Under the pieces are notes generated by a model. The model ran no database searches. It was not told the DNA's origin and was given only the letters and a program-made list of their open reading frames with translations. From an uncultured Alcaligenaceae bacterium (GTDB taxonomy: Bacteria > Pseudomonadota > Gammaproteobacteria > Burkholderiales > JACQAP01), in NCBI GenBank assembly GCA_964396485.1, contig CAYNFN010000467.1, positions 1 through 38,789 of the forward strand: 38,789 nucleotides of DNA, given 5' to 3'. This document shows positions 1 through 38,789 of this stretch, one piece after another. A program made the position numbers and the translations under genes. Each line of letters begins with the position of its first letter. The first letter of the stretch is position 1.

Positions 1-273
1 CATGAGCGAATCGCCAAGAAACTCGATGCCGGTTTCTTCTTCGCTCATCCCTACGCCTCTTGGGAGCGAGGCGCCAACGAGAATATGAACGGCCTCATCC
101 GCCAGTTCTTCCCAAAGAAAATGCGCTTCGATTCCATCACCGCCCAAGACATCGCCTTCGCCATGCATCGACTCAATCATCGACCCAGAAAATGCCTCGG
201 CTTCAAAACTCCTCACGAGGTCTTCATGAAGCAGCTACACTTTCGTCGTAACGCCGTTGCACTTCAGACTTGA
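1..273 (+). mobile_element. IS30-family transposase, C-terminal fragment (5' part lies outside the window)
   Basis: Frame 1 is open from base 1: HERIAKKLDAGFFFAHPYASWERGANENMNGLIRQFFPKK...NHRPRKCLGFKTPHEVF, with a stop at 271-273. The strings HPY.SWERG.NEN.NGL.RQ.FPK and RPRK.LG..TP are the conserved C-terminal catalytic-core region of IS30 transposases. I could not identify the terminal inverted repeat without the other end of the element. Confidence 0.75.
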
Positions 274-677
274 ATCCGCCTTATGATTGACCTTAGCGCT
301 GGGGCATGGGGTGCGCTTGTCCAGTGCTGAAACCAGGATCAATTCAACATGGACTCGATAGTTGACTTCAATTGTTGGTATGCGATCACCTCGCGAGCGC
401 ATGGCCCCGTTCGACGGATTGGTACTGGCTGAAAGCTAATACCGGAGCGGATTATGAAGTATCCGTGCACGCCAGGAAAGTCTGACCGCATGTCAAAGAC
501 ATGCGGGAGCGGACCAACCGACTGCACGTCTTTCGTAAGTGAGGATGAGGCCTTGAAAGGAAATACGCCGTGACAATCGTGTTCCGCACACGACACCCAT
601 CGTCGAAACTCTTGATCAGCGACTGGCGACTAGATCCTGGAATTGGCGCTCGTGACTCGCTTCATTAAACTCAAGGC

Positions 678-1661
678 GTGCTCATGAAACCACGCAGTAC
701 ATTTCAAAAGCAGATAACAGAGTGCCCTGCTTGTGGAGGGAAACAAACTCACGTACTTCAATCGTTCGCCTTGAGTGGCCGCCTACCGCAATTTACGATC
801 TGGCGTTGCTTGGGCTGCGGACTTGGGCGCACTGATCCCCCTCCAACCGATCCGTATTCGATAGAAGCAGCGCTAGGGGACGTACCGCTTGATCATGAAA
901 CGGCACGACCGGATTCAATTGAAAATCTTTCCGCTTCGCCCTGGGCTGAAGAAATCGCGCGCGTGCTCCTAGTCGAGCGCGTGCCGACAGAAGTCTTGGA
1001 CATAGGGTGTGGAGAAGGAGACCTCGTCGCTATTCTAAGGGAACGAGGTTTTCTTGCATCGGGCATCGAGCTGCGCCCTCGTGCAGTGCGACTGGCTAGG
1101 CAATTGAGAAAGCTGCCAGTTGAGATCGGCTCTATAGACTCTTTCTTACAAAATCCGCGTTTTGTCGGCACAATTGTCTTGTCTCATGTACTTGAGCACC
1201 TGCCCAATCCCTTAGAAGCTATTCAAGCGCTGGCTCAATACACTACGGCGCTGGTAGTCGCAGTGCCAAACTCTCTATCAGTGCGTGCGCTTGTGGAGTG
1301 GGCAAATTCTCCAGGAGCGTTTGCTTACGCTCCTCATGAACATGTTTGGCAAATGACCCCGAAAGCGGTAGCCAGGCTTTACCAAAGAGCAGGCCTTCGC
1401 GTGACTTATTTGAGATGCCGCCCGCTTCGGCCAAGGCGCCGCGGCCTACTCGAAACCGTGCGCTCTGTCATCCTCAAGAAAGATTCTATTGCATCCGCGA
1501 GCTCGAAACATGATGAGGATGCTGCTGGGTCTTCACGGCGCCGCGGCTTTCTTCGTAAGGCGTATTGGCAGCTTTTCGATAGAACACTTTTACTAGCTGA
1601 AAAATGGATGCCAATTCCGTGGCTGGCAGATCAGGTCATCGCTATTGGACACCGACCGTGA
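678..1661 (+). CDS. class I SAM-dependent methyltransferase with N-terminal Cys4 zinc ribbon
   Basis: 327-aa ORF. It has a CPACGG...CLGCG ribbon, SAM motif I VLDIGCGEGDL with an acidic residue in GIE, and LSHVLEHLPNP (Methyltransf_11/12-like). The first start is GTG 678. ATG 684 sits 7 nt after an AAGG and is an equally good start. The stop is embedded in GTGA with the next gene. Confidence 0.7.
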   Translation: MLMKPRSTFQKQITECPACGGKQTHVLQSFALSGRLPQFTIWRCLGCGLGRTDPPPTDPYSIEAALGDVPLDHETARPDSIENLSASPWAEEIARVLLVERVPTEVLDIGCGEGDLVAILRERGFLASGIELRPRAVRLARQLRKLPVEIGSIDSFLQNPRFVGTIVLSHVLEHLPNPLEAIQALAQYTTALVVAVPNSLSVRALVEWANSPGAFAYAPHEHVWQMTPKAVARLYQRAGLRVTYLRCRPLRPRRRGLLETVRSVILKKDSIASASSKHDEDAAGSSRRRGFLRKAYWQLFDRTLLLAEKWMPIPWLADQVIAIGHRP

Positions 1662-2776
1662 CGGCTCGCTCACTCCCGCGCACTCTTAATCGCGCTAACG
1701 TTGCGTTGATCTATGGTCCTGGAAATATCAACGTAGAGTACGCCTCAAGTCTCGTTCGCGGTTTGGAGCGTGCACTATTTGAGCTAGGCGCAACGGTGTA
1801 TACGTTCAATACGGCGCTGTACAAGAATTGCATTGTCCGCTTCTACAATTCCGGTCCTCGCGTCGGAGTCGACTGTTTCCCGGAAAACTCGGAACTAGTA
1901 AAGGGAATTATTTCGTTTCTTCACACAGGACCGTCGAGCGGCTTCGACCTCGTGCTTGGCTACTTTTACGATTCGTATTTGCTTTCCAATGTCATGGAGG
2001 CTCTGCGTAGGCACGCGCGCTTGCTCGTGAACTATCCGCTAAATCTTCTTGATCAGGAGAATCACTTTAGTCGTGCTCTTGAATTTTTTGACGAAACTTG
2101 GTGTTCTGAAGAAGGAGCCTTGGATCGATTGCGTACGAAGTACGGTCAACGTGTTCGTTATGTGCCCATGGCGAGTGACCCTTTCATATTTCGACCGGTT
2201 GGCGTGCCGGAGCGGCCAGCTTTGCTCTTTGTGGGGTCCTCGTACGGGAGACGCATGGAACTCTTGGCTATTTGCGCTAGGCAAATGCCAATTACGGTAG
2301 CCGGGACTGGGCACAATCTGGCTGGAGCTCTCCGCGCCATTGCTCGCCGGCTTATCCGTGACCGTACCTTGATTCCACCGATGCAAATTGCCCGTATGCT
2401 TAGCGACAGCGTTAGGAATCGTCGCCCCATCGGAGACGAGGAGTTCGTGCAGCTAGCTGCGCGTCACGGGGTATCAATTGGCTTCGCGGACGTGAGGGAA
2501 GAGTTGACTCGTAATACTGTTTTCAAGGTGCGCTTGCGCGAATATGAGTGTGCGATGACAGGGCTTTGCCACATCGCTAGGCGCTTGCCCGAGCTCGAAC
2601 GCCATTTCGAGACCGGGCGTGAAATCTTGCTTTATGACGACCCCGAAGAAATTCCGTCCATATTGCGCCGAATATCGCGTGGCGAGCTCGATTGGATTGC
2701 AATCGGGCAGCGTGCGCGACAAAGGGCAGAACGCGAACATACTTGGCGCGCTCGTTTTGCGCCCATTTTCTCCTAG
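1658..2776 (+). CDS. CgeB-like glycosyltransferase (C-terminal Glyco_trans_1_2-type domain)
   Basis: The C-terminal 90 aa (REYECAMTGLCHIARRLPELERHFETGREILLYDDPEEIPSILRR...GQRARQRAEREHTW) match the pattern I know from CgeB/DUF3880-type GT1-fold enzymes. The track ORF starts at 1604. I prefer GTG 1658, which overlaps the upstream stop (GTGA), so the start is uncertain. Confidence 0.55.
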   Translation: MTARSLPRTLNRANVALIYGPGNINVEYASSLVRGLERALFELGATVYTFNTALYKNCIVRFYNSGPRVGVDCFPENSELVKGIISFLHTGPSSGFDLVLGYFYDSYLLSNVMEALRRHARLLVNYPLNLLDQENHFSRALEFFDETWCSEEGALDRLRTKYGQRVRYVPMASDPFIFRPVGVPERPALLFVGSSYGRRMELLAICARQMPITVAGTGHNLAGALRAIARRLIRDRTLIPPMQIARMLSDSVRNRRPIGDEEFVQLAARHGVSIGFADVREELTRNTVFKVRLREYECAMTGLCHIARRLPELERHFETGREILLYDDPEEIPSILRRISRGELDWIAIGQRARQRAEREHTWRARFAPIFS

Positions 2777-2790
2777 TGGTTTCAGCAGTA

Positions 2791-4059
2791 ATGCGGATCA
2801 AGAAGTTCCTCAAGTCGGCTTTACTTTCCAGCTCGATCGGGGAAGGTCTTTACGCCACAGCGCAAGAGGCTTGGTTCAACGCCGGGTATCGCCGAATTCG
2901 CGAGAAATATCAGGAAGCGCTCGCAAACGATCCGGATGCTTGGTCCCCTTCGGCGGCGATTTCAAGAGCGCGAAAGCGAATCAAGGATCGCGGCTACCGG
3001 CCGGTGTCGCGGCACCTGGGTGAAGTCCACACCTATGCGTATATTCCCGGGAATTGGGCACATCAGAATCAAATTGCAAAGAACCTTGCGAAATTGGGTT
3101 TTTGTACCCGTTTTGATTATACGAAACACGGGCTTTCACTGAGTGATTTGCGATCTGCAAATTCAATGTCCGCATCAAATCGTCAAGAGCTCCAAAAAAA
3201 ATTGCTTGAACACATCAAAGAGGCCCATAGGCGGCGACCTATAGATTGGTTCTTTAGTTATGCGCTAGGCTGGGATCTTACTGCCGAATCGATACGCCGC
3301 ATTCACGAGGAGGTGGGCATACCTACCGTGAACATCTCATTGGATGACAGGAACTGGTGGTTGGAAATAGAGCGAGGCGACCGGATAAGCGGATTGAACA
3401 ATATCGCGCCCAGGTTCGACCTGGGGTGGACCTCCGCGACAACTTCCGTGCCATGGTATTGGGCGGAAGGGGGGCAAGCAATCTTCCTTCCTGAGGGAGC
3501 GGATACGGATTGGTTTCGCCCGATCGACGATGTGTCTCAAGACATAGGGGTTGGTTTTATCGGAAGCCACTTCGGGCGTCGTCGGAAGCTGTTTTCAGAA
3601 TTGAAGAAGGCGGGCGTCACCGTAGTCGTTTTTGGCGATGGATGGGAAGGAGGCAGGCTCGATGACGAATCAATGCTCAGATTTTTTAACCGTTGCGAGA
3701 TAAATTTGGGTATCGGGGATATGCATTACTCTCGATCGCTTACTAATCTAAAGGGACGCGATTTCGAGATTCCATCGGTGGGGCGCGGCGTGTACGTCAC
3801 CACGTACAACAGTGACTTAGCCCAGTGTTTTGCTCTCGGCCGAGAAATAATTTGTTATCGCGGCATTGATGAGCTTATCGAACTGATCCGTTATTACAGA
3901 AGAAATCAAGAGGAAGCAAAGGCAATAGCAGAACGAGGAAGGCTCAGATGTATTGCAGATCACCAATGGGTTCAAAGGTTCTCGACAATTCTCAATGCGC
4001 TCGGGGTCATTGCTGACCATACGGGGGGTATCGCAAGCGGCGTACATCTCGGGAAATAG
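2791..4059 (+). CDS. CgeB-like glycosyltransferase (second paralog)
   Basis: ATG 2791 lies 15 nt after the upstream stop. The track ORF start at 2692 would overlap the upstream gene by 85 nt. The C-terminus (RDFEIPSVGRGVYVTTYNSDLAQCFALGREIICYRGIDELIELIRYYRRNQEEAKAIAERGR) has the same Glyco_trans_1_2-like pattern as 1658-2776 and 6556-7575. Confidence 0.55.
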   Translation: MRIKKFLKSALLSSSIGEGLYATAQEAWFNAGYRRIREKYQEALANDPDAWSPSAAISRARKRIKDRGYRPVSRHLGEVHTYAYIPGNWAHQNQIAKNLAKLGFCTRFDYTKHGLSLSDLRSANSMSASNRQELQKKLLEHIKEAHRRRPIDWFFSYALGWDLTAESIRRIHEEVGIPTVNISLDDRNWWLEIERGDRISGLNNIAPRFDLGWTSATTSVPWYWAEGGQAIFLPEGADTDWFRPIDDVSQDIGVGFIGSHFGRRRKLFSELKKAGVTVVVFGDGWEGGRLDDESMLRFFNRCEINLGIGDMHYSRSLTNLKGRDFEIPSVGRGVYVTTYNSDLAQCFALGREIICYRGIDELIELIRYYRRNQEEAKAIAERGRLRCIADHQWVQRFSTILNALGVIADHTGGIASGVHLGK

Positions 4060-4062
4060 ACT

Positions 4063-4239
4063 ATGATCCAATTTAGGTATTTCATCATCTCCAACAGCAC
4101 GTTCAGCTGGTGGTGCGCGTGGCTCAGCCCTTCGCCCGCAAAGAATATTATTTGTCCTGGTGCAGTGTCGCTCAAGGGCGAACGGCCTTGGAGCTCGCCG
4201 AATGTGATTCCTCACGGGTGGATTCAGATAGCTTCGTGA
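4063..4239 (+). pseudogene. C-terminal remnant of a GT11 alpha-1,2-fucosyltransferase gene
   Basis: This 58-codon ORF is below the track cutoff: MIQFRYFIISNSTFSWWCAWLSPSPAKNIICPGAVSLKGERPWSSPNVIPHGWIQIAS*. The FIISNSTFSWW.AWL string is the hallmark C-terminal motif of GT11 enzymes. It parallels HFITANSSFSWWGAWLAQSPGKIVITPH in the intact paralog at 5660-6559. The roughly 230 N-terminal residues are missing. Confidence 0.6.
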
Positions 4240-4248
4240 TTTTGTCGG

Positions 4249-5673
4249 GTGGTGACGGCAATGTACGGCACGAATAGGCAATACGCGGGAATCTGGTTGT
4301 CGCTGGCGAATTGCGTCATAGCTCTTCCGGCCTTGATGGTTGATTACAACTATGACTTTATCCGCGTGGCGGCGCTGCTTTCCCTGGTGCTCTTCGGCAT
4401 TCTGTTGATGCTTCGGCGGACGAACGTCTTTTTTCTTGCTAGAACGCTCTTTCTCGGTGGTGTTGGCTACTATCCGATGCTGATCAAAGTATTGGCGGGT
4501 CCGGATGCACAGTTCTCGTTCTACGAACCAAGCACGCAGGATTTCGACATAGTCACCGTGATGTATGTGGGAACCAGCTTGGCACTCTTTGGCAGCGAAG
4601 TCGGTTTATATCTCGGTAGTCGCATCTCCGCGCGTACATCTGCTCATGCATTTAAAAGGCCTTCCGAACTATGGCGAACAATTTTCTATGCATGCATTCC
4701 CACAATCCTTTTTGTAAGCTTTCTGACCGTTCAAGCAGCCGGACCCAACGTTTTCGTGGCCAGCTATGCCACGGAAGGTGAAGGTCAGCTTCTTGGAAAT
4801 ACCCAGAATATTGGAATCATTTGCCTTCTGGCCGTTTTCGTAGCCTCGTATAAATTGAAGATAAGGTACGGTCGTACGGTGTTGACACTCCTTGCAATAA
4901 TATTTCTTGTATGGGCCATGTTCTTGAGAGGGTTACGGCAGGATGTGGTAACCGCCGTGCTTGGCTTGGTGGTTTGCTACGGCCTTGTTCATGGGAAGGA
5001 ATACCCGATCAGTATGAAAAACATCGGTATTGTCCTGGTTTTTTTCATCATTATTGAGTTGATGGGAGTTGCCCGTGGACTGCTTGCAACTGAAGAGGTG
5101 AGTTTGCCTGACTTATGGGGAATAATGATTTCAGCGCCTTGGGAGGGGGGCAGCACTTATCATTTCGGCACTGTTAGTCCGATAGCCACAACATTCTCCA
5201 ACATTGTTTATCTTATTGATACGAACACAATGGATCCCCTGTTCGGAAAATCCTTTCTGGAATTTATACCGAGGACGCCCCCGGAGTTCTTATACCCGGA
5301 CAGACCGCGTGATTACGCCTGGATTTTCGACGACTATGGCCTGGGCGCAACAGGGGGAATCTTTGAGCTTGCGGAGGCATATATGAACTTCGGGTTTTTG
5401 GGCGTGCTGCTTATTCCTGGAATAATTTCCTTTCTCATGGCAAGAGCGTTCTACGGCGCGCTCCATAGACAAAGCGTAATCAGTTATTTCTTGTTGTTTA
5501 CCTTTCTCGGCATGTTTATTCGAGGCACTTGGTACCAGATATTTGCATTCTACAAATCATTTTTGACCGCATTGGTCCTATTTGTTGTCTTTGCTGTTCT
5601 CCATTCATTATTAAAGAACGCAGGCCGACCCAATCCCTCTCCGCGGGCTGAAATTGCGGATGTTGGCTTATAG
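4249..5673 (+). CDS. polytopic inner-membrane protein, Wzy/O-antigen-polymerase-like (assigned by context)
   Basis: 474 aa with about 10-12 hydrophobic helices (for example AALLSLVLFGILLML, IGIICLLAVFVASY, LTLLAIIFLVWAMFL, IGIVLVFFIIIELMG, GFLGVLLIPGIISFLMA, LTALVLFVVFAVL) and one large hydrophilic loop. It sits among glycosyltransferase genes. I can name no diagnostic motif, so the function comes from context only. The start is GTG 4249 or ATG 4261. Confidence 0.45.
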   Translation: MVTAMYGTNRQYAGIWLSLANCVIALPALMVDYNYDFIRVAALLSLVLFGILLMLRRTNVFFLARTLFLGGVGYYPMLIKVLAGPDAQFSFYEPSTQDFDIVTVMYVGTSLALFGSEVGLYLGSRISARTSAHAFKRPSELWRTIFYACIPTILFVSFLTVQAAGPNVFVASYATEGEGQLLGNTQNIGIICLLAVFVASYKLKIRYGRTVLTLLAIIFLVWAMFLRGLRQDVVTAVLGLVVCYGLVHGKEYPISMKNIGIVLVFFIIIELMGVARGLLATEEVSLPDLWGIMISAPWEGGSTYHFGTVSPIATTFSNIVYLIDTNTMDPLFGKSFLEFIPRTPPEFLYPDRPRDYAWIFDDYGLGATGGIFELAEAYMNFGFLGVLLIPGIISFLMARAFYGALHRQSVISYFLLFTFLGMFIRGTWYQIFAFYKSFLTALVLFVVFAVLHSLLKNAGRPNPSPRAEIADVGL

Positions 5674-6559
5674 AAAGGTCATTGCACGAATTAAAGGCGG
5701 TCTTGGCAACCAGCTCTTCTGCTACGCTGCTGCCCGCCGCCTGGCCTTGGTCAACAACGCCGAATTGGTTATTGATGACGTCACCGGCTTTGGACGTGAC
5801 CGTCAGTACCGCCGTCAGTACACGCTGGATCACTTCCATATTCCGGTTCGGAAGGCAACGCCATCCGAACAACTGGAGCCTTTTGAGCGCTATCGGCGGG
5901 GGGTGATGAAAGGGTTATCCCGCAGGAAGCCGTTTGCGGAGCGGCGCTATCTGGGGCAGGAGGGGCTGAATTTCGATGCGCGGCTTCTCGCCTTGAAGGC
6001 AAAGGGGACACTTTATCTGGATGGCCTGTGGCAAAGCGAGGGCTACTTCAAGGATGTGGAACAGACCATCCGAGATGACCTTCGGATCATCCCGCCCAAG
6101 GATGCTTTTAACCAGCGCATGGCCGAGGAGATTCGCGACAACGCTGCCGTGGCTTTGCATGTGCGCTCGTTTGACTCGCCAGACAGTACGGCGACCCATA
6201 ATGCTTCGGCCGATTACTATCAGCGCGCCATTGCTCTGATGGAGCGAAAGATTGAATCGCCTCGGTATTTCCTATTCTCCAACGACCCCAAGGCTGCCCG
6301 GACAAAGCTTGCGCTGCCCGAAGGCCGGGTGACGAGTGTTTCCCAGAATCGGGGAGACGAAAACGCCTATGCCGACCTGTGGCTGATGATCCAGTGCCGC
6401 CACTTTATCACCGCCAACAGCTCCTTCAGTTGGTGGGGGGCGTGGTTGGCCCAGAGTCCCGGAAAAATCGTCATCACCCCGCATCTGGTCCAGGAGAAAA
6501 TCTCGGCCACTAACTGGGGATTCGAAGGCCTTATTCCTGTTAGCTGGCTGAAGCTATGA
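5660..6559 (+). CDS. alpha-1,2-fucosyltransferase, glycosyltransferase family 11
   Basis: The N-terminal IARIKGGLGNQLFCYAAARRLA (GGLGNQ.F.YA motif), the central HVRSFD and the C-terminal ANSSFSWWGAWL are the three GT11 signature blocks. ATG 5660 was chosen over the TTG 5654 in the track. Confidence 0.8.
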   Translation: MLAYRKVIARIKGGLGNQLFCYAAARRLALVNNAELVIDDVTGFGRDRQYRRQYTLDHFHIPVRKATPSEQLEPFERYRRGVMKGLSRRKPFAERRYLGQEGLNFDARLLALKAKGTLYLDGLWQSEGYFKDVEQTIRDDLRIIPPKDAFNQRMAEEIRDNAAVALHVRSFDSPDSTATHNASADYYQRAIALMERKIESPRYFLFSNDPKAARTKLALPEGRVTSVSQNRGDENAYADLWLMIQCRHFITANSSFSWWGAWLAQSPGKIVITPHLVQEKISATNWGFEGLIPVSWLKL

Positions 6560-7575
6560 AGATCCTGGTGGTCGGGGACGGGCATTCCGAAATCCACGAG
6601 ATCGCGGTCGCCGGCGCCTTTCGCCAGCTCGGCCACGATGTTCGGGAGTTCTATTGGCATCGCTACTTCTCGTGCAAGAGGAACAGCGCGTGGCTGCGCC
6701 TGCAAAACAAATTCATACTCGGGCCCCGGATTGGCAGGCTGAATGCCGACTTAGCGGCCGAGGCGGTCCGGTTCGCCCCGGATCTGATGTTCGTATATCG
6801 GGGTACGCATGTGTTGCCCTCCACCCTACGGTGGCTGAAGACGCAACTACCGCGATGCCGGGTCCTGGGGTACAACAACGACGATCCGTTCGCCGCCAAG
6901 CAACCGCGGTGGACCTGGCGCTACTTCCTGAAAGGCCTACCACTGTACGACGCGGTATTTGCCTATCGCGGACACAATGTGAGCCATTTTCTGCGCGCTG
7001 GCGCGAAGCGGGCCGAGCTGCTGATGCCGTGGTTCATCCCGGAAAGGGATCGTCCCACCGACGCCGCGAACCGCTTTCGATACGACGTGGTTTTCGTGGG
7101 GCATTATGAGAACGACCATCGACTGATCTACCTGAAGGCGCTGACCGAGAGCGGCATCGAATTCAGGCTGTTCGGACCCGATTGGGAGCGGGCGCCGAGG
7201 TCGGACTGGCTCGCGAAGCTCGGACCAATCAGGGCGGTGAGGGGTGAGGAGTATCGCAATACCCTTTGCTCGGCGCGCATCGCGCTGTGCTTTTTCTCGA
7301 AGCTCAATCGCGACACCTACACGCGACGCTGCTTCGAGATCCCGGCGACGCGCACCATGATGCTGTGCGAGTACTCGGAGGACGCCGCCCGCCTGTACAA
7401 GGAAGGCGAAGAGGCGGAGTTCTTCAAGACCCCAGAAGAGATGATTGAGAAAATCAGAAAATACCTCGCTAATGAGCCACTGCGTGCGAGCGTCGCCGAG
7501 GCGGGCTACAGACGCGTGCATCGCGACGGGCACGACGTCGTATCCCGCATGCGCGCGGTGCTGTACGCCGCCTAG
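6556..7575 (+). CDS. CgeB-like glycosyltransferase (third paralog)
   Basis: The N-terminus is MKILVVGDGHSEIHEIAVAGAFRQLGHDV. The C-terminus is RCFEIPATRTMMLCEYSEDAARLYKEGEEAEFFKTPEEMIEKIRKYL...AGYRRVHRDGH, the same pattern as the other two paralogs. There is an ATGA start/stop overlap with the GT11 gene. Confidence 0.6.
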   Translation: MKILVVGDGHSEIHEIAVAGAFRQLGHDVREFYWHRYFSCKRNSAWLRLQNKFILGPRIGRLNADLAAEAVRFAPDLMFVYRGTHVLPSTLRWLKTQLPRCRVLGYNNDDPFAAKQPRWTWRYFLKGLPLYDAVFAYRGHNVSHFLRAGAKRAELLMPWFIPERDRPTDAANRFRYDVVFVGHYENDHRLIYLKALTESGIEFRLFGPDWERAPRSDWLAKLGPIRAVRGEEYRNTLCSARIALCFFSKLNRDTYTRRCFEIPATRTMMLCEYSEDAARLYKEGEEAEFFKTPEEMIEKIRKYLANEPLRASVAEAGYRRVHRDGHDVVSRMRAVLYAA

Positions 7576-7578
7576 TCC

Positions 7579-8427
7579 ATGCGCGCCCTGGAATCGCTCA
7601 GCTGGTCCCTGCGGCGCCTGCGCCTGCCGGTGGGCGACGACGCGCTGGTCCTCGAGGTCGGCTCGGGAGGCAACCCCTTTCCGAGGGCCAACGTTCTTCT
7701 CGACGCCTACGAGGAATCGCAGGAGAGGCATTGGGAGCCGCTCGTCCGTGATCGCCCCACGGTGCTTGGCTTCGGGGAGAACCTACCTTTCCGAGACAAG
7801 GCGTTCGACTTCGTTATCGCTGCGCACGTTCTGGAGCATTCGACCGCGCCGGAACGCTTCCTGGCGGAGCTGGAACGCGTAGCGCATGCCGGGTACATCG
7901 AGACGCCCGATGCCTTCATGGAGCGCGTCAATCCGTACAAGGACCATCGGCTGGAAGTCACGTTGCGTGATGACTGCCTGCTCATCCGGAAGAAACAAGC
8001 ATGGATCCATGATCCGGAGCTCGTGGAGCTCTACGAGCAGCGCGCGAAGCGCTGGCTAACCCAAGAGACGATCCCTGGCCATCCAGCGGAGTTCCACGTG
8101 CGTTACTTCTGGAAAGACAAGATCCGCTTTCGCATCCTAAATCCGCAAGCCGATGCAACTTGGCCAGCCGCCACCAGCCATCGGGTTCTCGCGCAGGCGC
8201 GCGGCCTGAAGTCCAAGATCCGGCATGCCGCGCTCGGAGCCACGCAATGGCTGTTCTCGCAGCGCGCTAGAAATCGGCGCATCAACTTAATGCCGCTGCT
8301 GCGCTGCCCAGGATGTCACGGGCTCGAATTGAGCCGACAGGAAAGCGTCATCGCCTGCAATGACTGCGCGGCAGCATACGAAGTCCGGCAAGGAATGTTC
8401 GTCCTGGCGAGCGACCAGAGGGCATGA
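7579..8427 (+). CDS. class I SAM-dependent methyltransferase with C-terminal Trm112-like zinc ribbon
   Basis: Motif I is VLEVGSGGNPFP. ENLPFRDKAFDFVIAAHVLEH is Methyltransf_11-like. The C-terminal LLRCPGCHGLEL...IACNDCAAAYEVRQGMFVL is a Cys4 Trm112-type ribbon. Confidence 0.7.
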   Translation: MRALESLSWSLRRLRLPVGDDALVLEVGSGGNPFPRANVLLDAYEESQERHWEPLVRDRPTVLGFGENLPFRDKAFDFVIAAHVLEHSTAPERFLAELERVAHAGYIETPDAFMERVNPYKDHRLEVTLRDDCLLIRKKQAWIHDPELVELYEQRAKRWLTQETIPGHPAEFHVRYFWKDKIRFRILNPQADATWPAATSHRVLAQARGLKSKIRHAALGATQWLFSQRARNRRINLMPLLRCPGCHGLELSRQESVIACNDCAAAYEVRQGMFVLASDQRA

Positions 8428-9449
8428 CGCGGCCGCTCCTGTCAATCTGCATTCCGAGCTTCAATCGCCCGGAGCAGCTAGTCGAGTTGCTCTCGTCCAT
8501 CGATTCCCGCGGCGACCCCGTCGAGATCGTCATCTGCGAAGACTGCTCGCCCCACAGGAAGCAGATCCGCTCCGGGGTGCAGGCGTTCGCAGCGCGATCG
8601 CCGTACGGCGTACGCTACTTCGAAAACGACAGCAACCTCGGGTACGATGGCAACTTGCGGCGGCTGGTCGAGCTGGCGAGCGGCCGGTTCGTTATGTTCA
8701 TGGGCGACGACGATCTATTCGTGCCGCGGGCGCTCGACCGATTTCTAGCATTCCTAGGAATACATCAAGATAAGAAATACATCCTGCGCTCGTACGTCGT
8801 GGTTCACCCCGGCGGCCGGGTGGAGAAATTCCAATACCTGCCGCGCGTCACCGTGTTGCCAGCAGGACAGGAAACGGTCGCTTGGCTCTTCAAGCGCAGC
8901 GTGACCATCTGCGGGTTCACGATTTCCCGGGATGAGGCGTTGGCGGCGCAGACCTCAGAGCTGGATGGCACTCTCCTTTACCAGGTCTACCTCATGGCGC
9001 AGGTCTGCATGAGCCACGAGTCGGTCTACTGCGACTTTCCCGTGGCTCAAGCCGTTCAATCGTTCCGCGAAGACAAACCAAACTTCGGTACGGCCCCAGC
9101 GGAAAAGGATCGCTACACGCCCGGCACGGTATCGGAACAAAACTCGATCAGCTTCACGAAGGCCTATTTTGAGGTCACCGCGCATCTGGACCGGCTGCAT
9201 GGCACCCAGCTCACCGAACGAGTCAAAACGGATCTCTCGAAGTATTCCTATCCATTTCTTTCGATTCAGCGTAAGCGCGGAATCCTGCCGTTCCTTCGCT
9301 ATGCGCGGCGGCTCGAGACGGAGCTAGGCTTCGGCTGCACGCCGTATTATTTCCTCTACAAGTGGGGACTTGCGGTACTGGGAGAGAGGGTCTGCGACCA
9401 CGTCATCATCCGGATCAAGAACGCGCTTGGCTACACCCCCCGGTTTTGA
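8424..9449 (+). CDS. family 2 glycosyltransferase
   Basis: LSICIPSFNRPEQLVELLSSI...VICEDCS...NLGYDGNLRRL...FMGDDDLF gives the N-terminal GT-A fold with DxD (DDD), typical of GT2. There is an ATGA overlap with the upstream gene. Confidence 0.75.
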   Translation: MTRPLLSICIPSFNRPEQLVELLSSIDSRGDPVEIVICEDCSPHRKQIRSGVQAFAARSPYGVRYFENDSNLGYDGNLRRLVELASGRFVMFMGDDDLFVPRALDRFLAFLGIHQDKKYILRSYVVVHPGGRVEKFQYLPRVTVLPAGQETVAWLFKRSVTICGFTISRDEALAAQTSELDGTLLYQVYLMAQVCMSHESVYCDFPVAQAVQSFREDKPNFGTAPAEKDRYTPGTVSEQNSISFTKAYFEVTAHLDRLHGTQLTERVKTDLSKYSYPFLSIQRKRGILPFLRYARRLETELGFGCTPYYFLYKWGLAVLGERVCDHVIIRIKNALGYTPRF

Positions 9450-9464
9450 CGTTGAGGGAAGGCA

Positions 9465-11336
9465 ATGTGCGGCATCATAGGCACCACATCTAGTCGCGCG
9501 GTTGCGGATCGCGAGTGGCTACGCGCCGGCCGCGATCGCTTGCGCCACCGCGGCCCCGACGATGGCGGTGAGTGGTGGTCGACTGACGGGCGGGTCGGCC
9601 TGGGCCACCGGCGGCTGGCCATCATCGATCTTTCTGCGGCCGGACATCAGCCAATGCAGGACGTCAACGACGAGCTGTGCATTGTCTTCAACGGCGAGAT
9701 CTACAACTTTGCCGAGCTGCGCCAGGAGTTGGTGGCGAAGGGGCATGCCTTCCGCTCCCGTAGCGATACGGAGGTGATTCTGGTTGCGTATCGTGAGTGG
9801 GGCACAGACTGCCTCTCGCGCCTGAATGGCATGTTCGCCTTTGCGCTTTACGACGGACGGCAGAGGCGACTTTTCATGGCGCGGGATCGGGTCGGGGAAA
9901 AGCCTCTGTTCTATGCGCTGGCCAATGGCACGCTGCGGTTTGCATCCGAACTCAAGGCACTAATGGCGGATCCGACGATGCCCCGGCGTATCGACCTAGA
10001 GGCGCTGGACTGCTACTTGGCAATGGGCTTCGTGCCGGGTGAGCGCTGCATGTTGCAGGGGGTGAAGAAACTACCGCCAGCCCATGCGCTGGTGTTCAAT
10101 CTGGAAAACGGACAATCGCGGCTGTGGCGCTACTGGCAGTTACCGGAGCTCGATGCCTCGGCAGCAGCCGGGCTGACGGATGAAGTCGAGCTGCAGGATG
10201 AACTGGAAGCCTTGCTGGAAGATGCAGTGCGTCGCCAGTTGGTGGCCGATGTGCCGGTGGGGGTGTTGCTCAGCGGCGGAGTGGATTCCAGTCTGGTGAC
10301 GGCCATGGCGGTACGGGCGACACCCAGGGTCAAGACCTTCACCATCCGCTTCCCTCGATATGGCCAATACGACGAAACCGAACATGCCCGGCTGATCGCG
10401 CGGCATTTTGGCACCGAGCATGTGGAGCTCGAGGCTGCTGAATCTACCGTGGATCTGCTGCCGGTGCTGGCTCGCCAATTCGATGAGCCGGTGGTGGATT
10501 CGTCCATGATCCCTACCTACCTCGTCAGTCGATTGATTCGTGATCACTGCACGGTGGCCCTTGGTGGTGATGGGGGAGATGAACTGTTCGGCGGGTATGG
10601 TCATTACAATCGCTTGCTCTGGATGCAACAGAAGCTGGGCTGGATTCCACGAAGCCTGCGCTGGTCCGTGGCCAAAGCAGGAGAAGCTCTGCTACCCGTC
10701 GGTTTCAAGGGCCGCAACTGGTTGCAAGGGCTAGAGGTTGACTTGCAAGCAGGCTTGCCGCTGATCGCCTCTTATTTCGACCGCACCATACGGCATAGAC
10801 TGATGACAGCACAGGGCACCTGGGCATTGGCTGCCGAACGCATCCGGGAACAACGCGTCCCCCGGGTGGCGGACCTGTTGCAACGAGCAACCCGTATGGA
10901 TTTCGAGAACTATCTGGCCGAAGACATCCTTGTCAAGGTGGACCGCGCCAGCATGCTCAACTCGCTGGAGGTGCGCGCCCCACTGCTGGACTACCGCCTG
11001 ATCGAGTTCGCATTCGGCAAGGTGCCGTCGCACCTGAAGGCTACGGCCACCAGCCGCAAGGTGCTGCTCAAGAAACTGACTACCCGCCTGTTACCGCGGG
11101 AGTTTGACCAGCATCGAAAGCAAGGATTCTCGATTCCGCTGGCTTCGTGGCTTCAATCGGGGTCCTGGCAAAGCTTCTTTCGAGAGGTGCTGTTGGGATC
11201 GGACAATGCCCTCTTTAGCAAAAAAGTGATGAGCAAATTGCTGGATGGGCAGGCTAAAGGTCGAGCCAATAGCGAGCGCTTGTTTGCACTGATGATGTTC
11301 GAGTTGTGGCGGCGGGAATATCAGGTATCCATTTGA
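9465..11336 (+). CDS. asparagine synthase (glutamine-hydrolysing) family amidotransferase
   Basis: 623 aa. It starts MCGIIG, giving the catalytic Cys2 of the class II glutaminase domain. It has HRGPDD, FNGEIYNF and the PP-loop LLSGGVDSS. Its position inside a polysaccharide locus suggests a sugar-carboxamide-forming paralog (WbpS-like role, inference) rather than housekeeping AsnB. Confidence 0.85.
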   Translation: MCGIIGTTSSRAVADREWLRAGRDRLRHRGPDDGGEWWSTDGRVGLGHRRLAIIDLSAAGHQPMQDVNDELCIVFNGEIYNFAELRQELVAKGHAFRSRSDTEVILVAYREWGTDCLSRLNGMFAFALYDGRQRRLFMARDRVGEKPLFYALANGTLRFASELKALMADPTMPRRIDLEALDCYLAMGFVPGERCMLQGVKKLPPAHALVFNLENGQSRLWRYWQLPELDASAAAGLTDEVELQDELEALLEDAVRRQLVADVPVGVLLSGGVDSSLVTAMAVRATPRVKTFTIRFPRYGQYDETEHARLIARHFGTEHVELEAAESTVDLLPVLARQFDEPVVDSSMIPTYLVSRLIRDHCTVALGGDGGDELFGGYGHYNRLLWMQQKLGWIPRSLRWSVAKAGEALLPVGFKGRNWLQGLEVDLQAGLPLIASYFDRTIRHRLMTAQGTWALAAERIREQRVPRVADLLQRATRMDFENYLAEDILVKVDRASMLNSLEVRAPLLDYRLIEFAFGKVPSHLKATATSRKVLLKKLTTRLLPREFDQHRKQGFSIPLASWLQSGSWQSFFREVLLGSDNALFSKKVMSKLLDGQAKGRANSERLFALMMFELWRREYQVSI

Positions 11337-11346
11337 AGTCGGCAAT

Positions 11347-12344
11347 ATGCACAAAGAATTATTTGAAATCCTTCGCTGTCCACAGGCGGGCCGGCGGCTT
11401 GTCCTGGAACAACCGGAGTATCACGGGAACCGCATTCGTTCCGGATGGCTCGTTTCCGAGGGTGGCGCACATCGTTATCCGATCCGGGATTTCATTCCCC
11501 GCTTCGTGCCCGAATCAAACTATGCCGATAACTTCAGTATGCAGTGGAACAAGTTCCGGCAAACGCAACTTGACAGCTACTCGGGACATCCGATTTCCGC
11601 GAATCGTTTTTGGAAGGGGACCGGTTGGCGCCCAGAAATATCGCCGGACAATGGGTGCTGGATGCCGGATGCGGTGCAGGTCGGTTCGCAGAAGTGGCTC
11701 TCCAGGCAGGGGCCAAGGTGGTCGCACTGGATTACTCCAGTGCTGTCGATGCCTTTTATGCCAATCTGCAGCACTATCCCAACCTGCATGTGGTGCAGGG
11801 CGATATCTACGCTCTGCCGTTCCCCAAGGGATTTGTCCCTTACGTTTGCTCGCTTGGGGTGTTACGGCACACGCCGGATGTTGCGAAGGCATTTGCCGCC
11901 TTGCCTCCAATGGTTGCGGGAGACGGGCGGCTTTGTGTCGATTTCTATCAGAAATCTTGGAAGAGCCTGATGCTGCTCAAGTATTGGCTGCGGCCGATGA
12001 GAAGACGTATTCCCGAAGCGCTGCTGTTCCTAGCGTTGGTGTCGTTGGTGCCCAATTTGTTGCCCCTGAGCCGCGCGCTTGGCGGCGTACCATTGTTTGG
12101 TCGCGGGCTGAAACGATTGGTTCCCGTAGCGAACTATGTCGGCACTTACCCTTTGAGCGAGAAGCAACATCTGGAATGGTCTCTTCTCGACACGTTCGAT
12201 TGGCGGTCACCGGAGTTTGACAATCCGCAGACAGCAGAAACCGTGAACGGTTGTTTGCGCGATTCTGGCTTAGAACAAATCGAGGTACTAAAGGTGGGCC
12301 ATCTAGTGGGGCGAGGAGCCATGCCGTATGCGTCTCGGGATTGA
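11347..12344 (+). pseudogene. SAM-dependent methyltransferase with N-terminal Trm112-like domain, interrupted by a -1 frameshift near 11636-11638
   Basis: Frame 1 gives MHKELFEILRCPQAGRRLVLE...NFSMQWNKFRQTQLDSYSGHPISANRFWKGTGWRPE and then runs into nonsense. Frame 3 continues NIAGQWVLDAGCGAGRFAEVALQAGAKVVALDYS...GDIYALPFPKGFVPYVCSLGVLRHTPD (motif I plus post-I). Adding one A to the AAA run at 11636-11638 joins them as ...GWRPENIAGQWVLDAGCG.... Confidence 0.65.
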
Positions 12345-13497
12345 CGCATCCAATATACGGCTTGGAGGCGGCGTCACCCATCTGACCGAACTGCTACGGG
12401 TAGCCGATCCACTTGCATGTGGGTTTACGCAAGTCATCGTCTGGAGTGGGCAGGCGACCTTAAATCGGATCGCAAACCGTCCGTGGCTTCTGAAGTCCCA
12501 CCAATCGTTACTAGACAGGAGCTTGCCTTATCGCGCCGTCTGGCAACGTTTCAGGCTTTCCAGGCTGGCCCGGATGGCCAGGTGCGATGTGCTTTTTGTG
12601 CCCGGTGGTTCGTACGCAGGTGACTTTCACCCGATGGTGACCATGAGCCAAACCATGCTGCCGTTCGAGTGGCGGGAGTTGCGGCGGTACGGATGGTCCA
12701 TGACAACCCTCAGATTGATTCTGTTACGGAGGATGCAGTCGCGCAGCTTCCGGCGGTCGGATGGGCTTATTTTTCTGACGCAGTATGCTCGCGATAGAGT
12801 GATACAAGCCATCAAAGCTACTGCTGCTCGAACGACGAATATTCCCCACGGCATCGATGACCGATTTGCCAGTCCGCCACGCGAGCAACGGGCCATAAGC
12901 CAATTTTCGCTGGATCGGCCATTTCGCATCCTGTATGTCTCGATCATTGATGTGTACAAGCATCAGTGGCATGTTGCAGAGGCAATGGCTAAGTTAAGGG
13001 AAAGCGGTTTGCCCGTGGTACTGACTTTAGTGGGTCCAGCGTATCCGCCCGCCTTGAAGAGATTGAAGGCTGCGCTGGAACGGTTGGATCCTGAGGGCAC
13101 GTTCATTCGGTACTTGGGGCCGATTTATCATAGCGACTTCCCCAAGCACTACGGTGAGGCGGATGCGTGCCTCTATGCGTCGAGCTGCGAGAACATGCCA
13201 AATATTCTCCTGGAAGGAATGGCATCCGGGCTGCCAATCGCTTGTTCCAATCGCGGTCCGATGCCTGAGGTGCTGGGCGATGCTGGCGTGTATTTCGATC
13301 CAGAAAACCCGGATGACATTGCCCGTGCGCTTCGCGAACTGATCGACTCGCCTGAGTTGCGGGCCGGATTGGCGAAAGCTTCCTTTGAGCGTGCACATAG
13401 TTATTCTTGGCAGCACTGCGCCCGTGAGACATTCACGTTCCTGGCGGAGGTTTCCCGTGCGCACGGCGGTAAACCTGCAATGCCGTTTCATCCCTGA
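12328..13497 (+). CDS. family 4 glycosyltransferase (GT-B, EX7E)
   Basis: The N-terminus is MRLGIDASNIRLGGGVTHL. The C-terminal CENMPNILLEGMASGLPIACSNRGPMPEVLGDAGVYFDPENPDDIARAL carries the EX7E motif of retaining GT4 enzymes. Confidence 0.8.
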   Translation: MRLGIDASNIRLGGGVTHLTELLRVADPLACGFTQVIVWSGQATLNRIANRPWLLKSHQSLLDRSLPYRAVWQRFRLSRLARMARCDVLFVPGGSYAGDFHPMVTMSQTMLPFEWRELRRYGWSMTTLRLILLRRMQSRSFRRSDGLIFLTQYARDRVIQAIKATAARTTNIPHGIDDRFASPPREQRAISQFSLDRPFRILYVSIIDVYKHQWHVAEAMAKLRESGLPVVLTLVGPAYPPALKRLKAALERLDPEGTFIRYLGPIYHSDFPKHYGEADACLYASSCENMPNILLEGMASGLPIACSNRGPMPEVLGDAGVYFDPENPDDIARALRELIDSPELRAGLAKASFERAHSYSWQHCARETFTFLAEVSRAHGGKPAMPFHP

Positions 13498-13498
13498 C

Positions 13499-15427
13499 AT
13501 GTGCGGTATAGCCGGCTGTTACGGCTCATTCGCCCCTGAACGGCTTGCTCAGGCGAGCCGCCTACAAGCCCATCGTGGCCCGGATGCCGATGGAATCTGG
13601 TTCGATAGTGGAACCGGAATCGGCCTTGCCCACCGCCGTTTATCGATCCTTGACCTCTCCTCGGCGGGGGCCCAACCCATGGTCAGTGACGATGGCTCCG
13701 TGGTGTTGGTGTTCAACGGCGAAATTTACAACTTTCGGGAACTGCGGGCGGAATTGGAGGCGGGCGGTCACGGTTTCCGTGGGCATTCCGATACCGAGGT
13801 GTTGCTGCATCTCTATCTCGCTCACGGCGAACAGATGCTGGGACGGCTCAATGGCATCTTCGCCTTCGCTCTCTGGGACAAGCGCAACCAATCGCTGTTA
13901 GTGGCGCGCGACGCGTTTGGTGTAAAGCCGCTTTACTACGCCGACACTGCGGCCGGATTTACCTTCGCCAGCGAGATCAAGGCGCTGTTGTATCTTGTGC
14001 CAGAGGTGCGAGAACTCGATATTCCAGCGCTTCACCGTTATCTGAGTTTTCTCTGCTGCCCTGGCGAGGGTACGCCGCTGAGGGGCGTGCGCAAACTTTT
14101 GCCGGGCGAGGCGATGGTGGTGCGGGCGGGGAGGATTGCCCGGCGCTGGAGTTGGTATCAGTTGCCGGTATTTCGCGGGGTTACCGGGGATCTTTCCGAA
14201 GCGGACTCGCTAACTGGCACGGTTGAGGGGTTGCGACGTGCGGTGCATCGCCAACTGGTCGCAGATGTTCCAGTGGGAGCTTTCCTGTCTGGTGGACTGG
14301 ATTCGAGTGCGGTCGTCGCCTTCGCGCGCGAGCAGGTGCCGGATATCCGCTGCTTCACTATCGAATCGGCCGGCGGTCAGGAGGCCGGCACCACGGATGA
14401 TCTTCCCTATGCCCGCCGCGTGGCGCGGCACCTCGATGTGCCGCTGGACGTGGTGCGGATTGATGCCGGCCGCATGGCGGACGATGTGGAGCGCATGGTC
14501 GTGCAACTGGACGAACCGCTCGCAGACCCGGCGCCACTCAACGTGCTGTACATCAGTCGCTTGGCGCGCGAGCACGGGGTCAAGGTTCTGCTCTCCGGCG
14601 CTGGCGGGGATGATCTCTTTACGGGCTATCGGCGACACGTGGCGGTGCGGTACGAGCACCTCTGGCGTTGGCTGCCTACGGGAGTGCGTGGCGAGCTGGA
14701 ATGCTGGGCATCTGGGCTTGATCAGCGCAATCCCCTGTTCCGCCGACTGGCGAAGTTGTTTAACGGCGCGGGGCTGGAAGGGGACGCGCGGCTGGCGGCG
14801 TATTTCGCCTGGGCGCGGGAAGCGGATTTGCTGGCACTTTACACGCCGGAGTTTCGCGCCAGCCTTGGGGAGGCCTGTGCCGCCGCGCCCATGCTCGAAT
14901 TTCTGCAGCCGCTGCCCGCATCGGTGCGACCGTTGGACAAGATGCTTGCCCTGGAGCAGCGTTTCTTTCTGGCAGATCACAACCTCACTTATACCGATAA
15001 GATGTCAATGGCGGCGGGGGTGGAGGTACGGGTGCCGTTCCTCGACGCTGATCTGGTGGAGCATGCGGCAAAGATTCCGCTGGGACTGAAGCAACGGGGA
15101 CGTGTGGGGAAATGGGTGCTTAAGAAGGCGATGGAACCTTACTTGCCCAAAGATGTGATCTATCGCCCGAAGTCCGGTTTTGGGGCACCCTTGCGCCGCT
15201 GGATGCAGCATGAACTGCGTCCCTTGCTGGGCGACCTGCTCTCGGTGGATAGTCTCAGGCGGCGCGGCTTGTTTGCGCCGGCCGCGGTGCAGCAACTGAT
15301 TGCACGGAACGATAGCGGCAAGGCGGATGCGGCCTACACTTTATTGTCGTTGTTGAGCATTGAAATCTGGTGCCGCGCATTTCTGGATGGTCGGCCCATT
15401 GGAGCAGAATCACGTGACAACCGATAA
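13499..15427 (+). CDS. asparagine synthase (glutamine-hydrolysing) family amidotransferase (second paralog)
   Basis: ATG 13499 gives MCGIAGCYG (Cys2) two bases after the upstream stop. The track ORF start at 13385 is an upstream extension. It has HRGPDA, FNGEIYNF and the PP-loop FLSGGLDSS. Length is 642 aa. Confidence 0.85.
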   Translation: MCGIAGCYGSFAPERLAQASRLQAHRGPDADGIWFDSGTGIGLAHRRLSILDLSSAGAQPMVSDDGSVVLVFNGEIYNFRELRAELEAGGHGFRGHSDTEVLLHLYLAHGEQMLGRLNGIFAFALWDKRNQSLLVARDAFGVKPLYYADTAAGFTFASEIKALLYLVPEVRELDIPALHRYLSFLCCPGEGTPLRGVRKLLPGEAMVVRAGRIARRWSWYQLPVFRGVTGDLSEADSLTGTVEGLRRAVHRQLVADVPVGAFLSGGLDSSAVVAFAREQVPDIRCFTIESAGGQEAGTTDDLPYARRVARHLDVPLDVVRIDAGRMADDVERMVVQLDEPLADPAPLNVLYISRLAREHGVKVLLSGAGGDDLFTGYRRHVAVRYEHLWRWLPTGVRGELECWASGLDQRNPLFRRLAKLFNGAGLEGDARLAAYFAWAREADLLALYTPEFRASLGEACAAAPMLEFLQPLPASVRPLDKMLALEQRFFLADHNLTYTDKMSMAAGVEVRVPFLDADLVEHAAKIPLGLKQRGRVGKWVLKKAMEPYLPKDVIYRPKSGFGAPLRRWMQHELRPLLGDLLSVDSLRRRGLFAPAAVQQLIARNDSGKADAAYTLLSLLSIEIWCRAFLDGRPIGAESRDNR

Positions 15428-16035
15428 ACAGCAGACCCACGACTTCTGGAACGAAGCGTCCTGCAGGGAGAATCTCTATTTTCGTGGATCTGATCGCGAA
15501 GCTTAAGAGTCCCAGGTCCAGAAGCGCTACGAACTGGAACCTTAACATTCCGGAATTTGCGGGTTTTGATCGTACGCGAGGCGAGCGGGTCCTGGAAATT
15601 GGCGTGGGTCTGGGTGCGGATCACCAACGCTTTGCTCAGGCGGGTGCTCTGACCGGCATCGATCTTACCGAGCGGGTGGTTGAACACACGGCGCGGCGTC
15701 TGGCGACTTTTTGGGCTTTAGTCACGCCTGGCGGTGGGCGATGCGGCGCAGCTCGATTTCCCGGATGAACATTTTGACCGGGTTTACTCCTGGGGAGTTT
15801 TGCTCCATAGCCCCGATACGCCCAAGGCCGTATCCGAGGTGTGGCGGGTACTGCGATGTGGCGGGGCGGCACGGATCATGATCTACCACAAGCGCTCGCT
15901 GGTTGGCTACATGCTCTGGCTACACTACGCATTACTGACGAGAAAGCCATGGCTCAGCCTGAGCGATATCTACGCGAGTCATCTCGAAAGTCCCCGGGGA
16001 CGAAGGCTTACACCATTATCGAGGCCACAAAGTGA
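15414..16035 (+). pseudogene. decayed class I SAM-dependent methyltransferase gene (nonsense codon, several frameshifts, 3' truncation)
   Basis: GTG 15414 opens VTTDKQQTHDFWNEASCRENLYFRGSDREA, followed by TAA at 15504-15506. The same frame continues ESQVQKRYELEP, then TAA at 15543-15545 where an extra A shifts the frame. The next frame reads IPEFAGFDRTRGERVLEIGVGLGADHQRFAQAGALTGIDLTERVVEHTARRLA (motif I). A third frame reads GDAAQLDFPDEHFDRVYSWGVLLHSPDTPKAVSEVWRVLRCGGAARIMIYH. A fourth reads SPGTKAYTIIEATK. The reading ends where wecB begins. Confidence 0.6.
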
Positions 16036-17132
16036 AGTGGATTGATCTCATCGCCGGCGCGCGCCCGAATTTCATGAAGATCGCGCCGATCATCGACGCA
16101 TTGAAGTCGGCGCAGTTGAGAGGGAGTTCACTCCAATATCGTATGATCCACACCGGGCAGCACTATGATCGCGCCATGTCGGCTGGCTTCTTCGAGCAAC
16201 TCGGCATTCCGGAACCGGACATCAACCTCGAGGTGGGTTCGGGCACTCAGGCGGAGCAGAGCGCCGCCATCATGGTGCGCTACGAAAAGGTGTTGCTGAA
16301 CCAGCGAAGTGACCTGTGCCTGGTGGTGGGGGATGTGAACTCGACCATGGCCTGTTCCATCGTCGCTCGCAAGCTGGGAGTACCGGTGGCGCATGTCGAA
16401 GGGGGCATTCGCTCGGGTGACTGGACCATGCCGGAGGAGATCAACCGGGTGGTGACGGATTCAATCACCAACTGGTTTTTCACCACCAGCGAGACGGCCA
16501 ACGCCAACCTGCGCCGGGCGGGGGTAGCCGACGACCGCATCTTTTTCGTCGGCAACACGATGATCGATACCCTGCTGAAGCAGACGCCTTACTTACGGCC
16601 GCCGGTGTTCTGGGACGAATTGGGCTTGCACCCGGGGCAATATTTTGTAGTGACCTTGCACCGTCCGGCGAATGTAGACGGTGAACAGCAGTTGTTACGC
16701 TTTCTCCATGCCATTGCCGAGGGCACGGGTGGCTTGCCGGTGGTGTTCCCGGTGCATCCCCGCACGGCAAAGAACCTGTGCGATCTGGAAGGGCAGATTC
16801 CTGGTATGCACTACGTGGATCCGCAGGGCTATCTGGAGTTCAACTATATGGTCAAGCACGCCAGAGGAGTGATAACCGATTCCGGTGGCATCACCGAAGA
16901 GACCACCGTCATGGGTGTGCCTTGTCTCACGTTGCGGGACAATACTGAGCGACCGGAGACAGTGACGGTGGGCACCAATGAATTGATAGGCACCAACCCT
17001 GCCAATCTGGCCCCCGCGCTTGCGCGCTTGTTGGCGGGGCAATGGAGAAAGGGCGCGATTCCGGAAAAGTGGGATGGCAAGGCGGCCGTCAGGATCGTGG
17101 CGGAACTGGAGCGATTGTTGTCTGGTGCATGA
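16032..17132 (+). CDS. wecB: UDP-N-acetylglucosamine 2-epimerase (non-hydrolysing)
   Basis: 366 aa with GARPNFMKIAPI, HTGQHYD, HVEGGIRSGD, DSGGITEETTVMGVPCLTLRDNTERPETV. This is the full-length WecB/MnaA family pattern. The start is GTG. Confidence 0.85.
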   Translation: MKWIDLIAGARPNFMKIAPIIDALKSAQLRGSSLQYRMIHTGQHYDRAMSAGFFEQLGIPEPDINLEVGSGTQAEQSAAIMVRYEKVLLNQRSDLCLVVGDVNSTMACSIVARKLGVPVAHVEGGIRSGDWTMPEEINRVVTDSITNWFFTTSETANANLRRAGVADDRIFFVGNTMIDTLLKQTPYLRPPVFWDELGLHPGQYFVVTLHRPANVDGEQQLLRFLHAIAEGTGGLPVVFPVHPRTAKNLCDLEGQIPGMHYVDPQGYLEFNYMVKHARGVITDSGGITEETTVMGVPCLTLRDNTERPETVTVGTNELIGTNPANLAPALARLLAGQWRKGAIPEKWDGKAAVRIVAELERLLSGA

Positions 17133-17133
17133 C

Positions 17134-19341
17134 ATGAAGCAAATCCTGCAGAACCTCAATACTGGCGTCACCGAAGTGGCCCAACTTCCATCGCCCCGCG
17201 CCGGCGCGGGGCAATTGTTGATTTACACCACCCGCACGCTGGTCTCGGTAGGCACCGAGCGCATGCTGGTCGAGTTCGGCAAGGCCAACTGGTTGGACAA
17301 GGCACGCCAGCAGCCGGACAAGGCGCGCATGGTGCTGGAGAAGGTGCGCACCGACGGATTGGCGGCCACGCTGGAGGCAGTGAAAAACAAGCTGGACCAA
17401 CCGCTGGCCTTGGGCTATTGCAACGTGGGAGTGGTGGCGGGGCTGGGGTCTGGGGTCGAAGGCTTTGCCGTTGGAGACCGCGTCGTTTCAAACGGCAAGC
17501 ACGCCGAGGTCGTGTGTGTGCCGAAGAACTTGTGCGCCCGCATTCCCGAGGCTGTGCTGGACGACCATGCCGCCTTCGCGGTGCTGGGTGCCATCGGCCT
17601 GCAAGGCATCCGGCTCGTCAACCCGACGCTTGGCGAGTGCGTGGTAGTGACGGGCCTGGGCCTGATCGGGCTGTTGACGGTCCAGATGCTGCGCGCCCAA
17701 GGTTGCCGGGTGCTCGGCATCGATTTCGATCCCGTGCGTCTCGCGTTGGCGCGCGAGTTCGGTGCTGACGTGGTGGATATGTCGAAAGGCGAAGACCCCA
17801 TCGTTGCGGCTGTCACTTTCTCGCGCGGCCGTGGCGTGGACGCGGTGATCATTACTGCCTCTACTAAAAGCAGCGAGCCGGTCAGTCAGGCGGCGAAGAT
17901 GTGCCGCAAGCGTGGCCGCATCGTTCTGGTGGGCGTGACCGGGCTGGAGTTGTCCCGCGCAGACTTTTACGAAAAAGAACTATCGTTCCAGGTGTCATGC
18001 TCGTTCGGTCCGGGCCGTTACGACCCGGCATATGAGGAAGGCGGGCAAGATTACCCGGTGGGTTTTGTGCGTTGGACCGAGCAACGCAATTTCGAGGCGT
18101 TGCTGGACATGGTGGCGGATAGGCGGCTGGACGTGCAGCTGCTGATCTCGCATCGGTTTCCATTGGCGCGTGCGGAAGAAGCTTATGCGCTACTGACCAG
18201 CGATGCGCCGTCGCTCGGCATCCTGCTGGAGTATCCGGCGATTGACGAGAAACCGGACGAGGTATTGCGCCAGCGGACTGTGAAGCTTTCCCCTCACCCC
18301 CCGCCCCTCTCCCGGGAGGAGAGGGGAGAGAAACAAGCGGTGGTGGCTTTCGTGGGCGCCGGAAATTACGCTGGCCGAGTGCTGATTCCGGCCTTCAAGG
18401 ATGCCGGTGCCGGCCTTCACACGATAGTAAGTGGCGGCGGCGTCAGTGCCGTGCATTACGGCCGCAAGTACGGGTTTGCACAGGCCTCCACCGATCCGGC
18501 GGCCATGCTGGCCGATCCGGCCATCCATGCTGTGGTGGTCGCCACGCGACACGACAGTCATGCTCGCTACGTAATTCACGCGCTGCGGGCGGGCAAGCAT
18601 GTGTTCTGCGAGAAGCCGCTGTGTTTGACGTTGGAGGAGTTGCGGGAGATTGAGAAAGAGTTTGCCCGCACCCCAACGCTCCCCCGCAGTGCGGGGGCGG
18701 GGGCGGAACTTATGCGCGCTGCGGGGGAGGGGGCTCCCCTTCTAATGGTCGGCTTCAACCGCCGCTTCGCACCGCAGGTGGTGCGGATGAAACAGTTGCT
18801 CGCAGGGTTGGGCGAACCCAAGGCTTTCGTGATGACAGTGAATGCCGGTGCCATTCCATTGAATCATTGGACCCAGGATCCGGTCGTGGGCGGCGGTCGC
18901 ATTGTCGGCGAGGCCTGTCATTTCATCGATCTATTGCGTCATCTGGCCGGCGCGTCCATCGACCGGCATTCTGAAGCGGCACTGGGGCGCCATCCCGGCA
19001 TGGCGGTGACCAGTGATAAGGCGACGATCACGCTGGAATTTGCAGACGGCTCGATCGGCACCATCCACTATCTCGCCAATGGGAACAGGAGTTTCCCCAA
19101 GGAGCGATTGGAAGTTTTTTGCGGGGGGCGGGTGCTTCAGCTCGATAACTTCCGCAAGCTGCGTGGATGGGGTTGGAAGGGTTTCTCGAAAATGAATCTC
19201 TGGCGGCAGGACAAGGGGCAAGCAGCGTGTGTGAAGGCCTTTGTCGAGGCGCTGCGCAACGGTGGCCCCGTGCCGATTCCGTTGGAAGAGATCCTCGAAG
19301 TCAGCCGGGTGAGCATCGAGGCGCAGCAGGCCTTGTCGTGA
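17134..19341 (+). CDS. two-domain oxidoreductase: N-terminal MDR (zinc-type alcohol dehydrogenase-like) plus C-terminal Gfo/Idh/MocA domain
   Basis: ATG 17134 lies 1 nt after the wecB stop. The track start at 17020 overlaps wecB. The N-terminal half has GDRVVSNGKHAEVV and the Rossmann VVVTGLGLIGLL. The C-terminal half has VAFVGAGNYAGRVLIPAF, HVFCEKPLCL and MVGFNRRFAP. Two GC-rich palindromic segments lie in frame and are listed as separate features. Confidence 0.75.
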   Translation: MKQILQNLNTGVTEVAQLPSPRAGAGQLLIYTTRTLVSVGTERMLVEFGKANWLDKARQQPDKARMVLEKVRTDGLAATLEAVKNKLDQPLALGYCNVGVVAGLGSGVEGFAVGDRVVSNGKHAEVVCVPKNLCARIPEAVLDDHAAFAVLGAIGLQGIRLVNPTLGECVVVTGLGLIGLLTVQMLRAQGCRVLGIDFDPVRLALAREFGADVVDMSKGEDPIVAAVTFSRGRGVDAVIITASTKSSEPVSQAAKMCRKRGRIVLVGVTGLELSRADFYEKELSFQVSCSFGPGRYDPAYEEGGQDYPVGFVRWTEQRNFEALLDMVADRRLDVQLLISHRFPLARAEEAYALLTSDAPSLGILLEYPAIDEKPDEVLRQRTVKLSPHPPPLSREERGEKQAVVAFVGAGNYAGRVLIPAFKDAGAGLHTIVSGGGVSAVHYGRKYGFAQASTDPAAMLADPAIHAVVVATRHDSHARYVIHALRAGKHVFCEKPLCLTLEELREIEKEFARTPTLPRSAGAGAELMRAAGEGAPLLMVGFNRRFAPQVVRMKQLLAGLGEPKAFVMTVNAGAIPLNHWTQDPVVGGGRIVGEACHFIDLLRHLAGASIDRHSEAALGRHPGMAVTSDKATITLEFADGSIGTIHYLANGNRSFPKERLEVFCGGRVLQLDNFRKLRGWGWKGFSKMNLWRQDKGQAACVKAFVEALRNGGPVPIPLEEILEVSRVSIEAQQALS
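18304..18326. repeat. GC-rich palindrome (9-bp stem CCCCTCTCC/GGAGAGGGG, 5-nt loop) lying in frame in the interdomain linker of the oxidoreductase
   Basis: Read directly: cccctctcc-cggga-ggagagggg. It encodes part of SPHPPPLSREERGEK, between the MDR and Gfo/Idh/MocA halves. Confidence 0.7.
18679..18739. repeat. nested GC-rich palindromes lying in frame inside the Gfo/Idh/MocA domain
   Basis: cccccgca-g-tgcggggg lies at 18681-18697. ctcccccgcag (18679-18689) pairs with ctgcgggggag (18719-18729). ggggag (18724-18729) pairs with ctcccc (18734-18739). The segment encodes PTLPRSAGAGAELMRAAGEGAP just before the conserved MVGFNRRF. Confidence 0.65.
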
Positions 19342-19349
19342 GCATTAAG

Positions 19350-20984
19350 ATGTTGCGCCTCTGGCACACCGTGCGCTGGTTGCGCCCGGTGCAGGTGTGG
19401 GGGCGTTTGTGGTTCCGGTTGTACTGTCCTCGTCCCGACCTTCGGCCGGCGCCGTCGCTGCGGAAAGCGAAGGCCGGATGGCAGTCATGCGTCCGCACGG
19501 TTTCCATGACGGGACCGGCGCGTTTCCGTTTCCTGAATGTCGAGCGCGAGCTTGTTTCAGCAGCGGACTGGAACCGGCCCGACTGGTCCAAGCTTTGGCT
19601 GTACAAACTCCATTACTTTGACGATCTGGTCGCAGACGGTGCCGTGCATCGTACTGCGTGGCACCGTGCACTGGTCGATCGCTGGATTGCTGAGAATCCA
19701 CCCGGGGCAGGCAATGGCTGGGAGCCCTATCCGGTCTCGCTGCGGCTGGTGAACTGGATCAAGTGGGCATTATGTGGAAATGCGTTGAACGCGAAAGTGC
19801 ATCAGAGCATGGCGGTTCAGACTCGCTGGCTGTGCCAACGGCTGGAGACCCATCTGCTCGGCAATCATCTTTGGGCCAACGCCAAGGCGCTGATTTTCGC
19901 AGGTACTCATTTCGCGAATACGGAAGCCGATTCGTGGCGGGCCAAGGGGCTGTCTGTTCTGCGGCGTGAACTGCACGAACAAATTCTGCACGACGGCGGG
20001 CACTTCGAGCGCAGCCCCATCTACCACGCCATTCTGCTGGAAGATCTGCTGGACCTGCTCCAACTGGCAACAAAGTCTCCCGACTTGTTTGCCACGTCCG
20101 ATATGACGGCATGGCGCAGCGCCGTTACCCGTATGCTGCGCTGGATGAAGGTAATGACGCATCCGGATGGCGGCATTGCATTCTTCAACGATGCGGCCTT
20201 CGGCATCGCGCCGCCGTATGCGCAGTTGCGTGAATACGCGCATGCCCTCGGGGTCGAGTCGCCGTCGGACGAATACAAAGCCATCGAGGTGCTGCCGGAT
20301 ACAGGATACTTCAGGCTGCAGGCGGGGTCCGCGGTTCTGATCGCGGACGTCGGCGCGATTGGTCCAGACTATCTGCCTGGACATGCCCACGCCGATACCC
20401 TCAGCTTCGAGCTATCCTGGAATGGAAAACGATTGCTCACGAACTCGGGGACATCGACTTACGAAGCGGGTGCGGAGCGCAATTGGGAGCGCGCCACGCC
20501 GGCGCACAATACGCTGACGGTGGACGAAGCCGATTCTTCCGAAGTCTGGAGTGCTTTCCGAGTCGCACGCAGGGCAAGACCTTTTGACGTCCGCACCTTC
20601 GAAGAGAGTAAAAACCTGGTGTTGGAAGGAAGTCACGACGGATACCGGAGATTGCCCGGTCAGCCGATACATCGACGTCGGATCGAACTGGGGCATTCAG
20701 AATTGCTCATTCATGATTGGGTTACCGGCGCGGGTAAGCACCGTGTTGCCGGTTATCTGCACGTGCATCCGGACGCAAAAATCGAACAGGTTTCGGAGGC
20801 TTCTGTTTATCTTCAGTGCCCGGGTGTGAAGTTGAAACTTTCCCGCAACGACGGACCATTGGCGATTGAGCAAGGATACTTTTGCCCCGAATTCGGCAAG
20901 CGTGTGCCAAGGCCGGTGGTCGTCTGGCGACGATCCGGCCAACTGCCCTTAAGTTGTGAGGTAAGAATTTCTGAGCTCAGCTGA
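19350..20984 (+). CDS. heparinase II/III-like family protein
   Basis: The C-terminal half has PDYLPGHAHADTLSFELSWNGKRLLTNSGTSTYE and HNTLTVDE, as in the Hepar_II_III domain. It follows the two-domain oxidoreductase, an arrangement I recognise from LPS/capsule loci. The start is ATG 19350, or GTG 19338 overlapping the upstream stop. Confidence 0.65.
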   Translation: MLRLWHTVRWLRPVQVWGRLWFRLYCPRPDLRPAPSLRKAKAGWQSCVRTVSMTGPARFRFLNVERELVSAADWNRPDWSKLWLYKLHYFDDLVADGAVHRTAWHRALVDRWIAENPPGAGNGWEPYPVSLRLVNWIKWALCGNALNAKVHQSMAVQTRWLCQRLETHLLGNHLWANAKALIFAGTHFANTEADSWRAKGLSVLRRELHEQILHDGGHFERSPIYHAILLEDLLDLLQLATKSPDLFATSDMTAWRSAVTRMLRWMKVMTHPDGGIAFFNDAAFGIAPPYAQLREYAHALGVESPSDEYKAIEVLPDTGYFRLQAGSAVLIADVGAIGPDYLPGHAHADTLSFELSWNGKRLLTNSGTSTYEAGAERNWERATPAHNTLTVDEADSSEVWSAFRVARRARPFDVRTFEESKNLVLEGSHDGYRRLPGQPIHRRRIELGHSELLIHDWVTGAGKHRVAGYLHVHPDAKIEQVSEASVYLQCPGVKLKLSRNDGPLAIEQGYFCPEFGKRVPRPVVVWRRSGQLPLSCEVRISELS

Positions 20985-20995
20985 CCTGTACTTGC

Positions 20996-22243
20996 ATGCA
21001 CATCCTGTTCCTTACCGACAATTTCCCCCCGGAAACCAATGCGCCGGCCTCGCGCACGCACGAGCATGCGAAGCGCTGGGTGGCGGCCGGGAATCAGGTT
21101 ACGGTGGTGACGGGTATACCAAATTTTCCGAGTGGCAAGATTCACGCGGGTTACCGTAATCGGCCCTGGCAGCGCGAGACGATGGACGGTATTCAAGTGG
21201 TGCGGGTGTGGACCTATATCACGGCGAACGAAGGATTCCTGAAACGCACGCTCGACTACATGAGCTTCATGGTGGCCGCAATTGTCGCCAGCCCATTTCT
21301 ACCCCGTCCGGATGTCATCGTGGCGACCTCGCCGCAATTCTTTACGCCCTGCGCGGCGTGGGTGGTGTCGCTGCTTCGGCGGCGCCCATTCGTGTTCGAG
21401 TTGCGCGACCTCTGGCCGGATTCGATCGTGGCCGTGGGCGCAATGCGTGAAACCAGGGTGATCGGCTGGATGCGCAAGCTGGAGTATTTTCTGTATCGTC
21501 GGGCGGCGCGAATCGTGAGCGTAACCCAGTCGTTCAAGCGCGTGCTGACTGCCAACGGCGTCGATGCAGACAAGATCGCCGTTGTGCCGAACGGCGTGGA
21601 CCTCGATATCTATCTACCTGGGCCCAGGCCGGAGGAGCTGGTGCGCCGGCTACGCCTCGAGGGCAAGTTCGTCGCCGCTTACGTGGGGACCGTTGGCATG
21701 GCGCACGGAATCAATACGCTTCTCGATGCGGCCAGGACGCTGCAGGGGCGGGCGGATATCGTGTTCGTGGTGGTCGGCACCGGCGCCGAACATGCGGCCT
21801 TGGCCGAGCAATCCCGACGCGACGGGATGCGCAACGTGATTTTCGTCGGGGCGGTAAGCAAGGCCGAGGTGCGGGACTATTGGCGTTTGTGCGATGTCGC
21901 GGTGGTGCTGTTGCGGGATGCGCCGTTGTTCCGGCATGTGATTCCGTCGAAGATTTTCGAGGCGATGGGAATGGAGCGGGCAATCATTCTGGGCATCAAG
22001 GGCGAAAGCGAGGAGATTCTGCTGGAGTCGGGTGCGGGGATCACGATACCGCCGGAGGATGCCACAGCGTTGGCGCATTCGGTGGTGGAATTGGCGGATG
22101 ATCGCGAACGTTGTATCGCGCTCGGCTTGAAGGGCCGGCGTTACGCTTCGGAAAATTTCAGCCGTGAGACTCTGGCGAAAAGAATGCTGGCGGAGCTAGA
22201 ACGGGTAAGAAATACTGGATCGATTCACGACAATGAGCATTGA
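20996..22243 (+). CDS. family 4 glycosyltransferase, WbuB/WcaI-like
   Basis: The N-terminus is MHILFLTDNFPPETNAPASRTHEHAKRWVAAGNQVTVVTGIPNFPSGK, the characteristic WcaI/WbuB N-terminus. The C-terminal block is VIPSKIFEAMGMERAIILG. Confidence 0.8.
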   Translation: MHILFLTDNFPPETNAPASRTHEHAKRWVAAGNQVTVVTGIPNFPSGKIHAGYRNRPWQRETMDGIQVVRVWTYITANEGFLKRTLDYMSFMVAAIVASPFLPRPDVIVATSPQFFTPCAAWVVSLLRRRPFVFELRDLWPDSIVAVGAMRETRVIGWMRKLEYFLYRRAARIVSVTQSFKRVLTANGVDADKIAVVPNGVDLDIYLPGPRPEELVRRLRLEGKFVAAYVGTVGMAHGINTLLDAARTLQGRADIVFVVVGTGAEHAALAEQSRRDGMRNVIFVGAVSKAEVRDYWRLCDVAVVLLRDAPLFRHVIPSKIFEAMGMERAIILGIKGESEEILLESGAGITIPPEDATALAHSVVELADDRERCIALGLKGRRYASENFSRETLAKRMLAELERVRNTGSIHDNEH

Positions 22244-22267
22244 CGCTGAACGCGTCACGCTCGATAA

Positions 22268-22507
22268 GAGCAGGGCCGAGGACTGAGGACTGAGTAAGGG
22301 CGAGTGCCCGGTGCTCAGTGCGCAGTGCGAGAAGAGAAGGGCCGAGGACGGAGGGCCGAGGACTGAGGACTGAGTAAAGGCGAGTGCTGAGTGCGAGAAC
22401 GGCAGGGCCGAGTAAGGGCAAGGACGCAGGACTCAGGGAACGACGAGTGCTGCGTACGGCGGCAGGGCAGGTTAAAGGGCAAAGGTGAAAGGGGAAAGTA
22501 GGGGTGC
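22268..22507. repeat. heptanucleotide-register degenerate tandem repeat block R1
   Basis: Cutting the region into 7-mers gives gggccga ggactga ggactga gtaaggg cgagtgc ccggtgc tcagtgc gcagtgc ... cgaggac ggagggc cgaggac tgaggac ... aggttaa agggcaa aggtgaa aggggaa. One phase is kept over about 240 bp. The + strand is purine-rich. Confidence 0.85.
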
Positions 22508-22616
22508 GGATTGGCGGTCGGCGAAGTTTGCCTGTTCCAAAGCCGGTTAGAGGCGGAGCGTACTTTTCGGTGCTTTTTTTGTAGAATGTCCCAAGGTCCG
22601 AAAGCGGGGGAATGAC

Positions 22617-22874
22617 ATGTCACACACTGCGAGTCTTTCCAAGTCTGATTTGCGTCGTCTTGAGTGTCTTGCCGAAGATGCGGGCACTACACCGCAAAAG
22701 ATCCTGAAGACCGTACTTCGGGATGGATTCGAATACACAGAATGGTTCGTGCGCCGGGTCGACGAAGGCGACGCCGACTTCAAAGCCGGTCGGATAATGA
22801 GTACCGAAGAAGTGCTTTCCGTCATCGAAAAGCAACGGGCTTCGCGTGGCCGAAAGTCCTCCGCGGCCGCTTGA
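22617..22874 (+). CDS. putative type II antitoxin (ParD/RHH-like) paired with the downstream ParE/RelE toxin
   Basis: 85-aa ORF overlapping the toxin gene by 29 nt. It has a GGGGGA Shine-Dalgarno sequence 6 nt upstream and a TAGAAT -10-like hexamer at 22582-22587. The family assignment rests on genetic context and size, not on a motif I can name. Confidence 0.5.
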   Translation: MSHTASLSKSDLRRLECLAEDAGTTPQKILKTVLRDGFEYTEWFVRRVDEGDADFKAGRIMSTEEVLSVIEKQRASRGRKSSAAA

Positions 22875-23151
22875 GTGGTCGGCCCATGCCAGTGCGGATC
22901 TTGCGGCTATCGACACGTGGTATGCGCAATTTGGTGAATCGACTGCTGAACGTGTGATTTCGAGTATTTTGGCGGCTGCCCAGATCCTTCGTGATCATCC
23001 CTTTCTTGGCCCCGAGGGCATAAAGCCAGGCACGCGGCATAAAGTCGTTGGCGAGTATCCCTACACCATCGTTTTCCGGATTACGCGGTCAAAGATTCGT
23101 GTGATACGTGTGCTGCACCAGCGGCGCGTGTACTTTCAGCGAACACGATGA
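22846..23151 (+). CDS. type II toxin, RelE/ParE superfamily
   Basis: LEWSAHASADLAAIDTWYAQF...AERVISSILAAAQILRDHPFLGPEG...GTRHKVVGEYPYTIVFRITRSKIRVIRVLHQRR is the typical ParE/RelE layout (W...A..DL..I..Y, P..G, Y.I.Y......I.I..V.H.RR). The start is GTG. Confidence 0.7.
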   Translation: MAESPPRPLEWSAHASADLAAIDTWYAQFGESTAERVISSILAAAQILRDHPFLGPEGIKPGTRHKVVGEYPYTIVFRITRSKIRVIRVLHQRRVYFQRTR

Positions 23152-23160
23152 CTTAGAACA

Positions 23161-23375
23161 GGAAGCTAAGACGAAAGCAAGGATGAAGGTCGGCAAGGAA
23201 CCGGCGCTCGGTGCGAGAACGGCAGGGCCGAGGACTGAGGACTGAGTAAAGGCGAGTGCCCGGTGCTCAGTACTCTGAGATGCCGTGACGGCGTGACGGT
23301 CGTGACGACGTGACGACGCATCGCCTTCGGCGGAAGGAGCAGAGCCACCTTCGGTGGTGTACTCAGTGCTCAGCG
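23161..23375. repeat. degenerate short tandem repeat block R2
   Basis: It contains gggccga ggactga ggactga gtaaagg cgagtgc ccggtgc tcagtac, and also a cgtgacg-type run (gccgtgacggcgtgacggtcgtgacgacgtgacgacg) whose period wanders between 7 and 9. It has the same word set and the same strand polarity as R1. Confidence 0.75.
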
Positions 23376-23381
23376 GACGAA

Positions 23382-23675
23382 TTACGCTGCCTGCAACAGG
23401 AACTCAACCTTTATTGCCTCGAATGGAAAGACAATACCCCCGCCTTCAGCCCGATCCAGTACGCCGGCTTTGAGCAAAGCCGTCACATCGGTGTGCACTG
23501 CTTTGACGTCACGGTCGACTCGCCGGGCTGCTTCACGGATGGACACCGGCCCCGCCCCGCACAACGCCTTAAGCAACTCCCATCGCTTGACGGTCAGAAC
23601 CTGCCAGAGCAACTCCGGGATCGTGAAGAGGGCCGGTCCGGCACAGATCACGATGCAGCGATTATCTGATTGCAA
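23382..23675 (-). CDS. small winged-HTH DNA-binding protein (MarR-like antitoxin/regulator family), possibly N-terminally truncated
   Basis: LLWQVLTVKRWELLKALCGAGPVSIREAARRVDRDVKAVHTDVTALLKAGVLDRAEGGGIVFPFEAIKVEF resembles the C-terminal two thirds of the roughly 100-120-aa HTH proteins found next to toxin genes. It overlaps the VapC stop by 14 nt, so the true start is uncertain. Confidence 0.4.
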   Translation of the reverse strand: MQSDNRCIVICAGPALFTIPELLWQVLTVKRWELLKALCGAGPVSIREAARRVDRDVKAVHTDVTALLKAGVLDRAEGGGIVFPFEAIKVEFLLQAA

Positions 23676-24093
23676 ATCGTTTCACACCCGCCTTATTGGC
23701 GGCTTTCTGTAAATCTTCATCGAGTGTCGCCAGCGGCAACCCCTCCCGCATAGCAAGCTCCAGATACGAAGCATCGTAGGCTGAGAGTCGGTAGCGGCGT
23801 GCGATCTGAAGCGTATCCGAAAGCGCCTTGGAAAATGTTGCTGAGTCCGCCCCGATGTCCACGACCCCCAGCATTTCGAGGAAGGCTTCGCTTTGCGCCT
23901 CCCTCACCAAACCCTTCACCTCCGCATTGGCAATAACGTTGGATACTTCAAGCCCCCACGTCACCGGCACTAGCGCGCTCGTCTCCGCCTGCTTCATGGT
24001 ATCCAACACTTTTAGTGCATAGGCGCGGTCAGCCGGTTTGCCGTCGAGGAAGAGCCAGCACATCGTCACCGAGGCGTCGAGCACGAAGTTCAC
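23662..24093 (-). CDS. vapC: PIN-domain ribonuclease toxin
   Basis: The four acidic PIN positions are visible: FVLDASV, WGLEVSN, SAYDASYLELA and ATLDEDL. The GTG start overlaps the antitoxin stop (GTGA). Confidence 0.8.
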   Translation of the reverse strand: MNFVLDASVTMCWLFLDGKPADRAYALKVLDTMKQAETSALVPVTWGLEVSNVIANAEVKGLVREAQSEAFLEMLGVVDIGADSATFSKALSDTLQIARRYRLSAYDASYLELAMREGLPLATLDEDLQKAANKAGVKRFAIR

Positions 24094-24335
24094 GCGCGGC
24101 CTTCTTCGATGAGTTCTTTGATGTTTACGCCGCCGCGCACCGGGTTGTTTCGCATGAACGCTTTGAACTTTTCAACCGCAGCGGACTTGTTTTTCGGTTT
24201 CACGCTTTCGCTTGGAACGAGGTCAGCCATCGCCTCGCCGCGATTGGTGATCGTAAACCGCTTGCCCGCCTTTACTTGCCGCAGCAGCTCGGGCAGTTTG
24301 GTCTTGGCCTCGTAGGCGCCGATTTCGATTTTCAT
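24090..24335 (-). CDS. Phd/YefM-family type II antitoxin
   Basis: MKIEIGAYEAKTKLPELLRQVKAGKRFTITNRGEAMADLVP is the canonical Phd/YefM N-terminal fold signature. It lies directly upstream of vapC and is coupled to it. Confidence 0.8.
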   Translation of the reverse strand: MKIEIGAYEAKTKLPELLRQVKAGKRFTITNRGEAMADLVPSESVKPKNKSAAVEKFKAFMRNNPVRGGVNIKELIEEGRA

Positions 24336-24357
24336 GCGGATTGACGCCTGAATATGT

Positions 24358-24381
24358 CAGACTAGTATATAGACCAGTCTG
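24358..24381. promoter_or_regulatory. inverted repeat around a TATATA box; candidate operator/promoter of the phd-vapC operon
   Basis: The sequence reads cagactagt-atata-gaccagtctg, with arms matching 8 of 9 positions. It lies 23-46 nt upstream of the antitoxin start codon at 24335 (minus strand). An outer tgtca/tgaca pair lies at 24355-24359 and 24387-24391. Confidence 0.4.
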
Positions 24382-24687
24382 AGATGTGACAAACACAAAT
24401 AGAGCCATAAGATAGGCCACCCAAAAAAGCAGCCCCAAGACCCTCAACCACGAGCTGCTGTTCCGGGCGGGCTATGCCAGGGTTATGAATACCGTCGCGC
24501 CATCCGGGTGATTCGCCTGTGCTGGGGGCCGACTCAACCCGCGTCCGGGGGACGCGGCTAGAAGCCGCTCTGTGCGCTTCGGTCAATCCGTTAAAACGTT
24601 CATCCCGAGCGACCTGGCGCTCTCGATCATCCAGTCGTCGAGGCAGAGAATGCCCTGTGCGCTCCGGCTTGCGGCGATGACAAGGTA

Positions 24688-24876
24688 GGGTCGAGGTTCG
24701 AGGGCCGAGGACTGAGGACTGAGTAAAGGCGAGTGCTCGGTGCGAGAAGGGAAGGGCCAAGGTTCGAGGGCTGAGGACTGAGGACGGAGGGCCGAGAAAA
24801 GGCGAGAGGAAAGAGGAAAGTAAGGACCAAACTGCAGGACTCGGGACTCAAAAGATCGGTGACGAGTGACTGATGG
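24688..24876. repeat. heptanucleotide-register degenerate tandem repeat block R3
   Basis: gggtcga ggttcga gggccga ggactga ggactga gtaaagg cgagtgc tcggtgc ... tgaggac tgaggac ggagggc cgagaaa aggcgag aggaaag aggaaag taaggac ... tcggtga cgagtga ctgatgg. A single 7-nt phase holds throughout. Confidence 0.85.
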
Positions 24877-24948
24877 CAGGTGCTGAGAAACGGTCACCGC
24901 TGGAGGGGGGTGGTGGTAAATCCTCCACTGAATGGATAAAATTCATCC

Positions 24949-26184
24949 ATGTACCAGCGGAATATCTCCAGTCGCCTGCTCGATGCCCTGAGGCGCGCGC
25001 CCGTGGTGGTGCTGAACGGTGCCCGCCAGACCGGCAAGAGCACGCTGGCCAGAGCTTTCGCCGAGGGGGCTCATCCGGCCGAATACCTCACGCTGGACGA
25101 TGCCGCCGTGTTCGCGGCCGCCAATTCCGATCCCCAGGGATTCATTCAAGGACTCCGCGGCCCAGTAGTTCTCGATGAAGTCCAGCGCGCGCCCGCCTTG
25201 TTCAGGGCGGTCAAACTGGAGGTCGACCAGCGTCGGGTTCCCGGGCGGTTTCTTCTTACAGGATCGGCGAATGTGCTGACACTGCCGGTCCTGTCGGAGT
25301 CCCTTGCCGGTCGCTCTGAGCTGCTCACGCTGTGGCCATTGTCTCAAGGCGAACTCGAAGGCACGCTGGAGAATTTCATCGACCGATGCTTCGAGGGTAC
25401 TTTCCCGCCGTCATCGGCGCAGACGGATTCTCGAACGAAGCTGGCGAACCGAGTTGCGACGGGCGGTTTTCCGGAAGTGATCGGAAAGGACGCCTCGGGC
25501 AGGGCGGCATGGTACGGGTCCTACATCACGACAATTCTGCAACGGGATGTCCGCGAGCTTGCGAATATCGACGGACTTACGGAAATGCCGAGATTACTCG
25601 CCTTGCTGGCCTCAAGGGTCGGTGCCTTGCTCAACTTGGCTGAGGTGTCTCGCAGCAGTGGGATTTCGCAGACGACATTGAGGCGTTATCTTGCGCTGCT
25701 GGAGACGACTTTCCTTTTCGCCGCGCTGCCAGCGTGGTCGACCAATCTCGGCAAGAGGCTAGTCAAGGCCCCGAAGGCTTTTCTGACCGACGCGGGTCTT
25801 GCGGCTTACCTCACCGGTCGTGACGAAAACCGGCTCGCGGGAGATCCGTCTGCGTTCGGCGCTTTGCTCGAGAACTTCGTCGTGATGGAGCTTCGAAAGC
25901 AGGCCGGTTGGGCTTTAAATCGCGTGAGTCTTTTTCACTTTCGGACACAGGTTGGGCAGGAGGTCGATGTCGTCATCGAACGCCCGGACGGGGATATTGT
26001 CGGTATAGAGATCAAGGCATCGGCCACCATCGAGCCTCGGGACATGAATGGATTCAAGGCGCTTGCCGAGATCGCCGGCAGGCGGTTTCGTGGCGGTATT
26101 CTTCTTTACACGGGGCAGAAGACCGTACCGTTCGGTAGTGGCATCCAAGCTGTGCCCTTGTCCCGGTTATGGGGAAAGAAATAG
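24949..26184 (+). CDS. AAA+ ATPase with DUF4143-type C-terminal domain
   Basis: The Walker A motif is LNGARQTGKSTL and the Walker B-like motif is VVLDEVQ. The C-terminal FENFVVMELRKQ...EVDVVIE...GIEIKAS pattern is a restriction-endonuclease-like fold as in DUF4143 proteins. Confidence 0.7.
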   Translation: MYQRNISSRLLDALRRAPVVVLNGARQTGKSTLARAFAEGAHPAEYLTLDDAAVFAAANSDPQGFIQGLRGPVVLDEVQRAPALFRAVKLEVDQRRVPGRFLLTGSANVLTLPVLSESLAGRSELLTLWPLSQGELEGTLENFIDRCFEGTFPPSSAQTDSRTKLANRVATGGFPEVIGKDASGRAAWYGSYITTILQRDVRELANIDGLTEMPRLLALLASRVGALLNLAEVSRSSGISQTTLRRYLALLETTFLFAALPAWSTNLGKRLVKAPKAFLTDAGLAAYLTGRDENRLAGDPSAFGALLENFVVMELRKQAGWALNRVSLFHFRTQVGQEVDVVIERPDGDIVGIEIKASATIEPRDMNGFKALAEIAGRRFRGGILLYTGQKTVPFGSGIQAVPLSRLWGKK

Positions 26185-26232
26185 TGCCGCGCCTGTCGAA
26201 CCGGGAGAGAGCAGGAATCAGGACGGAAATTC

Positions 26233-26522
26233 GGTGACTGGTGACCGGTGACCAGTGACGGGGAACGGCAAGTGCTCAGCGCGAGGTGCGTAAGAGCAGT
26301 GCTCAGTACTCGGTGCGCAGTGCGAAGTGCGTAAGAGCAGGGCCGAGGTTCGAGGGCTGAGGACTGAGGACGGAGGGCCGAGAAAAGGCGAGAGGAAAGA
26401 GGAAAGTAAGGACCAAACTGCAGGACTCGGGACTCAGGGAGAAACGAGTGCGCAGTGCGAGAAGGGCAGGGTCGAGGGTCGAGGGCCGAGCGCCGAGAAA
26501 AGGCGGGTGCTCGGTGCCGAGA
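26233..26522. repeat. heptanucleotide-register degenerate tandem repeat block R4
   Basis: ggtgact ggtgacc ggtgacc agtgacg ... then a gtgctca/gtgcgca-type run, then a 97-bp stretch (26340-26436) identical but for 1 nt to 24754-24850, then gggtcga gggtcga gggccga. Confidence 0.85.
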
Positions 26523-26527
26523 GCATG

Positions 26528-26932
26528 TCATGGGAGTAGCAGGGTCCGGATGCCGTAACGCTCGTAAACCGGCAGCGCCCGTCGGTCGCAGGTGACTAGT
26601 TCGGCACCGCAGCCAGCTGCAGTCGCGGCCACCAGCGCGTCGTAGGCGGTGCCGCCGGTCACCCCGTGATCGGGCAATCCGCGAATGAAGTCCTTGTAGC
26701 CCCTTGCGTTTAACCGCAGGAACGGCTGTGGAAACCGTGTCTCCAGAAAATCACGGACGATGGGGCCGGAAGTGCGGTGAGGAGGCGGCAACCTGGTAAG
26801 CACGGAGTAGGTCTCAAGCGCGCAGTGCTCGATCAGGCGTAGCCCGCGGTCAAGGGTGCGTCGCGCGGCCTCGTGGCTCTCGTGCCAGGATGCAAATGCG
26901 GCGATGACCAGGCTGGTGTCGGCCGCCTTCAA
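26528..26932 (-). CDS. vapC: PIN-domain ribonuclease toxin
   Basis: AADTSLVIAA, LETYSVLTR, AYDALVAATAA and LVTCDRRA supply the PIN acidic residues. The TTG start overlaps the antitoxin stop (TTGA). Confidence 0.75.
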   Translation of the reverse strand: MKAADTSLVIAAFASWHESHEAARRTLDRGLRLIEHCALETYSVLTRLPPPHRTSGPIVRDFLETRFPQPFLRLNARGYKDFIRGLPDHGVTGGTAYDALVAATAAGCGAELVTCDRRALPVYERYGIRTLLLP

Positions 26933-27174
26933 CGCCGGACGCGCTCCAGGGTGTCGCGAACCTGTTCGGCCGTGAGTGCAGGCAGTTTGGCATCCGGGAC
27001 TGCAACCAGCCCTTTCCCCCGCTTCTTCAACCGTATCGGGGTCGGGGCAATCTCGATCTCAAGGCGCCCGTCACCCGCCCTGATCTCCAGCGGCTGGCCC
27101 GGTTTGAGGCCCAGGGCCTGTCGCAGCGGCTTGGGCACGACGATCCGTCCGGCGGCGTCAATGGTAGCTTTCAT
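26929..27174 (-). CDS. AbrB/MazE/SpoVT-family antitoxin (VapB-type)
   Basis: The 81-aa product is MKATIDAAGRIVVPKPLRQALGLKPGQPLEIRAGDGRLEIE..., the swapped-hairpin SpoVT/AbrB motif (G.i.iPk..R..lgl..G..l). It is the 3' part of the 385-aa track ORF 26929-28086, whose upstream 304 codons run through repeat block R5 and antisense to wecA, so I do not believe that part. ATG was verified at 27172-27174 (cat on +). Confidence 0.75.
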   Translation of the reverse strand: MKATIDAAGRIVVPKPLRQALGLKPGQPLEIRAGDGRLEIEIAPTPIRLKKRGKGLVAVPDAKLPALTAEQVRDTLERVRR

Positions 27175-27207
27175 GGCATCAAGATTGCCATGAAAGTGGT
27201 ATGGCAA
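27171..27207. promoter_or_regulatory. three phased ATGGCA/TGCCAT half-sites; candidate operator of the abrB-vapC operon
   Basis: tcATGGCAtcaagatTGCCATgaaagtggtATGGCAa. tcatggca (27171-27178) is the exact reverse complement of tgccatga (27186-27193). ttgccat (27185-27191) pairs with atggcaa (27201-27207). The site spans the antitoxin start codon. Confidence 0.4.
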
Positions 27208-27227
27208 CAACCATTTTCTGCCGGAAA

Positions 27228-27405
27228 GGCCGAGGACGGAAGACGGAGGACTGAGGACTGAGGGCCGAGAAAAGGCGAGAGGAAAGAGAAAAGAGGAAAG
27301 AGGAAAGTAAGGGCGAGGACTCAGGACTGAGGGCCGAGGACTGAGGACGGAGCGCCGAGGACTGAGGACTGAGTACTGAGTAAGGGCAAGTGCTAGGTGC
27401 GAGTT
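27228..27405. repeat. heptanucleotide-register degenerate tandem repeat block R5
   Basis: It uses the same word set (ggccgaggac, ggactgagg, gagaaaaggcgagaggaaag, aggaaagtaaggg, gactcaggactgagggccgagg) in the same polarity. Confidence 0.8.
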
Positions 27406-27570
27406 GCCGAATACGAAAGACAGGGGTAATGTAGGGCGGGTGCCAAGGGCATGGGCATATGACAAGAAACACTTGGTCGAGACCGATAAGTTTCTAAGAG
27501 CCCGAGGGCATAGAGAGCGTGGTTTGTACGGCGTAGTGCAAGTGATGCAGTATCGGGGAGGCAAGAAGAA

Positions 27571-28644
27571 ATGCTGTACGCCATAGTGGCGTTTGTCGGC
27601 ACGCTGTGTTTGATCTTTCTGCTGCGCAAGTACGCTCGCGGGTTCGGGCTGGTCGACACGCCTTCCCCCCGCAAGACCCATCTCGGCGAGATTCCCGTGA
27701 TCGGGGGCCTTGCGATCGGTATTGCTTTCCTCCTGACTTCGCTCACGCAGTATTCGGTCGAGCCGAACCTTCTCGCGCTCATCGTTTGTTGTCTTGTGAT
27801 CCTGTCGACTGGACTGCTCGACGACATGGAGGAATTTTCGGCGCGCGGCAAATTCGTCGGGCAGGTCATTGCCGCGGTGCTCATGACGTCCTGGGCGAAC
27901 CTGTACCTCACCGATCTCGGCAACCTCTGGGGCACTGGCGAGGTGGTGCTGAGGAATTGGGAGATCCCGTTCACGTTGTTCTGCGTCATCGGGCTTATCA
28001 ACTCGATGAACATGATCGACGGTCTCGATGGGCTCGCCGGCGGCATCGCAGCCATCGCGGCCGTGTGGCTCGGCGTGGCGGCGCATATCGAGTATCCGTT
28101 CAAAGATCCGGCAGCGCTGCTTTTCATCTTGGCCGCGGCGGTGGCGGGGTTCCTGGTGTTCAATTTACGGCATCCGTGGAGACGGCACGCGTCGGTATTT
28201 CTCGGGGACTCCGGCAGCATGTTCCTCGGGTTCGTGCTGGTTTGGTTCACCGTGGACATTACGCAGGGTGCGCCGAGCGATTTCTACCCCATCTCCGCGG
28301 TGTGGGTTCTGGGTGTGCCGATCATCGATACCGTGTATCTGATGGTGCGCCGTATAACCTTGGGCCGGAATCCATTCGCACCCGACCGGAGGCATGTCCA
28401 TCACACGCTGATCTTCATGGGGCTTTCCGAGAGTCGGACACTTTGGTTGCTTCTGGGCATGTCCGCACTCTTCGGCGCGATCGGGTTTTTCGGCTGGTAT
28501 TTCAAGGTGCCGGAATACATTCTGACCTACGGCTTCCTGGCGACTTTCGCTGCTTATGGCGTTTTCATGCAGCGCTGGCGCGAAATCCTCTGGTTCTTCG
28601 GCGTCAAGCACAAGCACCTTCCCGCCAGGACGCAGGAGCGATAA
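27571..28644 (+). CDS. undecaprenyl-phosphate HexNAc-1-phosphate transferase (WecA/WbpL, MraY-like family)
   Basis: 357-aa polytopic protein with GLVDTPSPRKTH, LLDDMEEFSARGKF, NSMNMIDGLDGLAGG, LGDSGSMFLGF and a C-terminal HVHH. These are the signature blocks of polyisoprenyl-phosphate N-acetylhexosamine-1-P transferases. A GGGGAGG Shine-Dalgarno sequence lies upstream. Confidence 0.85.
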   Translation: MLYAIVAFVGTLCLIFLLRKYARGFGLVDTPSPRKTHLGEIPVIGGLAIGIAFLLTSLTQYSVEPNLLALIVCCLVILSTGLLDDMEEFSARGKFVGQVIAAVLMTSWANLYLTDLGNLWGTGEVVLRNWEIPFTLFCVIGLINSMNMIDGLDGLAGGIAAIAAVWLGVAAHIEYPFKDPAALLFILAAAVAGFLVFNLRHPWRRHASVFLGDSGSMFLGFVLVWFTVDITQGAPSDFYPISAVWVLGVPIIDTVYLMVRRITLGRNPFAPDRRHVHHTLIFMGLSESRTLWLLLGMSALFGAIGFFGWYFKVPEYILTYGFLATFAAYGVFMQRWREILWFFGVKHKHLPARTQER

Positions 28645-28651
28645 AAAGGAC

Positions 28652-28982
28652 GGTGACCAGTGACTGGTGACAAGTGACGGGGAAAGGCAAAGATGAAGGC
28701 GGAAGGATGAAGGATGAAGAAAGACAGGGCCGAGGACTGAGAAAAGGCGAGGACTCAGGACTGAGGACGGAGGGCCGAGAAAAGGCGAGAGGAAAGGGGA
28801 AAGTAAGGGCGGTGACCAGTGACTGGTGACGAGTGACCAGTAAAGTTGAGGACTCGGGACGCAGCGAGAAGAGCAGGGCTGAGGTACGAGGGCCGAGGAA
28901 GGGCGAGGACTGAGGACTGAGGACGGAGGGCCGAGGAAGGGCGAGGACTCAGGACCCAGCGAGAAACGAGTGCGCAGTGCGA
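28652..28982. repeat. heptanucleotide-register degenerate tandem repeat block R6
   Basis: ggtgacc agtgact ggtgaca agtgacg ... tgaaggc ggaagga tgaagga tgaagaa ... aggactc aggactg aggacgg agggccg ... tgaccag tgactgg tgacgag tgaccag ... cgaggac tgaggac tgaggac ggagggc. About 330 bp in one phase. Confidence 0.85.
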
Positions 28983-29045
28983 CACCTGTTGAGTCCCTTC
29001 TCCCTCCGGGAGAAGGACAGGATGAGGGGGCTTTTGCCGGTGTTA

Positions 29046-29106
29046 TTCCCTCACCCCAACCCTCTGCTCCGCTTCAAGTGTTCCCTTGTCCCGGAGGGAG
29101 AGGGGG
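29046..29106 (+). repeat. about 60-bp dispersed repeat, copy A (C-rich arm ... G-rich arm, REP-like)
   Basis: ttccctcaccccaaccctctgctccgcttcaagtgttcccttgtcccggagggagaggggg. About 90% identical by eye to copy B at 30737-30798. It is preceded by a separate hairpin, ccttctccc-tcc-gggagaagg, at about 28996-29016. Confidence 0.7.
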
Positions 29107-29223
29107 AAAAACGATGCGCACTATTCACCGGTTGGGTCAGTAAGGCATCGTCCATCGAAATCCGCCGCTTGCTGGCTTCTGCCGAAGCCGCACTCGCCGA
29201 TGCCAAACGTTTGCAGAACAACG

Positions 29224-29478
29224 CGGCGACAGGCTGGGGACGCGGGCGACCGATCCCTTAAGGGCGCGGAACTTTTTCGCCTAAGGTATGCGCAGAGGGT
29301 GCTCCTGACCCACGTCGAGCGCAGCCCGGTCCCCGCGCGGCTCGCCTACCTAAAATGGCGGCTGCAATTCCTGGCGGACCAAGGCGTGCAGGGGAGCGCG
29401 ATTCTTCTCGATGAGCGCTCCGGCAGCACCATGGCGGAAGCGGTCAATACTCTGGCGCTCATGAAGGCGAACGGCTAA
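29224..29478 (+). pseudogene. possible DUF218 (YdcF/ElyC/SanA-like) gene fragment
   Basis: ...GAELFRLRYAQRVLLTH...ARLAYLKWRLQFLADQGVQGSAILLDERSGSTMAEAVNTLALMKANG* resembles the central a.ELyr.GyA.rillsG ... l...GV....I.lE..S..T.ENA block of DUF218 proteins. The N-terminal membrane anchor and the C-terminal third are absent. The match is weak. Confidence 0.25.
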
Positions 29479-29500
29479 ACGAGACGTAAAAAAACAGGAA

Positions 29501-30613
29501 ATGTTGTTACCTGGAAGCAAAGAGAATGACACCTGGTCGTTGGGCGCCTTGACCCGACTGGACTCCTATCGATTGGCGCTGACCCCGGCAAAAGAAGGGG
29601 TCGATCCCGCGGCATTTCGCGCGGCGCTGACAGAGGGTGGGCCCGCATTTGTGGATTTACTTCTAACGCAGAATCTCGGGGCGTGGTGGCATCATTGCCT
29701 TCAGGTAAACGGCTTACTTGAGTCGCTGCCACGCGGCGTGGCCGATGCATTGCAGCAGGCACGCATGGCGGCTGCGGCGAGATACCTGGCGCAGCGCACG
29801 GCGCTGATTCACATCGACCAGCTATTCGAAGCAGCGGGCATTTCCTACGCGGTCATGAAAGGCGCGCACGTGCGCGAGTGCGCGTACCCCGACCCTTCTC
29901 TGCGACTGACCGGCGACATCGACGTGTTGGTCACAGCGCCGGACCGGCGGTGCGCGGCGCACGCTCTGCTCGATGCCGGTTACTCGGTGAATGCTGACCT
30001 CGCCATAATCAGCCACGAGGCATGCTTCACGCGCTCGCCGGTGGAGATCGACCTGCACTGGGACATCATGCGGCCGGGCCGGACCCGCGCGGACATGACG
30101 GCGGGCTTGCTCGCGCGGCGACGACGGATCAACGGTTTCTGGGGGTTGTCCGATGCCGACGCTTTGTTCCTGATGCTGACCCATCCGGCATTCGCGAAGT
30201 ACGTATGCTCTCCGAACATGGGGTTGCCGCGCGTCGCGGACTTTCTGCTCCGGATCCAGAACAGGACGATTGATTGGCCCGCCGTCATGCGTTTGCTGGA
30301 AGTGGCAGGGCTGAGAACTGCCGCCTGGACCATGCTTAACTGGTTCCGGATGCTGGCCGCGCCGGCCGCAGGGGCGATTATCGACGGATGGCTGAACAGT
30401 CTGCGCCCGGGCGGCTTAAGGGCGCACTATCTTCGGCGTTGGCTGGATCATGATTTGCCGAGCCGCTGGTTGAACCGCCCGCTATTGATCCAGCTCGGGT
30501 TGACGCTGTTTCTGCACGATCGGTTCTCTGATACGTTGCATGCGGCGCAAGGGTGGCTGCATAGTCGTCGAAATCGCGGGCGTGACCTCCGGTTGTTGTT
30601 GGGTAACGACTGA
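29501..30613 (+). CDS. nucleotidyltransferase family protein (PF14907-like, as found in the HPr-rel-A system and in phosphorylated/glycosylated lasso clusters)
   Basis: 370 aa. ISYAVMKGAHVRECAYPDPSLRLTGDIDVLVTAPD...LLDAGY...VEIDLHWDI matches the pattern (l.lKG..l....Y.dp.lR...DiDlLV ... veLHw) that I associate with the uncharacterised nucleotidyltransferase family. Confidence 0.6.
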   Translation: MLLPGSKENDTWSLGALTRLDSYRLALTPAKEGVDPAAFRAALTEGGPAFVDLLLTQNLGAWWHHCLQVNGLLESLPRGVADALQQARMAAAARYLAQRTALIHIDQLFEAAGISYAVMKGAHVRECAYPDPSLRLTGDIDVLVTAPDRRCAAHALLDAGYSVNADLAIISHEACFTRSPVEIDLHWDIMRPGRTRADMTAGLLARRRRINGFWGLSDADALFLMLTHPAFAKYVCSPNMGLPRVADFLLRIQNRTIDWPAVMRLLEVAGLRTAAWTMLNWFRMLAAPAAGAIIDGWLNSLRPGGLRAHYLRRWLDHDLPSRWLNRPLLIQLGLTLFLHDRFSDTLHAAQGWLHSRRNRGRDLRLLLGND

Positions 30614-30736
30614 CTTTCTACGATGGGTATGAGGAAACCGCGAATTCCCAGCGATGCCGTTGGTGTCGGACGATACGGGAGAGACGCCACGGCGCGTGCG
30701 CCGCGAATTGCGGCCATGAACCTGTCGTGGCGTCTC

Positions 30737-30798
30737 TTCCCTCATCCCCAGCCCTTCTGCTCCGCTTCAAGTGTTCCCTTGTCCCGAGGGGAGAAAGG
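30737..30798 (+). repeat. about 60-bp dispersed repeat, copy B
   Basis: ttccctcatccccagcccttctgctccgcttcaagtgttcccttgtcccgaggggagaaagg, in direct orientation relative to copy A. It lies just upstream of the ABC transporter start and accounts for the spurious N-terminal extension of track ORF 30727. Confidence 0.7.
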
Positions 30799-30831
30799 AG
30801 CGTCGTGCTCCCCGCCCGGGCGGGGAGGTTC

Positions 30832-32511
30832 ATGGGTAGCGGCGTGAAAGGCATGGGTCTGCGAGCAATGCTGGGTTTCGCGCAACCTTATCGGACTTCG
30901 CTCACCGTAAGCGCGCTGCTGATGATCGCCGAGAGCGGCGTGGCGCTGGCGGTGCCGTGGCTCGCCGGCCACTTGGTCGAAAGCATGCTGGCCGCTACTG
31001 CATCCGCGTCCGGGGCCGGGCCGGTGTTGCTCGGGCTGCTTGCCCTGTTTGGTTTGCAGTCGCTGCTCAAGTTCGGCAACAGCTACCTGCTCAGCCATAG
31101 TGCGGAGCACATCCTGGCCGATCTGCGTATCCATCTCTACGATCACTTGCAGGCGCTGCCACTGGCCTTCTATCACCAGCGCCGCCGCGGTGAAATTCTC
31201 GCGCTGCTCACGAACGACGTCGGCCGCCTGAGCGGTTTTATCAGTGGCACCTTGCCGAGTTTGATTCCTCTGCTGCTTACTGTCGCCGGCGCCGTGCTGC
31301 TGATGTTCCGCATCGATGCCCGCTTGGCGCTGTACGTGGCCGCACTGGTGCCGCTGTTCTATCTGTTGCTGAAGATTCTCGGCCGAGGTCTGCGTCCGCT
31401 GGCTGGGCAGTTGCAAGAGGCGCATGCCGGGGCGGTCGCCATCGCCGAGGAAAACCTCGGCATGCTGCCGGCGATCAAGACCTTCACCCGCGAACCGGAG
31501 GAATCAGAACGCTATCGGCGGCAGATTCACCACATCCTGCATCTGAGCGCCGCGGAGCGGCGAATCGTCGCCGCGTTGGGGCCTGCGCTGCAGTTTCTTG
31601 CCGCGGCCGCCATGCTGTTGGTGCTCTGGCTGATGAGCGGGCAGATGATCGATCGTTCGCCGGCGGACATGGTGAGTTTTCTGCTCTATGCCGCGCTGCT
31701 CACCCGGCCTGTCAGCGCGCTGGCCGATGTCTATGGCCAGACCCGCCAGGCGCGCGGCTCACTGGAGCGGCTCAGGCAAGTGCTCACGGAGCGCCCCGAG
31801 CCGCTCCTGCGAATCGGGCACGCATTGCCACCAGTGCGAGGCGAAATTGAGTTTCGCGACATCCACTTCGCTTATCCGGGTCGCCCGCGGGCCCTCCGCG
31901 CGCTCAATCTGTATATTCGCGCCGGCGAGACGATCGCTATCACCGGCGTGAACGGCGCGGGCAAGAGCACCATTGCCCATTTGCTCATGCGCCTGGCGGA
32001 ACCCGATCACGGTCATATCTTCATCGATGGGGTGGACATTGCCGGGGTGACGCTGAACAGCCTGCGCGCTCAGATCGGCCTGGTTCCGCAGCATGTGCTG
32101 CTGTTTCATGGCACGGTGCGCGACAACATCGGCTATGGCCGCCCCGAGGCCGGCGCCGATTCGGTCATCGCGGCCGCCCGTGCCGCCCAGGCGCATGAAT
32201 TCATTTCCGCTCTTCCGCAAGGCTACGACAGCGTGATCGGCGACCAGGGCATTCGATTGTCCGGCGGTCAGCGCCAGCGCATCGCGCTCGCCCGCGCCCT
32301 CATCAAGGATCCGCCGATCCTGATCCTCGACGAGGCCACCGCCATGTTCGATCCGCAAGGCGAGAAATCCTTTGTCGAGGAGTGCCGGCACGGGCTGGCG
32401 CATCGAACCGTTATACTCATTACTCATCGTCCGGCGAGTCTGGCGCTGGCGGATCGAGTGGTACACCTGGAGGCCGGTTGCATTGCGGATTGGCGAAAGC
32501 CGATACCATGA
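30832..32511 (+). CDS. ABC exporter, fused permease/ATPase (type I exporter, McjD/MsbA-like)
   Basis: Six N-terminal TM helices, Walker A GVNGAGKST, signature LSGGQRQRIALARAL, Walker B ILILDEAT and an H-loop ITHR. ATG 30832 follows GGAGG; ATG 30853 is an alternative. The stop overlaps the B2 start (ATGA). Confidence 0.85.
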   Translation: MGSGVKGMGLRAMLGFAQPYRTSLTVSALLMIAESGVALAVPWLAGHLVESMLAATASASGAGPVLLGLLALFGLQSLLKFGNSYLLSHSAEHILADLRIHLYDHLQALPLAFYHQRRRGEILALLTNDVGRLSGFISGTLPSLIPLLLTVAGAVLLMFRIDARLALYVAALVPLFYLLLKILGRGLRPLAGQLQEAHAGAVAIAEENLGMLPAIKTFTREPEESERYRRQIHHILHLSAAERRIVAALGPALQFLAAAAMLLVLWLMSGQMIDRSPADMVSFLLYAALLTRPVSALADVYGQTRQARGSLERLRQVLTERPEPLLRIGHALPPVRGEIEFRDIHFAYPGRPRALRALNLYIRAGETIAITGVNGAGKSTIAHLLMRLAEPDHGHIFIDGVDIAGVTLNSLRAQIGLVPQHVLLFHGTVRDNIGYGRPEAGADSVIAAARAAQAHEFISALPQGYDSVIGDQGIRLSGGQRQRIALARALIKDPPILILDEATAMFDPQGEKSFVEECRHGLAHRTVILITHRPASLALADRVVHLEAGCIADWRKPIP

Positions 32512-32969
32512 CATCCATAACCGGAAAACTGGCGAAGTTCCGCGCGCTTTCAAAGACGCACCGGCGGATCATATTGAACGCGGCGTTCTTGCTGCCGTTG
32601 TTCTGGATCGGTTTGCATTTCATTGGTCTGCGCCGTTTGCAGGCCTGGTTGCAACACACGCCCGCGCGTTCGGACATGCGGCTTTCTCTGGATGATGTCA
32701 TGGCGATAGGCAATCTCGTGAATATCGCCGGCCGCCACGCGCCGTGTCCGATGAACTGCCTCACGCGTTCCCTACTGCTCGACTGGACGCTGCGCCGCCG
32801 CGGTGTGGCGAGCCAGCTGCGCATCGGCGTGCGTCTGTCGCAGGGCGCGCTCGATGCTCATGCCTGGGTCGAAGTTGCCGGCGTTCCCGTTAATGATCGG
32901 TCGGACGTGAGCGAGCAGTTCGCAGCGTTTGCCGAAATTTTGCCTCCCGCGGCCTTCCAGTCGCCGTGA
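32508..32969 (+). CDS. lasso peptide biosynthesis B2 protein (transglutaminase-like leader peptidase)
   Basis: 153 aa. NCLTRSLLLDWTLRRRGVASQLRIGV...LDAHAWVEVAGVPVND is the C..RSL.l...L.r.G....l..GV......HAWVe..G pattern with the Cys/His/Asp triad of McjB-C-terminal/B2 proteins. Confidence 0.8.
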   Translation: MTSITGKLAKFRALSKTHRRIILNAAFLLPLFWIGLHFIGLRRLQAWLQHTPARSDMRLSLDDVMAIGNLVNIAGRHAPCPMNCLTRSLLLDWTLRRRGVASQLRIGVRLSQGALDAHAWVEVAGVPVNDRSDVSEQFAAFAEILPPAAFQSP

Positions 32970-33010
32970 GCGGAATCACCGGCATCAATCACTGGCCAAG
33001 GTCCACGTAG
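32966..33010 (+). other. 15-codon relic resembling the 5' end of the cyclase gene, overlapping the B2 stop (GTGA)
   Basis: gtgagcggaatcaccggcatcaatcactgg (VSGITGINHW...stop at 33008-33010) matches atgagcgggatcgccggcatcattcattgt (MSGIAGIIHC) at 33972 in 24 of 30 nt, by my own alignment. Confidence 0.5.
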
Positions 33011-33020
33011 CGCCGGGCTC

Positions 33021-33908
33021 GTGCATCGCATGTTGCAGAAGAAAGGGGATGAGTCGTTGAGTGATTCTTCTTTATATGGAATGGCGGGGCAGGCGCTTGG
33101 GCGACCGAACAGGAGCAGTGCCTATCCATGGTATGACTCTGTCTGGCTTGAAGAATATACGAAAGCCAAGGCTATTATTCGCAAAATAAAGCCTGGCGCC
33201 TTGACTACTTTCGAGTCTGCTTTTCAGATTTTTCAAACCCGCAATGATTTTCAGGAAAAAGTTCTTGAGCGCGTGTTTGACGATAACACGCTCGATGAAA
33301 TCAGGCGCGTTGTCAAATCGTTAAGGCCATCGGATGTCGAAATGCACGAGGCACAAAGTTTCAAACGTTTTGTCGTGCATGACAATCCATTTTTTAATGA
33401 GCTGCAAAAGCAAATAACTCCATTGGTAAGCGCAGCAGCGGGTGAGCCGGTGGAAACGTCCTACAACTTCCTCAGCCTCTACAGCGCCATGGGCGTTTGC
33501 CCGGTCCATATGGACTCGCCTACGGCGAAATGGACGCTTGACATTTGTCTCGATCAGAGTGTGGGGTGGCCCATCTATTTCAGCCGACCCCATACCTGGT
33601 CAGAAATAGAAGCGCAAAACTGGTCCGACGAAGACTGGGCGGAGGTTATCAAAAGCTCTCCAACAGCCGACTTCAAGTCGTATATTTTGGAGCCGGGGCA
33701 GGCAATCCTGTTTTCTGGCGCCAGTCAGTGGCATTACCGGGATCCGATGCCCAAATCAGATGGCCGTGCCAGCTGTGATTTACTTTTTTTCCATTTCATT
33801 CCGCAGGGCACTTCCGAGTTGGTGAACCCACGGAACTGGGCGGGTTTGTTCGGAATTCCAGAACTTGCACGAGCTGTGAAAGCGTCTCCGAAGATCCCAC
33901 ATGGATAG
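33021..33908 (+). CDS. hypothetical protein, possible Fe(II)/2-oxoglutarate-dependent oxygenase (cupin fold)
   Basis: 295 aa and visibly more AT-rich than its neighbours. A candidate facial triad comes from CPVHMDSP (H.D) and SQWHYRD (distal His) about 70 residues apart, with beta-strand-like segments between them. There is no stronger motif. The start is uncertain (GTG 33021, ATG 33030 or 33081). Confidence 0.35.
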   Translation: MHRMLQKKGDESLSDSSLYGMAGQALGRPNRSSAYPWYDSVWLEEYTKAKAIIRKIKPGALTTFESAFQIFQTRNDFQEKVLERVFDDNTLDEIRRVVKSLRPSDVEMHEAQSFKRFVVHDNPFFNELQKQITPLVSAAAGEPVETSYNFLSLYSAMGVCPVHMDSPTAKWTLDICLDQSVGWPIYFSRPHTWSEIEAQNWSDEDWAEVIKSSPTADFKSYILEPGQAILFSGASQWHYRDPMPKSDGRASCDLLFFHFIPQGTSELVNPRNWAGLFGIPELARAVKASPKIPHG

Positions 33909-33971
33909 CAGTCGTGTTCGCTTGGAAAGGTTTTTGGACGCTCCCGTTCTCGCCACGGCCTGTATCGCACC

Positions 33972-35852
33972 ATGAGCGGGATCGCCGGCATCATTCATTG
34001 TGACGGTGTGCCCGTCGAACCGGGGCTGGTCGAGAAAATGACCGCCGCCATGGCCTACCGCGGGCCGGACGGCATCAACCATTGGGTCAAGGGCTCGGTT
34101 GCATTGGGGCAGTGCATGCTGCGCACAACCCCGGAATCGCTCGAAGAAACCCAGCCGCTGACAAACGAAGACCAGAGCCGGGTGCTCGTCATGGATGGGC
34201 GCGTGGACAATTGGGAAGAACTCCGCACGGAGCTGCTCGCCTGCGGCGCGATGCTCAGAAACCGCGCCGATGCCGAACTGGTATTGCGAGCCTACGAGAC
34301 TTGGGGCCGGGACTGCCTCACGCACATCGACGGCGACTTCGCACTGGTGATCTGGGATGTGCGGCGGCAGGAAGCGTTTTGCGCGCGCGACCGCATGGGT
34401 AACAAGCCGTTCCATTATCATTGGAGCGGTAACACGCTGGTCTTTGCCTCAGAACTGCATCCGATTCTCGCGCTGCCGTGGGTGCCGCAAATGCCGAATG
34501 AGGGCATGCTGGCAGAGTTTCTCGCGGCGGAGTGGTATTCGCGCGATGAAACACTTTGGAATGGAATCCTGCGTCTCCTTGCCGCGCACCGCATGACGGT
34601 CGGCCGTCGCGGGCCGCAAACCGATCAATACTGGGGACCGAATCTGTGGGCGGCACCGGCATATACAAGGGACGAAGAATATTTCGAGCATTACCGGGAA
34701 TTGCTAACGGACAGCGTCCGGCGGTTGTCGCGTTCGCACCGCCCGGTCGCCGTCGAGGTCAGCGGCGGTCTCGATTCCTCCGCCGTGTTCTGCCTCGGGG
34801 AGCACCTGCGTCGTGCCGGTCGTTTGCCCGCGCCCGGTATCCGTGGGTACACCATGGCCTTCACGGACGACAGCGCCGCCAATGAAATCGCCTATGCCCG
34901 GGCCGTAGGCGAATATTTGGGTCTGCCGATTGAGGAGATCGCCCCTTCCATCCCACCGCTTTCCTGGTATGAAGAGCGCGCTCACATGTACCGGGAGTTC
35001 CCCGGTTATCCGAACGGGACGATGTATCTTGATGCGATGAGGCATGCTGCATCTCTGGGGTGCCGCACGGTGCTGACCGGCCAAGGGGGCGACGCCTGGG
35101 CGCAAGGTTCACGGGAGTACTATGCCGAGGAGATGGCGCAACGGCATTGGACCGCGCTTCGAGACAGCTTCAGAAATGATTCCGGCGTGTACGGTACCCA
35201 GCAGGCCATGGCATGGTTTGTCCGGTACGGCTTTTATCCCTTGCTTCCAATCGCACTTCAGCATGGATTGCGCCAACTGGTGCGCAGGCTGCGCGGCACG
35301 GCGATTCGCGACACCTATTGGCTTTCGCCGCGGATGCGGCAGGTTATTGCGGCGCGTCGTGAACACCCCCGTCCGTGGATTGGTCAGCGAGTGCGCAGTA
35401 TCAGTCAGCGGGAATTGCTTCAGAAACTGTATGACGCGTTTACCATCCAGGCAATGGAATTCCTGGATCGGGAGGGCGCCCGTGCCGGGTTCGAAATACG
35501 GCATCCGTTCCATGCCACGGCCTTTGTCCAATTCGCGTTCGCGACGCCGGCAAGGCTGCGATTGCGGGGCGATCGCACCAAATACATTCACGTCCAGGCC
35601 ATGCAAGGCCTGATGCCCCCGATCATCCTCGATCGGAAAACCAAGGCGGAATTCTCGGTTGTATTCCATATGCAGATGGTCCGGATGAAATCGCTGCTGA
35701 CCGAATCGATTCCCAGGGAGCGAACCGGCTGGGTAGACCCGGTGGGCACGTCCATGCTCTTCCAAGCGTATGTGAACACCCCGCAGGTGGGTTGGCCATT
35801 ATGGGTTTTGTGGAGTATCTTTGGGTCTGACGCGGTGGTGAAAGGGCTCTGA
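33972..35852 (+). CDS. asparagine-synthetase-like lasso peptide cyclase (C protein)
   Basis: 626 aa with AsnB architecture and the PP-loop VEVSGGLDSS. It begins MSGIAG, so Ser replaces the catalytic Cys2, unlike the two MCGI paralogs at 9465 and 13499. It lies next to B2 and the precursor gene. Confidence 0.8.
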   Translation: MSGIAGIIHCDGVPVEPGLVEKMTAAMAYRGPDGINHWVKGSVALGQCMLRTTPESLEETQPLTNEDQSRVLVMDGRVDNWEELRTELLACGAMLRNRADAELVLRAYETWGRDCLTHIDGDFALVIWDVRRQEAFCARDRMGNKPFHYHWSGNTLVFASELHPILALPWVPQMPNEGMLAEFLAAEWYSRDETLWNGILRLLAAHRMTVGRRGPQTDQYWGPNLWAAPAYTRDEEYFEHYRELLTDSVRRLSRSHRPVAVEVSGGLDSSAVFCLGEHLRRAGRLPAPGIRGYTMAFTDDSAANEIAYARAVGEYLGLPIEEIAPSIPPLSWYEERAHMYREFPGYPNGTMYLDAMRHAASLGCRTVLTGQGGDAWAQGSREYYAEEMAQRHWTALRDSFRNDSGVYGTQQAMAWFVRYGFYPLLPIALQHGLRQLVRRLRGTAIRDTYWLSPRMRQVIAARREHPRPWIGQRVRSISQRELLQKLYDAFTIQAMEFLDREGARAGFEIRHPFHATAFVQFAFATPARLRLRGDRTKYIHVQAMQGLMPPIILDRKTKAEFSVVFHMQMVRMKSLLTESIPRERTGWVDPVGTSMLFQAYVNTPQVGWPLWVLWSIFGSDAVVKGL

Positions 35853-35951
35853 AGCTACTTTAGGTGGCCGCTTATGGCATGCTTTCTGCTGGCTATTTGA
35901 GTTCGTTCAGACAATTGTTGCCAATTTCAAAATTCATATTTTTTTTGGGGA

Positions 35952-36365
35952 ATGACCATGAACGATAAGAAAAACCCTCTCACCGCAAGCAAGAACGCGA
36001 CGGTCAAGACCGCCAAGCCTGATAAAGCCTCCTATTCTGCGCCCCTGCTTCGGGTTTATGGTTCCGTGAGCAAGCTGACTTTGGGTGGTGGTGGTAGTTT
36101 GGGCGATGGCGCACTCATGGATATGTTGCCGAGCGATCGATTGATTAAAGAAAACATCGTCCGAATCGACACCCACCCGTTCGGCATAGGCCTTTACCTG
36201 TTCGACTACAAGCCGGAATACCGGGAACGTTGCGGCACTGGCCGGCAGCTTGGTATCATGGCCGATGAAGTTGAAACGGTTGTACCGGATGCAGTATTCG
36301 TTCACCCAGACGGCTACAAGATGGTCAACTACGCGAAGCTGGGGATCAGTCACGGTATCCAGTAA
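35952..36365 (+). CDS. lasso peptide precursor fused to a C-terminal Peptidase_S74-type intramolecular chaperone (self-cleaving) domain
   Basis: The leader is ...KASYSAPLLRVYGSVSKLTL with Y-17, P-14, L-12, G-8 and T-2. The core is GGGGSLGDGALMDMLP (36084-36131), with Gly1 and Asp8. From 36132 it reads SDRLIKENIVRIDTHPFGIGLYLFDYKPEY...GRQLGIMADEVETVVPDAVFVHPDGYKMVNYAKLG. That matches the S74 pattern SD.r.K.NI ... G.iAqEv..v.P..V ... dGy..vnY..L, including Ser and Lys five residues apart. The start is ATG 35952 or ATG 35958; the latter has better spacing from GGGGA. A 100-bp AT-rich spacer lies upstream. Confidence 0.75.
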   Translation: MTMNDKKNPLTASKNATVKTAKPDKASYSAPLLRVYGSVSKLTLGGGGSLGDGALMDMLPSDRLIKENIVRIDTHPFGIGLYLFDYKPEYRERCGTGRQLGIMADEVETVVPDAVFVHPDGYKMVNYAKLGISHGIQ

Positions 36366-36394
36366 GCCGGGCGGGGAGGCGTAGCGCAGGTTCT

Positions 36395-37516
36395 ATGCTG
36401 CAGGAGCACCTGGATTATGTCGCTGATCTTGTCAGACTGGAACGATACAGGGCCGCAATAACCAAGGTTGTTGCTCCCGGAAATACCGTAGCAGATTTGG
36501 GGTGCGGCTCGGGGGTGCTGGGGTTGTTGTGCCTGCAGGCCGGCACGGGCCATGTGTATGCTGTCGATGACAGCGCCATGATCGACATTGCCCGGGAGTC
36601 TCTGACGCGAGCCAGTCTGGTTGACCGCGCCACCTTCATCCGTGGCAAATCCAGCCAGATCGAATTGCCCGAGCGGGTAGACGTGGTGATCTGTGATCAT
36701 GTCGGCTACTTCGGTTTTGACTACGGTGTGGTTGAGTTTCTCGGAGACGCCAAACGGCGTTTTCTCAAGCCGGGCGGCACACTGATCCCTTCAAAAATCC
36801 GGCTCAATATTGCCGCTGCCGGTTCACAGAAATGCAGCGCGCTTGCCGATGGCTGGCAAGGCAACAACATCCCTCCCGAGTTTCACTGGCTGCGCAGTTA
36901 TTCGATCAATACCAAGCATGCGGTCGAGTTTGGGCGGGATGACGTTCTTGGTCCGCCTGCTGTACTGGGCGATATCGATCTCTATGCGGATAACCCGGAG
37001 TTTTTTTCCTGGAACGCAGAGTTGCGTATCGAACGCGACGGGGTGATGCACGGCGTGGCCGGTTGGTTCGACTGCGAGCTGGCCGAGAATGTCTGGATGA
37101 CGAATTCGCCGCTGGCGGCAAAACCAATCCGCCGTCCGCAGGCTTTTCTGCCCATCGGTGAGGCCGTGCCGGCAAAGTGCGGAGATGTTGTCACAGTCAC
37201 CATCATGGTGCGTCCGGCCGAGCAGTTAATTGCCTGGACCGTGGAATTCTCAACCACAGGACAGCGCTTCAGCCATTCAACTTGGCAGAGTATATTGTTG
37301 TCGCCGGAAAATCTGATCCGGGCCAACCCCCGCCATATTCCGCAGTTAAGCCGGGAAGGGCGGGCACGCATGACGGTGCTGGGATACTGTGATGGAAAAA
37401 GAACAACGCAGGAAGTCGAACAGGCAGTGCTGCGCGATCATCCGAACTTGTTCCCGACCAGCGGAGAAATTGCACGCTTCGTGGCACGGGTGCTGGGCAG
37501 GGATACCGGAGCGTGA
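36395..37516 (+). CDS. PRMT-fold SAM-dependent methyltransferase with C-terminal PqqD/RRE-like winged-helix extension
   Basis: The sequence reads RYRAAI...VADLGCGSGVLGLLCLQAG..HVYAVDDS...ATFIRGKSSQIELPERVDVVICDHVGYFGFDYGV...FLKPGGTLIP. It then has a beta-barrel-like half, VMHGVAGWFDCEL...GDVVTVTIMVRP. Both parallel PRMT1 block by block. The last 60 aa (ARMTVLGYCDGKRTTQEVEQAVLRDHPNLFPTSGEIARFVARVL) look PqqD-like. Confidence 0.6.
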   Translation: MLQEHLDYVADLVRLERYRAAITKVVAPGNTVADLGCGSGVLGLLCLQAGTGHVYAVDDSAMIDIARESLTRASLVDRATFIRGKSSQIELPERVDVVICDHVGYFGFDYGVVEFLGDAKRRFLKPGGTLIPSKIRLNIAAAGSQKCSALADGWQGNNIPPEFHWLRSYSINTKHAVEFGRDDVLGPPAVLGDIDLYADNPEFFSWNAELRIERDGVMHGVAGWFDCELAENVWMTNSPLAAKPIRRPQAFLPIGEAVPAKCGDVVTVTIMVRPAEQLIAWTVEFSTTGQRFSHSTWQSILLSPENLIRANPRHIPQLSREGRARMTVLGYCDGKRTTQEVEQAVLRDHPNLFPTSGEIARFVARVLGRDTGA

Positions 37517-38376
37517 CGGACTACAGTTTGGCAGAGGCGCGCCCGCAAATACCCCTCGGCAATGCGCTGTTCCACCAATGGATCTTCCCGGACGGTACGA
37601 CCTGGACGCAGTTCTATCGCGCTGAGAGCGGTTATCTGCTGCGTTTCCCCGATCTCGCGGATTTTTTGGTATCACGCGATGGCCGTGCGGTGAGCTGCTG
37701 GCCCGTGCCTGGCGTTTCGGATCAATCGGTGCAACACCTCTATCTGAATCAGGTGTTGCCGCTGGCGCTCAGCAGACAGGGGAAACTGGTTTTTCATGCC
37801 AGCGCCGTGGAGATAGGCGACGCGGCAGTTGCTTTTATGGGCGAGGCCGGCCGAGGCAAGTCCACCCTGGCGGCAAGTTTCGCCACCACCGGATCGCGCT
37901 TTCTCACCGATGACGGACTGGCGGTGGAGACAGTTGCGGGAGATTGGCGTGTTCTGCCAAGTCACCCCTCCATTCGTCTATGGGAAGACAGTCAGGATGC
38001 GCTGGTGCGCACGGGCGTGCGGAAGGCCCCACCGGTCTCGTATACCTCCAAGGCGCGATTCCTGGCGGGTGACGATATTGTTTTCTGCGAAGAACCACGG
38101 CGGCTTCAAGGTGTGTATTTTCTCGGCACGGGTGTGTCGCCGGAACCGATGTTCGAGCGCTTGCAGCCCAGCGACGCCTTGATCGAGCTGGTGAAGCATT
38201 CTTTCCTGCTCGATATAGAGGAGCACGAGCTACTCGCGGCACATTTCGATGAACTGTCCCGCCTGGCGAACCGGCCGATATACTATCGTCTGGATTATCC
38301 ACGGCGTTTCGAAGATCTGGCACAGGTCAGAAGGGCGATCGTGGATCACGTGCATGCAGAGGACACGACGGCATGA
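37513..38376 (+). CDS. HPr kinase/phosphorylase-related kinase (HprK-related kinase A-like; lasso precursor kinase candidate)
   Basis: FHASAVEIGDAAVAFMGEAGRGKSTLAASFATTGSRFLTDDGLAV parallels the HprK C-terminal domain HG..v...G.GvLi.G.SG.GKSe.a..l...Gh.LvaDD. The GTGA overlap with the methyltransferase gene and the ATGA overlap with the PqqD gene indicate one translationally coupled unit. Confidence 0.7.
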   Translation: MTDYSLAEARPQIPLGNALFHQWIFPDGTTWTQFYRAESGYLLRFPDLADFLVSRDGRAVSCWPVPGVSDQSVQHLYLNQVLPLALSRQGKLVFHASAVEIGDAAVAFMGEAGRGKSTLAASFATTGSRFLTDDGLAVETVAGDWRVLPSHPSIRLWEDSQDALVRTGVRKAPPVSYTSKARFLAGDDIVFCEEPRRLQGVYFLGTGVSPEPMFERLQPSDALIELVKHSFLLDIEEHELLAAHFDELSRLANRPIYYRLDYPRRFEDLAQVRRAIVDHVHAEDTTA

Positions 38377-38645
38377 ATCTTTCCGACAAAATAAAAATAC
38401 CGGCGCAGGTGATGGCGCGGCAGGTGGGCGCGGAGACGGTGATTCTGGACTTGGCCACCGGCACATACTTCGGTCTGGATCCGGTCGGCGCGCGCATCTG
38501 GCAACTGATGAGTGAAGGCAAAACGCTTGCGGAAGTCTGCGACGCGATGCAGACGGAATTTGAGGTGTCGCGCGAAGACATCGAGCGCGACGTCATCGAG
38601 TTGACGGAGAAACTGAAAGCGCAGCAGTTAATCAGCGCTGCGTAA
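38373..38645 (+). CDS. PqqD-family RiPP recognition element (lasso B1)
   Basis: 90 aa. VGAETVILDLATGTYFGLDPVGARIWQLMSEGKTLAEVCDAMQTEFEVSREDIERDVIELTEKLKAQQLI is the classic PqqD pattern (e.vll......y.Ln..g..iW.l.....t..ei...l...y.v....e.dv..fl..L...gli). Confidence 0.8.
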   Translation: MNLSDKIKIPAQVMARQVGAETVILDLATGTYFGLDPVGARIWQLMSEGKTLAEVCDAMQTEFEVSREDIERDVIELTEKLKAQQLISAA

Positions 38646-38789
38646 AAGGGAAAAAGGGGAAAGTTAAGGGCGAGGACTCAGGACTGAGGGCCGAGTAAAG
38701 GCGGGGACTGAGGACGGAGGGGCGGGGACTGAGTAAGGGCGAGGACTCAGGACTGAGGGCCGAGGACTGAGTAGAAGCAGTGACTCAGG
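38646..38789. repeat. heptanucleotide-register degenerate tandem repeat block R7 (runs to the window edge)
   Basis: aaagggaaaaaggggaaagttaagggcgaggactcaggactgagggccgagtaaaggcggggactgaggacggagg... uses the same words and the same polarity as R1-R6, and shares aagggcgaggactcaggactgagggccgag with R5. Confidence 0.8.

What the first reader, a model, noticed from the sequence alone, without database searches (positions are those of the whole stretch)
22268..28982. Seven blocks of degenerate tandem repeats locked in a 7-nt register, all with the purine-rich strand on +
**Seen in sequence.** The blocks lie at 22268-22507, 23161-23375, 24688-24876, 26233-26522, 27228-27405, 28652-28982 and 38646-38789 (window end), about 1.7 kb in total. 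When cut into 7-mers they show short runs of related heptamers:
- GGACTGA x2-3
- NNNGTGC x4
- GTGACNN x4
- AGGNNAA x4
- TGAAGGA x3
- AGGAAAG x2

These runs are joined end to end without losing phase over 180-330 bp. The same words recur in different orders in different blocks. Polarity is identical in all seven blocks, although the flanking genes are on both strands. Seven is not a multiple of three, so the long ORFs crossing the blocks (LSPQSSAL-type peptides) are artefacts.

**Established knowledge.** Heptameric STRR repeats are known from heterocystous cyanobacteria, and related heptamers have been reported in large sulfur bacteria. I do not know of them in a GC-rich genome of this type.

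**Inference.** This is a strand-specific generating or maintenance mechanism (slippage plus recombination, or a dedicated enzyme), or a binding array. R1 ends in four GGG(G) tracts (about 22466-22507) that could form a G-quadruplex with long loops.
Basis: seen in the sequence. Interest (0 to 1): 0.75.

Follow-up and report, generated by a model that had tools for sequence, protein, structure and literature searches.

The report
Heptamer-repeat spacers joining toxin-antitoxin cassettes
The seven blocks are real non-coding spacers built from short runs of 7-base repeats, a known but poorly understood kind of bacterial repeat. Here they form the joints between small toxin-antitoxin gene cassettes that have been inserted and reshuffled inside a polysaccharide gene cluster.

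Summary
All seven blocks show strong lag-7 self-similarity (0.47-0.67 against about 0.25 background; block 2 is weak). All are purine- and G-rich on the + strand, and none contains inverted repeats.

They are not locked in one register. The phase of a given word shifts inside every block, and Fourier power at period 7 is low over whole blocks.

The blocks are mosaics of short heptamer runs and share co-linear modules of up to 104 nt at 97% identity. They belong to the known class of bacterial heptanucleotide repeats (cyanobacterial STRR, Xanthomonas/Nostoc G-rich heptamers, TAACTGA repeats). This lineage is an uncultured betaproteobacterium (Burkholderiales).

Comparison with relatives adds one point. 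The closest relative has the GT4 gene followed directly by WecA, whereas the window carries 5.1 kb (blocks 1-5 plus four cassettes) in place of 21 nt. Cassettes recur at other sites bounded by blocks, and two cassettes are bracketed by direct-repeat modules.

The uniform polarity is best explained by descent through duplicative recombination. A strand-specific enzyme is not needed: elsewhere orientation is random, and reversed blocks occur in the same lineage.

G-quadruplex potential is marginal. This is a new member of a known kind, of moderate interest.

The parts
22268..22507 (+). Heptamer mosaic block 1. It begins 24 nt after the GT4 stop codon (22243).
   Evidence: Lag-7 identity 0.52, z 7.2, purine 0.72. 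It starts with TAAGAGCAGGGCCGAG, the same start as the block after WecA in relative L136.
23161..23375 (+). Block 2, between the convergent ParE and HVO_A0114 genes. The heptamer core is about 23210-23275, and 23284-23315 is a period-8 run.
   Evidence: Lag-7 identity is only 0.34, z 2.3. TRF finds a period-8 array. 23224-23375 is 100% identical in an independent metagenome contig, L134.
24688..24876 (+). Block 3, in the divergent region between the Phd/PIN/HVO operon (-) and the ATPase gene (+).
   Evidence: Lag-7 identity 0.55, z 7.6. It contains the 104-nt module 24747-24850.
26233..26522 (+). Block 4, between the convergent ATPase gene (+) and PIN gene (-). The GTGAC-run module starts at 26227.
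   Evidence: Lag-7 identity 0.55, z 9.5. It contains module 26333-26436, 97% identical to 24747-24850.
27228..27405 (+). Block 5, between the MazE/AbrB start (-) and the WecA upstream region.
   Evidence: Lag-7 identity 0.67, z 10.4, the best period-7 Fourier power. Synteny with L116, L119, L132, L136 and L138 begins at 27396-27404.
28652..28982 (+). Block 6, which starts 2-8 nt after the WecA stop codon (28644).
   Evidence: Lag-7 identity 0.56, z 9.6. The GTGAC-run module 28646-28686 also occurs after the ATPase stop codon.
38646..38789 (+). Block 7, cut by the end of the window.
   Evidence: Lag-7 identity 0.47, z 3.9. TRF finds period 21/31/38 arrays of the same words.
22268..27396 (.). 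A 5.1-kb segment (blocks 1-5 plus four cassettes) that replaces 21 nt present in the closest relative, where GT4 is followed directly by WecA.
   Evidence: L136 positions 1-88 match window 22177-22264 and positions 107-1358 match window 27396-28644 at 96%. Junction alignment.
22617..23151 (+). Cassette 1: an 85-aa protein without a Pfam hit (probable antitoxin) plus a ParE toxin.
   Evidence: Pfam PF05016, E 6e-15. The cassette is bracketed by a ~50-nt direct module, 22272-22322 and 23224-23274, 49/50 identical by eye. It is absent in L134, where a GT4-like 3' end meets a single block.
23382..24335 (-). Cassette 2: Phd/YefM-like antitoxin, PIN toxin and an HVO_A0114-family protein.
   Evidence: Pfam PF02604 (below its cut-off), PF01850 and PF25212. 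A promoter-like site lies at 24392-24364(-).
24949..26184 (+). Cassette 3: AAA_14/DUF4143 ATPase.
   Evidence: Pfam E 4e-45. It is bracketed by 104-nt direct repeats at 97% identity. It lies downstream of WecA in L136. Homology to the 98%-identical L139 copy ends 18 nt after the stop codon.
26528..27174 (-). Cassette 4: MazE/AbrB antitoxin plus PIN toxin.
   Evidence: Pfam PF04014 and PF01850.
27397..28644 (+). WecA/MraY-family glycosyltransferase with its conserved ~175-nt upstream region. It behaves as a unit bounded by blocks.
   Evidence: Pfam PF00953. Homology to five relatives starts at 27396-27404.

Best explanation
The blocks are STRR-type heptanucleotide mosaic repeats. They are non-coding intergenic DNA that grows and shrinks by replication slippage of 7-nt units. 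Homologous or microhomology-mediated recombination copies and homogenises them between sites.

In this uncultured betaproteobacterial lineage they fill every intergenic gap that is not promoter. They act as recombination joints: co-oriented blocks provide 50-100 nt of near-identical sequence, and through these the toxin-antitoxin and ATPase cassettes are inserted, deleted and permuted inside the polysaccharide gene cluster.

The identical polarity of the seven blocks is a historical consequence of duplicative recombination, in which each insertion leaves direct repeats. Inferred: it is probably reinforced by selection against inverted copies, which would invert parts of the operon. No strand-specific enzyme is required.

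Shown: periodicity, mosaic modules, direct-repeat bracketing, empty versus occupied sites, and cassettes at different sites bounded by blocks. Inferred: slippage as the generator, recombination as the mechanism of cassette movement, and selection on orientation.
For: - Local period 7 with phase shifts and shared co-linear modules.
- The ATPase cassette is bracketed by 104 nt at 97% identity, and the ParDE cassette by about 50 nt (49/50).
- The closest relative, L136 (WecA 96% identical), has GT4 followed by 21 nt and then WecA. The window has 5,129 nt there. In L136 the ATPase cassette lies after WecA, behind a block that starts like window block 1.
- L134 is 100% identical to window 23224-23628 but lacks block 1 plus ParDE. 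The breakpoint is inside the block.
- The same two-gene cassette (87% nt identity) sits upstream of WecA in L116 and downstream in L119. Homology starts at the stop codon and ends just past the promoter, with blocks beyond.
- L120 has one 100-nt block between VanZ and MORN where L119 has block-cassette-block-cassette-block. The unique flanks match, by my reading of the sequences printed.
- L060 has a block between the YjbH and aspartate kinase (Pfam AA_kinase) genes where L120 has none.
- Expanded perfect runs occur in L119.
- No recombinase is encoded in the window.
- Homologues of the ATPase in other phyla lack blocks, so the blocks are a host feature and not cassette cargo.
Against: - Recombination is inferred from end states, not observed.
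- Some breakpoints are not at blocks (window 23628, 27555, 28578).
- In Xanthomonas, G-rich heptamer repeats mark regions of more stable synteny (PMC4692102).
- The sharp cassette boundaries, 0-24 nt after stop codons, could point to a site-specific process.
- Slippage alone does not explain why GAGGACT recurs across about 15 phyla.
- The loci compared are all from one chromosomal region, so the polarity evidence in this lineage is not independent.
Confidence: 0.55

Rival explanations
1. The blocks are cis-acting elements at the RNA or transcription level. G-rich, C-poor spacers on the sense strand would let the long + strand operon tolerate untranslated gaps without Rho loading. The complementary C-rich, weakly structured RNA would act as a Rho-dependent terminator for the minus-strand toxin-antitoxin operons and for antisense transcripts. 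Alternatively, the GAGG/GGTGA-rich spacers could act as ribosome stand-by sites.
For: - Blocks abut the 3' ends of genes on both strands, 2-49 nt from six stop codons, and leave 54-350 nt before start codons.
- The minus-strand RNA has a C/G ratio of about 2-3 and folds weakly (-0.12 to -0.27 kcal/mol/nt in six blocks, -0.36 in block 2, against -0.35 for coding windows).
- No intrinsic terminators lie next to the blocks.
- Rehm et al. found G-rich heptamers within 50 bp of stop codons on the coding strand, and found them transcribed (PMC4692102).
- In other phyla the blocks lie inside operons such as ATP synthase and ribosomal protein operons.
Against: - Across phyla, orientation relative to co-directional flanking genes is 10 sense, 7 antisense and 6 both. 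Strongly purine-skewed blocks split 17 same to 25 opposite.
- The same lineage has an antisense-oriented block directly upstream of a + strand export gene (L138 5881-6075).
- There is no Rfam match.
- There are no expression data.
Confidence: 0.2
2. One reading: a dedicated strand-specific enzyme (telomerase- or reverse-transcriptase-like, or a recombinase) writes the heptamers. Alternatively, the blocks are arrays of binding sites for a sequence-specific protein.
For: - The 19-mer CCGAGGACTGAGGACTGAG occurs in more than 115 loci of about 15 phyla, against about 4 expected by chance.
- In viral contigs it gives 8 hits, against 0 and 2 for scrambled controls.
- Blocks sit at every junction with sharp boundaries.
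- GAGGACT is one base away from the Nostoc unit GGGGACT (PMC4692102).
Against: - No candidate gene is in the window or the fetched flanks.
- Blocks are copies of each other, with shared modules, and not de novo syntheses.
- Orientation elsewhere is random.
- Apart from GAGGACT and the GGGCCGA-GGACTGA and GAGGACT-GAGTGCT pairs, the window's words are lineage-specific.
Confidence: 0.1
3. The blocks function through G-quadruplex formation on the G-rich strand.
For: - Four G3-4 tracts lie at 22465-22504.
- One canonical motif lies at 26464-26485 and a relaxed motif at 38688-38739, all on the + strand.
- Related heptamers form G4 in vitro (PMC4692102).
Against: - The dominant units (GAGGACT, AGTGCGA, GGTGACN, AGAGGAA) have no G3 tract.
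- Four of the seven blocks have no G4 motif even with 12-nt loops.
Confidence: 0.05
4. The blocks are assembly artefacts of a repeat-rich metagenome bin.
For: Homologous genes in short-read assemblies often sit on gene-sized contigs that end in the blocks.
Against: - An independent contig reproduces 150 nt of block 2 exactly.
- Each block has unique flanks and a unique module order.
- Blocks of the same type occur in Mb-sized MAG contigs (labelled MFD) and in isolate genomes.
Confidence: 0.03

Closest known systems
Cyanobacterial STRR / G-rich heptamer repeats GGGGA(C/T)T of Nostoc PCC 7120 (Mazel 1990, from memory; Rehm et al. 2015, PMC4692102)
   Same: - 7-nt tandem units in degenerate arrays of 40-180+ nt.
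- Dispersed and mostly intergenic, including inside operons.
- Variable length between relatives; function unknown.
- The dominant unit here, GAGGACT, differs from GGGGACT by one base.
- GAGGACT arrays co-occur with GGGGTGA-type units in the cyanobacterium Egbenema (L061).
   Different: - The host is an uncultured betaproteobacterium with about 59% GC.
- The blocks are mosaics of at least six word families with conserved module order.
- There is no G3 tract per unit.
- The blocks lie at cassette junctions.
GGGAATC repeats of Xanthomonas (PMC4692102)
   Same: - A G-rich heptamer in a GC-rich proteobacterium.
[quoted passage not shown]
- Length varies between species.
   Different: - The Xanthomonas repeats prefer four units and form G4.
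- They often occur as inverted pairs.
- They mark regions of more conserved synteny. Here the blocks lie at synteny breakpoints and none is inverted.
TAACTGA direct repeats of marine Beggiatoaceae, cyanobacteria and Bacteroidetes (PMC4679880)
   Same: - Heptamer direct repeats.
- The same word shared across distant phyla with no known vehicle.
- Intergenic. A shared CTGA core (GGACTGA against TAACTGA).
   Different: - TAACTGA sets are short (2-6 copies), lie just upstream of start codons and are co-oriented with the gene.
- The blocks here are 180-330 nt, abut stop codons and are mosaic.
Geobacter metallireducens heptanucleotide elements (GGACCGG x4, 49 copies; MTYCTGA x5) (PMC2700814)
   Same: Multicopy heptanucleotide tandem elements in a genome of about 60% GC, proposed to be regulatory.
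   Different: They have a fixed copy number (4 or 5), also occur within genes, and show no cassette association.
Integron cassette arrays (attC sites)
   Same: - Small, often toxin-antitoxin cassettes separated by repeated elements of uniform polarity.
- The repeat starts right after the stop codon.
- Cassette content differs between close relatives.
   Different: - There is no integrase and no attC-type imperfect inverted repeat.
- The cassettes carry their own promoters and lie on both strands.
Mosaic intergenic repeats (E. coli BIME/REP, pneumococcal BOX) (from memory)
   Same: Modular intergenic elements with a variable number of sub-units, located inside operons after stop codons, and acting as recombination substrates.
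   Different: Those elements are palindromic or hairpin-forming. The blocks here have no self-complementarity.

Membership tests
Heptanucleotide tandem repeats (STRR / long simple-sequence repeats) | Tandem repetition with a 7-nt unit | tested here: met
   Lag-7 identity is 0.47-0.67 in six blocks (0.34 in block 2), against a 0.25 background. TRF finds period 7/14/21.
Heptanucleotide tandem repeats (STRR / long simple-sequence repeats) | Dispersed, multicopy, predominantly non-coding location | tested here: met
   Seven blocks, all intergenic. Further copies occur in related genomes L060, L116, L119, L120 and L136-L139.
Heptanucleotide tandem repeats (STRR / long simple-sequence repeats) | Copy-number or length variation between relatives | tested here: met
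   The L120 block is 100 nt, against 240-410-nt blocks with x9-x11 perfect runs in L119. A block is present in L060 and absent in L120. The part shared with the near-identical L134 shows no length change.
Heptanucleotide tandem repeats (STRR / long simple-sequence repeats) | One of the named STRR units (CCCCAGT, TTGGTCA, CAACAGT) | tested here: not met
   The units here are GAGGACT, GGGCCGA, AGTGCGA, GGTGACN, AGAGGAA and GGATGAA. GAGGACT is a one-base variant of GGGGACT.
G-quadruplex-forming heptamer repeats (Rehm 2015) | A G3+ tract in every unit, with at least four consecutive units | tested here: not met
   Only one canonical G4 motif is found in 1.6 kb of blocks.
G-quadruplex-forming heptamer repeats (Rehm 2015) | [quoted passage not shown] | tested here: met
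   The blocks start 24, 10, 43-49 and 2-8 nt after the stop codons of the four + strand genes.
Integron | IntI tyrosine recombinase with attI next to the array | tested here: not met
   No recombinase domain was found in 30 ORFs of the window scanned against Pfam, 24 of them over 200 aa. The window is only 38.8 kb, so a distant integrase is not excluded.
Integron | attC sites: imperfect inverted repeats that fold as single strands | tested here: not met
   No inverted repeats in 22000-29200. The one block stretch tested against dinucleotide shuffles (block 2 tail, 23276-23380) shows no significant fold.
Phase-variation (contingency) repeats | A perfect repeat tract inside an ORF or between promoter elements, whose length switches expression | tested here: not met
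   The blocks are degenerate and lie after stop codons or more than 50 nt from start codons.
REP/BIME-type extragenic palindromes | Palindromic unit able to form a hairpin | tested here: not met
   No inverted repeats.
Known RNA families | Match to an Rfam covariance model | tested here: not met
   No hits at gathering threshold in the whole window.

The most novel reading that the evidence does not exclude
Heptamer mosaic blocks are the exchange sites of an integrase-independent cassette system. Arrays of co-oriented blocks would let a genome capture, excise and reorder small accessory modules by homology alone. A vocabulary partly shared across phyla (GAGGACT) would provide portable homology for transfer between unrelated bacteria. 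This would give STRR-type repeats, unexplained since 1990, a function.
Probability: 0.15. Interest if true: 0.7.

Novelty: new member of a known kind. Interest (0 to 1): 0.4.

Why it matters
Heptanucleotide repeats are the most abundant class of longer simple repeats in many bacteria, yet no function or generating mechanism is established.

This locus offers unusually clean comparative evidence: an empty site, an occupied site, and permuted order among relatives that are 96-100% identical. That evidence suggests such repeats can serve as joints for gene-cassette turnover inside an otherwise conserved operon, which is the opposite of the 'stable context' reported for Xanthomonas.

There is also a practical point. 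These blocks fragment short-read assemblies and generate long spurious ORFs, which annotation pipelines should mask.

Tried and rejected
- **Known RNAs.** Rfam and tRNA scans of the window found nothing.
- **Terminators.** No intrinsic terminator lies next to the blocks. The block 2 tail with two CCTTCGG hairpins shows no significant fold.
- **G-quadruplex as the unifying feature.** Rejected.
- **Carriers of FtsK-orienting KOPS (GGGNAGGG).** The motif is 6:0 on the + strand in the window, but it is not enriched in blocks over a Markov-1 expectation.
- **Integron.** Rejected: no attC-like inverted repeats and no integrase.
- **Toxin-antitoxin enrichment next to GAGGACT blocks in other phyla.** Not seen. 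The neighbours are housekeeping and operon genes.
- **Blocks travelling with the cassette.** Rejected. The ~60%-identical ATPase homologues in three other phyla have no blocks and sit by tRNA genes or an integrase.
- **Orientation tied to genes or GC skew across phyla.** Not seen.
- **Plasmid vehicle.** No blastn match for block 4 in PLSDB.
- **Metagenome scan for the lineage-specific module.** It returned only 7 loci.
- **Exact-protein look-up of the window's GT4.** Not on record.
- **Gene calling.** My crude ORF caller mis-orients small cassettes, so orientation statistics use only ORFs of 150-200 aa or more.
- **Literature.** Mrazek 2007 could not be read.

Full report
**Observation.**
- Identity at lag 7 is 0.47-0.67 in six of them and 0.34 in block 2. 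At lags 6 and 8 it is 0.24-0.35.
- In 352 background 200-nt windows of the same sequence the mean is 0.25 (sd 0.03, maximum 0.35). Shuffle z-scores are 7-10 for five blocks, 3.9 for block 7 and 2.3 for block 2.
- Tandem Repeats Finder reports period 7/14/21 arrays only there.
- All seven blocks are purine-rich (0.61-0.76) and G-over-C skewed (+0.22 to +0.52) on the + strand.
- A repeat search over 22000-29200 finds seven families of direct repeats and no inverted repeat.
- The + strand of the blocks carries 2-9 stop codons per frame and the minus strand 0-2. This is why long minus-strand ORFs cross the blocks. Pfam shows that ORF 26929-28086(-) is a genuine MazE/AbrB antitoxin only in its last 81 codons.

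**What is not confirmed** is the single locked register.
- The position mod 7 of GGAC or GAGG changes one to four times inside every block except block 2, which has only two adjacent copies of each word.
- Coherent Fourier power at period 7 over a whole block is no higher than at neighbouring periods, except in blocks 4 and 5.
- The blocks are therefore mosaics of short runs (2-5 units) of several heptamer families. Block 2 also contains a period-8 run.
- The G-quadruplex remark holds only as a pattern. Tracts at 22465-22504 have 6-11-nt loops, one canonical motif lies at 26464-26485, and four blocks have none.

**Anatomy and setting.** The window is a polysaccharide (EPS) biosynthesis cluster.
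- It encodes many glycosyltransferases, three asparagine-synthase paralogues, a heparinase II/III-like protein, UDP-GlcNAc 2-epimerase, an ABC exporter and WecA. All large genes are on the + strand, and no recombinase, transposase or reverse transcriptase was found.
- Four small units lie between the GT4 gene (20996-22243) and WecA (27571-28644):
  - an unknown 85-aa protein plus ParE (+);
  - Phd-like, PIN and HVO_A0114 (-);
  - an AAA_14/DUF4143 ATPase (+);
  - MazE/AbrB plus PIN (-).
- A block occupies every gap between these units. The blocks abut the 3' ends of genes on either strand (2-49 nt from six stop codons) and leave 54-350 nt before start codons.
- The blocks share co-linear modules. 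24747-24850 and 26333-26436 are 97% identical over 104 nt and bracket the ATPase gene. 22272-22322 and 23224-23274 (49/50 by eye) bracket the ParE unit. A GTGAC-run module follows the stop codons of both the ATPase and WecA.

**Relatives.** WecA homologues of 80-96% identity come from uncultured Betaproteobacteria/Burkholderiales MAGs and metagenomes (names). They carry the same block family.
- *L136* (96% WecA). The GT4 3' end is followed by 21 nt and then by the WecA upstream region. The window has 5,129 nt (22268-27396) in place of those 21 nt. In L136 the block after WecA starts TAAGAGCAGGGCCGAG, like window block 1, and runs into the upstream region of the ATPase cassette. The order of units is therefore permuted between very close relatives.
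- *L134* is 100% identical to window 23224-23628 (the right part of block 2 plus HVO_A0114). To the left it joins a GT4-like 3' end, so it lacks block 1 plus the ParE unit. The breakpoint is inside the block.
- *L116 and L119.* A two-gene cassette (87% nt identity) lies upstream of WecA in L116 and downstream in L119. Homology begins at the stop codon and ends just beyond the promoter/operator, with different blocks outside.
- *L120 and L119.* L120 has a single 100-nt block between VanZ and MORN. L119 has 2.2 kb of block-cassette-block-cassette-block between flanks that match, by my reading of the sequences printed. L119 also has perfect runs of 9-11 units.
- *L060 and L120.* L060 has a block between YjbH and the aspartate kinase (Pfam AA_kinase) gene where L120 has none.
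- *L116, L119, L132, L136 and L138.* Synteny upstream of WecA begins at window 27396-27404, the edge of block 5.
- *L139.* Homology of the ATPase cassette to its 98%-identical copy ends 18 nt after the stop codon, and a different block follows.
- Homologous genes often sit on gene-sized contigs (1.3-1.5 kb). This suggests that short-read assemblies break in the blocks (inference).

**Wider distribution.**
They come from about 15 phyla, including Mb-sized MAG contigs (labelled MFD) and isolate genomes. About 4 hits are expected by chance.
- 108 of the 115 loci show a lag-7 block of 70-410 nt.
- In viral contigs the 19-mer gives 8 hits, against 0 and 2 for scrambled controls.
- The neighbours there are ordinary operon genes (ATP synthase b and gamma, ribosomal L18/S5, IGPD, Cas1/Cas4), with no toxin-antitoxin enrichment.
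- Orientation is random with respect to flanking genes (34:30 and 30:29; co-directional contexts 10 sense, 7 antisense, 6 both) and to local GC skew.
- Only GAGGACT, and its adjacency to GGGCCGA or GAGTGCT, is shared across these loci. The other words of the window are lineage-specific.
- Within the lineage, reversed blocks exist (L138 5881-6075, L120 10216-10365).
- Homologues of the ATPase at about 60% identity in Planctomycetota, Blastocatellia and Deltaproteobacteria have no blocks and lie by tRNA genes or an integrase. The blocks are therefore a property of the host lineage, not cargo of the cassettes.

**Interpretation.** The best-supported reading has four parts.
- These are STRR-type heptanucleotide mosaic repeats. 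They expand and contract by slippage and are copied between sites by recombination.
- In this lineage they are the joints at which cassettes are inserted, lost and permuted.
- The uniform polarity follows from duplicative recombination, which leaves direct repeats. Inferred: selection against inverted copies inside an operon probably reinforces it.
- The + strand is probably the leading strand: cumulative GC skew rises throughout, and GGGNAGGG is 6:0 on the + strand. Replication and transcription polarity therefore cannot be separated in this window.

An RNA-level role remains possible. The G-rich sense spacer could be refractory to Rho, and the C-rich antisense could act as a Rho-dependent terminator. 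The composition and weak folding of the minus-strand RNA fit this, but the random orientation elsewhere does not. A dedicated enzyme or binding array has no direct support. The cross-phylum recurrence of GAGGACT stays unexplained.

**Comparison with the literature.**
- Heptanucleotide repeats are the most abundant class of 5-11-nt long repeats in many bacteria, including Burkholderia and Xanthomonas (Mrazek 2007 as summarised in PMC4679880).
- G-rich heptamers GGGAATC (Xanthomonas) and GGGGA(C/T)T (Nostoc) lie near stop codons on the coding strand and are transcribed. They mark regions of more conserved synteny (PMC4692102).
- TAACTGA repeats are shared between Beggiatoaceae, cyanobacteria and Bacteroidetes with no known vehicle (PMC4679880).
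- Geobacter metallireducens has multicopy heptanucleotide elements (PMC2700814).
- Heptamer repeats affect recF and recO expression in Nostoc (bioRxiv 10.1101/2022.06.06.494920).
- The present blocks are a new member of this class, with a new word set and a new host lineage. The notable difference is that they coincide with cassette junctions and synteny breakpoints.

**Verdict.** Interest is moderate.

Noticed in passing
L137 2400-2545; L138 545-690 and 2080-2265: A recurrent element with a heptamer arm (GGGCCGAGGTNCGAG...), a unique core beginning GAGTGAAATTCRA, and an inverted heptamer arm (CTCGGCCCTCGAACCTC). It looks like a MITE or a small RNA gene. It is absent from the window.
   Followed up: partly
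L001-L115 (genome-contig hits): The 19-mer CCGAGGACTGAGGACTGAG is present in more than 115 loci of about 15 phyla, next to housekeeping operon genes and with random orientation. No vehicle was identified. In several loci the arrays form inverted pairs, for example L044 597-650 and L010 5445-5575.
   Followed up: partly
L116 6930-7173, 8166-9040: Fragments of window genes (16041-16467, 17064-17511, 17369-17612) lie among toxin-antitoxin and Abi cassettes in a relative. This indicates a decayed and rearranged EPS cluster.
   Followed up: no
window 18724, 25497, 37353, 37495 (plus 24749, 26464): The KOPS consensus GGGNAGGG occurs six times on the + strand and never on the minus strand. Together with the monotonic cumulative GC skew, this suggests that the + strand is the leading strand.
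   Followed up: partly
proteins P0001, P0002, P0009, P0121 (contigs of 1.3-1.5 kb): WecA and ATPase homologues of this lineage mostly lie on gene-sized contigs. Short-read assemblies appear to break in the flanking heptamer blocks.
   Followed up: partly
window 22617-22874: An 85-aa ORF directly upstream of, and overlapping, the ParE toxin gene has no Pfam match. It is presumably a new or divergent antitoxin.
   Followed up: no
window 23310-23365: Two small CCTTCGG (UUCG-loop) hairpins lie in the tail of block 2 and are 100% conserved in L134. The predicted fold is not better than shuffles.
   Followed up: yes
L120 10050-10150 and 10360-10435: Two sequences that look like tRNA genes by eye lie between a + polarity block and a reversed block, downstream of the aspartate kinase (Pfam AA_kinase) gene. 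They were not checked with ARAGORN.
   Followed up: no
window 9465-11336, 13385-15427, 33972-35852: Three asparagine synthase (glutamine-hydrolysing) paralogues lie in one polysaccharide cluster. From memory, this is typical of exosortase/PEP-CTERM-type EPS loci.
   Followed up: no

Follow-up and report, generated by a model that had tools for sequence, protein, structure and literature searches.

We describe here a locus that is likely an operon for the biosynthesis of a class II-type lasso peptide, and the best explanation of its organization includes a precursor with a C-terminal follower, a Peptidase_S74/ICA domain, that would remove itself. That the genes constitute a lasso cluster with ORF 35952-36365 as its precursor is very probable. 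What we observe directly are the gene identities, a synteny conserved among relatives, a precursor built of three parts and the conservation of its Ser/Lys dyad. Nothing else in the locus is as unusual as the S74/ICA follower; the first-pass annotation had correctly placed a follower domain on the precursor, listing it merely as one extra. In the literature searched, we found no lasso precursor fused to a phage-type self-cutting domain.

Gene organization and core machinery

The window, that is, the whole stretch of 38,789 nucleotides that was analysed, contains nine ORFs between 29501 and 38645, all on the plus strand (Table 1). These genes, as well as three start/stop overlaps (ATGA at 32508, where the stop of the ABC exporter gene overlaps the start of B2, GTGA at 37513 and ATGA at 38373), read in the sequence as the first-pass annotation had given them. 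Its claim of a complete lasso-type cluster also holds, with A, B1, B2, C and D all present. Among the gene identities that it proposed, the PF14907, ABC, B2, cyclase, PRMT-fold methyltransferase and PqqD assignments were recovered by profile, whereas the HprK-like protein stayed below the cut-off and the gene called cupin/2OG-oxygenase-like matched no profile.

Table 1. Features of the predicted lasso cluster and of its three-part precursor.
Feature	Coordinates	Strand	Evidence
PF14907 (NTP_transf_5) nucleotidyltransferase, PsmN-like candidate	29501..30613	+	136 bits (cut-off 31)
ABC exporter D, permease and ATPase fused	30832..32511	+	ABC_membrane 143.7 bits, ABC_tran 119.9 bits
Lasso leader peptidase B2, transglutaminase-core Cys protease	32508..32969	+	PF13471, NF033537
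Fe(II)/2-oxoglutarate oxygenase-like candidate tailoring enzyme, uncatalogued sequence family	33021..33908	+	Predicted fold, H163/D165/H238
Lasso cyclase C, AsnB-like, isopeptide-forming	33972..35852	+	GATase_6/7 and Asn_synthase
Precursor leader (residues 1-44)	35952..36083	+	NF033521 match, Y28-x-x-P31...G37...T43 with Thr at -2
Predicted core peptide (residues 45-60)	36084..36131	+	GGGGSLGD-GALMDMLP; D/E ring acceptor pattern in homologues
Follower (residues 61-137), 77-residue Peptidase_S74/ICA domain	36132..36365	+	PF13884, Ser61/Lys66 dyad
PRMT/PrmA-fold SAM-dependent methyltransferase, candidate tailoring enzyme	36395..37516	+	Pfam matches, DLGCGSG
HPr-kinase-superfamily P-loop protein, candidate peptide kinase	37513..38376	+	Sub-cut-off PF07475/TIGR04352, Walker A
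PqqD-family RiPP recognition element (B1)	38373..38645	+	PF05402 74.1 bits

The B2 and PqqD assignments survived the profile searches, both lying above the Pfam cut-offs. B2 scored 81.6 bits with PF13471 and 77.8 bits with the lasso B2 family NF033537 (cut-off 33), and carries the motifs NCLTRS (83), AHAWV (117) and VNDRS (128). The cyclase, PqqD and the kinase each fall under their NCBIfam equivalog cut-offs: the top match of the cyclase is the lasso cyclase NF033535 (367 bits, cut-off 525), and PqqD reaches 56.6 bits with NF033536, lasso_PqqD_Bac (cut-off 80). At E <= 0.1 PqqD has six NCBIfam matches, to lasso, PQQ and other PqqD families; no name among these refers to an HPr-rel-A system. 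The cyclase begins with MSGIAG and thus has no glutaminase Cys nucleophile, unlike the two AsnB paralogues of the neighbouring polysaccharide locus, which begin with MCGI.

The precursor and its follower

The precursor matches NF033521 (lasso_leader_L3) with 20.9 bits (cut-off 19) over residues 28-46, and Y28, P31, G37 and T43 are invariant across an alignment of 30 homologues. No other ORF in the window carries the YxxP...T motif of this leader, which AF2 predicts to be disordered. The predicted core consists of a Gly-rich ring of eight residues, with a predicted Gly1-Asp8 closure, and an eight-residue Met-rich tail; the calculated lasso [M+H]+ is 1429.645. Among the 120 best homologues the D/E ring acceptor is found in 118 (position 8 in 114, position 9 in three and position 7 in one), and the tails are hypervariable, with 6-12 residues and 20.5% Met. 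The tail in the window contains no Ser or Thr, and the only hydroxyl always available in the core is that of a ring Ser/Thr, here Ser5. A nearly all-Gly ring with a Met-only tail may not hold the thread, and a branched cyclic peptide is a possible outcome.

PF13884 matches the whole precursor above its cut-off (25.8 against 22 bits, residues 61-115) and the follower segment alone with 28.2 bits. A profile search also hit 7dc3, the ICA domain of MyRF, and the phage fibre 6f45; in both alignments the Ser61/Lys66 dyad falls on a Ser and a Lys, which are S587/K592 in MyRF. In the AF2 model the N-terminus is disordered and residues 61-134 are folded (pLDDT about 70-80); the best Foldseek match is again 7dc3, a weak one (E 0.04, TM 0.30; the monomer model used has pLDDT 60). 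The homologue alignment shows a strongly conserved follower with many invariant positions, K66 being invariant and S61 nearly so in the 30 homologues. The sole natural replacement of this Ser is Cys (P0057 and P0070), which parallels MYRF S587C, a mutant that still cleaves (PMC3742440). S74/ICA domains cut N-terminal to their Ser, a site placed by mass spectrometry in MyRF and by published statements in endoNF (PMC8326128, PMC3828593), so the mature peptide is predicted to end in Pro60. We consider, with moderate confidence, that the follower cleaves itself at the Pro60/Ser61 bond. Removal of the follower would agree with the sibling cluster L047, whose short precursor (...LTQ, then GSGSNNGDGTSMNMR and a stop) terminates at the point expected for the start of an S74 domain. 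ICA domains trimerise (PMC8326128); the one described here is much shorter than those characterised and has no C-terminal coiled coil, so both its trimerisation and its cleavage stay predictions. As to its function, bulky plug residues are absent from most tails among the homologues, and for this reason the most likely role, which we propose only tentatively, is that of a self-removing stopper or stabiliser needed for a limited time. Pseudomycoidin must have bulky tail modifications to stay threaded (PMC6993621).

The domain might instead be retained as an oligomerisation or display scaffold; the product would then be a small protein, probably a trimer, capped at its N-terminus by a lasso knot. 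Trimerisation of ICA domains would suit this, the follower is more conserved than a disposable handle might need, and lasso peptides can be made with a folded protein at their C-terminus, as engineered fusions of astexin-1 to GFP or a leucine zipper are still processed (Zong et al. 2016; PMC8498205). Those fusions were engineered and depend on a protease site introduced for the purpose, whereas the fusion found here is natural and has its own predicted protease. Conservation of the dyad, with Cys alone in place of Ser, sibling clusters that manage with a short precursor ending at the junction, and an ABC exporter of the peptide-exporter type speak against retention, which we regard as unlikely.

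Candidate tailoring enzymes

The first-pass annotation had proposed an unusually heavy tailoring set, and indeed four candidates are encoded (kinase-like protein, methyltransferase, nucleotidyltransferase and oxygenase). The PF14907 match of the nucleotidyltransferase is clearly above cut-off, and its GDIDV (DxD) motif lies at residue 138; in PsmN, D134A/D136A is inactive (PMC6993621). This gene varies among relatives: Pfam finds it in L001, L003, L048, L049 and L050, and tblastn in four of 28 loci, an undercount. The methyltransferase matches Methyltransf_25 (42.4 bits), PrmA (36 bits) and PRMT_C (28.2 bits, cut-off 27), has its motif I at residue 34, and is also encoded in sibling clusters with short precursors.

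The HprK-like protein shows a P-loop/Walker A (GEAGRGKST) at residue 110, scores 20.6 bits with PF07475 (cut-off 33.3) and 39.6 bits with TIGR04352 HprK_rel_A (cut-off 200) and, judged by this score, is not a TIGR04352 member. Consequently, the suggested link of kinase, PqqD and nucleotidyltransferase to the HPr-rel-A system is not supported by family membership, the kinase lying under the cut-off and the PqqD matches elsewhere. The paeninodin logic of a kinase acting on a C-terminal Ser, followed by a sugar on the phosphate, does not transfer directly either, as an S74 cut before the Ser would leave Pro60 as the end of a tail without Ser or Thr.

Cleavage or trimming that leaves Ser61 at the C-terminus would restore exactly this paeninodin/pseudomycoidin type, with a (poly)phosphorylated Ser and a hexose added by the nucleotidyltransferase. 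A nearly invariant Ser does lie exactly at the end of the core, the HprK-like gene accompanies every precursor locus compared (see below), the lasso kinases characterised from firmicutes and proteobacteria act on, and need, a C-terminal Ser (PMC8498205), and PsmN-type nucleotidyltransferases add hexose to the phosphate on that residue (PMC6993621). Nevertheless, a Ser nucleophile in cis attacks the preceding peptide bond, the MyRF and endoNF cuts lie N-terminal to Ser, and the short precursor of L047 ends in Arg and not in Ser. We find a C-terminal Ser61 improbable, even slightly more so than retention of the domain.

The oxygenase-like gene has no Pfam or NCBIfam family match even at E = 10 and no PDB match by sequence. 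It has 826 homologues, and carries an invariant triad H163-x-D165...H238; the best Foldseek matches of its AF2 model (pLDDT 84.7) are HalD, EctD, proline hydroxylase, HygX and WelO5 (E about 1e-7). The predicted fold together with the triad leads us to assign it to the Fe(II)/2-oxoglutarate oxygenases. The oxygenase reading of the first-pass annotation is thus supported, but the gene lies outside the conserved set: among S74-type loci it occurs only in the window and its closest relative, L004, while other lasso clusters (L046 and L047) carry homologues. With a GC content of 50% against about 60% in its neighbours, it looks like an accessory module inserted between B2 and C.

Related genomes and the polysaccharide neighbourhood

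We found at least 535 homologues of the precursor. The pattern of leader with Thr at -2, ring ended by D/E, variable tail and [S/C][D/E/H]xxxK is present in 118 of the 120 best; under a stricter pattern, the follower has 77 residues in most homologues (range 71-80). When representatives are taken at 50% identity, 86 of the best 150 are proteins shorter than 200 aa that carry the full pattern. In the 28 loci that have 4 kb or more of sequence on each side of the precursor, cyclase, HprK-like protein and PqqD lie no further than 8 kb from it in all 28, B2 in 24, the methyltransferase in 23 and the ABC exporter in 21; the core genes thus stay grouped in related genomes. The cyclase gene ends less than 600 nt upstream of the precursor in 28 of 35 loci. 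The order NTase-(ABC)-B2-C-A-MT-K-PqqD is repeated in L001 and L048; in L003 the order B2-C-A-MT-K-PqqD is kept apart from an interrupting IS element, and ABC and NTase lie downstream on the opposite strand.

Attachment to a polysaccharide locus, also claimed previously, is true in part. Positions 1-28644 encode many glycosyltransferases, the two AsnB paralogues, a UDP-GlcNAc 2-epimerase, a heparinase II/III-like protein and a WecA-like transferase; Wza-Wzz lies directly upstream of the nucleotidyltransferase in L004 and L048, and polysaccharide genes recur in about 13 of 32 relatives. However, GA-rich repeat arrays flank the lasso cluster on both sides, and toxin-antitoxin cassettes bounded by such repeats separate it from most polysaccharide genes, so physical attachment is weak evidence of functional linkage. 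Alternatively, the genes might belong to the polysaccharide pathway, with the AsnB-like protein acting as an amidotransferase, sugars as the substrates of nucleotidyltransferase, kinase and methyltransferase, and the S74 protein as a tail-fibre-like remnant. This reading could draw on the adjacency, on Wza-Wzz in L004 and L048, on the sugar-nucleotide genes inside L047 and on the public annotation of the precursor as 'tail fiber domain-containing protein', but it is highly improbable given the lasso-specific partners B2 and PqqD, the invariant leader motif beside a hypervariable core, a cyclase without the Cys that true AsnB paralogues keep, the many relatives with no polysaccharide genes within 10 kb and the absence of phage genes.

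Discussion

In the pathway that we propose for the lasso operon, PqqD/B1 would bind the YxxP leader and B2 would cut after Thr43-Leu44. The cyclase would then adenylate Asp8 of the core and join it to the Gly1 amine, closing the ring around the Met-rich tail. The follower would fold, probably into a trimer like those of phage fibres and MyRF, and Ser61/Lys66 would cut the Pro60-Ser61 bond, giving a 16-residue peptide of the mass calculated above, which the ABC transporter would export. The HprK-like protein, the methyltransferase and the nucleotidyltransferase may decorate the peptide, as may the oxygenase, solely in this lineage.

The kinase-type lasso clusters of paeninodin (PadeK), pseudomycoidin (PsmK/PsmN) and the polyphosphorylated proteobacterial type of Zhu et al. 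2016 (e.g. Sphingobium yanoikuyae) share the split B1/B2, C, an ABC exporter and an HPr-kinase-superfamily gene with this locus, and pseudomycoidin also a PF14907-type nucleotidyltransferase with a DxD motif. Their precursors, in contrast, are short and end in the Ser that is the kinase site, whereas here the core precedes a 77-residue S74 domain and a C-terminal Pro is predicted. The gene order, the added methyltransferase and oxygenase, and the Gly-rich ring with Met-rich tail also distinguish this locus. Regarding other lasso tailoring enzymes, canucin CanE, an Fe/2OG beta-hydroxylase of the lasso precursor, is likewise encoded inside its cluster, but the oxygenase-like protein has no detectable sequence relation to any Pfam family and its gene is accessory, limited to this lineage and some sibling clusters. 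SAM-dependent methyltransferases are tailoring candidates here as in the case of StspM, a lassomycin-type C-terminal O-methyltransferase, and the cellulonodin-2/lihuanodin PIMT homologues; however, the fold here is PRMT/PrmA with a PRMT_C barrel, unlike that of mitomycin-type O-methyltransferases or of PIMT, and no conserved core Arg/Lys suggests a target.

The follower shares with the S74/ICA (CIMCD) domains of endosialidase endoNF, other phage tail fibres and spikes, and eukaryotic MyRF/MrfA the SDxxxK(E/Q)N motif, the dyad spacing (S911/K916 and S587/K592) and a C-terminal position from which it is expected to be discarded; an aromatic LYLFDYKPE strand and a GVMADEVETV helix align with MyRF. 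It differs in having only 77 residues without the long coiled coil, in following a disordered 60-residue RiPP leader and core and not a trimeric beta-helix or fibre, and in lying in a biosynthetic operon and not in a phage. The cluster belongs to a large, mainly beta/gammaproteobacterial family that also includes Mesorhizobium, and the arrangement of a lasso precursor with an S74 domain is common to hundreds of bacterial clusters.

Identity of the cluster genes

Nine forward-strand open reading frames were found where the first-pass annotation had placed them, and the three overlapping junctions that it had read between neighbouring genes are indeed ATGA, GTGA and ATGA. The assignments of B2 and PqqD hold under profile search, as both proteins score above their Pfam cut-offs and B2 also above that of NF033537. 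Among the families proposed for the cluster, PF13471, PF05402, PF14907, PF13884 and Asn_synthase were matched, while PF07475 stayed below threshold. The PqqD protein reached 56.6 and 48 bits against two lasso-specific NCBIfam models, below their cut-offs of 80 and 70. By these sequence tests the locus passes as a lasso cluster with a split B1/B2, its AsnB-like protein being a probable cyclase.

Features of the window, with strand and the evidence behind each assignment
Feature	Position	Strand	Evidence
AsnB-type amidotransferase with MCGI N-terminus, in polysaccharide locus	9465-11336
AsnB-type amidotransferase with MCGI N-terminus, in polysaccharide locus	~13500-15427
GA-rich heptad repeat arrays (about GAGGACT / AGGGCCG)	22278-22374, 23230-23371, 24707-24789, 26302-26375, 27246-27380, 28732-28952, 38672-38771	mostly +
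RelE/ParE-like pair	22617-23151	+	identified by reading the sequence
PIN/VapC-like protein and Phd-like antitoxin	23662-24335	-	identified by reading the sequence
AAA_14/DUF4143 ATPase	24949-26184	+
MazE-like fragment	~26929-27100	-
Nucleotidyltransferase	29501-30613	+	PF14907 136 bits
ABC exporter	30832-32511	+	ABC_membrane and ABC_tran (Pfam)
Lasso B2 leader peptidase, transglutaminase-core Cys protease	32508-32969	+	NF033537 77.8 bits (cut-off 33); PF13471 81.6 bits
Fe/2OG oxygenase-like gene	33021-33908	+	no profile match; predicted fold and HxD...H triad
AsnB-like probable lasso cyclase	33972-35852	+	Asn_synthase and GATase domains; NF033535 best NCBIfam model, 367 bits (below 525)
Precursor	35952-36365	+	NF033521 20.9 bits (cut-off 19), residues 28-46; Peptidase_S74 25.8 bits (cut-off 22), residues 61-115
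Methyltransferase	36395-37516	+	Methyltransf_25 42.4 bits; PrmA match; PRMT_C 28.2 bits (cut-off 27)
HprK-like P-loop protein	37513-38376	+	PF07475 20.6 bits (cut-off 33.3); TIGR04352 39.6 bits (cut-off 200)
PqqD/B1, RiPP recognition element	38373-38645	+	PF05402 74.1 bits (cut-off 23.4)

The AsnB-like protein of the cluster begins with MSGIAG, the glutaminase Cys being replaced by Ser, whereas the two AsnB paralogues of the polysaccharide locus start with MCGI and so keep the glutaminase nucleophile. These paralogues constitute an internal control for telling an amidotransferase from a cyclase, and the replaced Cys is consistent with the cyclase role.

Regarding regulation, no known RNA element was found by Rfam at gathering thresholds in the whole window, and the scans for promoters (one promoter-like site against 3.3 expected) and terminators (14 against 9 expected) were uninformative. 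An element of about 60 nt occurs at 29045-29105 and at 30738-30798, upstream of the nucleotidyltransferase and of the ABC exporter gene, and its two copies are 93% identical over a 42-nt core (CC[C/T]TCTGCTCCGCTTCAAGTGTTCCCTTGTCCCG...GGGAGA). The element may represent a regulatory site common to the two genes, or a small repeat. Its position makes the GTG at 30727 an unlikely start for the ABC open reading frame and favours the ATG at 30832.

The precursor family

The leader of the 137-residue precursor (residues 1-44) carries Y28-x-x-P31, G37 and T43, the latter at -2, and is followed by the core GGGGSLGDGALMDMLP (residues 45-60), with Gly1 and Asp8, and by a follower (residues 61-137) that begins S61-D-R-L-I-K66-E-N-I. 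At least 535 homologues were found in the database, nearly all of 126-152 residues, and the few of them that are named at source are labelled 'tail fiber domain-containing protein' or 'hypothetical protein'. When 1.84 billion representatives were searched exhaustively with a profile, 86 of the 150 best 50%-identity clusters proved to be proteins below 200 residues with the complete leader-core-follower pattern, which shows a diverse design. In an alignment of 30 members, Y28, P31, G37, T43 and K66 are invariant, and S61 and D62 nearly so. A succession of leader, ring ending in Asp or Glu, tail and [S/C][D/E/H]xxxK fits 118 of the best 120 homologues; under a stricter pattern, met by 103 of the best 120, the follower is mostly of 77 residues (range 71-80). 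A hypervariable core between conserved flanks is the usual signature of a RiPP precursor.

Among the 118 homologues the ring comprises eight residues, with the acceptor at position 8, in 114, and the tails 6-12 residues. Ring positions 1-4 are mostly Gly, followed at position 5 by Ser or Thr in 64%. Tails (residues 53-60 in the window) are aromatic-poor and 20.5% Met, with frequent MxM or MM and two or more Met in 83 of the 118, and any bulky Phe, Trp, Tyr, His, Arg or Lys occurs in just 46. Every ring contains at least one Ser or Thr, against 89 of the 118 tails, and the tail of the window precursor lacks a hydroxyl residue. The predicted mature C-terminal residue varies (Pro in 34, Ala in 20, Val in 14, Met in 13, and others). 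As MxM motifs are typical Cu(I) ligands, metal binding by the Met-rich tails is a possibility. Some members, such as the homologue P0290, have a more classical core with Tyr and Cys pairs.

A second, short conventional precursor was searched for by a six-frame scan of the window for the leader motif, which gave the S74 open reading frame alone, plus an out-of-context match at about 2244 on the minus strand. Separately, the search of representatives returned a protein of 746 aa (P0274) in which an AsnB-like cyclase is in frame with a leader-core-S74 precursor (...YAAPVLTTYGLVRDLTANGSQNGNENNSGQDPMTMINSDRRMKDNIV...); this could be a true cyclase-precursor fusion or a missed stop codon.

The follower domain and its predicted self-cleavage

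Taken by themselves, residues 61-137 match PF13884 with 28.2 bits (cut-off 22), and the family profile matches the solved structures 6f45, a phage long-tail-fibre chain, and 7dc3, the ICA domain of MyRF. Ser61 and Lys66 align with the catalytic positions of these structures, where 7dc3 shows Ala because it is the S587A mutant. With a spacing of five residues, they form a Ser-Lys dyad where the domain begins; Lys66 is invariant, and Ser61 is present in at least 90% of homologues, Cys being the sole substitute seen (in P0057 and P0070). In the AlphaFold model of the precursor, residues 1-57 are disordered (pLDDT below 50) and residues 61-134 folded (pLDDT about 70-80). The three chains of 7dc3 were the top Foldseek matches, and these are weak (E 0.04, TM 0.30), which is no surprise when a strand-swapped trimer is modelled as a monomer.

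MyRF is cleaved between P586 and S587, as determined by mass spectrometry, and its S587/K592 are equivalent to S911/K916 of endoNF (PMC8326128). A cut N-terminal to the Ser is likewise stated for S911 of endoNF and S767 of MrfA (PMC3828593). The published position of the cut predicts self-cleavage between Pro60 and Ser61, and by this analogy we consider it somewhat probable that the follower removes itself there to release a 16-residue core, whose lasso form would have a calculated [M+H]+ of 1429.645. The S587C mutant of MYRF still self-cleaves (PMC3742440), and the natural Ser to Cys variants are consistent with Ser61 acting as the nucleophile. Independent support for the same cut comes from L047, a sibling cluster with the same kinds of enzymes, whose precursor has 52 residues (...YSSPVLQCYGVVIQLTQ/GSGSNNGDGTSMNMR and stop) and ends where the S74 domain would begin.

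The endoNF and MyRF domains have a C-terminal coiled coil, which the follower lacks, and to our knowledge its 77 residues make it the shortest ICA domain. That a domain of this size trimerises and cleaves is what we infer from its characterised counterparts. The same compact S74 domain of about 77 residues also stands, after ...M(G/M)SDR..K, at the end of two unrelated Gln/Ala-rich proteins (P0310, 275 aa; P0335, 413 aa), and the short ICA module thus appears to be portable and not confined to lasso precursors. A phage or prophage origin of the S74 gene was rejected, since there are no phage genes in the window and synteny with the lasso enzymes is kept.

A different outcome of the same chemistry would be that not water but another nucleophile, such as a glycan or phospho-sugar made with the HprK-like protein, the PF14907 enzyme and the adjoining sugar-nucleotide or polysaccharide genes, resolves the peptidyl-O-Ser ester to give a C-terminal conjugate comparable to the cholesterol transfer of Hedgehog; we regard this as very improbable. 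Were it true, an autoprocessing domain would activate the C-terminus of a RiPP, and the lasso peptide could be bound covalently to envelope polysaccharide.

Conservation of the cluster in relatives

We examined 48 loci with a precursor homologue, from genomes and metagenomes, whose hosts are mostly Betaproteobacteria and Gammaproteobacteria (Competibacteraceae, Thiobacillus, Burkholderiales, Dechloromonas), plus Mesorhizobium. Synteny was counted by tblastn with the window proteins, within 8 kb of the precursor, in those 28 non-redundant loci where each flank measures 4 kb or more. The cyclase, the HprK-like protein and PqqD were found in all 28, B2 in 24, the methyltransferase in 23 and the ABC exporter in 21. 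For the nucleotidyltransferase the count of 4/28 is an undercount, because tblastn gave no match in three loci (L003, L049 and L050) in which Pfam flagged PF14907. In 28 of 35 loci, fewer than 600 nt separate the end of the cyclase from the downstream precursor.

The order nucleotidyltransferase, (ABC exporter), B2, cyclase, precursor, methyltransferase, HprK-like, PqqD is repeated in two related loci, L001 and L048. In a third, L003 from Mesorhizobium onobrychidis, the order from B2 to PqqD is kept but interrupted by an insertion sequence, and the exporter and nucleotidyltransferase lie downstream on the opposite strand. The claim that these genes form one cluster is thus upheld, as the core order is retained in related loci and no splitting among unrelated operons was seen. 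The element in L003 belongs to the IS21 family (IstB and transposase) and occupies 11643-13783, between the methyltransferase and the HprK-like gene; it may have inactivated this copy of the cluster.

Two sibling clusters, L046 (precursor at 4370-4621, minus strand) and L047 (11181-11339, plus strand), contain an oxygenase, a PRMT-like methyltransferase, an HprK-like gene and a nucleotidyltransferase together with short precursors devoid of S74. L047 also has a separate open reading frame of 157 aa resembling the C-terminal third of the methyltransferase.

Candidate tailoring enzymes

The fourth gene had been described as cupin/2OG-oxygenase-like. The predicted fold and the putative metal-binding residues agree with the second half of that description, but no profile match of any kind was obtained: the product hits no Pfam or NCBIfam family even at E = 10 and no PDB sequence at E = 10, and its 826 homologues have no recorded Pfam domain. 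The putative iron-binding triad H163-x-D165 and H238 is invariant in 30 homologues. The AlphaFold model (pLDDT 84.7, pTM 0.82) has 484 PDB matches in Foldseek at E <= 0.001, in agreement with the double-stranded beta-helix fold; highest in rank stand Fe/2OG hydroxylases and halogenases (HalD, EctD, proline hydroxylase, HygX, WelO5 and AlkB among them). Judging from the predicted structure, the gene encodes an Fe(II)/2-oxoglutarate oxygenase of an uncatalogued family, and the HxD triad, instead of HxG/A, suggests that it acts as a hydroxylase.

Among the relatives this gene is found solely in L004, the closest one, at the same position (79% identical), plus a distant copy in L040, and in L048 B2 and the cyclase directly abut. 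Its GC content is 50% (GC3 55%) against about 60% (GC3 64-76%) in the neighbour genes. Homologues at 55-57% identity occur in the lasso-type clusters with short precursors (L046, L047), so the oxygenase looks like an accessory tailoring module that moves between lasso clusters. Regarding its substrate, an M-[D/N]-M motif is present in L047 and in several cores whose contigs, paired by equal length alone, probably encode an oxygenase homologue as well, and the tail of P0023, a homologue apparently sharing a contig with P0149, is without Asp or Asn; no consistent target was found from the co-occurring cores.

The methyltransferase combines a Rossmann SAM-binding domain with the C-terminal beta-barrel of PRMTs, both by profile matches, which bears out the PRMT fold. 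Its segment CDHVGY...VVEF presumably corresponds to the double-E loop of PRMT1. As a target, no conserved Arg or Lys was found in the cores of the 118 homologues. We also considered an RRE-like (PqqD-like) domain at its C-terminus, which was not supported (no BLASTP alignment, nothing in Pfam at E = 10, 1.1% probability in hhalign).

The HprK-related kinase had been proposed on sequence resemblance, and a Walker A loop (GEAGRGKST) is present, but the protein is sub-threshold for both PF07475 and TIGR04352. The suggested link to the HPr-rel-A system fails: besides TIGR04352, HprK_rel_B gives 27.7 bits against 200, and membership as defined by NCBIfam was rejected on these curated cut-offs. That system presumably has a PqqD model of its own, and of the six NCBIfam models that the PqqD protein matches at E <= 0.1 (two lasso PqqD, PQQ PqqD, WgkC, GeoRSP and SynChlorMet ScmD), none is named for it.

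The characterised lasso kinases of Firmicutes and Proteobacteria act on the linear precursor, phosphorylating its C-terminal Ser (PMC8498205; PMC6993621; PMC9266682), and PsmN adds a hexose to that phosphate (PMC6993621). As the predicted C-terminus here is Pro60 and the tail is devoid of hydroxyls, the target would be a ring Ser/Thr (Ser5 in the window), Ser61 if the cut is atypical and this residue is kept at the C-terminus as in paeninodin, or something unrecognised. For pseudomycoidin, it was proposed that a thread which would otherwise be unstable is locked by the bulky phospho-hexose (PMC6993621). With plug-poor tails, by the same analogy, the follower as a temporary stopper and/or bulky modifications could hold the thread.

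The polysaccharide neighbourhood

The cluster had been described as attached to a polysaccharide locus. That locus is real and extends over 1-28644, with many glycosyltransferases, the AsnB paralogues, a UDP-GlcNAc 2-epimerase, a heparinase II/III-like protein and a WecA-like transferase; however, most of its genes end by 22243, and cassettes intervene before the WecA-like gene at 27571-28644. In this locus, a GT4 gene and the WecA-like gene flank a toxin-antitoxin-like island. Heptad repeat arrays bound the RelE/ParE-like pair, the PIN toxin with its antitoxin, the AAA_14/DUF4143 ATPase, the WecA-like gene and the whole lasso cluster. The repeat has 43 matches against 2.2 expected, all on the plus strand except three one-mismatch matches on the minus strand, and none was found in 1-22 kb, inside the lasso cluster, in 50 related loci or in Rfam. 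These arrays could mark the ends of cassettes, or be an intergenic repeat peculiar to this organism. Given the repeat-bounded cassettes in between, and the absence of the repeats from relatives, the adjacency of lasso and polysaccharide genes in the window could be incidental.

The link recurs in several relatives. Wza-Wzz lies immediately upstream of the nucleotidyltransferase in L004 and L048, and downstream of PqqD in L048 there are further glycosyltransferases and a flippase. Both L001 and L003 have sugar-nucleotide and glycosyltransferase genes at their flanks, and L047 has an epimerase and a UDP-glucose dehydrogenase within the cluster. In a rough tblastn census of 32 long loci, about 13 had at least one polysaccharide-type gene within 10 kb, with about seven in clear polysaccharide loci, and no such gene was found within that distance in L049 and L050. 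The association is recurrent, not universal, and its simplest explanation would be the supply of sugar donors for glycosylation of the peptide.

Comparison with known systems and significance

The closest characterised relatives are the kinase-type clusters of paeninodin, pseudomycoidin and the proteobacterial polyphosphorylated peptides. Compared with these, the window adds an autoprocessing follower, a PRMT-fold methyltransferase, an uncatalogued oxygenase and an all-Gly ring with a Met-rich tail. The cluster type is already known, but specialists would be surprised by a RiPP precursor that naturally carries a self-cleaving follower. A search of the literature for lasso peptides with S74, PF13884, tail fiber, endosialidase, intramolecular chaperone, autoproteolytic or follower gave nothing relevant, nor any description of a natural lasso precursor with a self-cleaving follower, in a body of texts where subscription journals are little covered and a prior report is possible. 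The terms 'follower', 'tail fiber', 'autoproteoly' and 'C-terminal extension' are all absent from a 2026 review of interlocked peptides.

The joining of an autoprocessing module of phages and eukaryotes (MyRF) to a lasso core reveals a hidden family of at least 535 proteins in at least 86 clusters at 50% identity. Its members probably escape precursor finders designed for short open reading frames, the few with a source name being annotated as tail-fibre or hypothetical proteins. Should the predicted cut occur, this would be the smallest ICA domain known and a natural traceless route to lasso fusions for display and engineering. Additionally, with its all-Gly rings, its Met-rich and mostly plug-poor tails and up to four candidate tailoring enzymes, including one from an uncatalogued family of 826 oxygenases, the family offers a test of what keeps a lasso intact. 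Furthermore, the location of related clusters inside capsule or exopolysaccharide loci in several genomes raises the question of a role of the peptide at the cell envelope.

Follow-up and report, generated by a model that had tools for sequence, protein, structure and literature searches.

Lasso peptide clusters that combine a split-B pathway with a kinase and a nucleotidyltransferase have been described for paeninodin (pade), pseudomycoidin (psm), Bradymonas (bsf) and the proteobacterial SyanK type. These clusters encode a separate B1 (PqqD) and B2, an asparagine-synthetase-like cyclase, an ABC exporter, an HprK-like kinase and an NTP_transf_5-type enzyme, and their precursors carry a YxxPxLxxxGxxxxxTx leader and a ring-closing Asp or Glu at core positions 7-9. 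All of these features recur at the locus reported here. Known precursors are short and their reading frames close with the last core residue, whereas the one at this locus runs on for 77 more residues as a folded Peptidase_S74 (S74) domain. This 77-residue extension past the predicted core is the novel departure from known lasso precursors. In brief, a lasso leader, a short variable core and a domain of the self-cutting type found in phage tail fibres are joined in one small gene within a lasso cluster. We consider it fairly probable (roughly 0.65) that this ORF is a true split-B lasso precursor, and that its C-terminal follower removes itself between Pro60 and Ser61, freeing the C-terminus of the core.

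The window (the whole stretch of DNA that was analysed, 38,789 nucleotides) contains a split-B lasso pathway in the gene order N-D-B2-x-C-A-M-K-B1, with the following features:

29501..30613, plus strand: NTP_transf_5 nucleotidyltransferase N (PF14907, 136 bits; same family by cluster in L001-L005 and other loci)
30727..32511, plus strand: ABC exporter D, without a peptidase domain (ABC_membrane and ABC_tran matches)
32382..32969, plus strand: leader peptidase B2, transglutaminase-like (NF033537 lasso_biosyn_B2, 76.9 bits against 33; PF13471)
33021..33908, plus strand: 295-aa accessory gene between B2 and C (no family match)
33972..35852, plus strand: lasso cyclase C, asparagine-synthetase homologue (Asn_synthase and GATase domains)
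35952..36365, plus strand: precursor gene A, comprising leader, core and S74 follower (137 aa from the ATG at 35952)
35952..36083, plus strand: leader, residues 1-44, with the recognition motif YSAPLLRVYGSVSKLTL at 36033-36083
36084..36131, plus strand: putative 16-residue core GGGGSLGDGALMDMLP, residues 45-60 (predicted ring Gly1-Asp8, tail GALMDMLP)
36132..36362, plus strand: follower, a 77-residue Peptidase_S74 / intramolecular chaperone auto-processing (ICA) domain (putative dyad Ser61 at 36132-36134 and Lys66 at 36147-36149)
36395..37516, plus strand: SAM-dependent methyltransferase M with a PRMT-like C-terminal subdomain (Methyltransf_25, PrmA and PRMT_C matches)
37513..38376, plus strand: HprK-related kinase K (weak, below-cut-off matches to Hpr_kinase_C and TIGR04352)
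38373..38645, plus strand: B1/RRE, a PqqD-like leader-binding protein (PF05402, 74.1 bits; conserved in related loci)

The maturation genes therefore lie close to the precursor, with B2 at 32382, C at 33972 and B1 at 38373. Since its homologues are 148 aa long, B2 probably starts downstream of 32382. The cyclase scored 366.8 bits against the NF033535 lasso cyclase model, under the exception-level cut-off of 525, which counts against our best explanation. B1 scored under the exception cut-offs of the lasso PqqD models NF033536 and NF033530. A kinase homologue was present in 43 of 51 related loci; the rest, save L051, either are short contigs or stop a little way past the precursor or the methyltransferase. 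The methyltransferase itself occurs in most related loci and is missing from several in which the kinase lies directly 3′ of the precursor (e.g., L007, L024, L028 and L045). A candidate PqqD-like RRE in the C-terminal 80-90 residues of the methyltransferase was dropped, as both a BLASTP comparison with B1 and a permissive Pfam scan came back empty. The 295-aa ORF at 33021 had no match in Pfam, NCBIfam or PDB; L004 has a homologue (79%), as do L037, L039, L044, L046, L047 and L049, several of these being sphingomonad MAGs; in these last six it lies on the opposite strand. Inspected by eye, this ORF contains an H-x-D...H pattern, an unsupported hint at an Fe/2OG oxygenase.

The original prediction assigned the ORF to the adjoining B1, B2 and C genes as their precursor, and the genomic context of its relatives agrees well with this assignment. 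The precursor lies directly 3′ of the cyclase in 49 of the 51 related loci, usually accompanied by B2, PqqD/B1 and the HprK-like kinase, and loci with the conserved cyclase-precursor order span alpha-, beta- and gamma-Proteobacteria. The two exceptions are L046, which is cut at a contig end, and L051, a phage-type protein without a leader. A competing substrate, which the original prediction had itself raised, did not emerge: a six-frame motif scan of the window's cluster revealed no second ORF with a leader-like motif. No phage genes were found near the precursor, and a tblastn search of the precursor against a plasmid collection gave no match.

Translation of the ORF at 35952-36365 on the plus strand yielded a 137-aa protein identical to the one predicted. 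An RBS-like GGGGA directly abuts the ATG at 35952 and lies 7 nt upstream of another ATG at 35958. Given this spacing, and given that the gene call on record (P0001) is 135 aa long, the true start is probably the ATG at 35958, for a protein of 135 aa. We keep the residue numbering from 35952; a start at 35958 would lower all residue numbers by 2. A promoter and terminator scan around the precursor gene returned nothing exceeding the shuffled expectation.

Residues 28-44 read YSAPLLRVYGSVSKLTL and contain the RRE-recognition pattern YxxPxLxxxGxxxxxTx with Thr at -2. With Gly45 as position +1, the register runs without a gap through Y-17, P-14, L-12, G-8, T-2, Gly1 and Asp8, as had been claimed. 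The NCBIfam model NF033521 (lasso_leader_L3) matches residues 28-46 with 20.9 bits against a cut-off of 19. An alignment of 119 sequences shows no variation at P31, G37 and T43 and retains Y28 in at least 90%; column entropy averages 1.52 bits over the leader motif, compared with 3.05 bits over residues 1-27. The identification of this segment as a canonical lasso leader is thus upheld both by the above-cut-off match and by the retention of the motif residues in homologues.

The core begins with a small residue, Gly1, and carries an acidic residue, Asp8, within positions 7-9, as is typical of lasso cores. Among 110 homologues, we counted 107 distinct cores, with a mean entropy of 2.54 bits and lengths of 14-20 residues, making this segment hypervariable. 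Even so, all 110 have Asp or Glu at position 7-9 (position 8 in 106), only two have Asp or Glu at positions 1-6, and position 1 is always G, S, A, N, T or P. Ser or Thr occurs within ring positions 1-7 in 118/118 cores analysed. Some cores of L023, L024, L025, L026 and L040 have a pair of Cys residues in the tail, which suggests disulfide-stabilised lassos. RiPP precursors often occur in tandem copies with differing cores, and such copies were found here in L017 (four), L026 (three), L023 (two) and L032 (two).

Residues 61-137 open with SDRLIKENI and also include GIMADEVETVVPDAVF and DGYKMVNYAKLG. The proposed Peptidase_S74 identity, for which a search with Pfam model PF13884 had been suggested, was confirmed: residues 61-115 match with 25.8 bits, exceeding the gathering score of 22 (E 1.3e-5), and cover profile positions 1-57 of 58, and the same match is precomputed for most of the 120 homologues listed. 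The follower is strongly conserved (mean entropy 0.85 bits). The junction nucleophile is Ser in 108 of 110 homologues and Cys in the other two, with Cys also in L006; the Asp next to it is kept family-wide, and Lys66, which gives the Ser-x4-Lys spacing of S74 domain starts, is invariant (n=119). The predicted fold of residues 61-133 agrees with this identity. An AF2 model reached a pLDDT of about 90 for these residues and fell below 50 for residues 46-55, and the 60 residues of leader and core, the latter Gly-rich, are predicted to be disordered. A Foldseek search against BFVD returned 31 matches with E<1e-3 (best E 7.6e-9), mostly named ICA/S74 or tail/neck-appendage proteins, with several unnamed; the tightest superpositions had an rmsd of 1.7-2.9 Å. 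Against the PDB, the fold search gave a weak top match to 7dc3 (MYRF ICA; E 0.05, TM 0.28), probably because a monomer model was compared with an intertwined trimer. A single-sequence PDB search was marginal (E 0.11) and improved to 3.4e-4 and 1.8e-3 with a family profile, which matched 6f45 (phage S16 gp37) and 7dc3. Taken as a model, the follower has the S74/ICA fold. Where S74 domains are usually preceded by a trimeric beta-helical fibre or spike passenger, a lasso leader and core stand upstream instead.

Proteobacteria supply most of the family, which comprises more than 500 proteins with lengths of about 130-140 aa; clustering at 50% identity gives approximately 84 groups below E 1e-30, and at 90% identity more than 500. 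Their public names are "tail fiber domain-containing protein", "Peptidase S74 domain-containing protein", "Chaperone of endosialidase" or hypothetical. The expectation that the leader motif and the SD...K junction occur together held, with the strict leader-plus-junction pattern found in 110 of 120 homologues. As read from the alignments, a conserved motif, a hypervariable core and a conserved follower form the pattern of a RiPP precursor. The three parts co-occur in hundreds of homologues, and this recurrence, together with two matches above curated thresholds, places the design beyond chance. In two loci, a short precursor that lacks the follower adjoins a fused copy. The short precursor of L038 ends in ...NMVNKR before its stop codon, next to a fused copy in which ...MTRRG is followed by SDRR; that of L024 ends in ...RQRTC, next to a fused copy in which ...IKACA is followed by SDRN. 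Precursors that stop just ahead of the Ser fit cleavage N-terminal to it, and their sequences show that the follower is not needed for a product.

Based on these observations, we propose the following maturation route. The PqqD-like B1 would bind the leader, and B2 would cut after Thr-2/Leu-1. Within the core of some 16 residues, rich in Gly, Ser and Thr, cyclase C would connect the amine of Gly1 with the side chain of Asp8, with loss of water, such that an 8-residue ring encloses the tail in a threaded lasso. If it behaves as in phage T5 pb1, K1F endosialidase and MYRF, the follower, which may have been recruited from phage tail-fibre or tail-spike proteins, would form trimers. The Ser61/Lys66 dyad would then cut the Pro60-Ser61 bond, with Ser61 departing with the follower and the core gaining a free C-terminus. 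Both trimerisation and autoproteolysis at the Ser are suggested by the conservation of the dyad and by the T5, K1F and MYRF precedents; in T5 pb1, the catalytic Ser1264 departs with the chaperone domain, and K1F behaves likewise (PMC4690869). The kinase would most likely phosphorylate a ring Ser or Thr; further modifications would come from the methyltransferase and nucleotidyltransferase, and export from the ABC transporter.

Besides the cyclase score, the weak PDB fold match, the kinase precedent discussed below and the lack of an obvious trigger count against this best explanation. Cleavage of phage S74 proteins depends on an Arg that a neighbouring chain supplies from its triple beta-helix, upstream of the domain; this residue contributes to the oxyanion hole (PMC4690869). 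Upstream of the follower there is only a Gly-rich variable core and no triple beta-helix; the phage-type cleavage trigger is therefore not evident, and the S74 domain may behave differently here from its phage counterparts. More speculatively, and with a probability that we put on the low side, the follower could act as a folding checkpoint. It would trimerise the precursor and keep the tail in place during ring closure by B1, B2 and C, and the dyad would fire only after correct threading of the core, the lasso fold replacing the triple beta-helix as trigger; or the follower would stay attached, giving trimeric lasso-capped proteins. If the checkpoint version is true, release of the peptide would be a readout of correct topology.

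Self-cleavage could also fall one residue later, between Ser61 and Asp62. This would leave a 17-residue core ending in Ser, to be (poly)phosphorylated by the HprK-like kinase and decorated at the phosphate by the NTP_transf_5 enzyme, as in paeninodin and pseudomycoidin. Most characterised lasso HprK kinases target a C-terminal Ser, as PadeK, ThcoK, SyanK and PsmK do, and PsmN attaches a hexose to the C-terminal Ser phosphate (PMC8498205, PMC9266682). Homologues of both K and N are present in the window's cluster, K recurs across the related loci as given above, and a near-invariant Ser sits exactly at the core-follower junction. We nevertheless regard this cut as quite unlikely: the Ser of T5 pb1 and K1F goes with the chaperone domain, the short precursors of L038 and L024 have no terminal Ser, and three homologues replace the junction Ser with Cys, an alternative nucleophile but not a substrate for a Ser kinase. 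Attack by a Ser hydroxyl on its own C-side carbonyl is, moreover, chemically unfavourable. Nor is a C-terminal Ser required by such kinases, given that BsfK targets ring Ser3 (PMC10368454), and a Ser or Thr is available in the ring of every core analysed here.

The missing triple beta-helix, which triggers cleavage in phage, also speaks for a follower that stays in place, either as part of a lasso-capped protein, perhaps a trimer with three lasso heads, or as a solubility, scaffold or trimerisation module trimmed by an unrelated protease. Engineered lasso peptides tolerate C-terminal protein fusions, and the conservation of the follower goes far beyond the needs of a disposable peptide. We judge a retained or passively trimmed follower unlikely, since the family retains both the Ser(Cys)/Lys dyad and the Asp beside it, which is unexpected for a non-catalytic scaffold, follower-less precursors adjoin fused copies within the same clusters, and the ABC exporter of the cluster is of the kind used for small peptides. 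It is harder still to see the ORF as the remnant of a prophage tail-fibre gene, placed in a lasso cluster by chance while an unannotated small ORF serves as the real precursor. The names of the homologues (RefSeq "tail fiber domain-containing protein") point that way, as do L051, P0194 and P0219, phage-type proteins that end in closely related S74 domains. Yet the cyclase-adjacent position is maintained across three proteobacterial classes, the lasso leader in the N-terminal half scores above the NCBIfam cut-off and its motif residues are invariant, and the surroundings offered neither another candidate precursor nor phage genes. Synteny and leader conservation effectively refute the prophage-remnant reading, which we hold to be very improbable.

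We know of no RiPP precursor described with a self-excising, protein-sized follower of its own. A partial search, covering the accessible literature, found no published description of this precursor design, in agreement with the original statement that no described lasso or RiPP precursor of this architecture was known to its author; a self-cleaving follower is also absent from the list in a 2023 review of RiPP proteases. If our preferred reading of a self-removing follower is true, it would constitute a new maturation route in which a RiPP precursor carries a self-excising follower of protein size, and another case, alongside eukaryotic MYRF, of a cellular pathway recruiting the auto-processing domain of phage tail fibres. 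The family also points to a blind spot in genome mining: rules on precursor or core length would probably miss its members, and many proteobacterial lasso clusters may thus appear to be precursor-less. In addition, the domain could become a tool for peptide production, as a minimal 77-residue self-cleaving tag that gives a short peptide a native C-terminus.

Compared with known lasso clusters, the arrangement N-D-B2-x-C-A-M-K-B1 differs from the described proteobacterial layout A-B1-B2-C-K-D (PMC5067487). SyanA of Sphingobium yanoikuyae was considered as a truncated member of the family and set aside as a different type, its cluster having the latter order (PMC5067487). A PRMT-like methyltransferase is usual here, unlike in the pade, psm, bsf and SyanK-type clusters, and a cut between residues 60 and 61 would leave no C-terminal Ser, in contrast to kinase-associated lasso clusters.

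The Link laboratory has reportedly engineered C-terminal lasso fusions, in which a folded protein is attached to the tail of the core and the B and C enzymes still accept the substrate. Such fusions are laboratory constructs and are not known to remove themselves, whereas the extension described here is natural, conserved and probably self-excising. Bottromycin, NHLP/Nif11 and methyltransferase-fused borosin precursors likewise have a removable or protein-sized segment outside the core. The large domains of NHLP/Nif11 and borosin precursors serve as leader or enzyme and are not known to be self-excising. For bottromycin, follower removal falls to a separate amidohydrolase (PMC10885120). The S74 domains of phage (K1F endosialidase, T5 pb1 and S16 gp37) and the MYRF ICA domain share with the follower the S-D-x-R-x-K-x-N-I opening, with Ser and Lys five residues apart, as well as the predicted fold and the C-terminal location. 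In the phage and MYRF proteins, however, the domain follows a long trimeric beta-helical passenger whose correct folding triggers cleavage through an Arg of the neighbouring chain, whereas here the passenger is a disordered leader and core of 60 residues and the S74 domain is a minimal one of 77 residues.

The original prediction read the 137-aa open reading frame at 35952-36365 (+) as a lasso-peptide precursor whose core is fused to a self-cleaving Peptidase_S74 domain. Translation confirmed the underlying observation: the three parts lie at the residues and nucleotides claimed, and counting from Gly45 as +1 places Y-17, P-14, L-12, G-8, T-2, Gly1 and Asp8 exactly in register.

Parts of the precursor (translation)
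Residues 28-44, +: leader motif, YSAPLLRVYGSVSKLTL
Residues 45-60 (nt 36084-36131), +: putative core, GGGGSLGDGALMDMLP
Residues 61-137, +: follower, SDRLIKENI to the end

Profile searches agreed with both assignments. The lasso leader was recognized by NCBIfam NF033521 (lasso_leader_L3; residues 28-46, 20.9 bits vs a threshold of 19), and the follower by Pfam PF13884 (Peptidase_S74; residues 61-115, profile positions 1-57 of 58, 25.8 bits vs a threshold of 22). Overall, the lasso-precursor interpretation was supported on all points testable in silico. An RBS-like GGGGA abuts the ATG at 35952 and lies 7 nt ahead of the ATG at 35958; given this spacing and the 135-aa recorded gene call (P0001), the true start is probably 35958. 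Residue numbers are counted from 35952 throughout.

The neighbors of the precursor form a complete split-B lasso set with tailoring genes, all on the same strand.

Genes of the cluster
29501-30613, +: NTP_transf_5 nucleotidyltransferase
30727-32511, +: ABC exporter
32382-32969, +: B2 leader peptidase (NF033537, 76.9 bits vs 33)
33021-33908, +: 295-aa ORF without a family
33972-35852, +: asparagine-synthetase-type cyclase C
35952-36365, +: precursor
36395-37516, +: PRMT-like methyltransferase
37513-38376, +: HprK-related kinase
38373-38645, +: PqqD/B1

No rival precursor emerged from this cluster: a six-frame scan with the pattern [YFW]xxPx[LVIFMA]xxx[GA]xxxxxTx matched the precursor ORF only, and a single relaxed-pattern match lies outside the cluster, at 18288. 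The 295-aa ORF between B2 and C (33021-33908) had no Pfam, NCBIfam or PDB match and is probably an uncharacterized tailoring enzyme; L004 has a homolog (79%) within or close to a cluster of this type, as do, with the gene on the opposite strand, L037, L039, L044, L046, L047 and L049 (44-51%). As mechanically listed, the B2 ORF starts at a GTG, encodes 195 aa and shares its first 130 nt with the end of the exporter ORF. B2 homologs have 148 aa, and the exporter ORF has 594 aa vs 548 aa in a homolog; the real starts of both genes are probably further downstream.

A large polysaccharide-synthesis locus (678-28644) adjoins the cluster and encodes many glycosyltransferases, methyltransferases, a UDP-GlcNAc 2-epimerase, a heparinase II/III-like protein, a WecA-like GT4 and two further Asn-synthase-type amidotransferases (9465-11336 and 13385-15427). 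In Mesorhizobium and in a MAG, the homologous clusters likewise have sugar-nucleotide and glycosyltransferase genes at their flanks (L001, 1-4900; L002, 5000-6450 and 13300-20400). This adjacency may be fortuitous, or it may be connected with tailoring by the kinase and nucleotidyltransferase. Intergenic arrays of degenerate heptamers (GAGGACT, GAGGGCC and GAGGACG types; periods 7, 14, 21 and 38) were found at 22338-22368, 27278-27380, 28874-28955 and 38665-38789. Two of these arrays enclose the lasso cluster, the first lying shortly before its opening gene (29501) and the second immediately behind PqqD (38645); the arrays may belong to a repeat found throughout the genome or may mark where a mobile block begins and ends.

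The leader-core-S74 architecture is widespread. A protein search recovered 535 homologs (E<=1e-3); the 120 matches listed are mostly 126-152 aa, with PF13884 precomputed for most. Any names they carry are “tail fiber domain-containing protein” (e.g., in Mesorhizobium), “Peptidase S74 domain-containing protein”, “Chaperone of endosialidase” or “hypothetical protein”, and a lasso-precursor name is absent from all 120. Searching 1.84 billion representatives of 50% identity clusters with a profile gave 84 clusters below 1e-30. Full-length matches (120-165 aa) make up about 100 of the 150 profile matches listed, and the weaker-scoring ones were phage-type proteins in which the match is confined to the C-terminal S74 part. 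Beyond the lasso family, the most closely related S74 domains (L051, 7125-8219; P0194, P0219 and P0228) are likewise C-terminal in Q/N/G-rich phage-type proteins, and also occur twice inside very large proteins of ~1300 aa, one with lytic-transglycosylase-like sequence; the follower may plausibly have been acquired from such domains. One further protein, P0155 (746 aa), joins a lasso-cyclase homolog, 26% identical to the window's C, and a complete leader-core-S74 unit in one reading frame; this could be a natural fusion of C and A, or else read-through that arose in assembly or gene calling.

The predicted conservation of the leader and its co-occurrence with the S74 junction both held. In a 119-sequence alignment, P31, G37 and T43 of the leader motif are invariant, as are K66 and nine other follower residues, and Y28, D52, S61 and D62 are conserved in at least 90% of sequences.

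Mean column entropy
Residues 1-27, N-terminal leader: 3.05 bits
Residues 28-44, leader motif: 1.52 bits
Residues 45-60, core: 2.54 bits (D52 is an outlier at 0.4 bits)
Residues 61-133, follower: 0.85 bits

A strict pattern spanning leader and junction matched 110 of the 120 homologs listed; nine of the ten failures keep the leader motif and show small junction deviations only, and the tenth, P0056 (94 aa), starts within the core. Among these 110, cores are 14-20 residues long and 107 are distinct. Position 1 is G in 76, S in 15, A in 8, N in 7, T in 3 and P in 1; Asp or Glu stands at positions 7-9 in every core (position 8 in 106), and an acidic residue occurs at positions 1-6 in two cores only. 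The follower is almost always 77 residues long, with Ser (108 sequences) or Cys (2 sequences) as the putative nucleophile at the junction. The overall conservation is that of a RiPP precursor to which a conserved follower is attached.

The position of the precursor is conserved as well. In Mesorhizobium onobrychidis and an NCBI MAG, it lies between cyclase and methyltransferase, with B2 upstream and the kinase and PqqD downstream. Scanning a single genome for each GTDB species returned 48 loci, from alpha-, beta- and gamma-Proteobacteria and from two contigs binned as Chloroflexi (L017 and L019; Anaerolineaceae and Caldilineaceae); if this binning is correct, the family reaches past Proteobacteria. 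When the window's cluster proteins were compared with all 51 related loci by tblastn, a cyclase was found in 49, typically ~2 kb upstream of the precursor on the same strand. The two loci without one are explained: in L046 the precursor lies at base 14 of the contig, and L051 encodes a phage-type protein of 364 aa, rich in Q/N/G, that has an S74 domain at its C-terminus but neither a leader nor lasso genes around it. A kinase homolog was found in 43 of the 51 loci; those lacking one, L051 aside, are short contigs or break off shortly behind the precursor or the methyltransferase. In several loci, e.g., L007, L024, L028 and L045, the methyltransferase is missing and the kinase directly follows the precursor.

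Structural modeling bore out the S74 fold of the follower. An AlphaFold2 model built with the family alignment has a pLDDT of ~90 over residues 61-133 and below 50 over residues 1-21 and 46-55, as expected if a disordered leader and core are carried on a folded domain. Foldseek against BFVD returned 31 matches at E<1e-3 (best 7.6e-9); several are unnamed, and the named ones are intramolecular chaperone auto-processing (ICA)/S74 domains and tail or neck-appendage proteins, the tightest superpositions having an rmsd of 1.7-2.9 A over 74-82 columns. In the PDB, the best fold match was to the MYRF ICA domain and was weak (E 0.05, TM 0.28), plausibly because the crystal chains are intertwined in the trimer. 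The family profile matched the PDB sequences of phage S16 gp37 (6f45, E 3.4e-4) and MYRF ICA (7dc3, E 1.8e-3), both alignments running from the SDR..K motif onward.

In lasso maturation, the YxxPxL leader is bound by B1 and cut off by B2 one residue past Thr-2; the Asp/Glu side chain is adenylated by C, which also forms the ring around the tail. Here, the follower would trimerize and then cut between Pro60 and Ser61, releasing a 60-residue leader-core peptide or, if cyclization came first, the finished 16-residue lasso. In T5 pb1 the catalytic pair is Ser1264 and Lys1269, and the Ser departs with the chaperone domain, as also observed in K1F; in phi29 the Ser was modeled on the mature side, with weaker density (PMC4690869). 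The S74 oxyanion hole is formed with the help of a neighboring-chain Arg from the upstream triple beta-helix, so that cleavage reports correct trimer folding (PMC4690869). This cleavage mechanism is plausible for the follower. Cys replaces the junction Ser in P0057, P0070 and L006, and follower-less short precursors adjoin fused copies in related loci, ending right where the Ser would start, with a last residue other than Ser.

Short precursors and neighboring fused copies
L038: short precursor ends GSGGTMVDGNMVNKR, stop; fused copy reads GRAGSGTDFSMMTRRG, then SDRR
L024: short precursor ends RQRTC, stop; fused copy reads IKACA, then SDRN

The Cys replacements, the invariant Lys66 and these short forms support, from sequence comparison, a catalytic junction residue with the cut on its N-terminal side. 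Tandem fused copies with differing cores occur in L017 (four, 1341-4700), L026 (three, 4699-8490), L023 (two, 5986-6616) and L032 (two, 7620-8064), and the core tail contains a Cys pair in L023, L024, L025, L026 and L040. Cys-pair cores have Glu at position 8 or 9 and a longer tail with two Cys, e.g., GGSKGSAENAFLCSLGIFIRTRKPC followed by SER; most have SER in place of SDR at the junction, with SDR kept in L023 and L024. The paired residues suggest a disulfide within the tail. Tandem copies, Cys-pair cores and short forms are features typical of RiPP precursors.

For the kinase, both the junction Ser and a ring site come into question. PadeK, ThcoK, SyanK and PsmK phosphorylate the C-terminal Ser (PMC8498205, PMC9266682), and the target of BsfK is ring Ser3 (PMC10368454). 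Since Ser or Thr lies within ring positions 1-7 in all 118 cores analyzed (at position 5 in 64%) and BsfK offers a precedent, phosphorylation of the ring is the simpler reading.

The full-text literature searched, which covered papers available without subscription, contained none on lasso peptides with an S74, tail-fiber or autoproteolytic follower, and neither a 2026 interlocked-peptide review nor a 2023 RiPP protease review (PMC10885120) mentions a self-cleaving follower, S74 domain or tail-fiber domain. The pathway resembles the kinase/nucleotidyltransferase-tailored split-B lasso type; its gene order differs from the A-B1-B2-C-K-D described for a proteobacterial kinase cluster (PMC5067487). 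The precursor has the leader, core and context of a lasso precursor, with a core that does not run to the stop codon; the follower has the sequence, dyad and predicted fold of Peptidase_S74, with no beta-helical passenger before it. Judged by the literature covered, a lasso precursor with an S74 follower is probably a new architecture.

Follow-up and report, generated by a model that had tools for sequence, protein, structure and literature searches.

The window, as we call the 38,789-nucleotide stretch of DNA from an uncultured Alcaligenaceae bacterium that was analysed, carries on its plus strand a lasso peptide cluster in which the precursor is fused to a predicted self-cleaving S74 domain and is followed by a methyltransferase, a HprK-like kinase and a PqqD-family protein. 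Positions are those of the whole window, and the features are:

29501..30613, plus strand: nucleotidyltransferase of the NTP_transf_5 type (PF14907, E=1.9e-39), a candidate for PsmN/LppN-type tailoring
30727..32511, plus strand: MsbA-like ABC exporter (D; ABC_membrane plus ABC_tran)
32508..32969, plus strand: lasso leader peptidase B2 (Transglut_core3, E=9e-23; NF033537, E=1.8e-21)
33021..33908, plus strand: 295-aa protein between B2 and C, no family match
33972..35852, plus strand: lasso macrolactam cyclase (C; NF033535, E=2.4e-109, below the model cutoff; Asn_synthase plus GATase domains)
35952..36365, plus strand: lasso precursor (A) fused to the predicted self-cleaving S74 domain (NF033521, Peptidase_S74)
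36096..36098, plus strand: Ser49 (core Ser5), the favoured candidate for the kinase target from ring Ser/Thr statistics
36132..36149, plus strand: Ser61 to Lys66, predicted S74 Ser-Lys dyad from profile alignment
36395..37516, plus strand: PRMT-like SAM methyltransferase (MT), 373 aa (Methyltransf_25 and PRMT_C)
37513..37516, plus strand: overlap of MT stop and kinase start, GTGA, read from the sequence
37513..38376, plus strand: P-loop kinase of HprK/PEPCK fold (K), 287 aa, ScmC/HprK-like (Hpr_kinase_C, TIGR04352, AF2/Foldseek)
38373..38376, plus strand: overlap of kinase stop and PqqD start, ATGA, read from the sequence
38373..38645, plus strand: PqqD-family RiPP recognition element (RRE), lasso B1 (PF05402)

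From the cyclase on the order is C–A–MT–K–B1, and the last three genes are joined by 4-nt overlaps. The kinase starts with a GTG that runs into the MT stop as GTGA, and the ATG of PqqD (38373-38375), with a GAGGA some 12 nt 5' of it, overlaps the TGA of the kinase (38374-38376), confirming from the sequence the translational coupling of the two that an earlier note on this DNA had claimed. A high-copy repeat lies at 30752-30786, inside the called 5' end of the exporter ORF. The real start of B2 is probably the ATG at 32508, overlapping the exporter stop; the B2 orthologue in the closest relative (L051) has 153 aa and the same overlap. The exporter itself probably starts downstream of 30786, its L051 orthologue being of 568 aa. 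The 295-aa gene matches nothing in Pfam, NCBIfam or PDB sequences, and its homologues are seen in L001 and six sphingomonad-type loci but are absent from L051. The methyltransferase matches PRMT6/CARM1 chains at E~1e-23 and carries an additional C-terminal region of about 90 aa; neither this C-terminus nor the N-terminus of the kinase finds a Pfam match at E≤10. The last 55 or so residues of MT align weakly with the helical half of PqqD by hhalign (E=1.8e-4), and with a probability of just 48% we do not claim a second RRE there. No gene for a SpI-like leader peptidase is found between 29501 and 38645, and the idea that a further small precursor ending in Ser lies hidden in the cluster was dropped, since intergenic gaps of just 30-115 nt leave no room for one. 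Two runs labelled RNA-Seq, which are assembled contigs and not reads, cover 35798-37046, 37287-37660 and 37720-37943 only, the contig at 37287-37660 spanning the MT/kinase junction; in a DNA run coverage is even over the entire cluster.

The precursor divides into a leader (aa 1-44, YSAPLL...KLTL), a core (aa 45-60, 36084-36131, GGGGSLGDGALMDMLP) and the S74 domain (aa 61-137, 36132-36362), which ends in …HGIQ. It matches the NF033521 lasso leader model at E=2.5e-4 and Peptidase_S74 with 25.8 bits against a cutoff of 22. The core has one hydroxyl residue, Ser49 (core Ser5); it ends in Pro and thus has no C-terminal Ser, as had been noted earlier, and S61-D-R-L-I-K66 follows directly. The leader fits the YxxPxL motif with Thr at −2 that is described as cognate to B1 (PMC13381572). 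There are 535 precursor homologues; in the family alignment Y, P and T(−2) are invariant, core position 8 is acidic, and the S74 domain opens with S-D-x3-K.

The family profile matches a phage tail fibre (6f45, E=4.9e-4) and the MyRF ICA domain (7dc3, E=1.5e-3), with Ser61 falling at MyRF S587 and Lys66 at K592. Cleavage of MyRF was mapped by MS to P586|S587, and its S587/K592 pair is equivalent to S911/K916 of endoNF (PMC8326128). S74/ICA domains are cut just before the Ser, so that Ser61 would go with the released domain, and by this analogy a cut at Pro60|Ser61 is predicted with good confidence. The proposals of the earlier note that Ser61 is the putative S74 nucleophile and that the released domain begins at the conserved Ser both gain from this register. 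At the position of Ser61 a Ser is found in 154/157 sequences, and the natural Cys variants fit a nucleophile role. A Foldseek search of the PDB with the AF2 model of the precursor monomer (S74 domain pLDDT ~80) gave no significant match; known ICA domains are intertwined trimers.

The same note had also raised a cut that leaves Ser61 on the core, and more generally autoproteolysis or a later trimming could be supposed to yield a C-terminal Ser for a kinase of the classical paeninodin type. All lasso kinases characterised before 2026 modify a C-terminal Ser (PMC9266682), and a second cluster in L018, whose kinase is the one canonical example found and just 29% identical to that of the window, has the same leader motif in a precursor with Thr as its last residue. 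Against these stand the mapped cleavage on the N-terminal side of the Ser, with the alignment in register, and the variation of the residue before it (P 34, A 20, V 14, M 13 and others), which is Ser or Thr in 17/146 cores. Moreover a core from one of the Cys variants would have Cys as its last residue. A C-terminal Ser produced in this way is therefore regarded as scarcely credible, the least probable of the readings weighed here.

Assignment of the kinase starts from a weak Pfam match. Hpr_kinase_C (E=3.6e-4) and TIGR04352 (E=3e-10) are both below cutoff and phmmer against PDB sequences returned only P-loop noise, but an AF2 model (pLDDT 82, pTM 0.81) finds PEPCKs at E~1e-5 and the HprK/P structure 3tqf at E=7.8e-5 in Foldseek, and close homologues are labelled PF27840 (ScmC)/PF07475. 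Candidate catalytic residues are His95 (37795-37797), Lys116 (37858-37860) and Asp133-Asp134 (37909-37914); H, GKST and DD are invariant in 30-38 orthologues, position 133 being D/E. The four would correspond to the His-Lys-Asp-Asp motif that PMC9266682 reports for lasso kinases, with the PadeK numbering inferred from the HprK-like region. From its residues and its model the kinase looks active. Orthologues are at least 62% identical over the best 120 matches.

The PqqD product of 90 aa matches PF05402 at E=1.1e-20, and the NCBIfam model lasso_PqqD_Bac (E=2.1e-15) and, weakly, the ScmD-type TIGR04248, both below cutoff. An HMM made from 49 PqqDs of the family and run against the ORFs of the window gives E=7.5e-43 for 38373-38645 and E=4.2 for the runner-up, which bears out the earlier statement that this is the only PqqD-like gene here; so too is its separation from B2 as described, the 5404 nt from the end of B2 at 32969 to 38373. 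In a NJ tree the PqqDs of the S74-lasso family fall into two clades, one linked to the kinase and one to B2, and the PqqD of the window groups with the kinase-coupled clade, apart from the B2-coupled one. Both kinds occur together in L006, L015 and L049; of the loci with one kind alone, about 27 have the K-linked and 8 the B2-linked PqqD, and the window and its closest relative have kept the K-linked copy alone. Since loci carry one or both clades, it appears from these sequences that a single RRE probably serves all of the leader-dependent enzymes.

Drawn for 52 related loci, tblastn and ORF maps show one module again and again: cyclase, S74 precursor, in some cases a methyltransferase, then kinase and PqqD. 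Loci arranged as C–A(S74)–[MT]–K–PqqD are seen in alpha-, beta- and gammaproteobacteria. Where a locus extends far enough to tell, a kinase nearly always adjoins the S74 precursor; four apparently kinase-less loci (L013, L014, L026, L048) had been considered as a natural control and were set aside, their sequences being cut short, interrupted or frameshifted, or their precursors not of the lasso type. A 4-nt overlap of the ATGA type is found in 22/33 kinase-linked PqqD genes of the related loci, and also in L053, and so the kinase–PqqD arrangement is far beyond chance. In the commonest family layout B2 lies upstream of the cyclase and PqqD after the kinase, and L025 and L034 have K–B1–B2, a paeninodin-like order. 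The order C A K B1 B2 D is given for paeninodin-type clusters in PMC5067487, and LPP clusters run lppA-K-B-S-D-N with the RRE directly after the kinase (PMC13381572). The oddity that the earlier note had implied for a B1 placed after K thus falls away, and what is encoded here is almost certainly a conserved tailoring module of an HprK-like kinase and a discrete RRE, common to paeninodin-like lasso clusters and LPP clusters, with its usual companions, the NTP-transferase and the MsbA-like exporter, also present in the window. The gene order matches this known module and therefore no new regulatory design is to be read from it; the point is in itself ordinary. What is noteworthy is that S74-lasso precursors almost always come with a well conserved HprK-like kinase despite having no C-terminal Ser, and so the questions raised are where this kinase acts, and whether one RRE serves kinase, peptidase, cyclase and methyltransferase alike.

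As to the first question, all 146 distinct rings carry a Ser or Thr, where 11.9±2.8 rings would be expected to have none; in 20,000 column shuffles, in which kinship among the sequences is ignored, the number of Ser/Thr-less rings never reached zero. Which ring position is conserved depends on the subfamily: in Asp8 cores it is position 5 (Ser or Thr in 66%), in Glu8 cores position 3 (82%). The window and its nearest relatives have exactly one core hydroxyl, with S5 exchanging for T5. The end of the core behaves differently, there being no conserved C-terminal Ser and 31/146 tails having no Ser or Thr at all. A precedent exists in LppK, whose target for (poly)phosphorylation is an internal core residue, Ser3 (PMC13381572), and so the restriction of paeninodin-type kinases to a C-terminal Ser, taken by the earlier note as established, is too narrow. 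With no conserved C-terminal Ser, a Ser or Thr in every ring and the LppK precedent, Ser5 (Ser49) is the best candidate acceptor, although on comparative sequence grounds we would give it only an even chance. The enrichment could also have a structural cause, a tight ring of 8 residues favouring small polar ones; nor is the acceptor position fixed (positions 2-5), and many rings offer Thr only, a residue that LppK rejected (S3T).

Phosphorylation of Ser61 in the uncleaved precursor, so as to block or time autoproteolysis, was another option put forward in the earlier note. Ser61 is the only near-invariant Ser of the precursor outside the ring positions, its distance from the leader would by inference be about that of the C-terminal Ser in paeninodin-type cores, and the kinase is universally linked to S74 precursors. 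Yet Cys replaces it in L003, L049/L050 and L053 (three variants in two lineages) and the kinase stays intact there, that of L049 retaining its H/K/D/D residues, with PqqD also present where the contig reaches. An exchange of Ser for Cys suits a nucleophile and not the acceptor of a Ser kinase, and a phosphate on Ser61 would go with the discarded domain and therefore yield no modified product. A Ser61 target or phospho-switch thus seems highly improbable, and of the three target options of the earlier note the comparative data favour Ser5 and disfavour Ser61.

That the kinase leaves the core unmodified, acting on the leader (Thr −2 for instance), another protein or a small molecule, or serving mainly as a scaffold with PqqD, is unlikely too, but considerably less so. 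It would suit a ring hydroxyl that varies in position, and a conservation of the kinase well above that of the cores would fit an invariant target; HprK-like/PqqD pairs also occur in cassettes that are not of the lasso type (ScmC/ScmD-type and HprK_rel_A hits). However the catalytic residues are invariant, leader Thr −2 is required by B2, and all characterised relatives from RiPP clusters phosphorylate the core peptide (PMC13381572, PMC9266682). The S74 domain has no invariant Ser/Thr except the nucleophile, and for that reason was dropped as a target in its own right.

Overall the best explanation, to which we give a probability of roughly 55%, is a kinase–RRE module working within an S74-lasso family, with phosphorylation of a ring hydroxyl and with Ser61 lost along with its domain. 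The single PqqD would bind the YxxPxL…T(−2) leader and hand the linear precursor to the kinase and to B2/C, and perhaps present it to the methyltransferase too. The kinase, through His95/Lys116/Asp133/Asp134, would phosphorylate a ring hydroxyl (here Ser5/Ser49) of the leader-bearing precursor, and the phosphate so added may in turn be decorated by the NTP-transferase. By its cut at Pro60|Ser61 the S74 domain would remove itself, taking Ser61 with it and leaving a mature tail that ends in …MDMLP. A wider and more tentative version, which we hold at somewhat under even odds, is that the kinase has shifted from a C-terminal Ser to an in-ring Ser/Thr guided by the K-linked PqqD paralogue, which in most lineages would also act as B1 for B2, and that the product is possibly glycosylated by way of the NTP-transferase and released from a self-cleaving, probably trimeric follower.

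In the literature searched, which misses most subscription journals, no description of a lasso or other RiPP precursor with a self-cleaving S74 domain was found, and so this large family of S74-domain lasso clusters is apparently undescribed; most of its more than 500 precursors bear the annotation 'tail fiber domain-containing' or hypothetical protein. A ring phospho-site, if true, would extend lasso-peptide chemistry and would support the emerging view, drawn from work on LPPs, that it is the RRE-bound leader and not the C-terminus of the peptide that positions HprK-like RiPP kinases. It would also define a RiPP subclass of ring-phosphorylated lasso peptides with a self-cleaving follower, none being described in that literature.

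Four kinds of known system may be compared. HprK-like and PqqD genes stand next to one another in the ScmC/ScmD (SynChlorMet) and HprK_rel_A cassettes of the TIGRFAMs descriptions; the window resembles these in its PF27840 (ScmC) kinase homologues and in the kinase match to TIGR04352 and PqqD match to TIGR04248, which are below curated cutoffs, and differs in that the cassettes have radical-SAM enzymes and no lasso genes. With the S74/ICA domains of phage tailspikes and MyRF the window shares S-D-x3-K in register with endoNF S911/K916 and MyRF S587/K592, and a Pro|Ser junction at Pro60|Ser61, but its domain is far shorter (77 aa) and sits on a 60-aa RiPP leader and core rather than on a triple beta-helix.

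The LPP clusters (PMC13381572) have an HprK-like kinase, a discrete RRE, a MsbA-like exporter and an NTP-transferase, all four of which are present here (29501-32511 and 37513-38645), and in both cases the kinase target, Ser3 in LPP and candidate Ser5 in the window, is an internal Ser near the leader/core junction; both kinds of cluster also adjoin glycosyltransferase-rich loci. In contrast to the window with its lasso B2, cyclase and S74 follower, LPPs are linear and have a leader peptidase like signal peptidase I, and LppK rejected Thr (S3T) whereas many S74-lasso rings offer Thr only. The NTP-transferase family accompanies the kinase in these clusters and in that of pseudomycoidin (PMC9266682). 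Closest overall are the paeninodin-type systems (PadeK/ThcoK/SyanK; PsmK/PsmN), which likewise have a lasso C, split B1/B2, an ABC exporter, an HprK-like kinase followed directly by B1, an enzyme of the NTP_transf_5 type, a YxxPxL leader with Thr at −2 and H-K-D-D kinase residues. The likening of the window kinase to PadeK, ThcoK, SyanK, PsmK and LppK is one of fold, motif and published descriptions. Set apart from the paeninodin type by its proteobacterial hosts, the S74-lasso family as seen in the window also differs in a precursor that has a 77-aa, predicted self-cleaving S74 domain after the core in place of a C-terminal Ser, in a B2 moved upstream to adjoin the exporter, and in a PRMT-like methyltransferase placed between precursor and kinase.

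The lasso-peptide cluster spans 29501-38645 on the plus strand of the window, and the coordinates and residue numbers that the earlier note gave for the kinase, PqqD and precursor are correct when checked against the window sequence. The genes are:

29501-30613, plus strand, NTP_transf_5 nucleotidyltransferase
30727-32511, plus strand, MsbA-like ABC exporter
probably 32508-32969, plus strand, B2 (leader) peptidase, its start overlapping the ABC stop
33021-33908, plus strand, 295-aa gene without a family match
33972-35852, plus strand, lasso cyclase
35952-36365, plus strand, precursor of 137 aa
36395-37516, plus strand, PRMT-like methyltransferase
37513-38376, plus strand, HprK-like kinase
38373-38645, plus strand, PqqD (B1, leader-binding)

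In the window sequence GTGA forms the methyltransferase/kinase overlap and ATGA the kinase/PqqD overlap, and an HMM from 49 family PqqDs finds one PqqD copy in the window, bearing out the coupling noted earlier. The contig ends 144 nt beyond PqqD. L051, the closest relative, whose precursor is 86% identical, likewise has PqqD as the last gene of its cluster and lacks a second one.

Several features of the surroundings can be recorded. The 295-aa gene has no match in Pfam, NCBIfam or PDB; its product shows the sequence pattern H-x-D … H (VHMD … QWHY), which recalls Fe/2OG oxygenases, and homologues occur in L001 and, after PqqD on the opposite strand, in six sphingomonad-type loci, the gene being missing from L051. 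A 35-nt element between nucleotidyltransferase and exporter (30752-30786) has an assembly depth of ~270 against ~7 around it in a DNA run and is found in many unrelated contigs, and so is a high-copy repeat; because the longest ABC ORF contains it, the actual exporter start is probably downstream of it. Purine-rich repeats with a period of ~7 nt (GAGGACT/GAGGGCC) fill three intergenic stretches (27216-27390, 28646-28983 and 38650-38789), two of which bracket the cluster, the contig end falling in the last; GTGACCA-type units lie at 28646-28686 and 28805-28845. Directly upstream is a polysaccharide-type locus (1-28644) with several glycosyltransferases, a UDP-GlcNAc 2-epimerase, a heparinase II/III-like protein, a WecA-like Glycos_transf_4 and two AsnB-like amidotransferases (9465-11336 and 13385-15427), and L051 has the same neighbours.

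The window kinase matches HprK models weakly in sequence and finds no match among PDB sequences, while an AF2 model from 30 orthologues (pLDDT 82, pTM 0.81) matches PEP carboxykinases and HprK/P. The orthologues, at least 62% identical among the best 120 of 3,520 matches, share without exception His95, the GRGKST P-loop (with Lys116) and Asp133-Asp134. This set matches the His-Lys-Asp-Asp motif described for kinases of lasso clusters (PMC9266682). A kinase follows the precursor in essentially all loci with sufficient flank, exceptions being truncated, interrupted or frameshifted. The MAG of L018 also contains another kinase-lasso cluster, of canonical type (B1 B2 C A K; 9940-13709, minus strand), with a kinase 29% identical to that of the window and a 56-aa precursor (…YRSPKLVAYGGVRRLTD/AVDAAGAADGGYAGGMTRT) having the same leader motif, no S74 domain and Thr as last residue.

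The window precursor has the leader …YSAPLLRVYGSVSKLTL, the core GGGGSLGD(8)GALMDMLP and then S61-D-R-L-I-K66-E-N. Its 535 database homologues (125-150 aa) nearly all contain PF13884, and Mesorhizobium members are annotated as 'tail fiber domain-containing protein'. In alignments the leader Tyr and Pro are invariant, Thr stands at -2 and core position 8 is acidic, after which come a variable tail and S-D-x3-K-E-N. The family profile matches 6f45, a chain of a phage long tail fibre (E=4.9e-4), and 7dc3, the ICA domain of MyRF (E=1.5e-3). In these alignments the family Ser falls on MyRF residue 587, which the mutant used for crystallisation has as Ala, and the family Lys on K592. Mass spectrometry showed MyRF to be cut between P586 and S587, with S587/K592 equivalent to endoNF S911/K916 (PMC8326128), and so the predicted cut in the window lies between Pro60 and Ser61. 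Ser61 would then depart with the released S74 domain and the leader-core peptide would end …MDMLP. An AF2 monomer model of the S74 domain was of moderate confidence and gave no Foldseek match. Several loci carry two to four tandem S74 precursors (L014, L020, L023, L029, L038), and in many cores of the Glu8 type the tail is long and contains a pair of Cys (e.g. …NCNGNANRKCNP), which suggests that a disulfide bridges it.

The earlier note raised, among three possibilities, that the kinase acts on Ser61, where phosphorylation before cleavage would block autoproteolysis. Of 157 precursors, 154 have Ser at the nucleophile position; the other three have Cys, as natural variants with …/CDRS[TV]KEN at the junction:

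L003, 1894-2301, Cys-nucleophile precursor
L049, 10001-10414 (also L050), Cys-nucleophile precursor
L053, 1920-2327, Cys-nucleophile precursor

Each still precedes an intact kinase (catalytic residues kept in L049), then PqqD where the contig extends so far. This fits a nucleophile role and argues against Ser61 as a conserved acceptor, so such a phospho-switch is unlikely.

In the 146 distinct cores whose position 8 is acidic, the last residue is Ser/Thr in only 17 and the tail lacks Ser/Thr in 31, so a C-terminal or tail site cannot, from these alignments, be the conserved target. No ring (positions 1-7) lacks Ser/Thr, where column shuffles, which ignore phylogeny, predict 11.9±2.8 and reached zero in none of 20,000. 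Perhaps half of characterised proteobacterial lasso rings (e.g. microcin J25, caulosegnin, xanthomonin) lack Ser/Thr, which, if so, would make the figure more striking; the enrichment may be of structural origin. The favoured position differs by subfamily, 5 in Asp8 cores (66%) and 3 in Glu8 cores (82%), and the window's subclade has exactly one core hydroxyl, Ser5 or Thr5. LppK, the kinase of linear polyphosphorylated peptide (LPP) clusters, phosphorylates internal Ser3 of its core, a precedent for a site few residues beyond the leader junction, and does not accept Thr (PMC13381572). Taken together, these points favour Ser5 (Ser49) as the window kinase's site, with a probability of about one half.

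Two freshwater-sediment runs labelled RNA-Seq give contigs only over 35798-37046, 37287-37660 (crossing the methyltransferase/kinase junction) and 37720-37943, covering precursor, methyltransferase and the 5' portion of the kinase gene; one starts at 35950, two bases ahead of the precursor ORF. In a DNA run on a sample of that type, coverage is even along the full cluster. The RNA-Seq-labelled data, which consist of assembled contigs and whose library type is uncertain, fit, weakly, a transcript starting near the precursor and running into the kinase.

The methyltransferase is genuinely homologous to PRMTs (PRMT6/CARM1, E~1e-23) and sits between precursor and kinase in most loci, yet the window core has no Arg or Lys. 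Candidate substrates could be the new C-terminal carboxylate or invariant Arg residues of the S74 domain. Its extra C-terminal ~55 aa weakly resemble the helical half of PqqD (hhalign probability 48%).

A neighbour-joining tree of 49 PqqDs separates a kinase-linked clade, including that of the window, from a B2-linked clade, into which the B1 of the canonical L018 cluster falls. Both kinds occur in L006, L015 and L049/L050, the kinase-linked kind alone in about 27 loci and the B2-linked kind alone in eight (L020, L021, L024, L029-L032, L045). Kinase and B2 are present in every typed locus wherever the contig reaches, and so the simplest reading is that either paralogue could work with every enzyme that depends on the leader; help from B1 proteins to tailoring enzymes, phosphorylation included, is already reported or suggested in reviews (PMC9266682; PMC13381572).

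The window's nine proteins were mapped on 48 genome loci fetched with the precursor alignment and six from exact-protein look-up. The cyclase–precursor–[methyltransferase]–kinase–PqqD string is found again in MAGs and isolates of alpha-, beta- and gammaproteobacteria, Mesorhizobium, Ramlibacter and Aurantiacibacter among them, and B2 mostly has the position it has in the window, upstream of the cyclase. The same 4-nt overlap marks the PqqD start in 22 of 33 kinase-linked genes, and in L053 too. The separation of B1 from B2 and its tie to the kinase, which the earlier note singled out, is thus real but is the family norm. Apparently new is the system around kinase–PqqD: a lasso precursor with a predicted self-cleaving S74 follower, a PRMT-like methyltransferase facing an Arg-free core, and a universally present HprK-like kinase that has no C-terminal Ser to act on; the literature searched gave no description of this precursor family or system.

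The coupling of kinase and PqqD is of a kind described before. L025 and L034 have the order K–B1–B2, 4-nt overlaps joining all three in L034, the same as in the order published for firmicutes, C A K B1 B2 D (PMC5067487). The order in LPP clusters, a recent description, is lppA-K-B-S-D-N, with the leader-binding RRE after the kinase; this placement, the exporter and the NTP-transferase are common to LPP clusters and the window family, and glycosyltransferase-rich surroundings are noted for LPP clusters as well (PMC13381572), the window cluster adjoining its polysaccharide-type locus. As kinase then B1 is found in family, firmicute and LPP orders, their coupling is a known module, and the sole difference from paeninodin in the kinase-B1 arrangement is that B2 is relocated beside the exporter.
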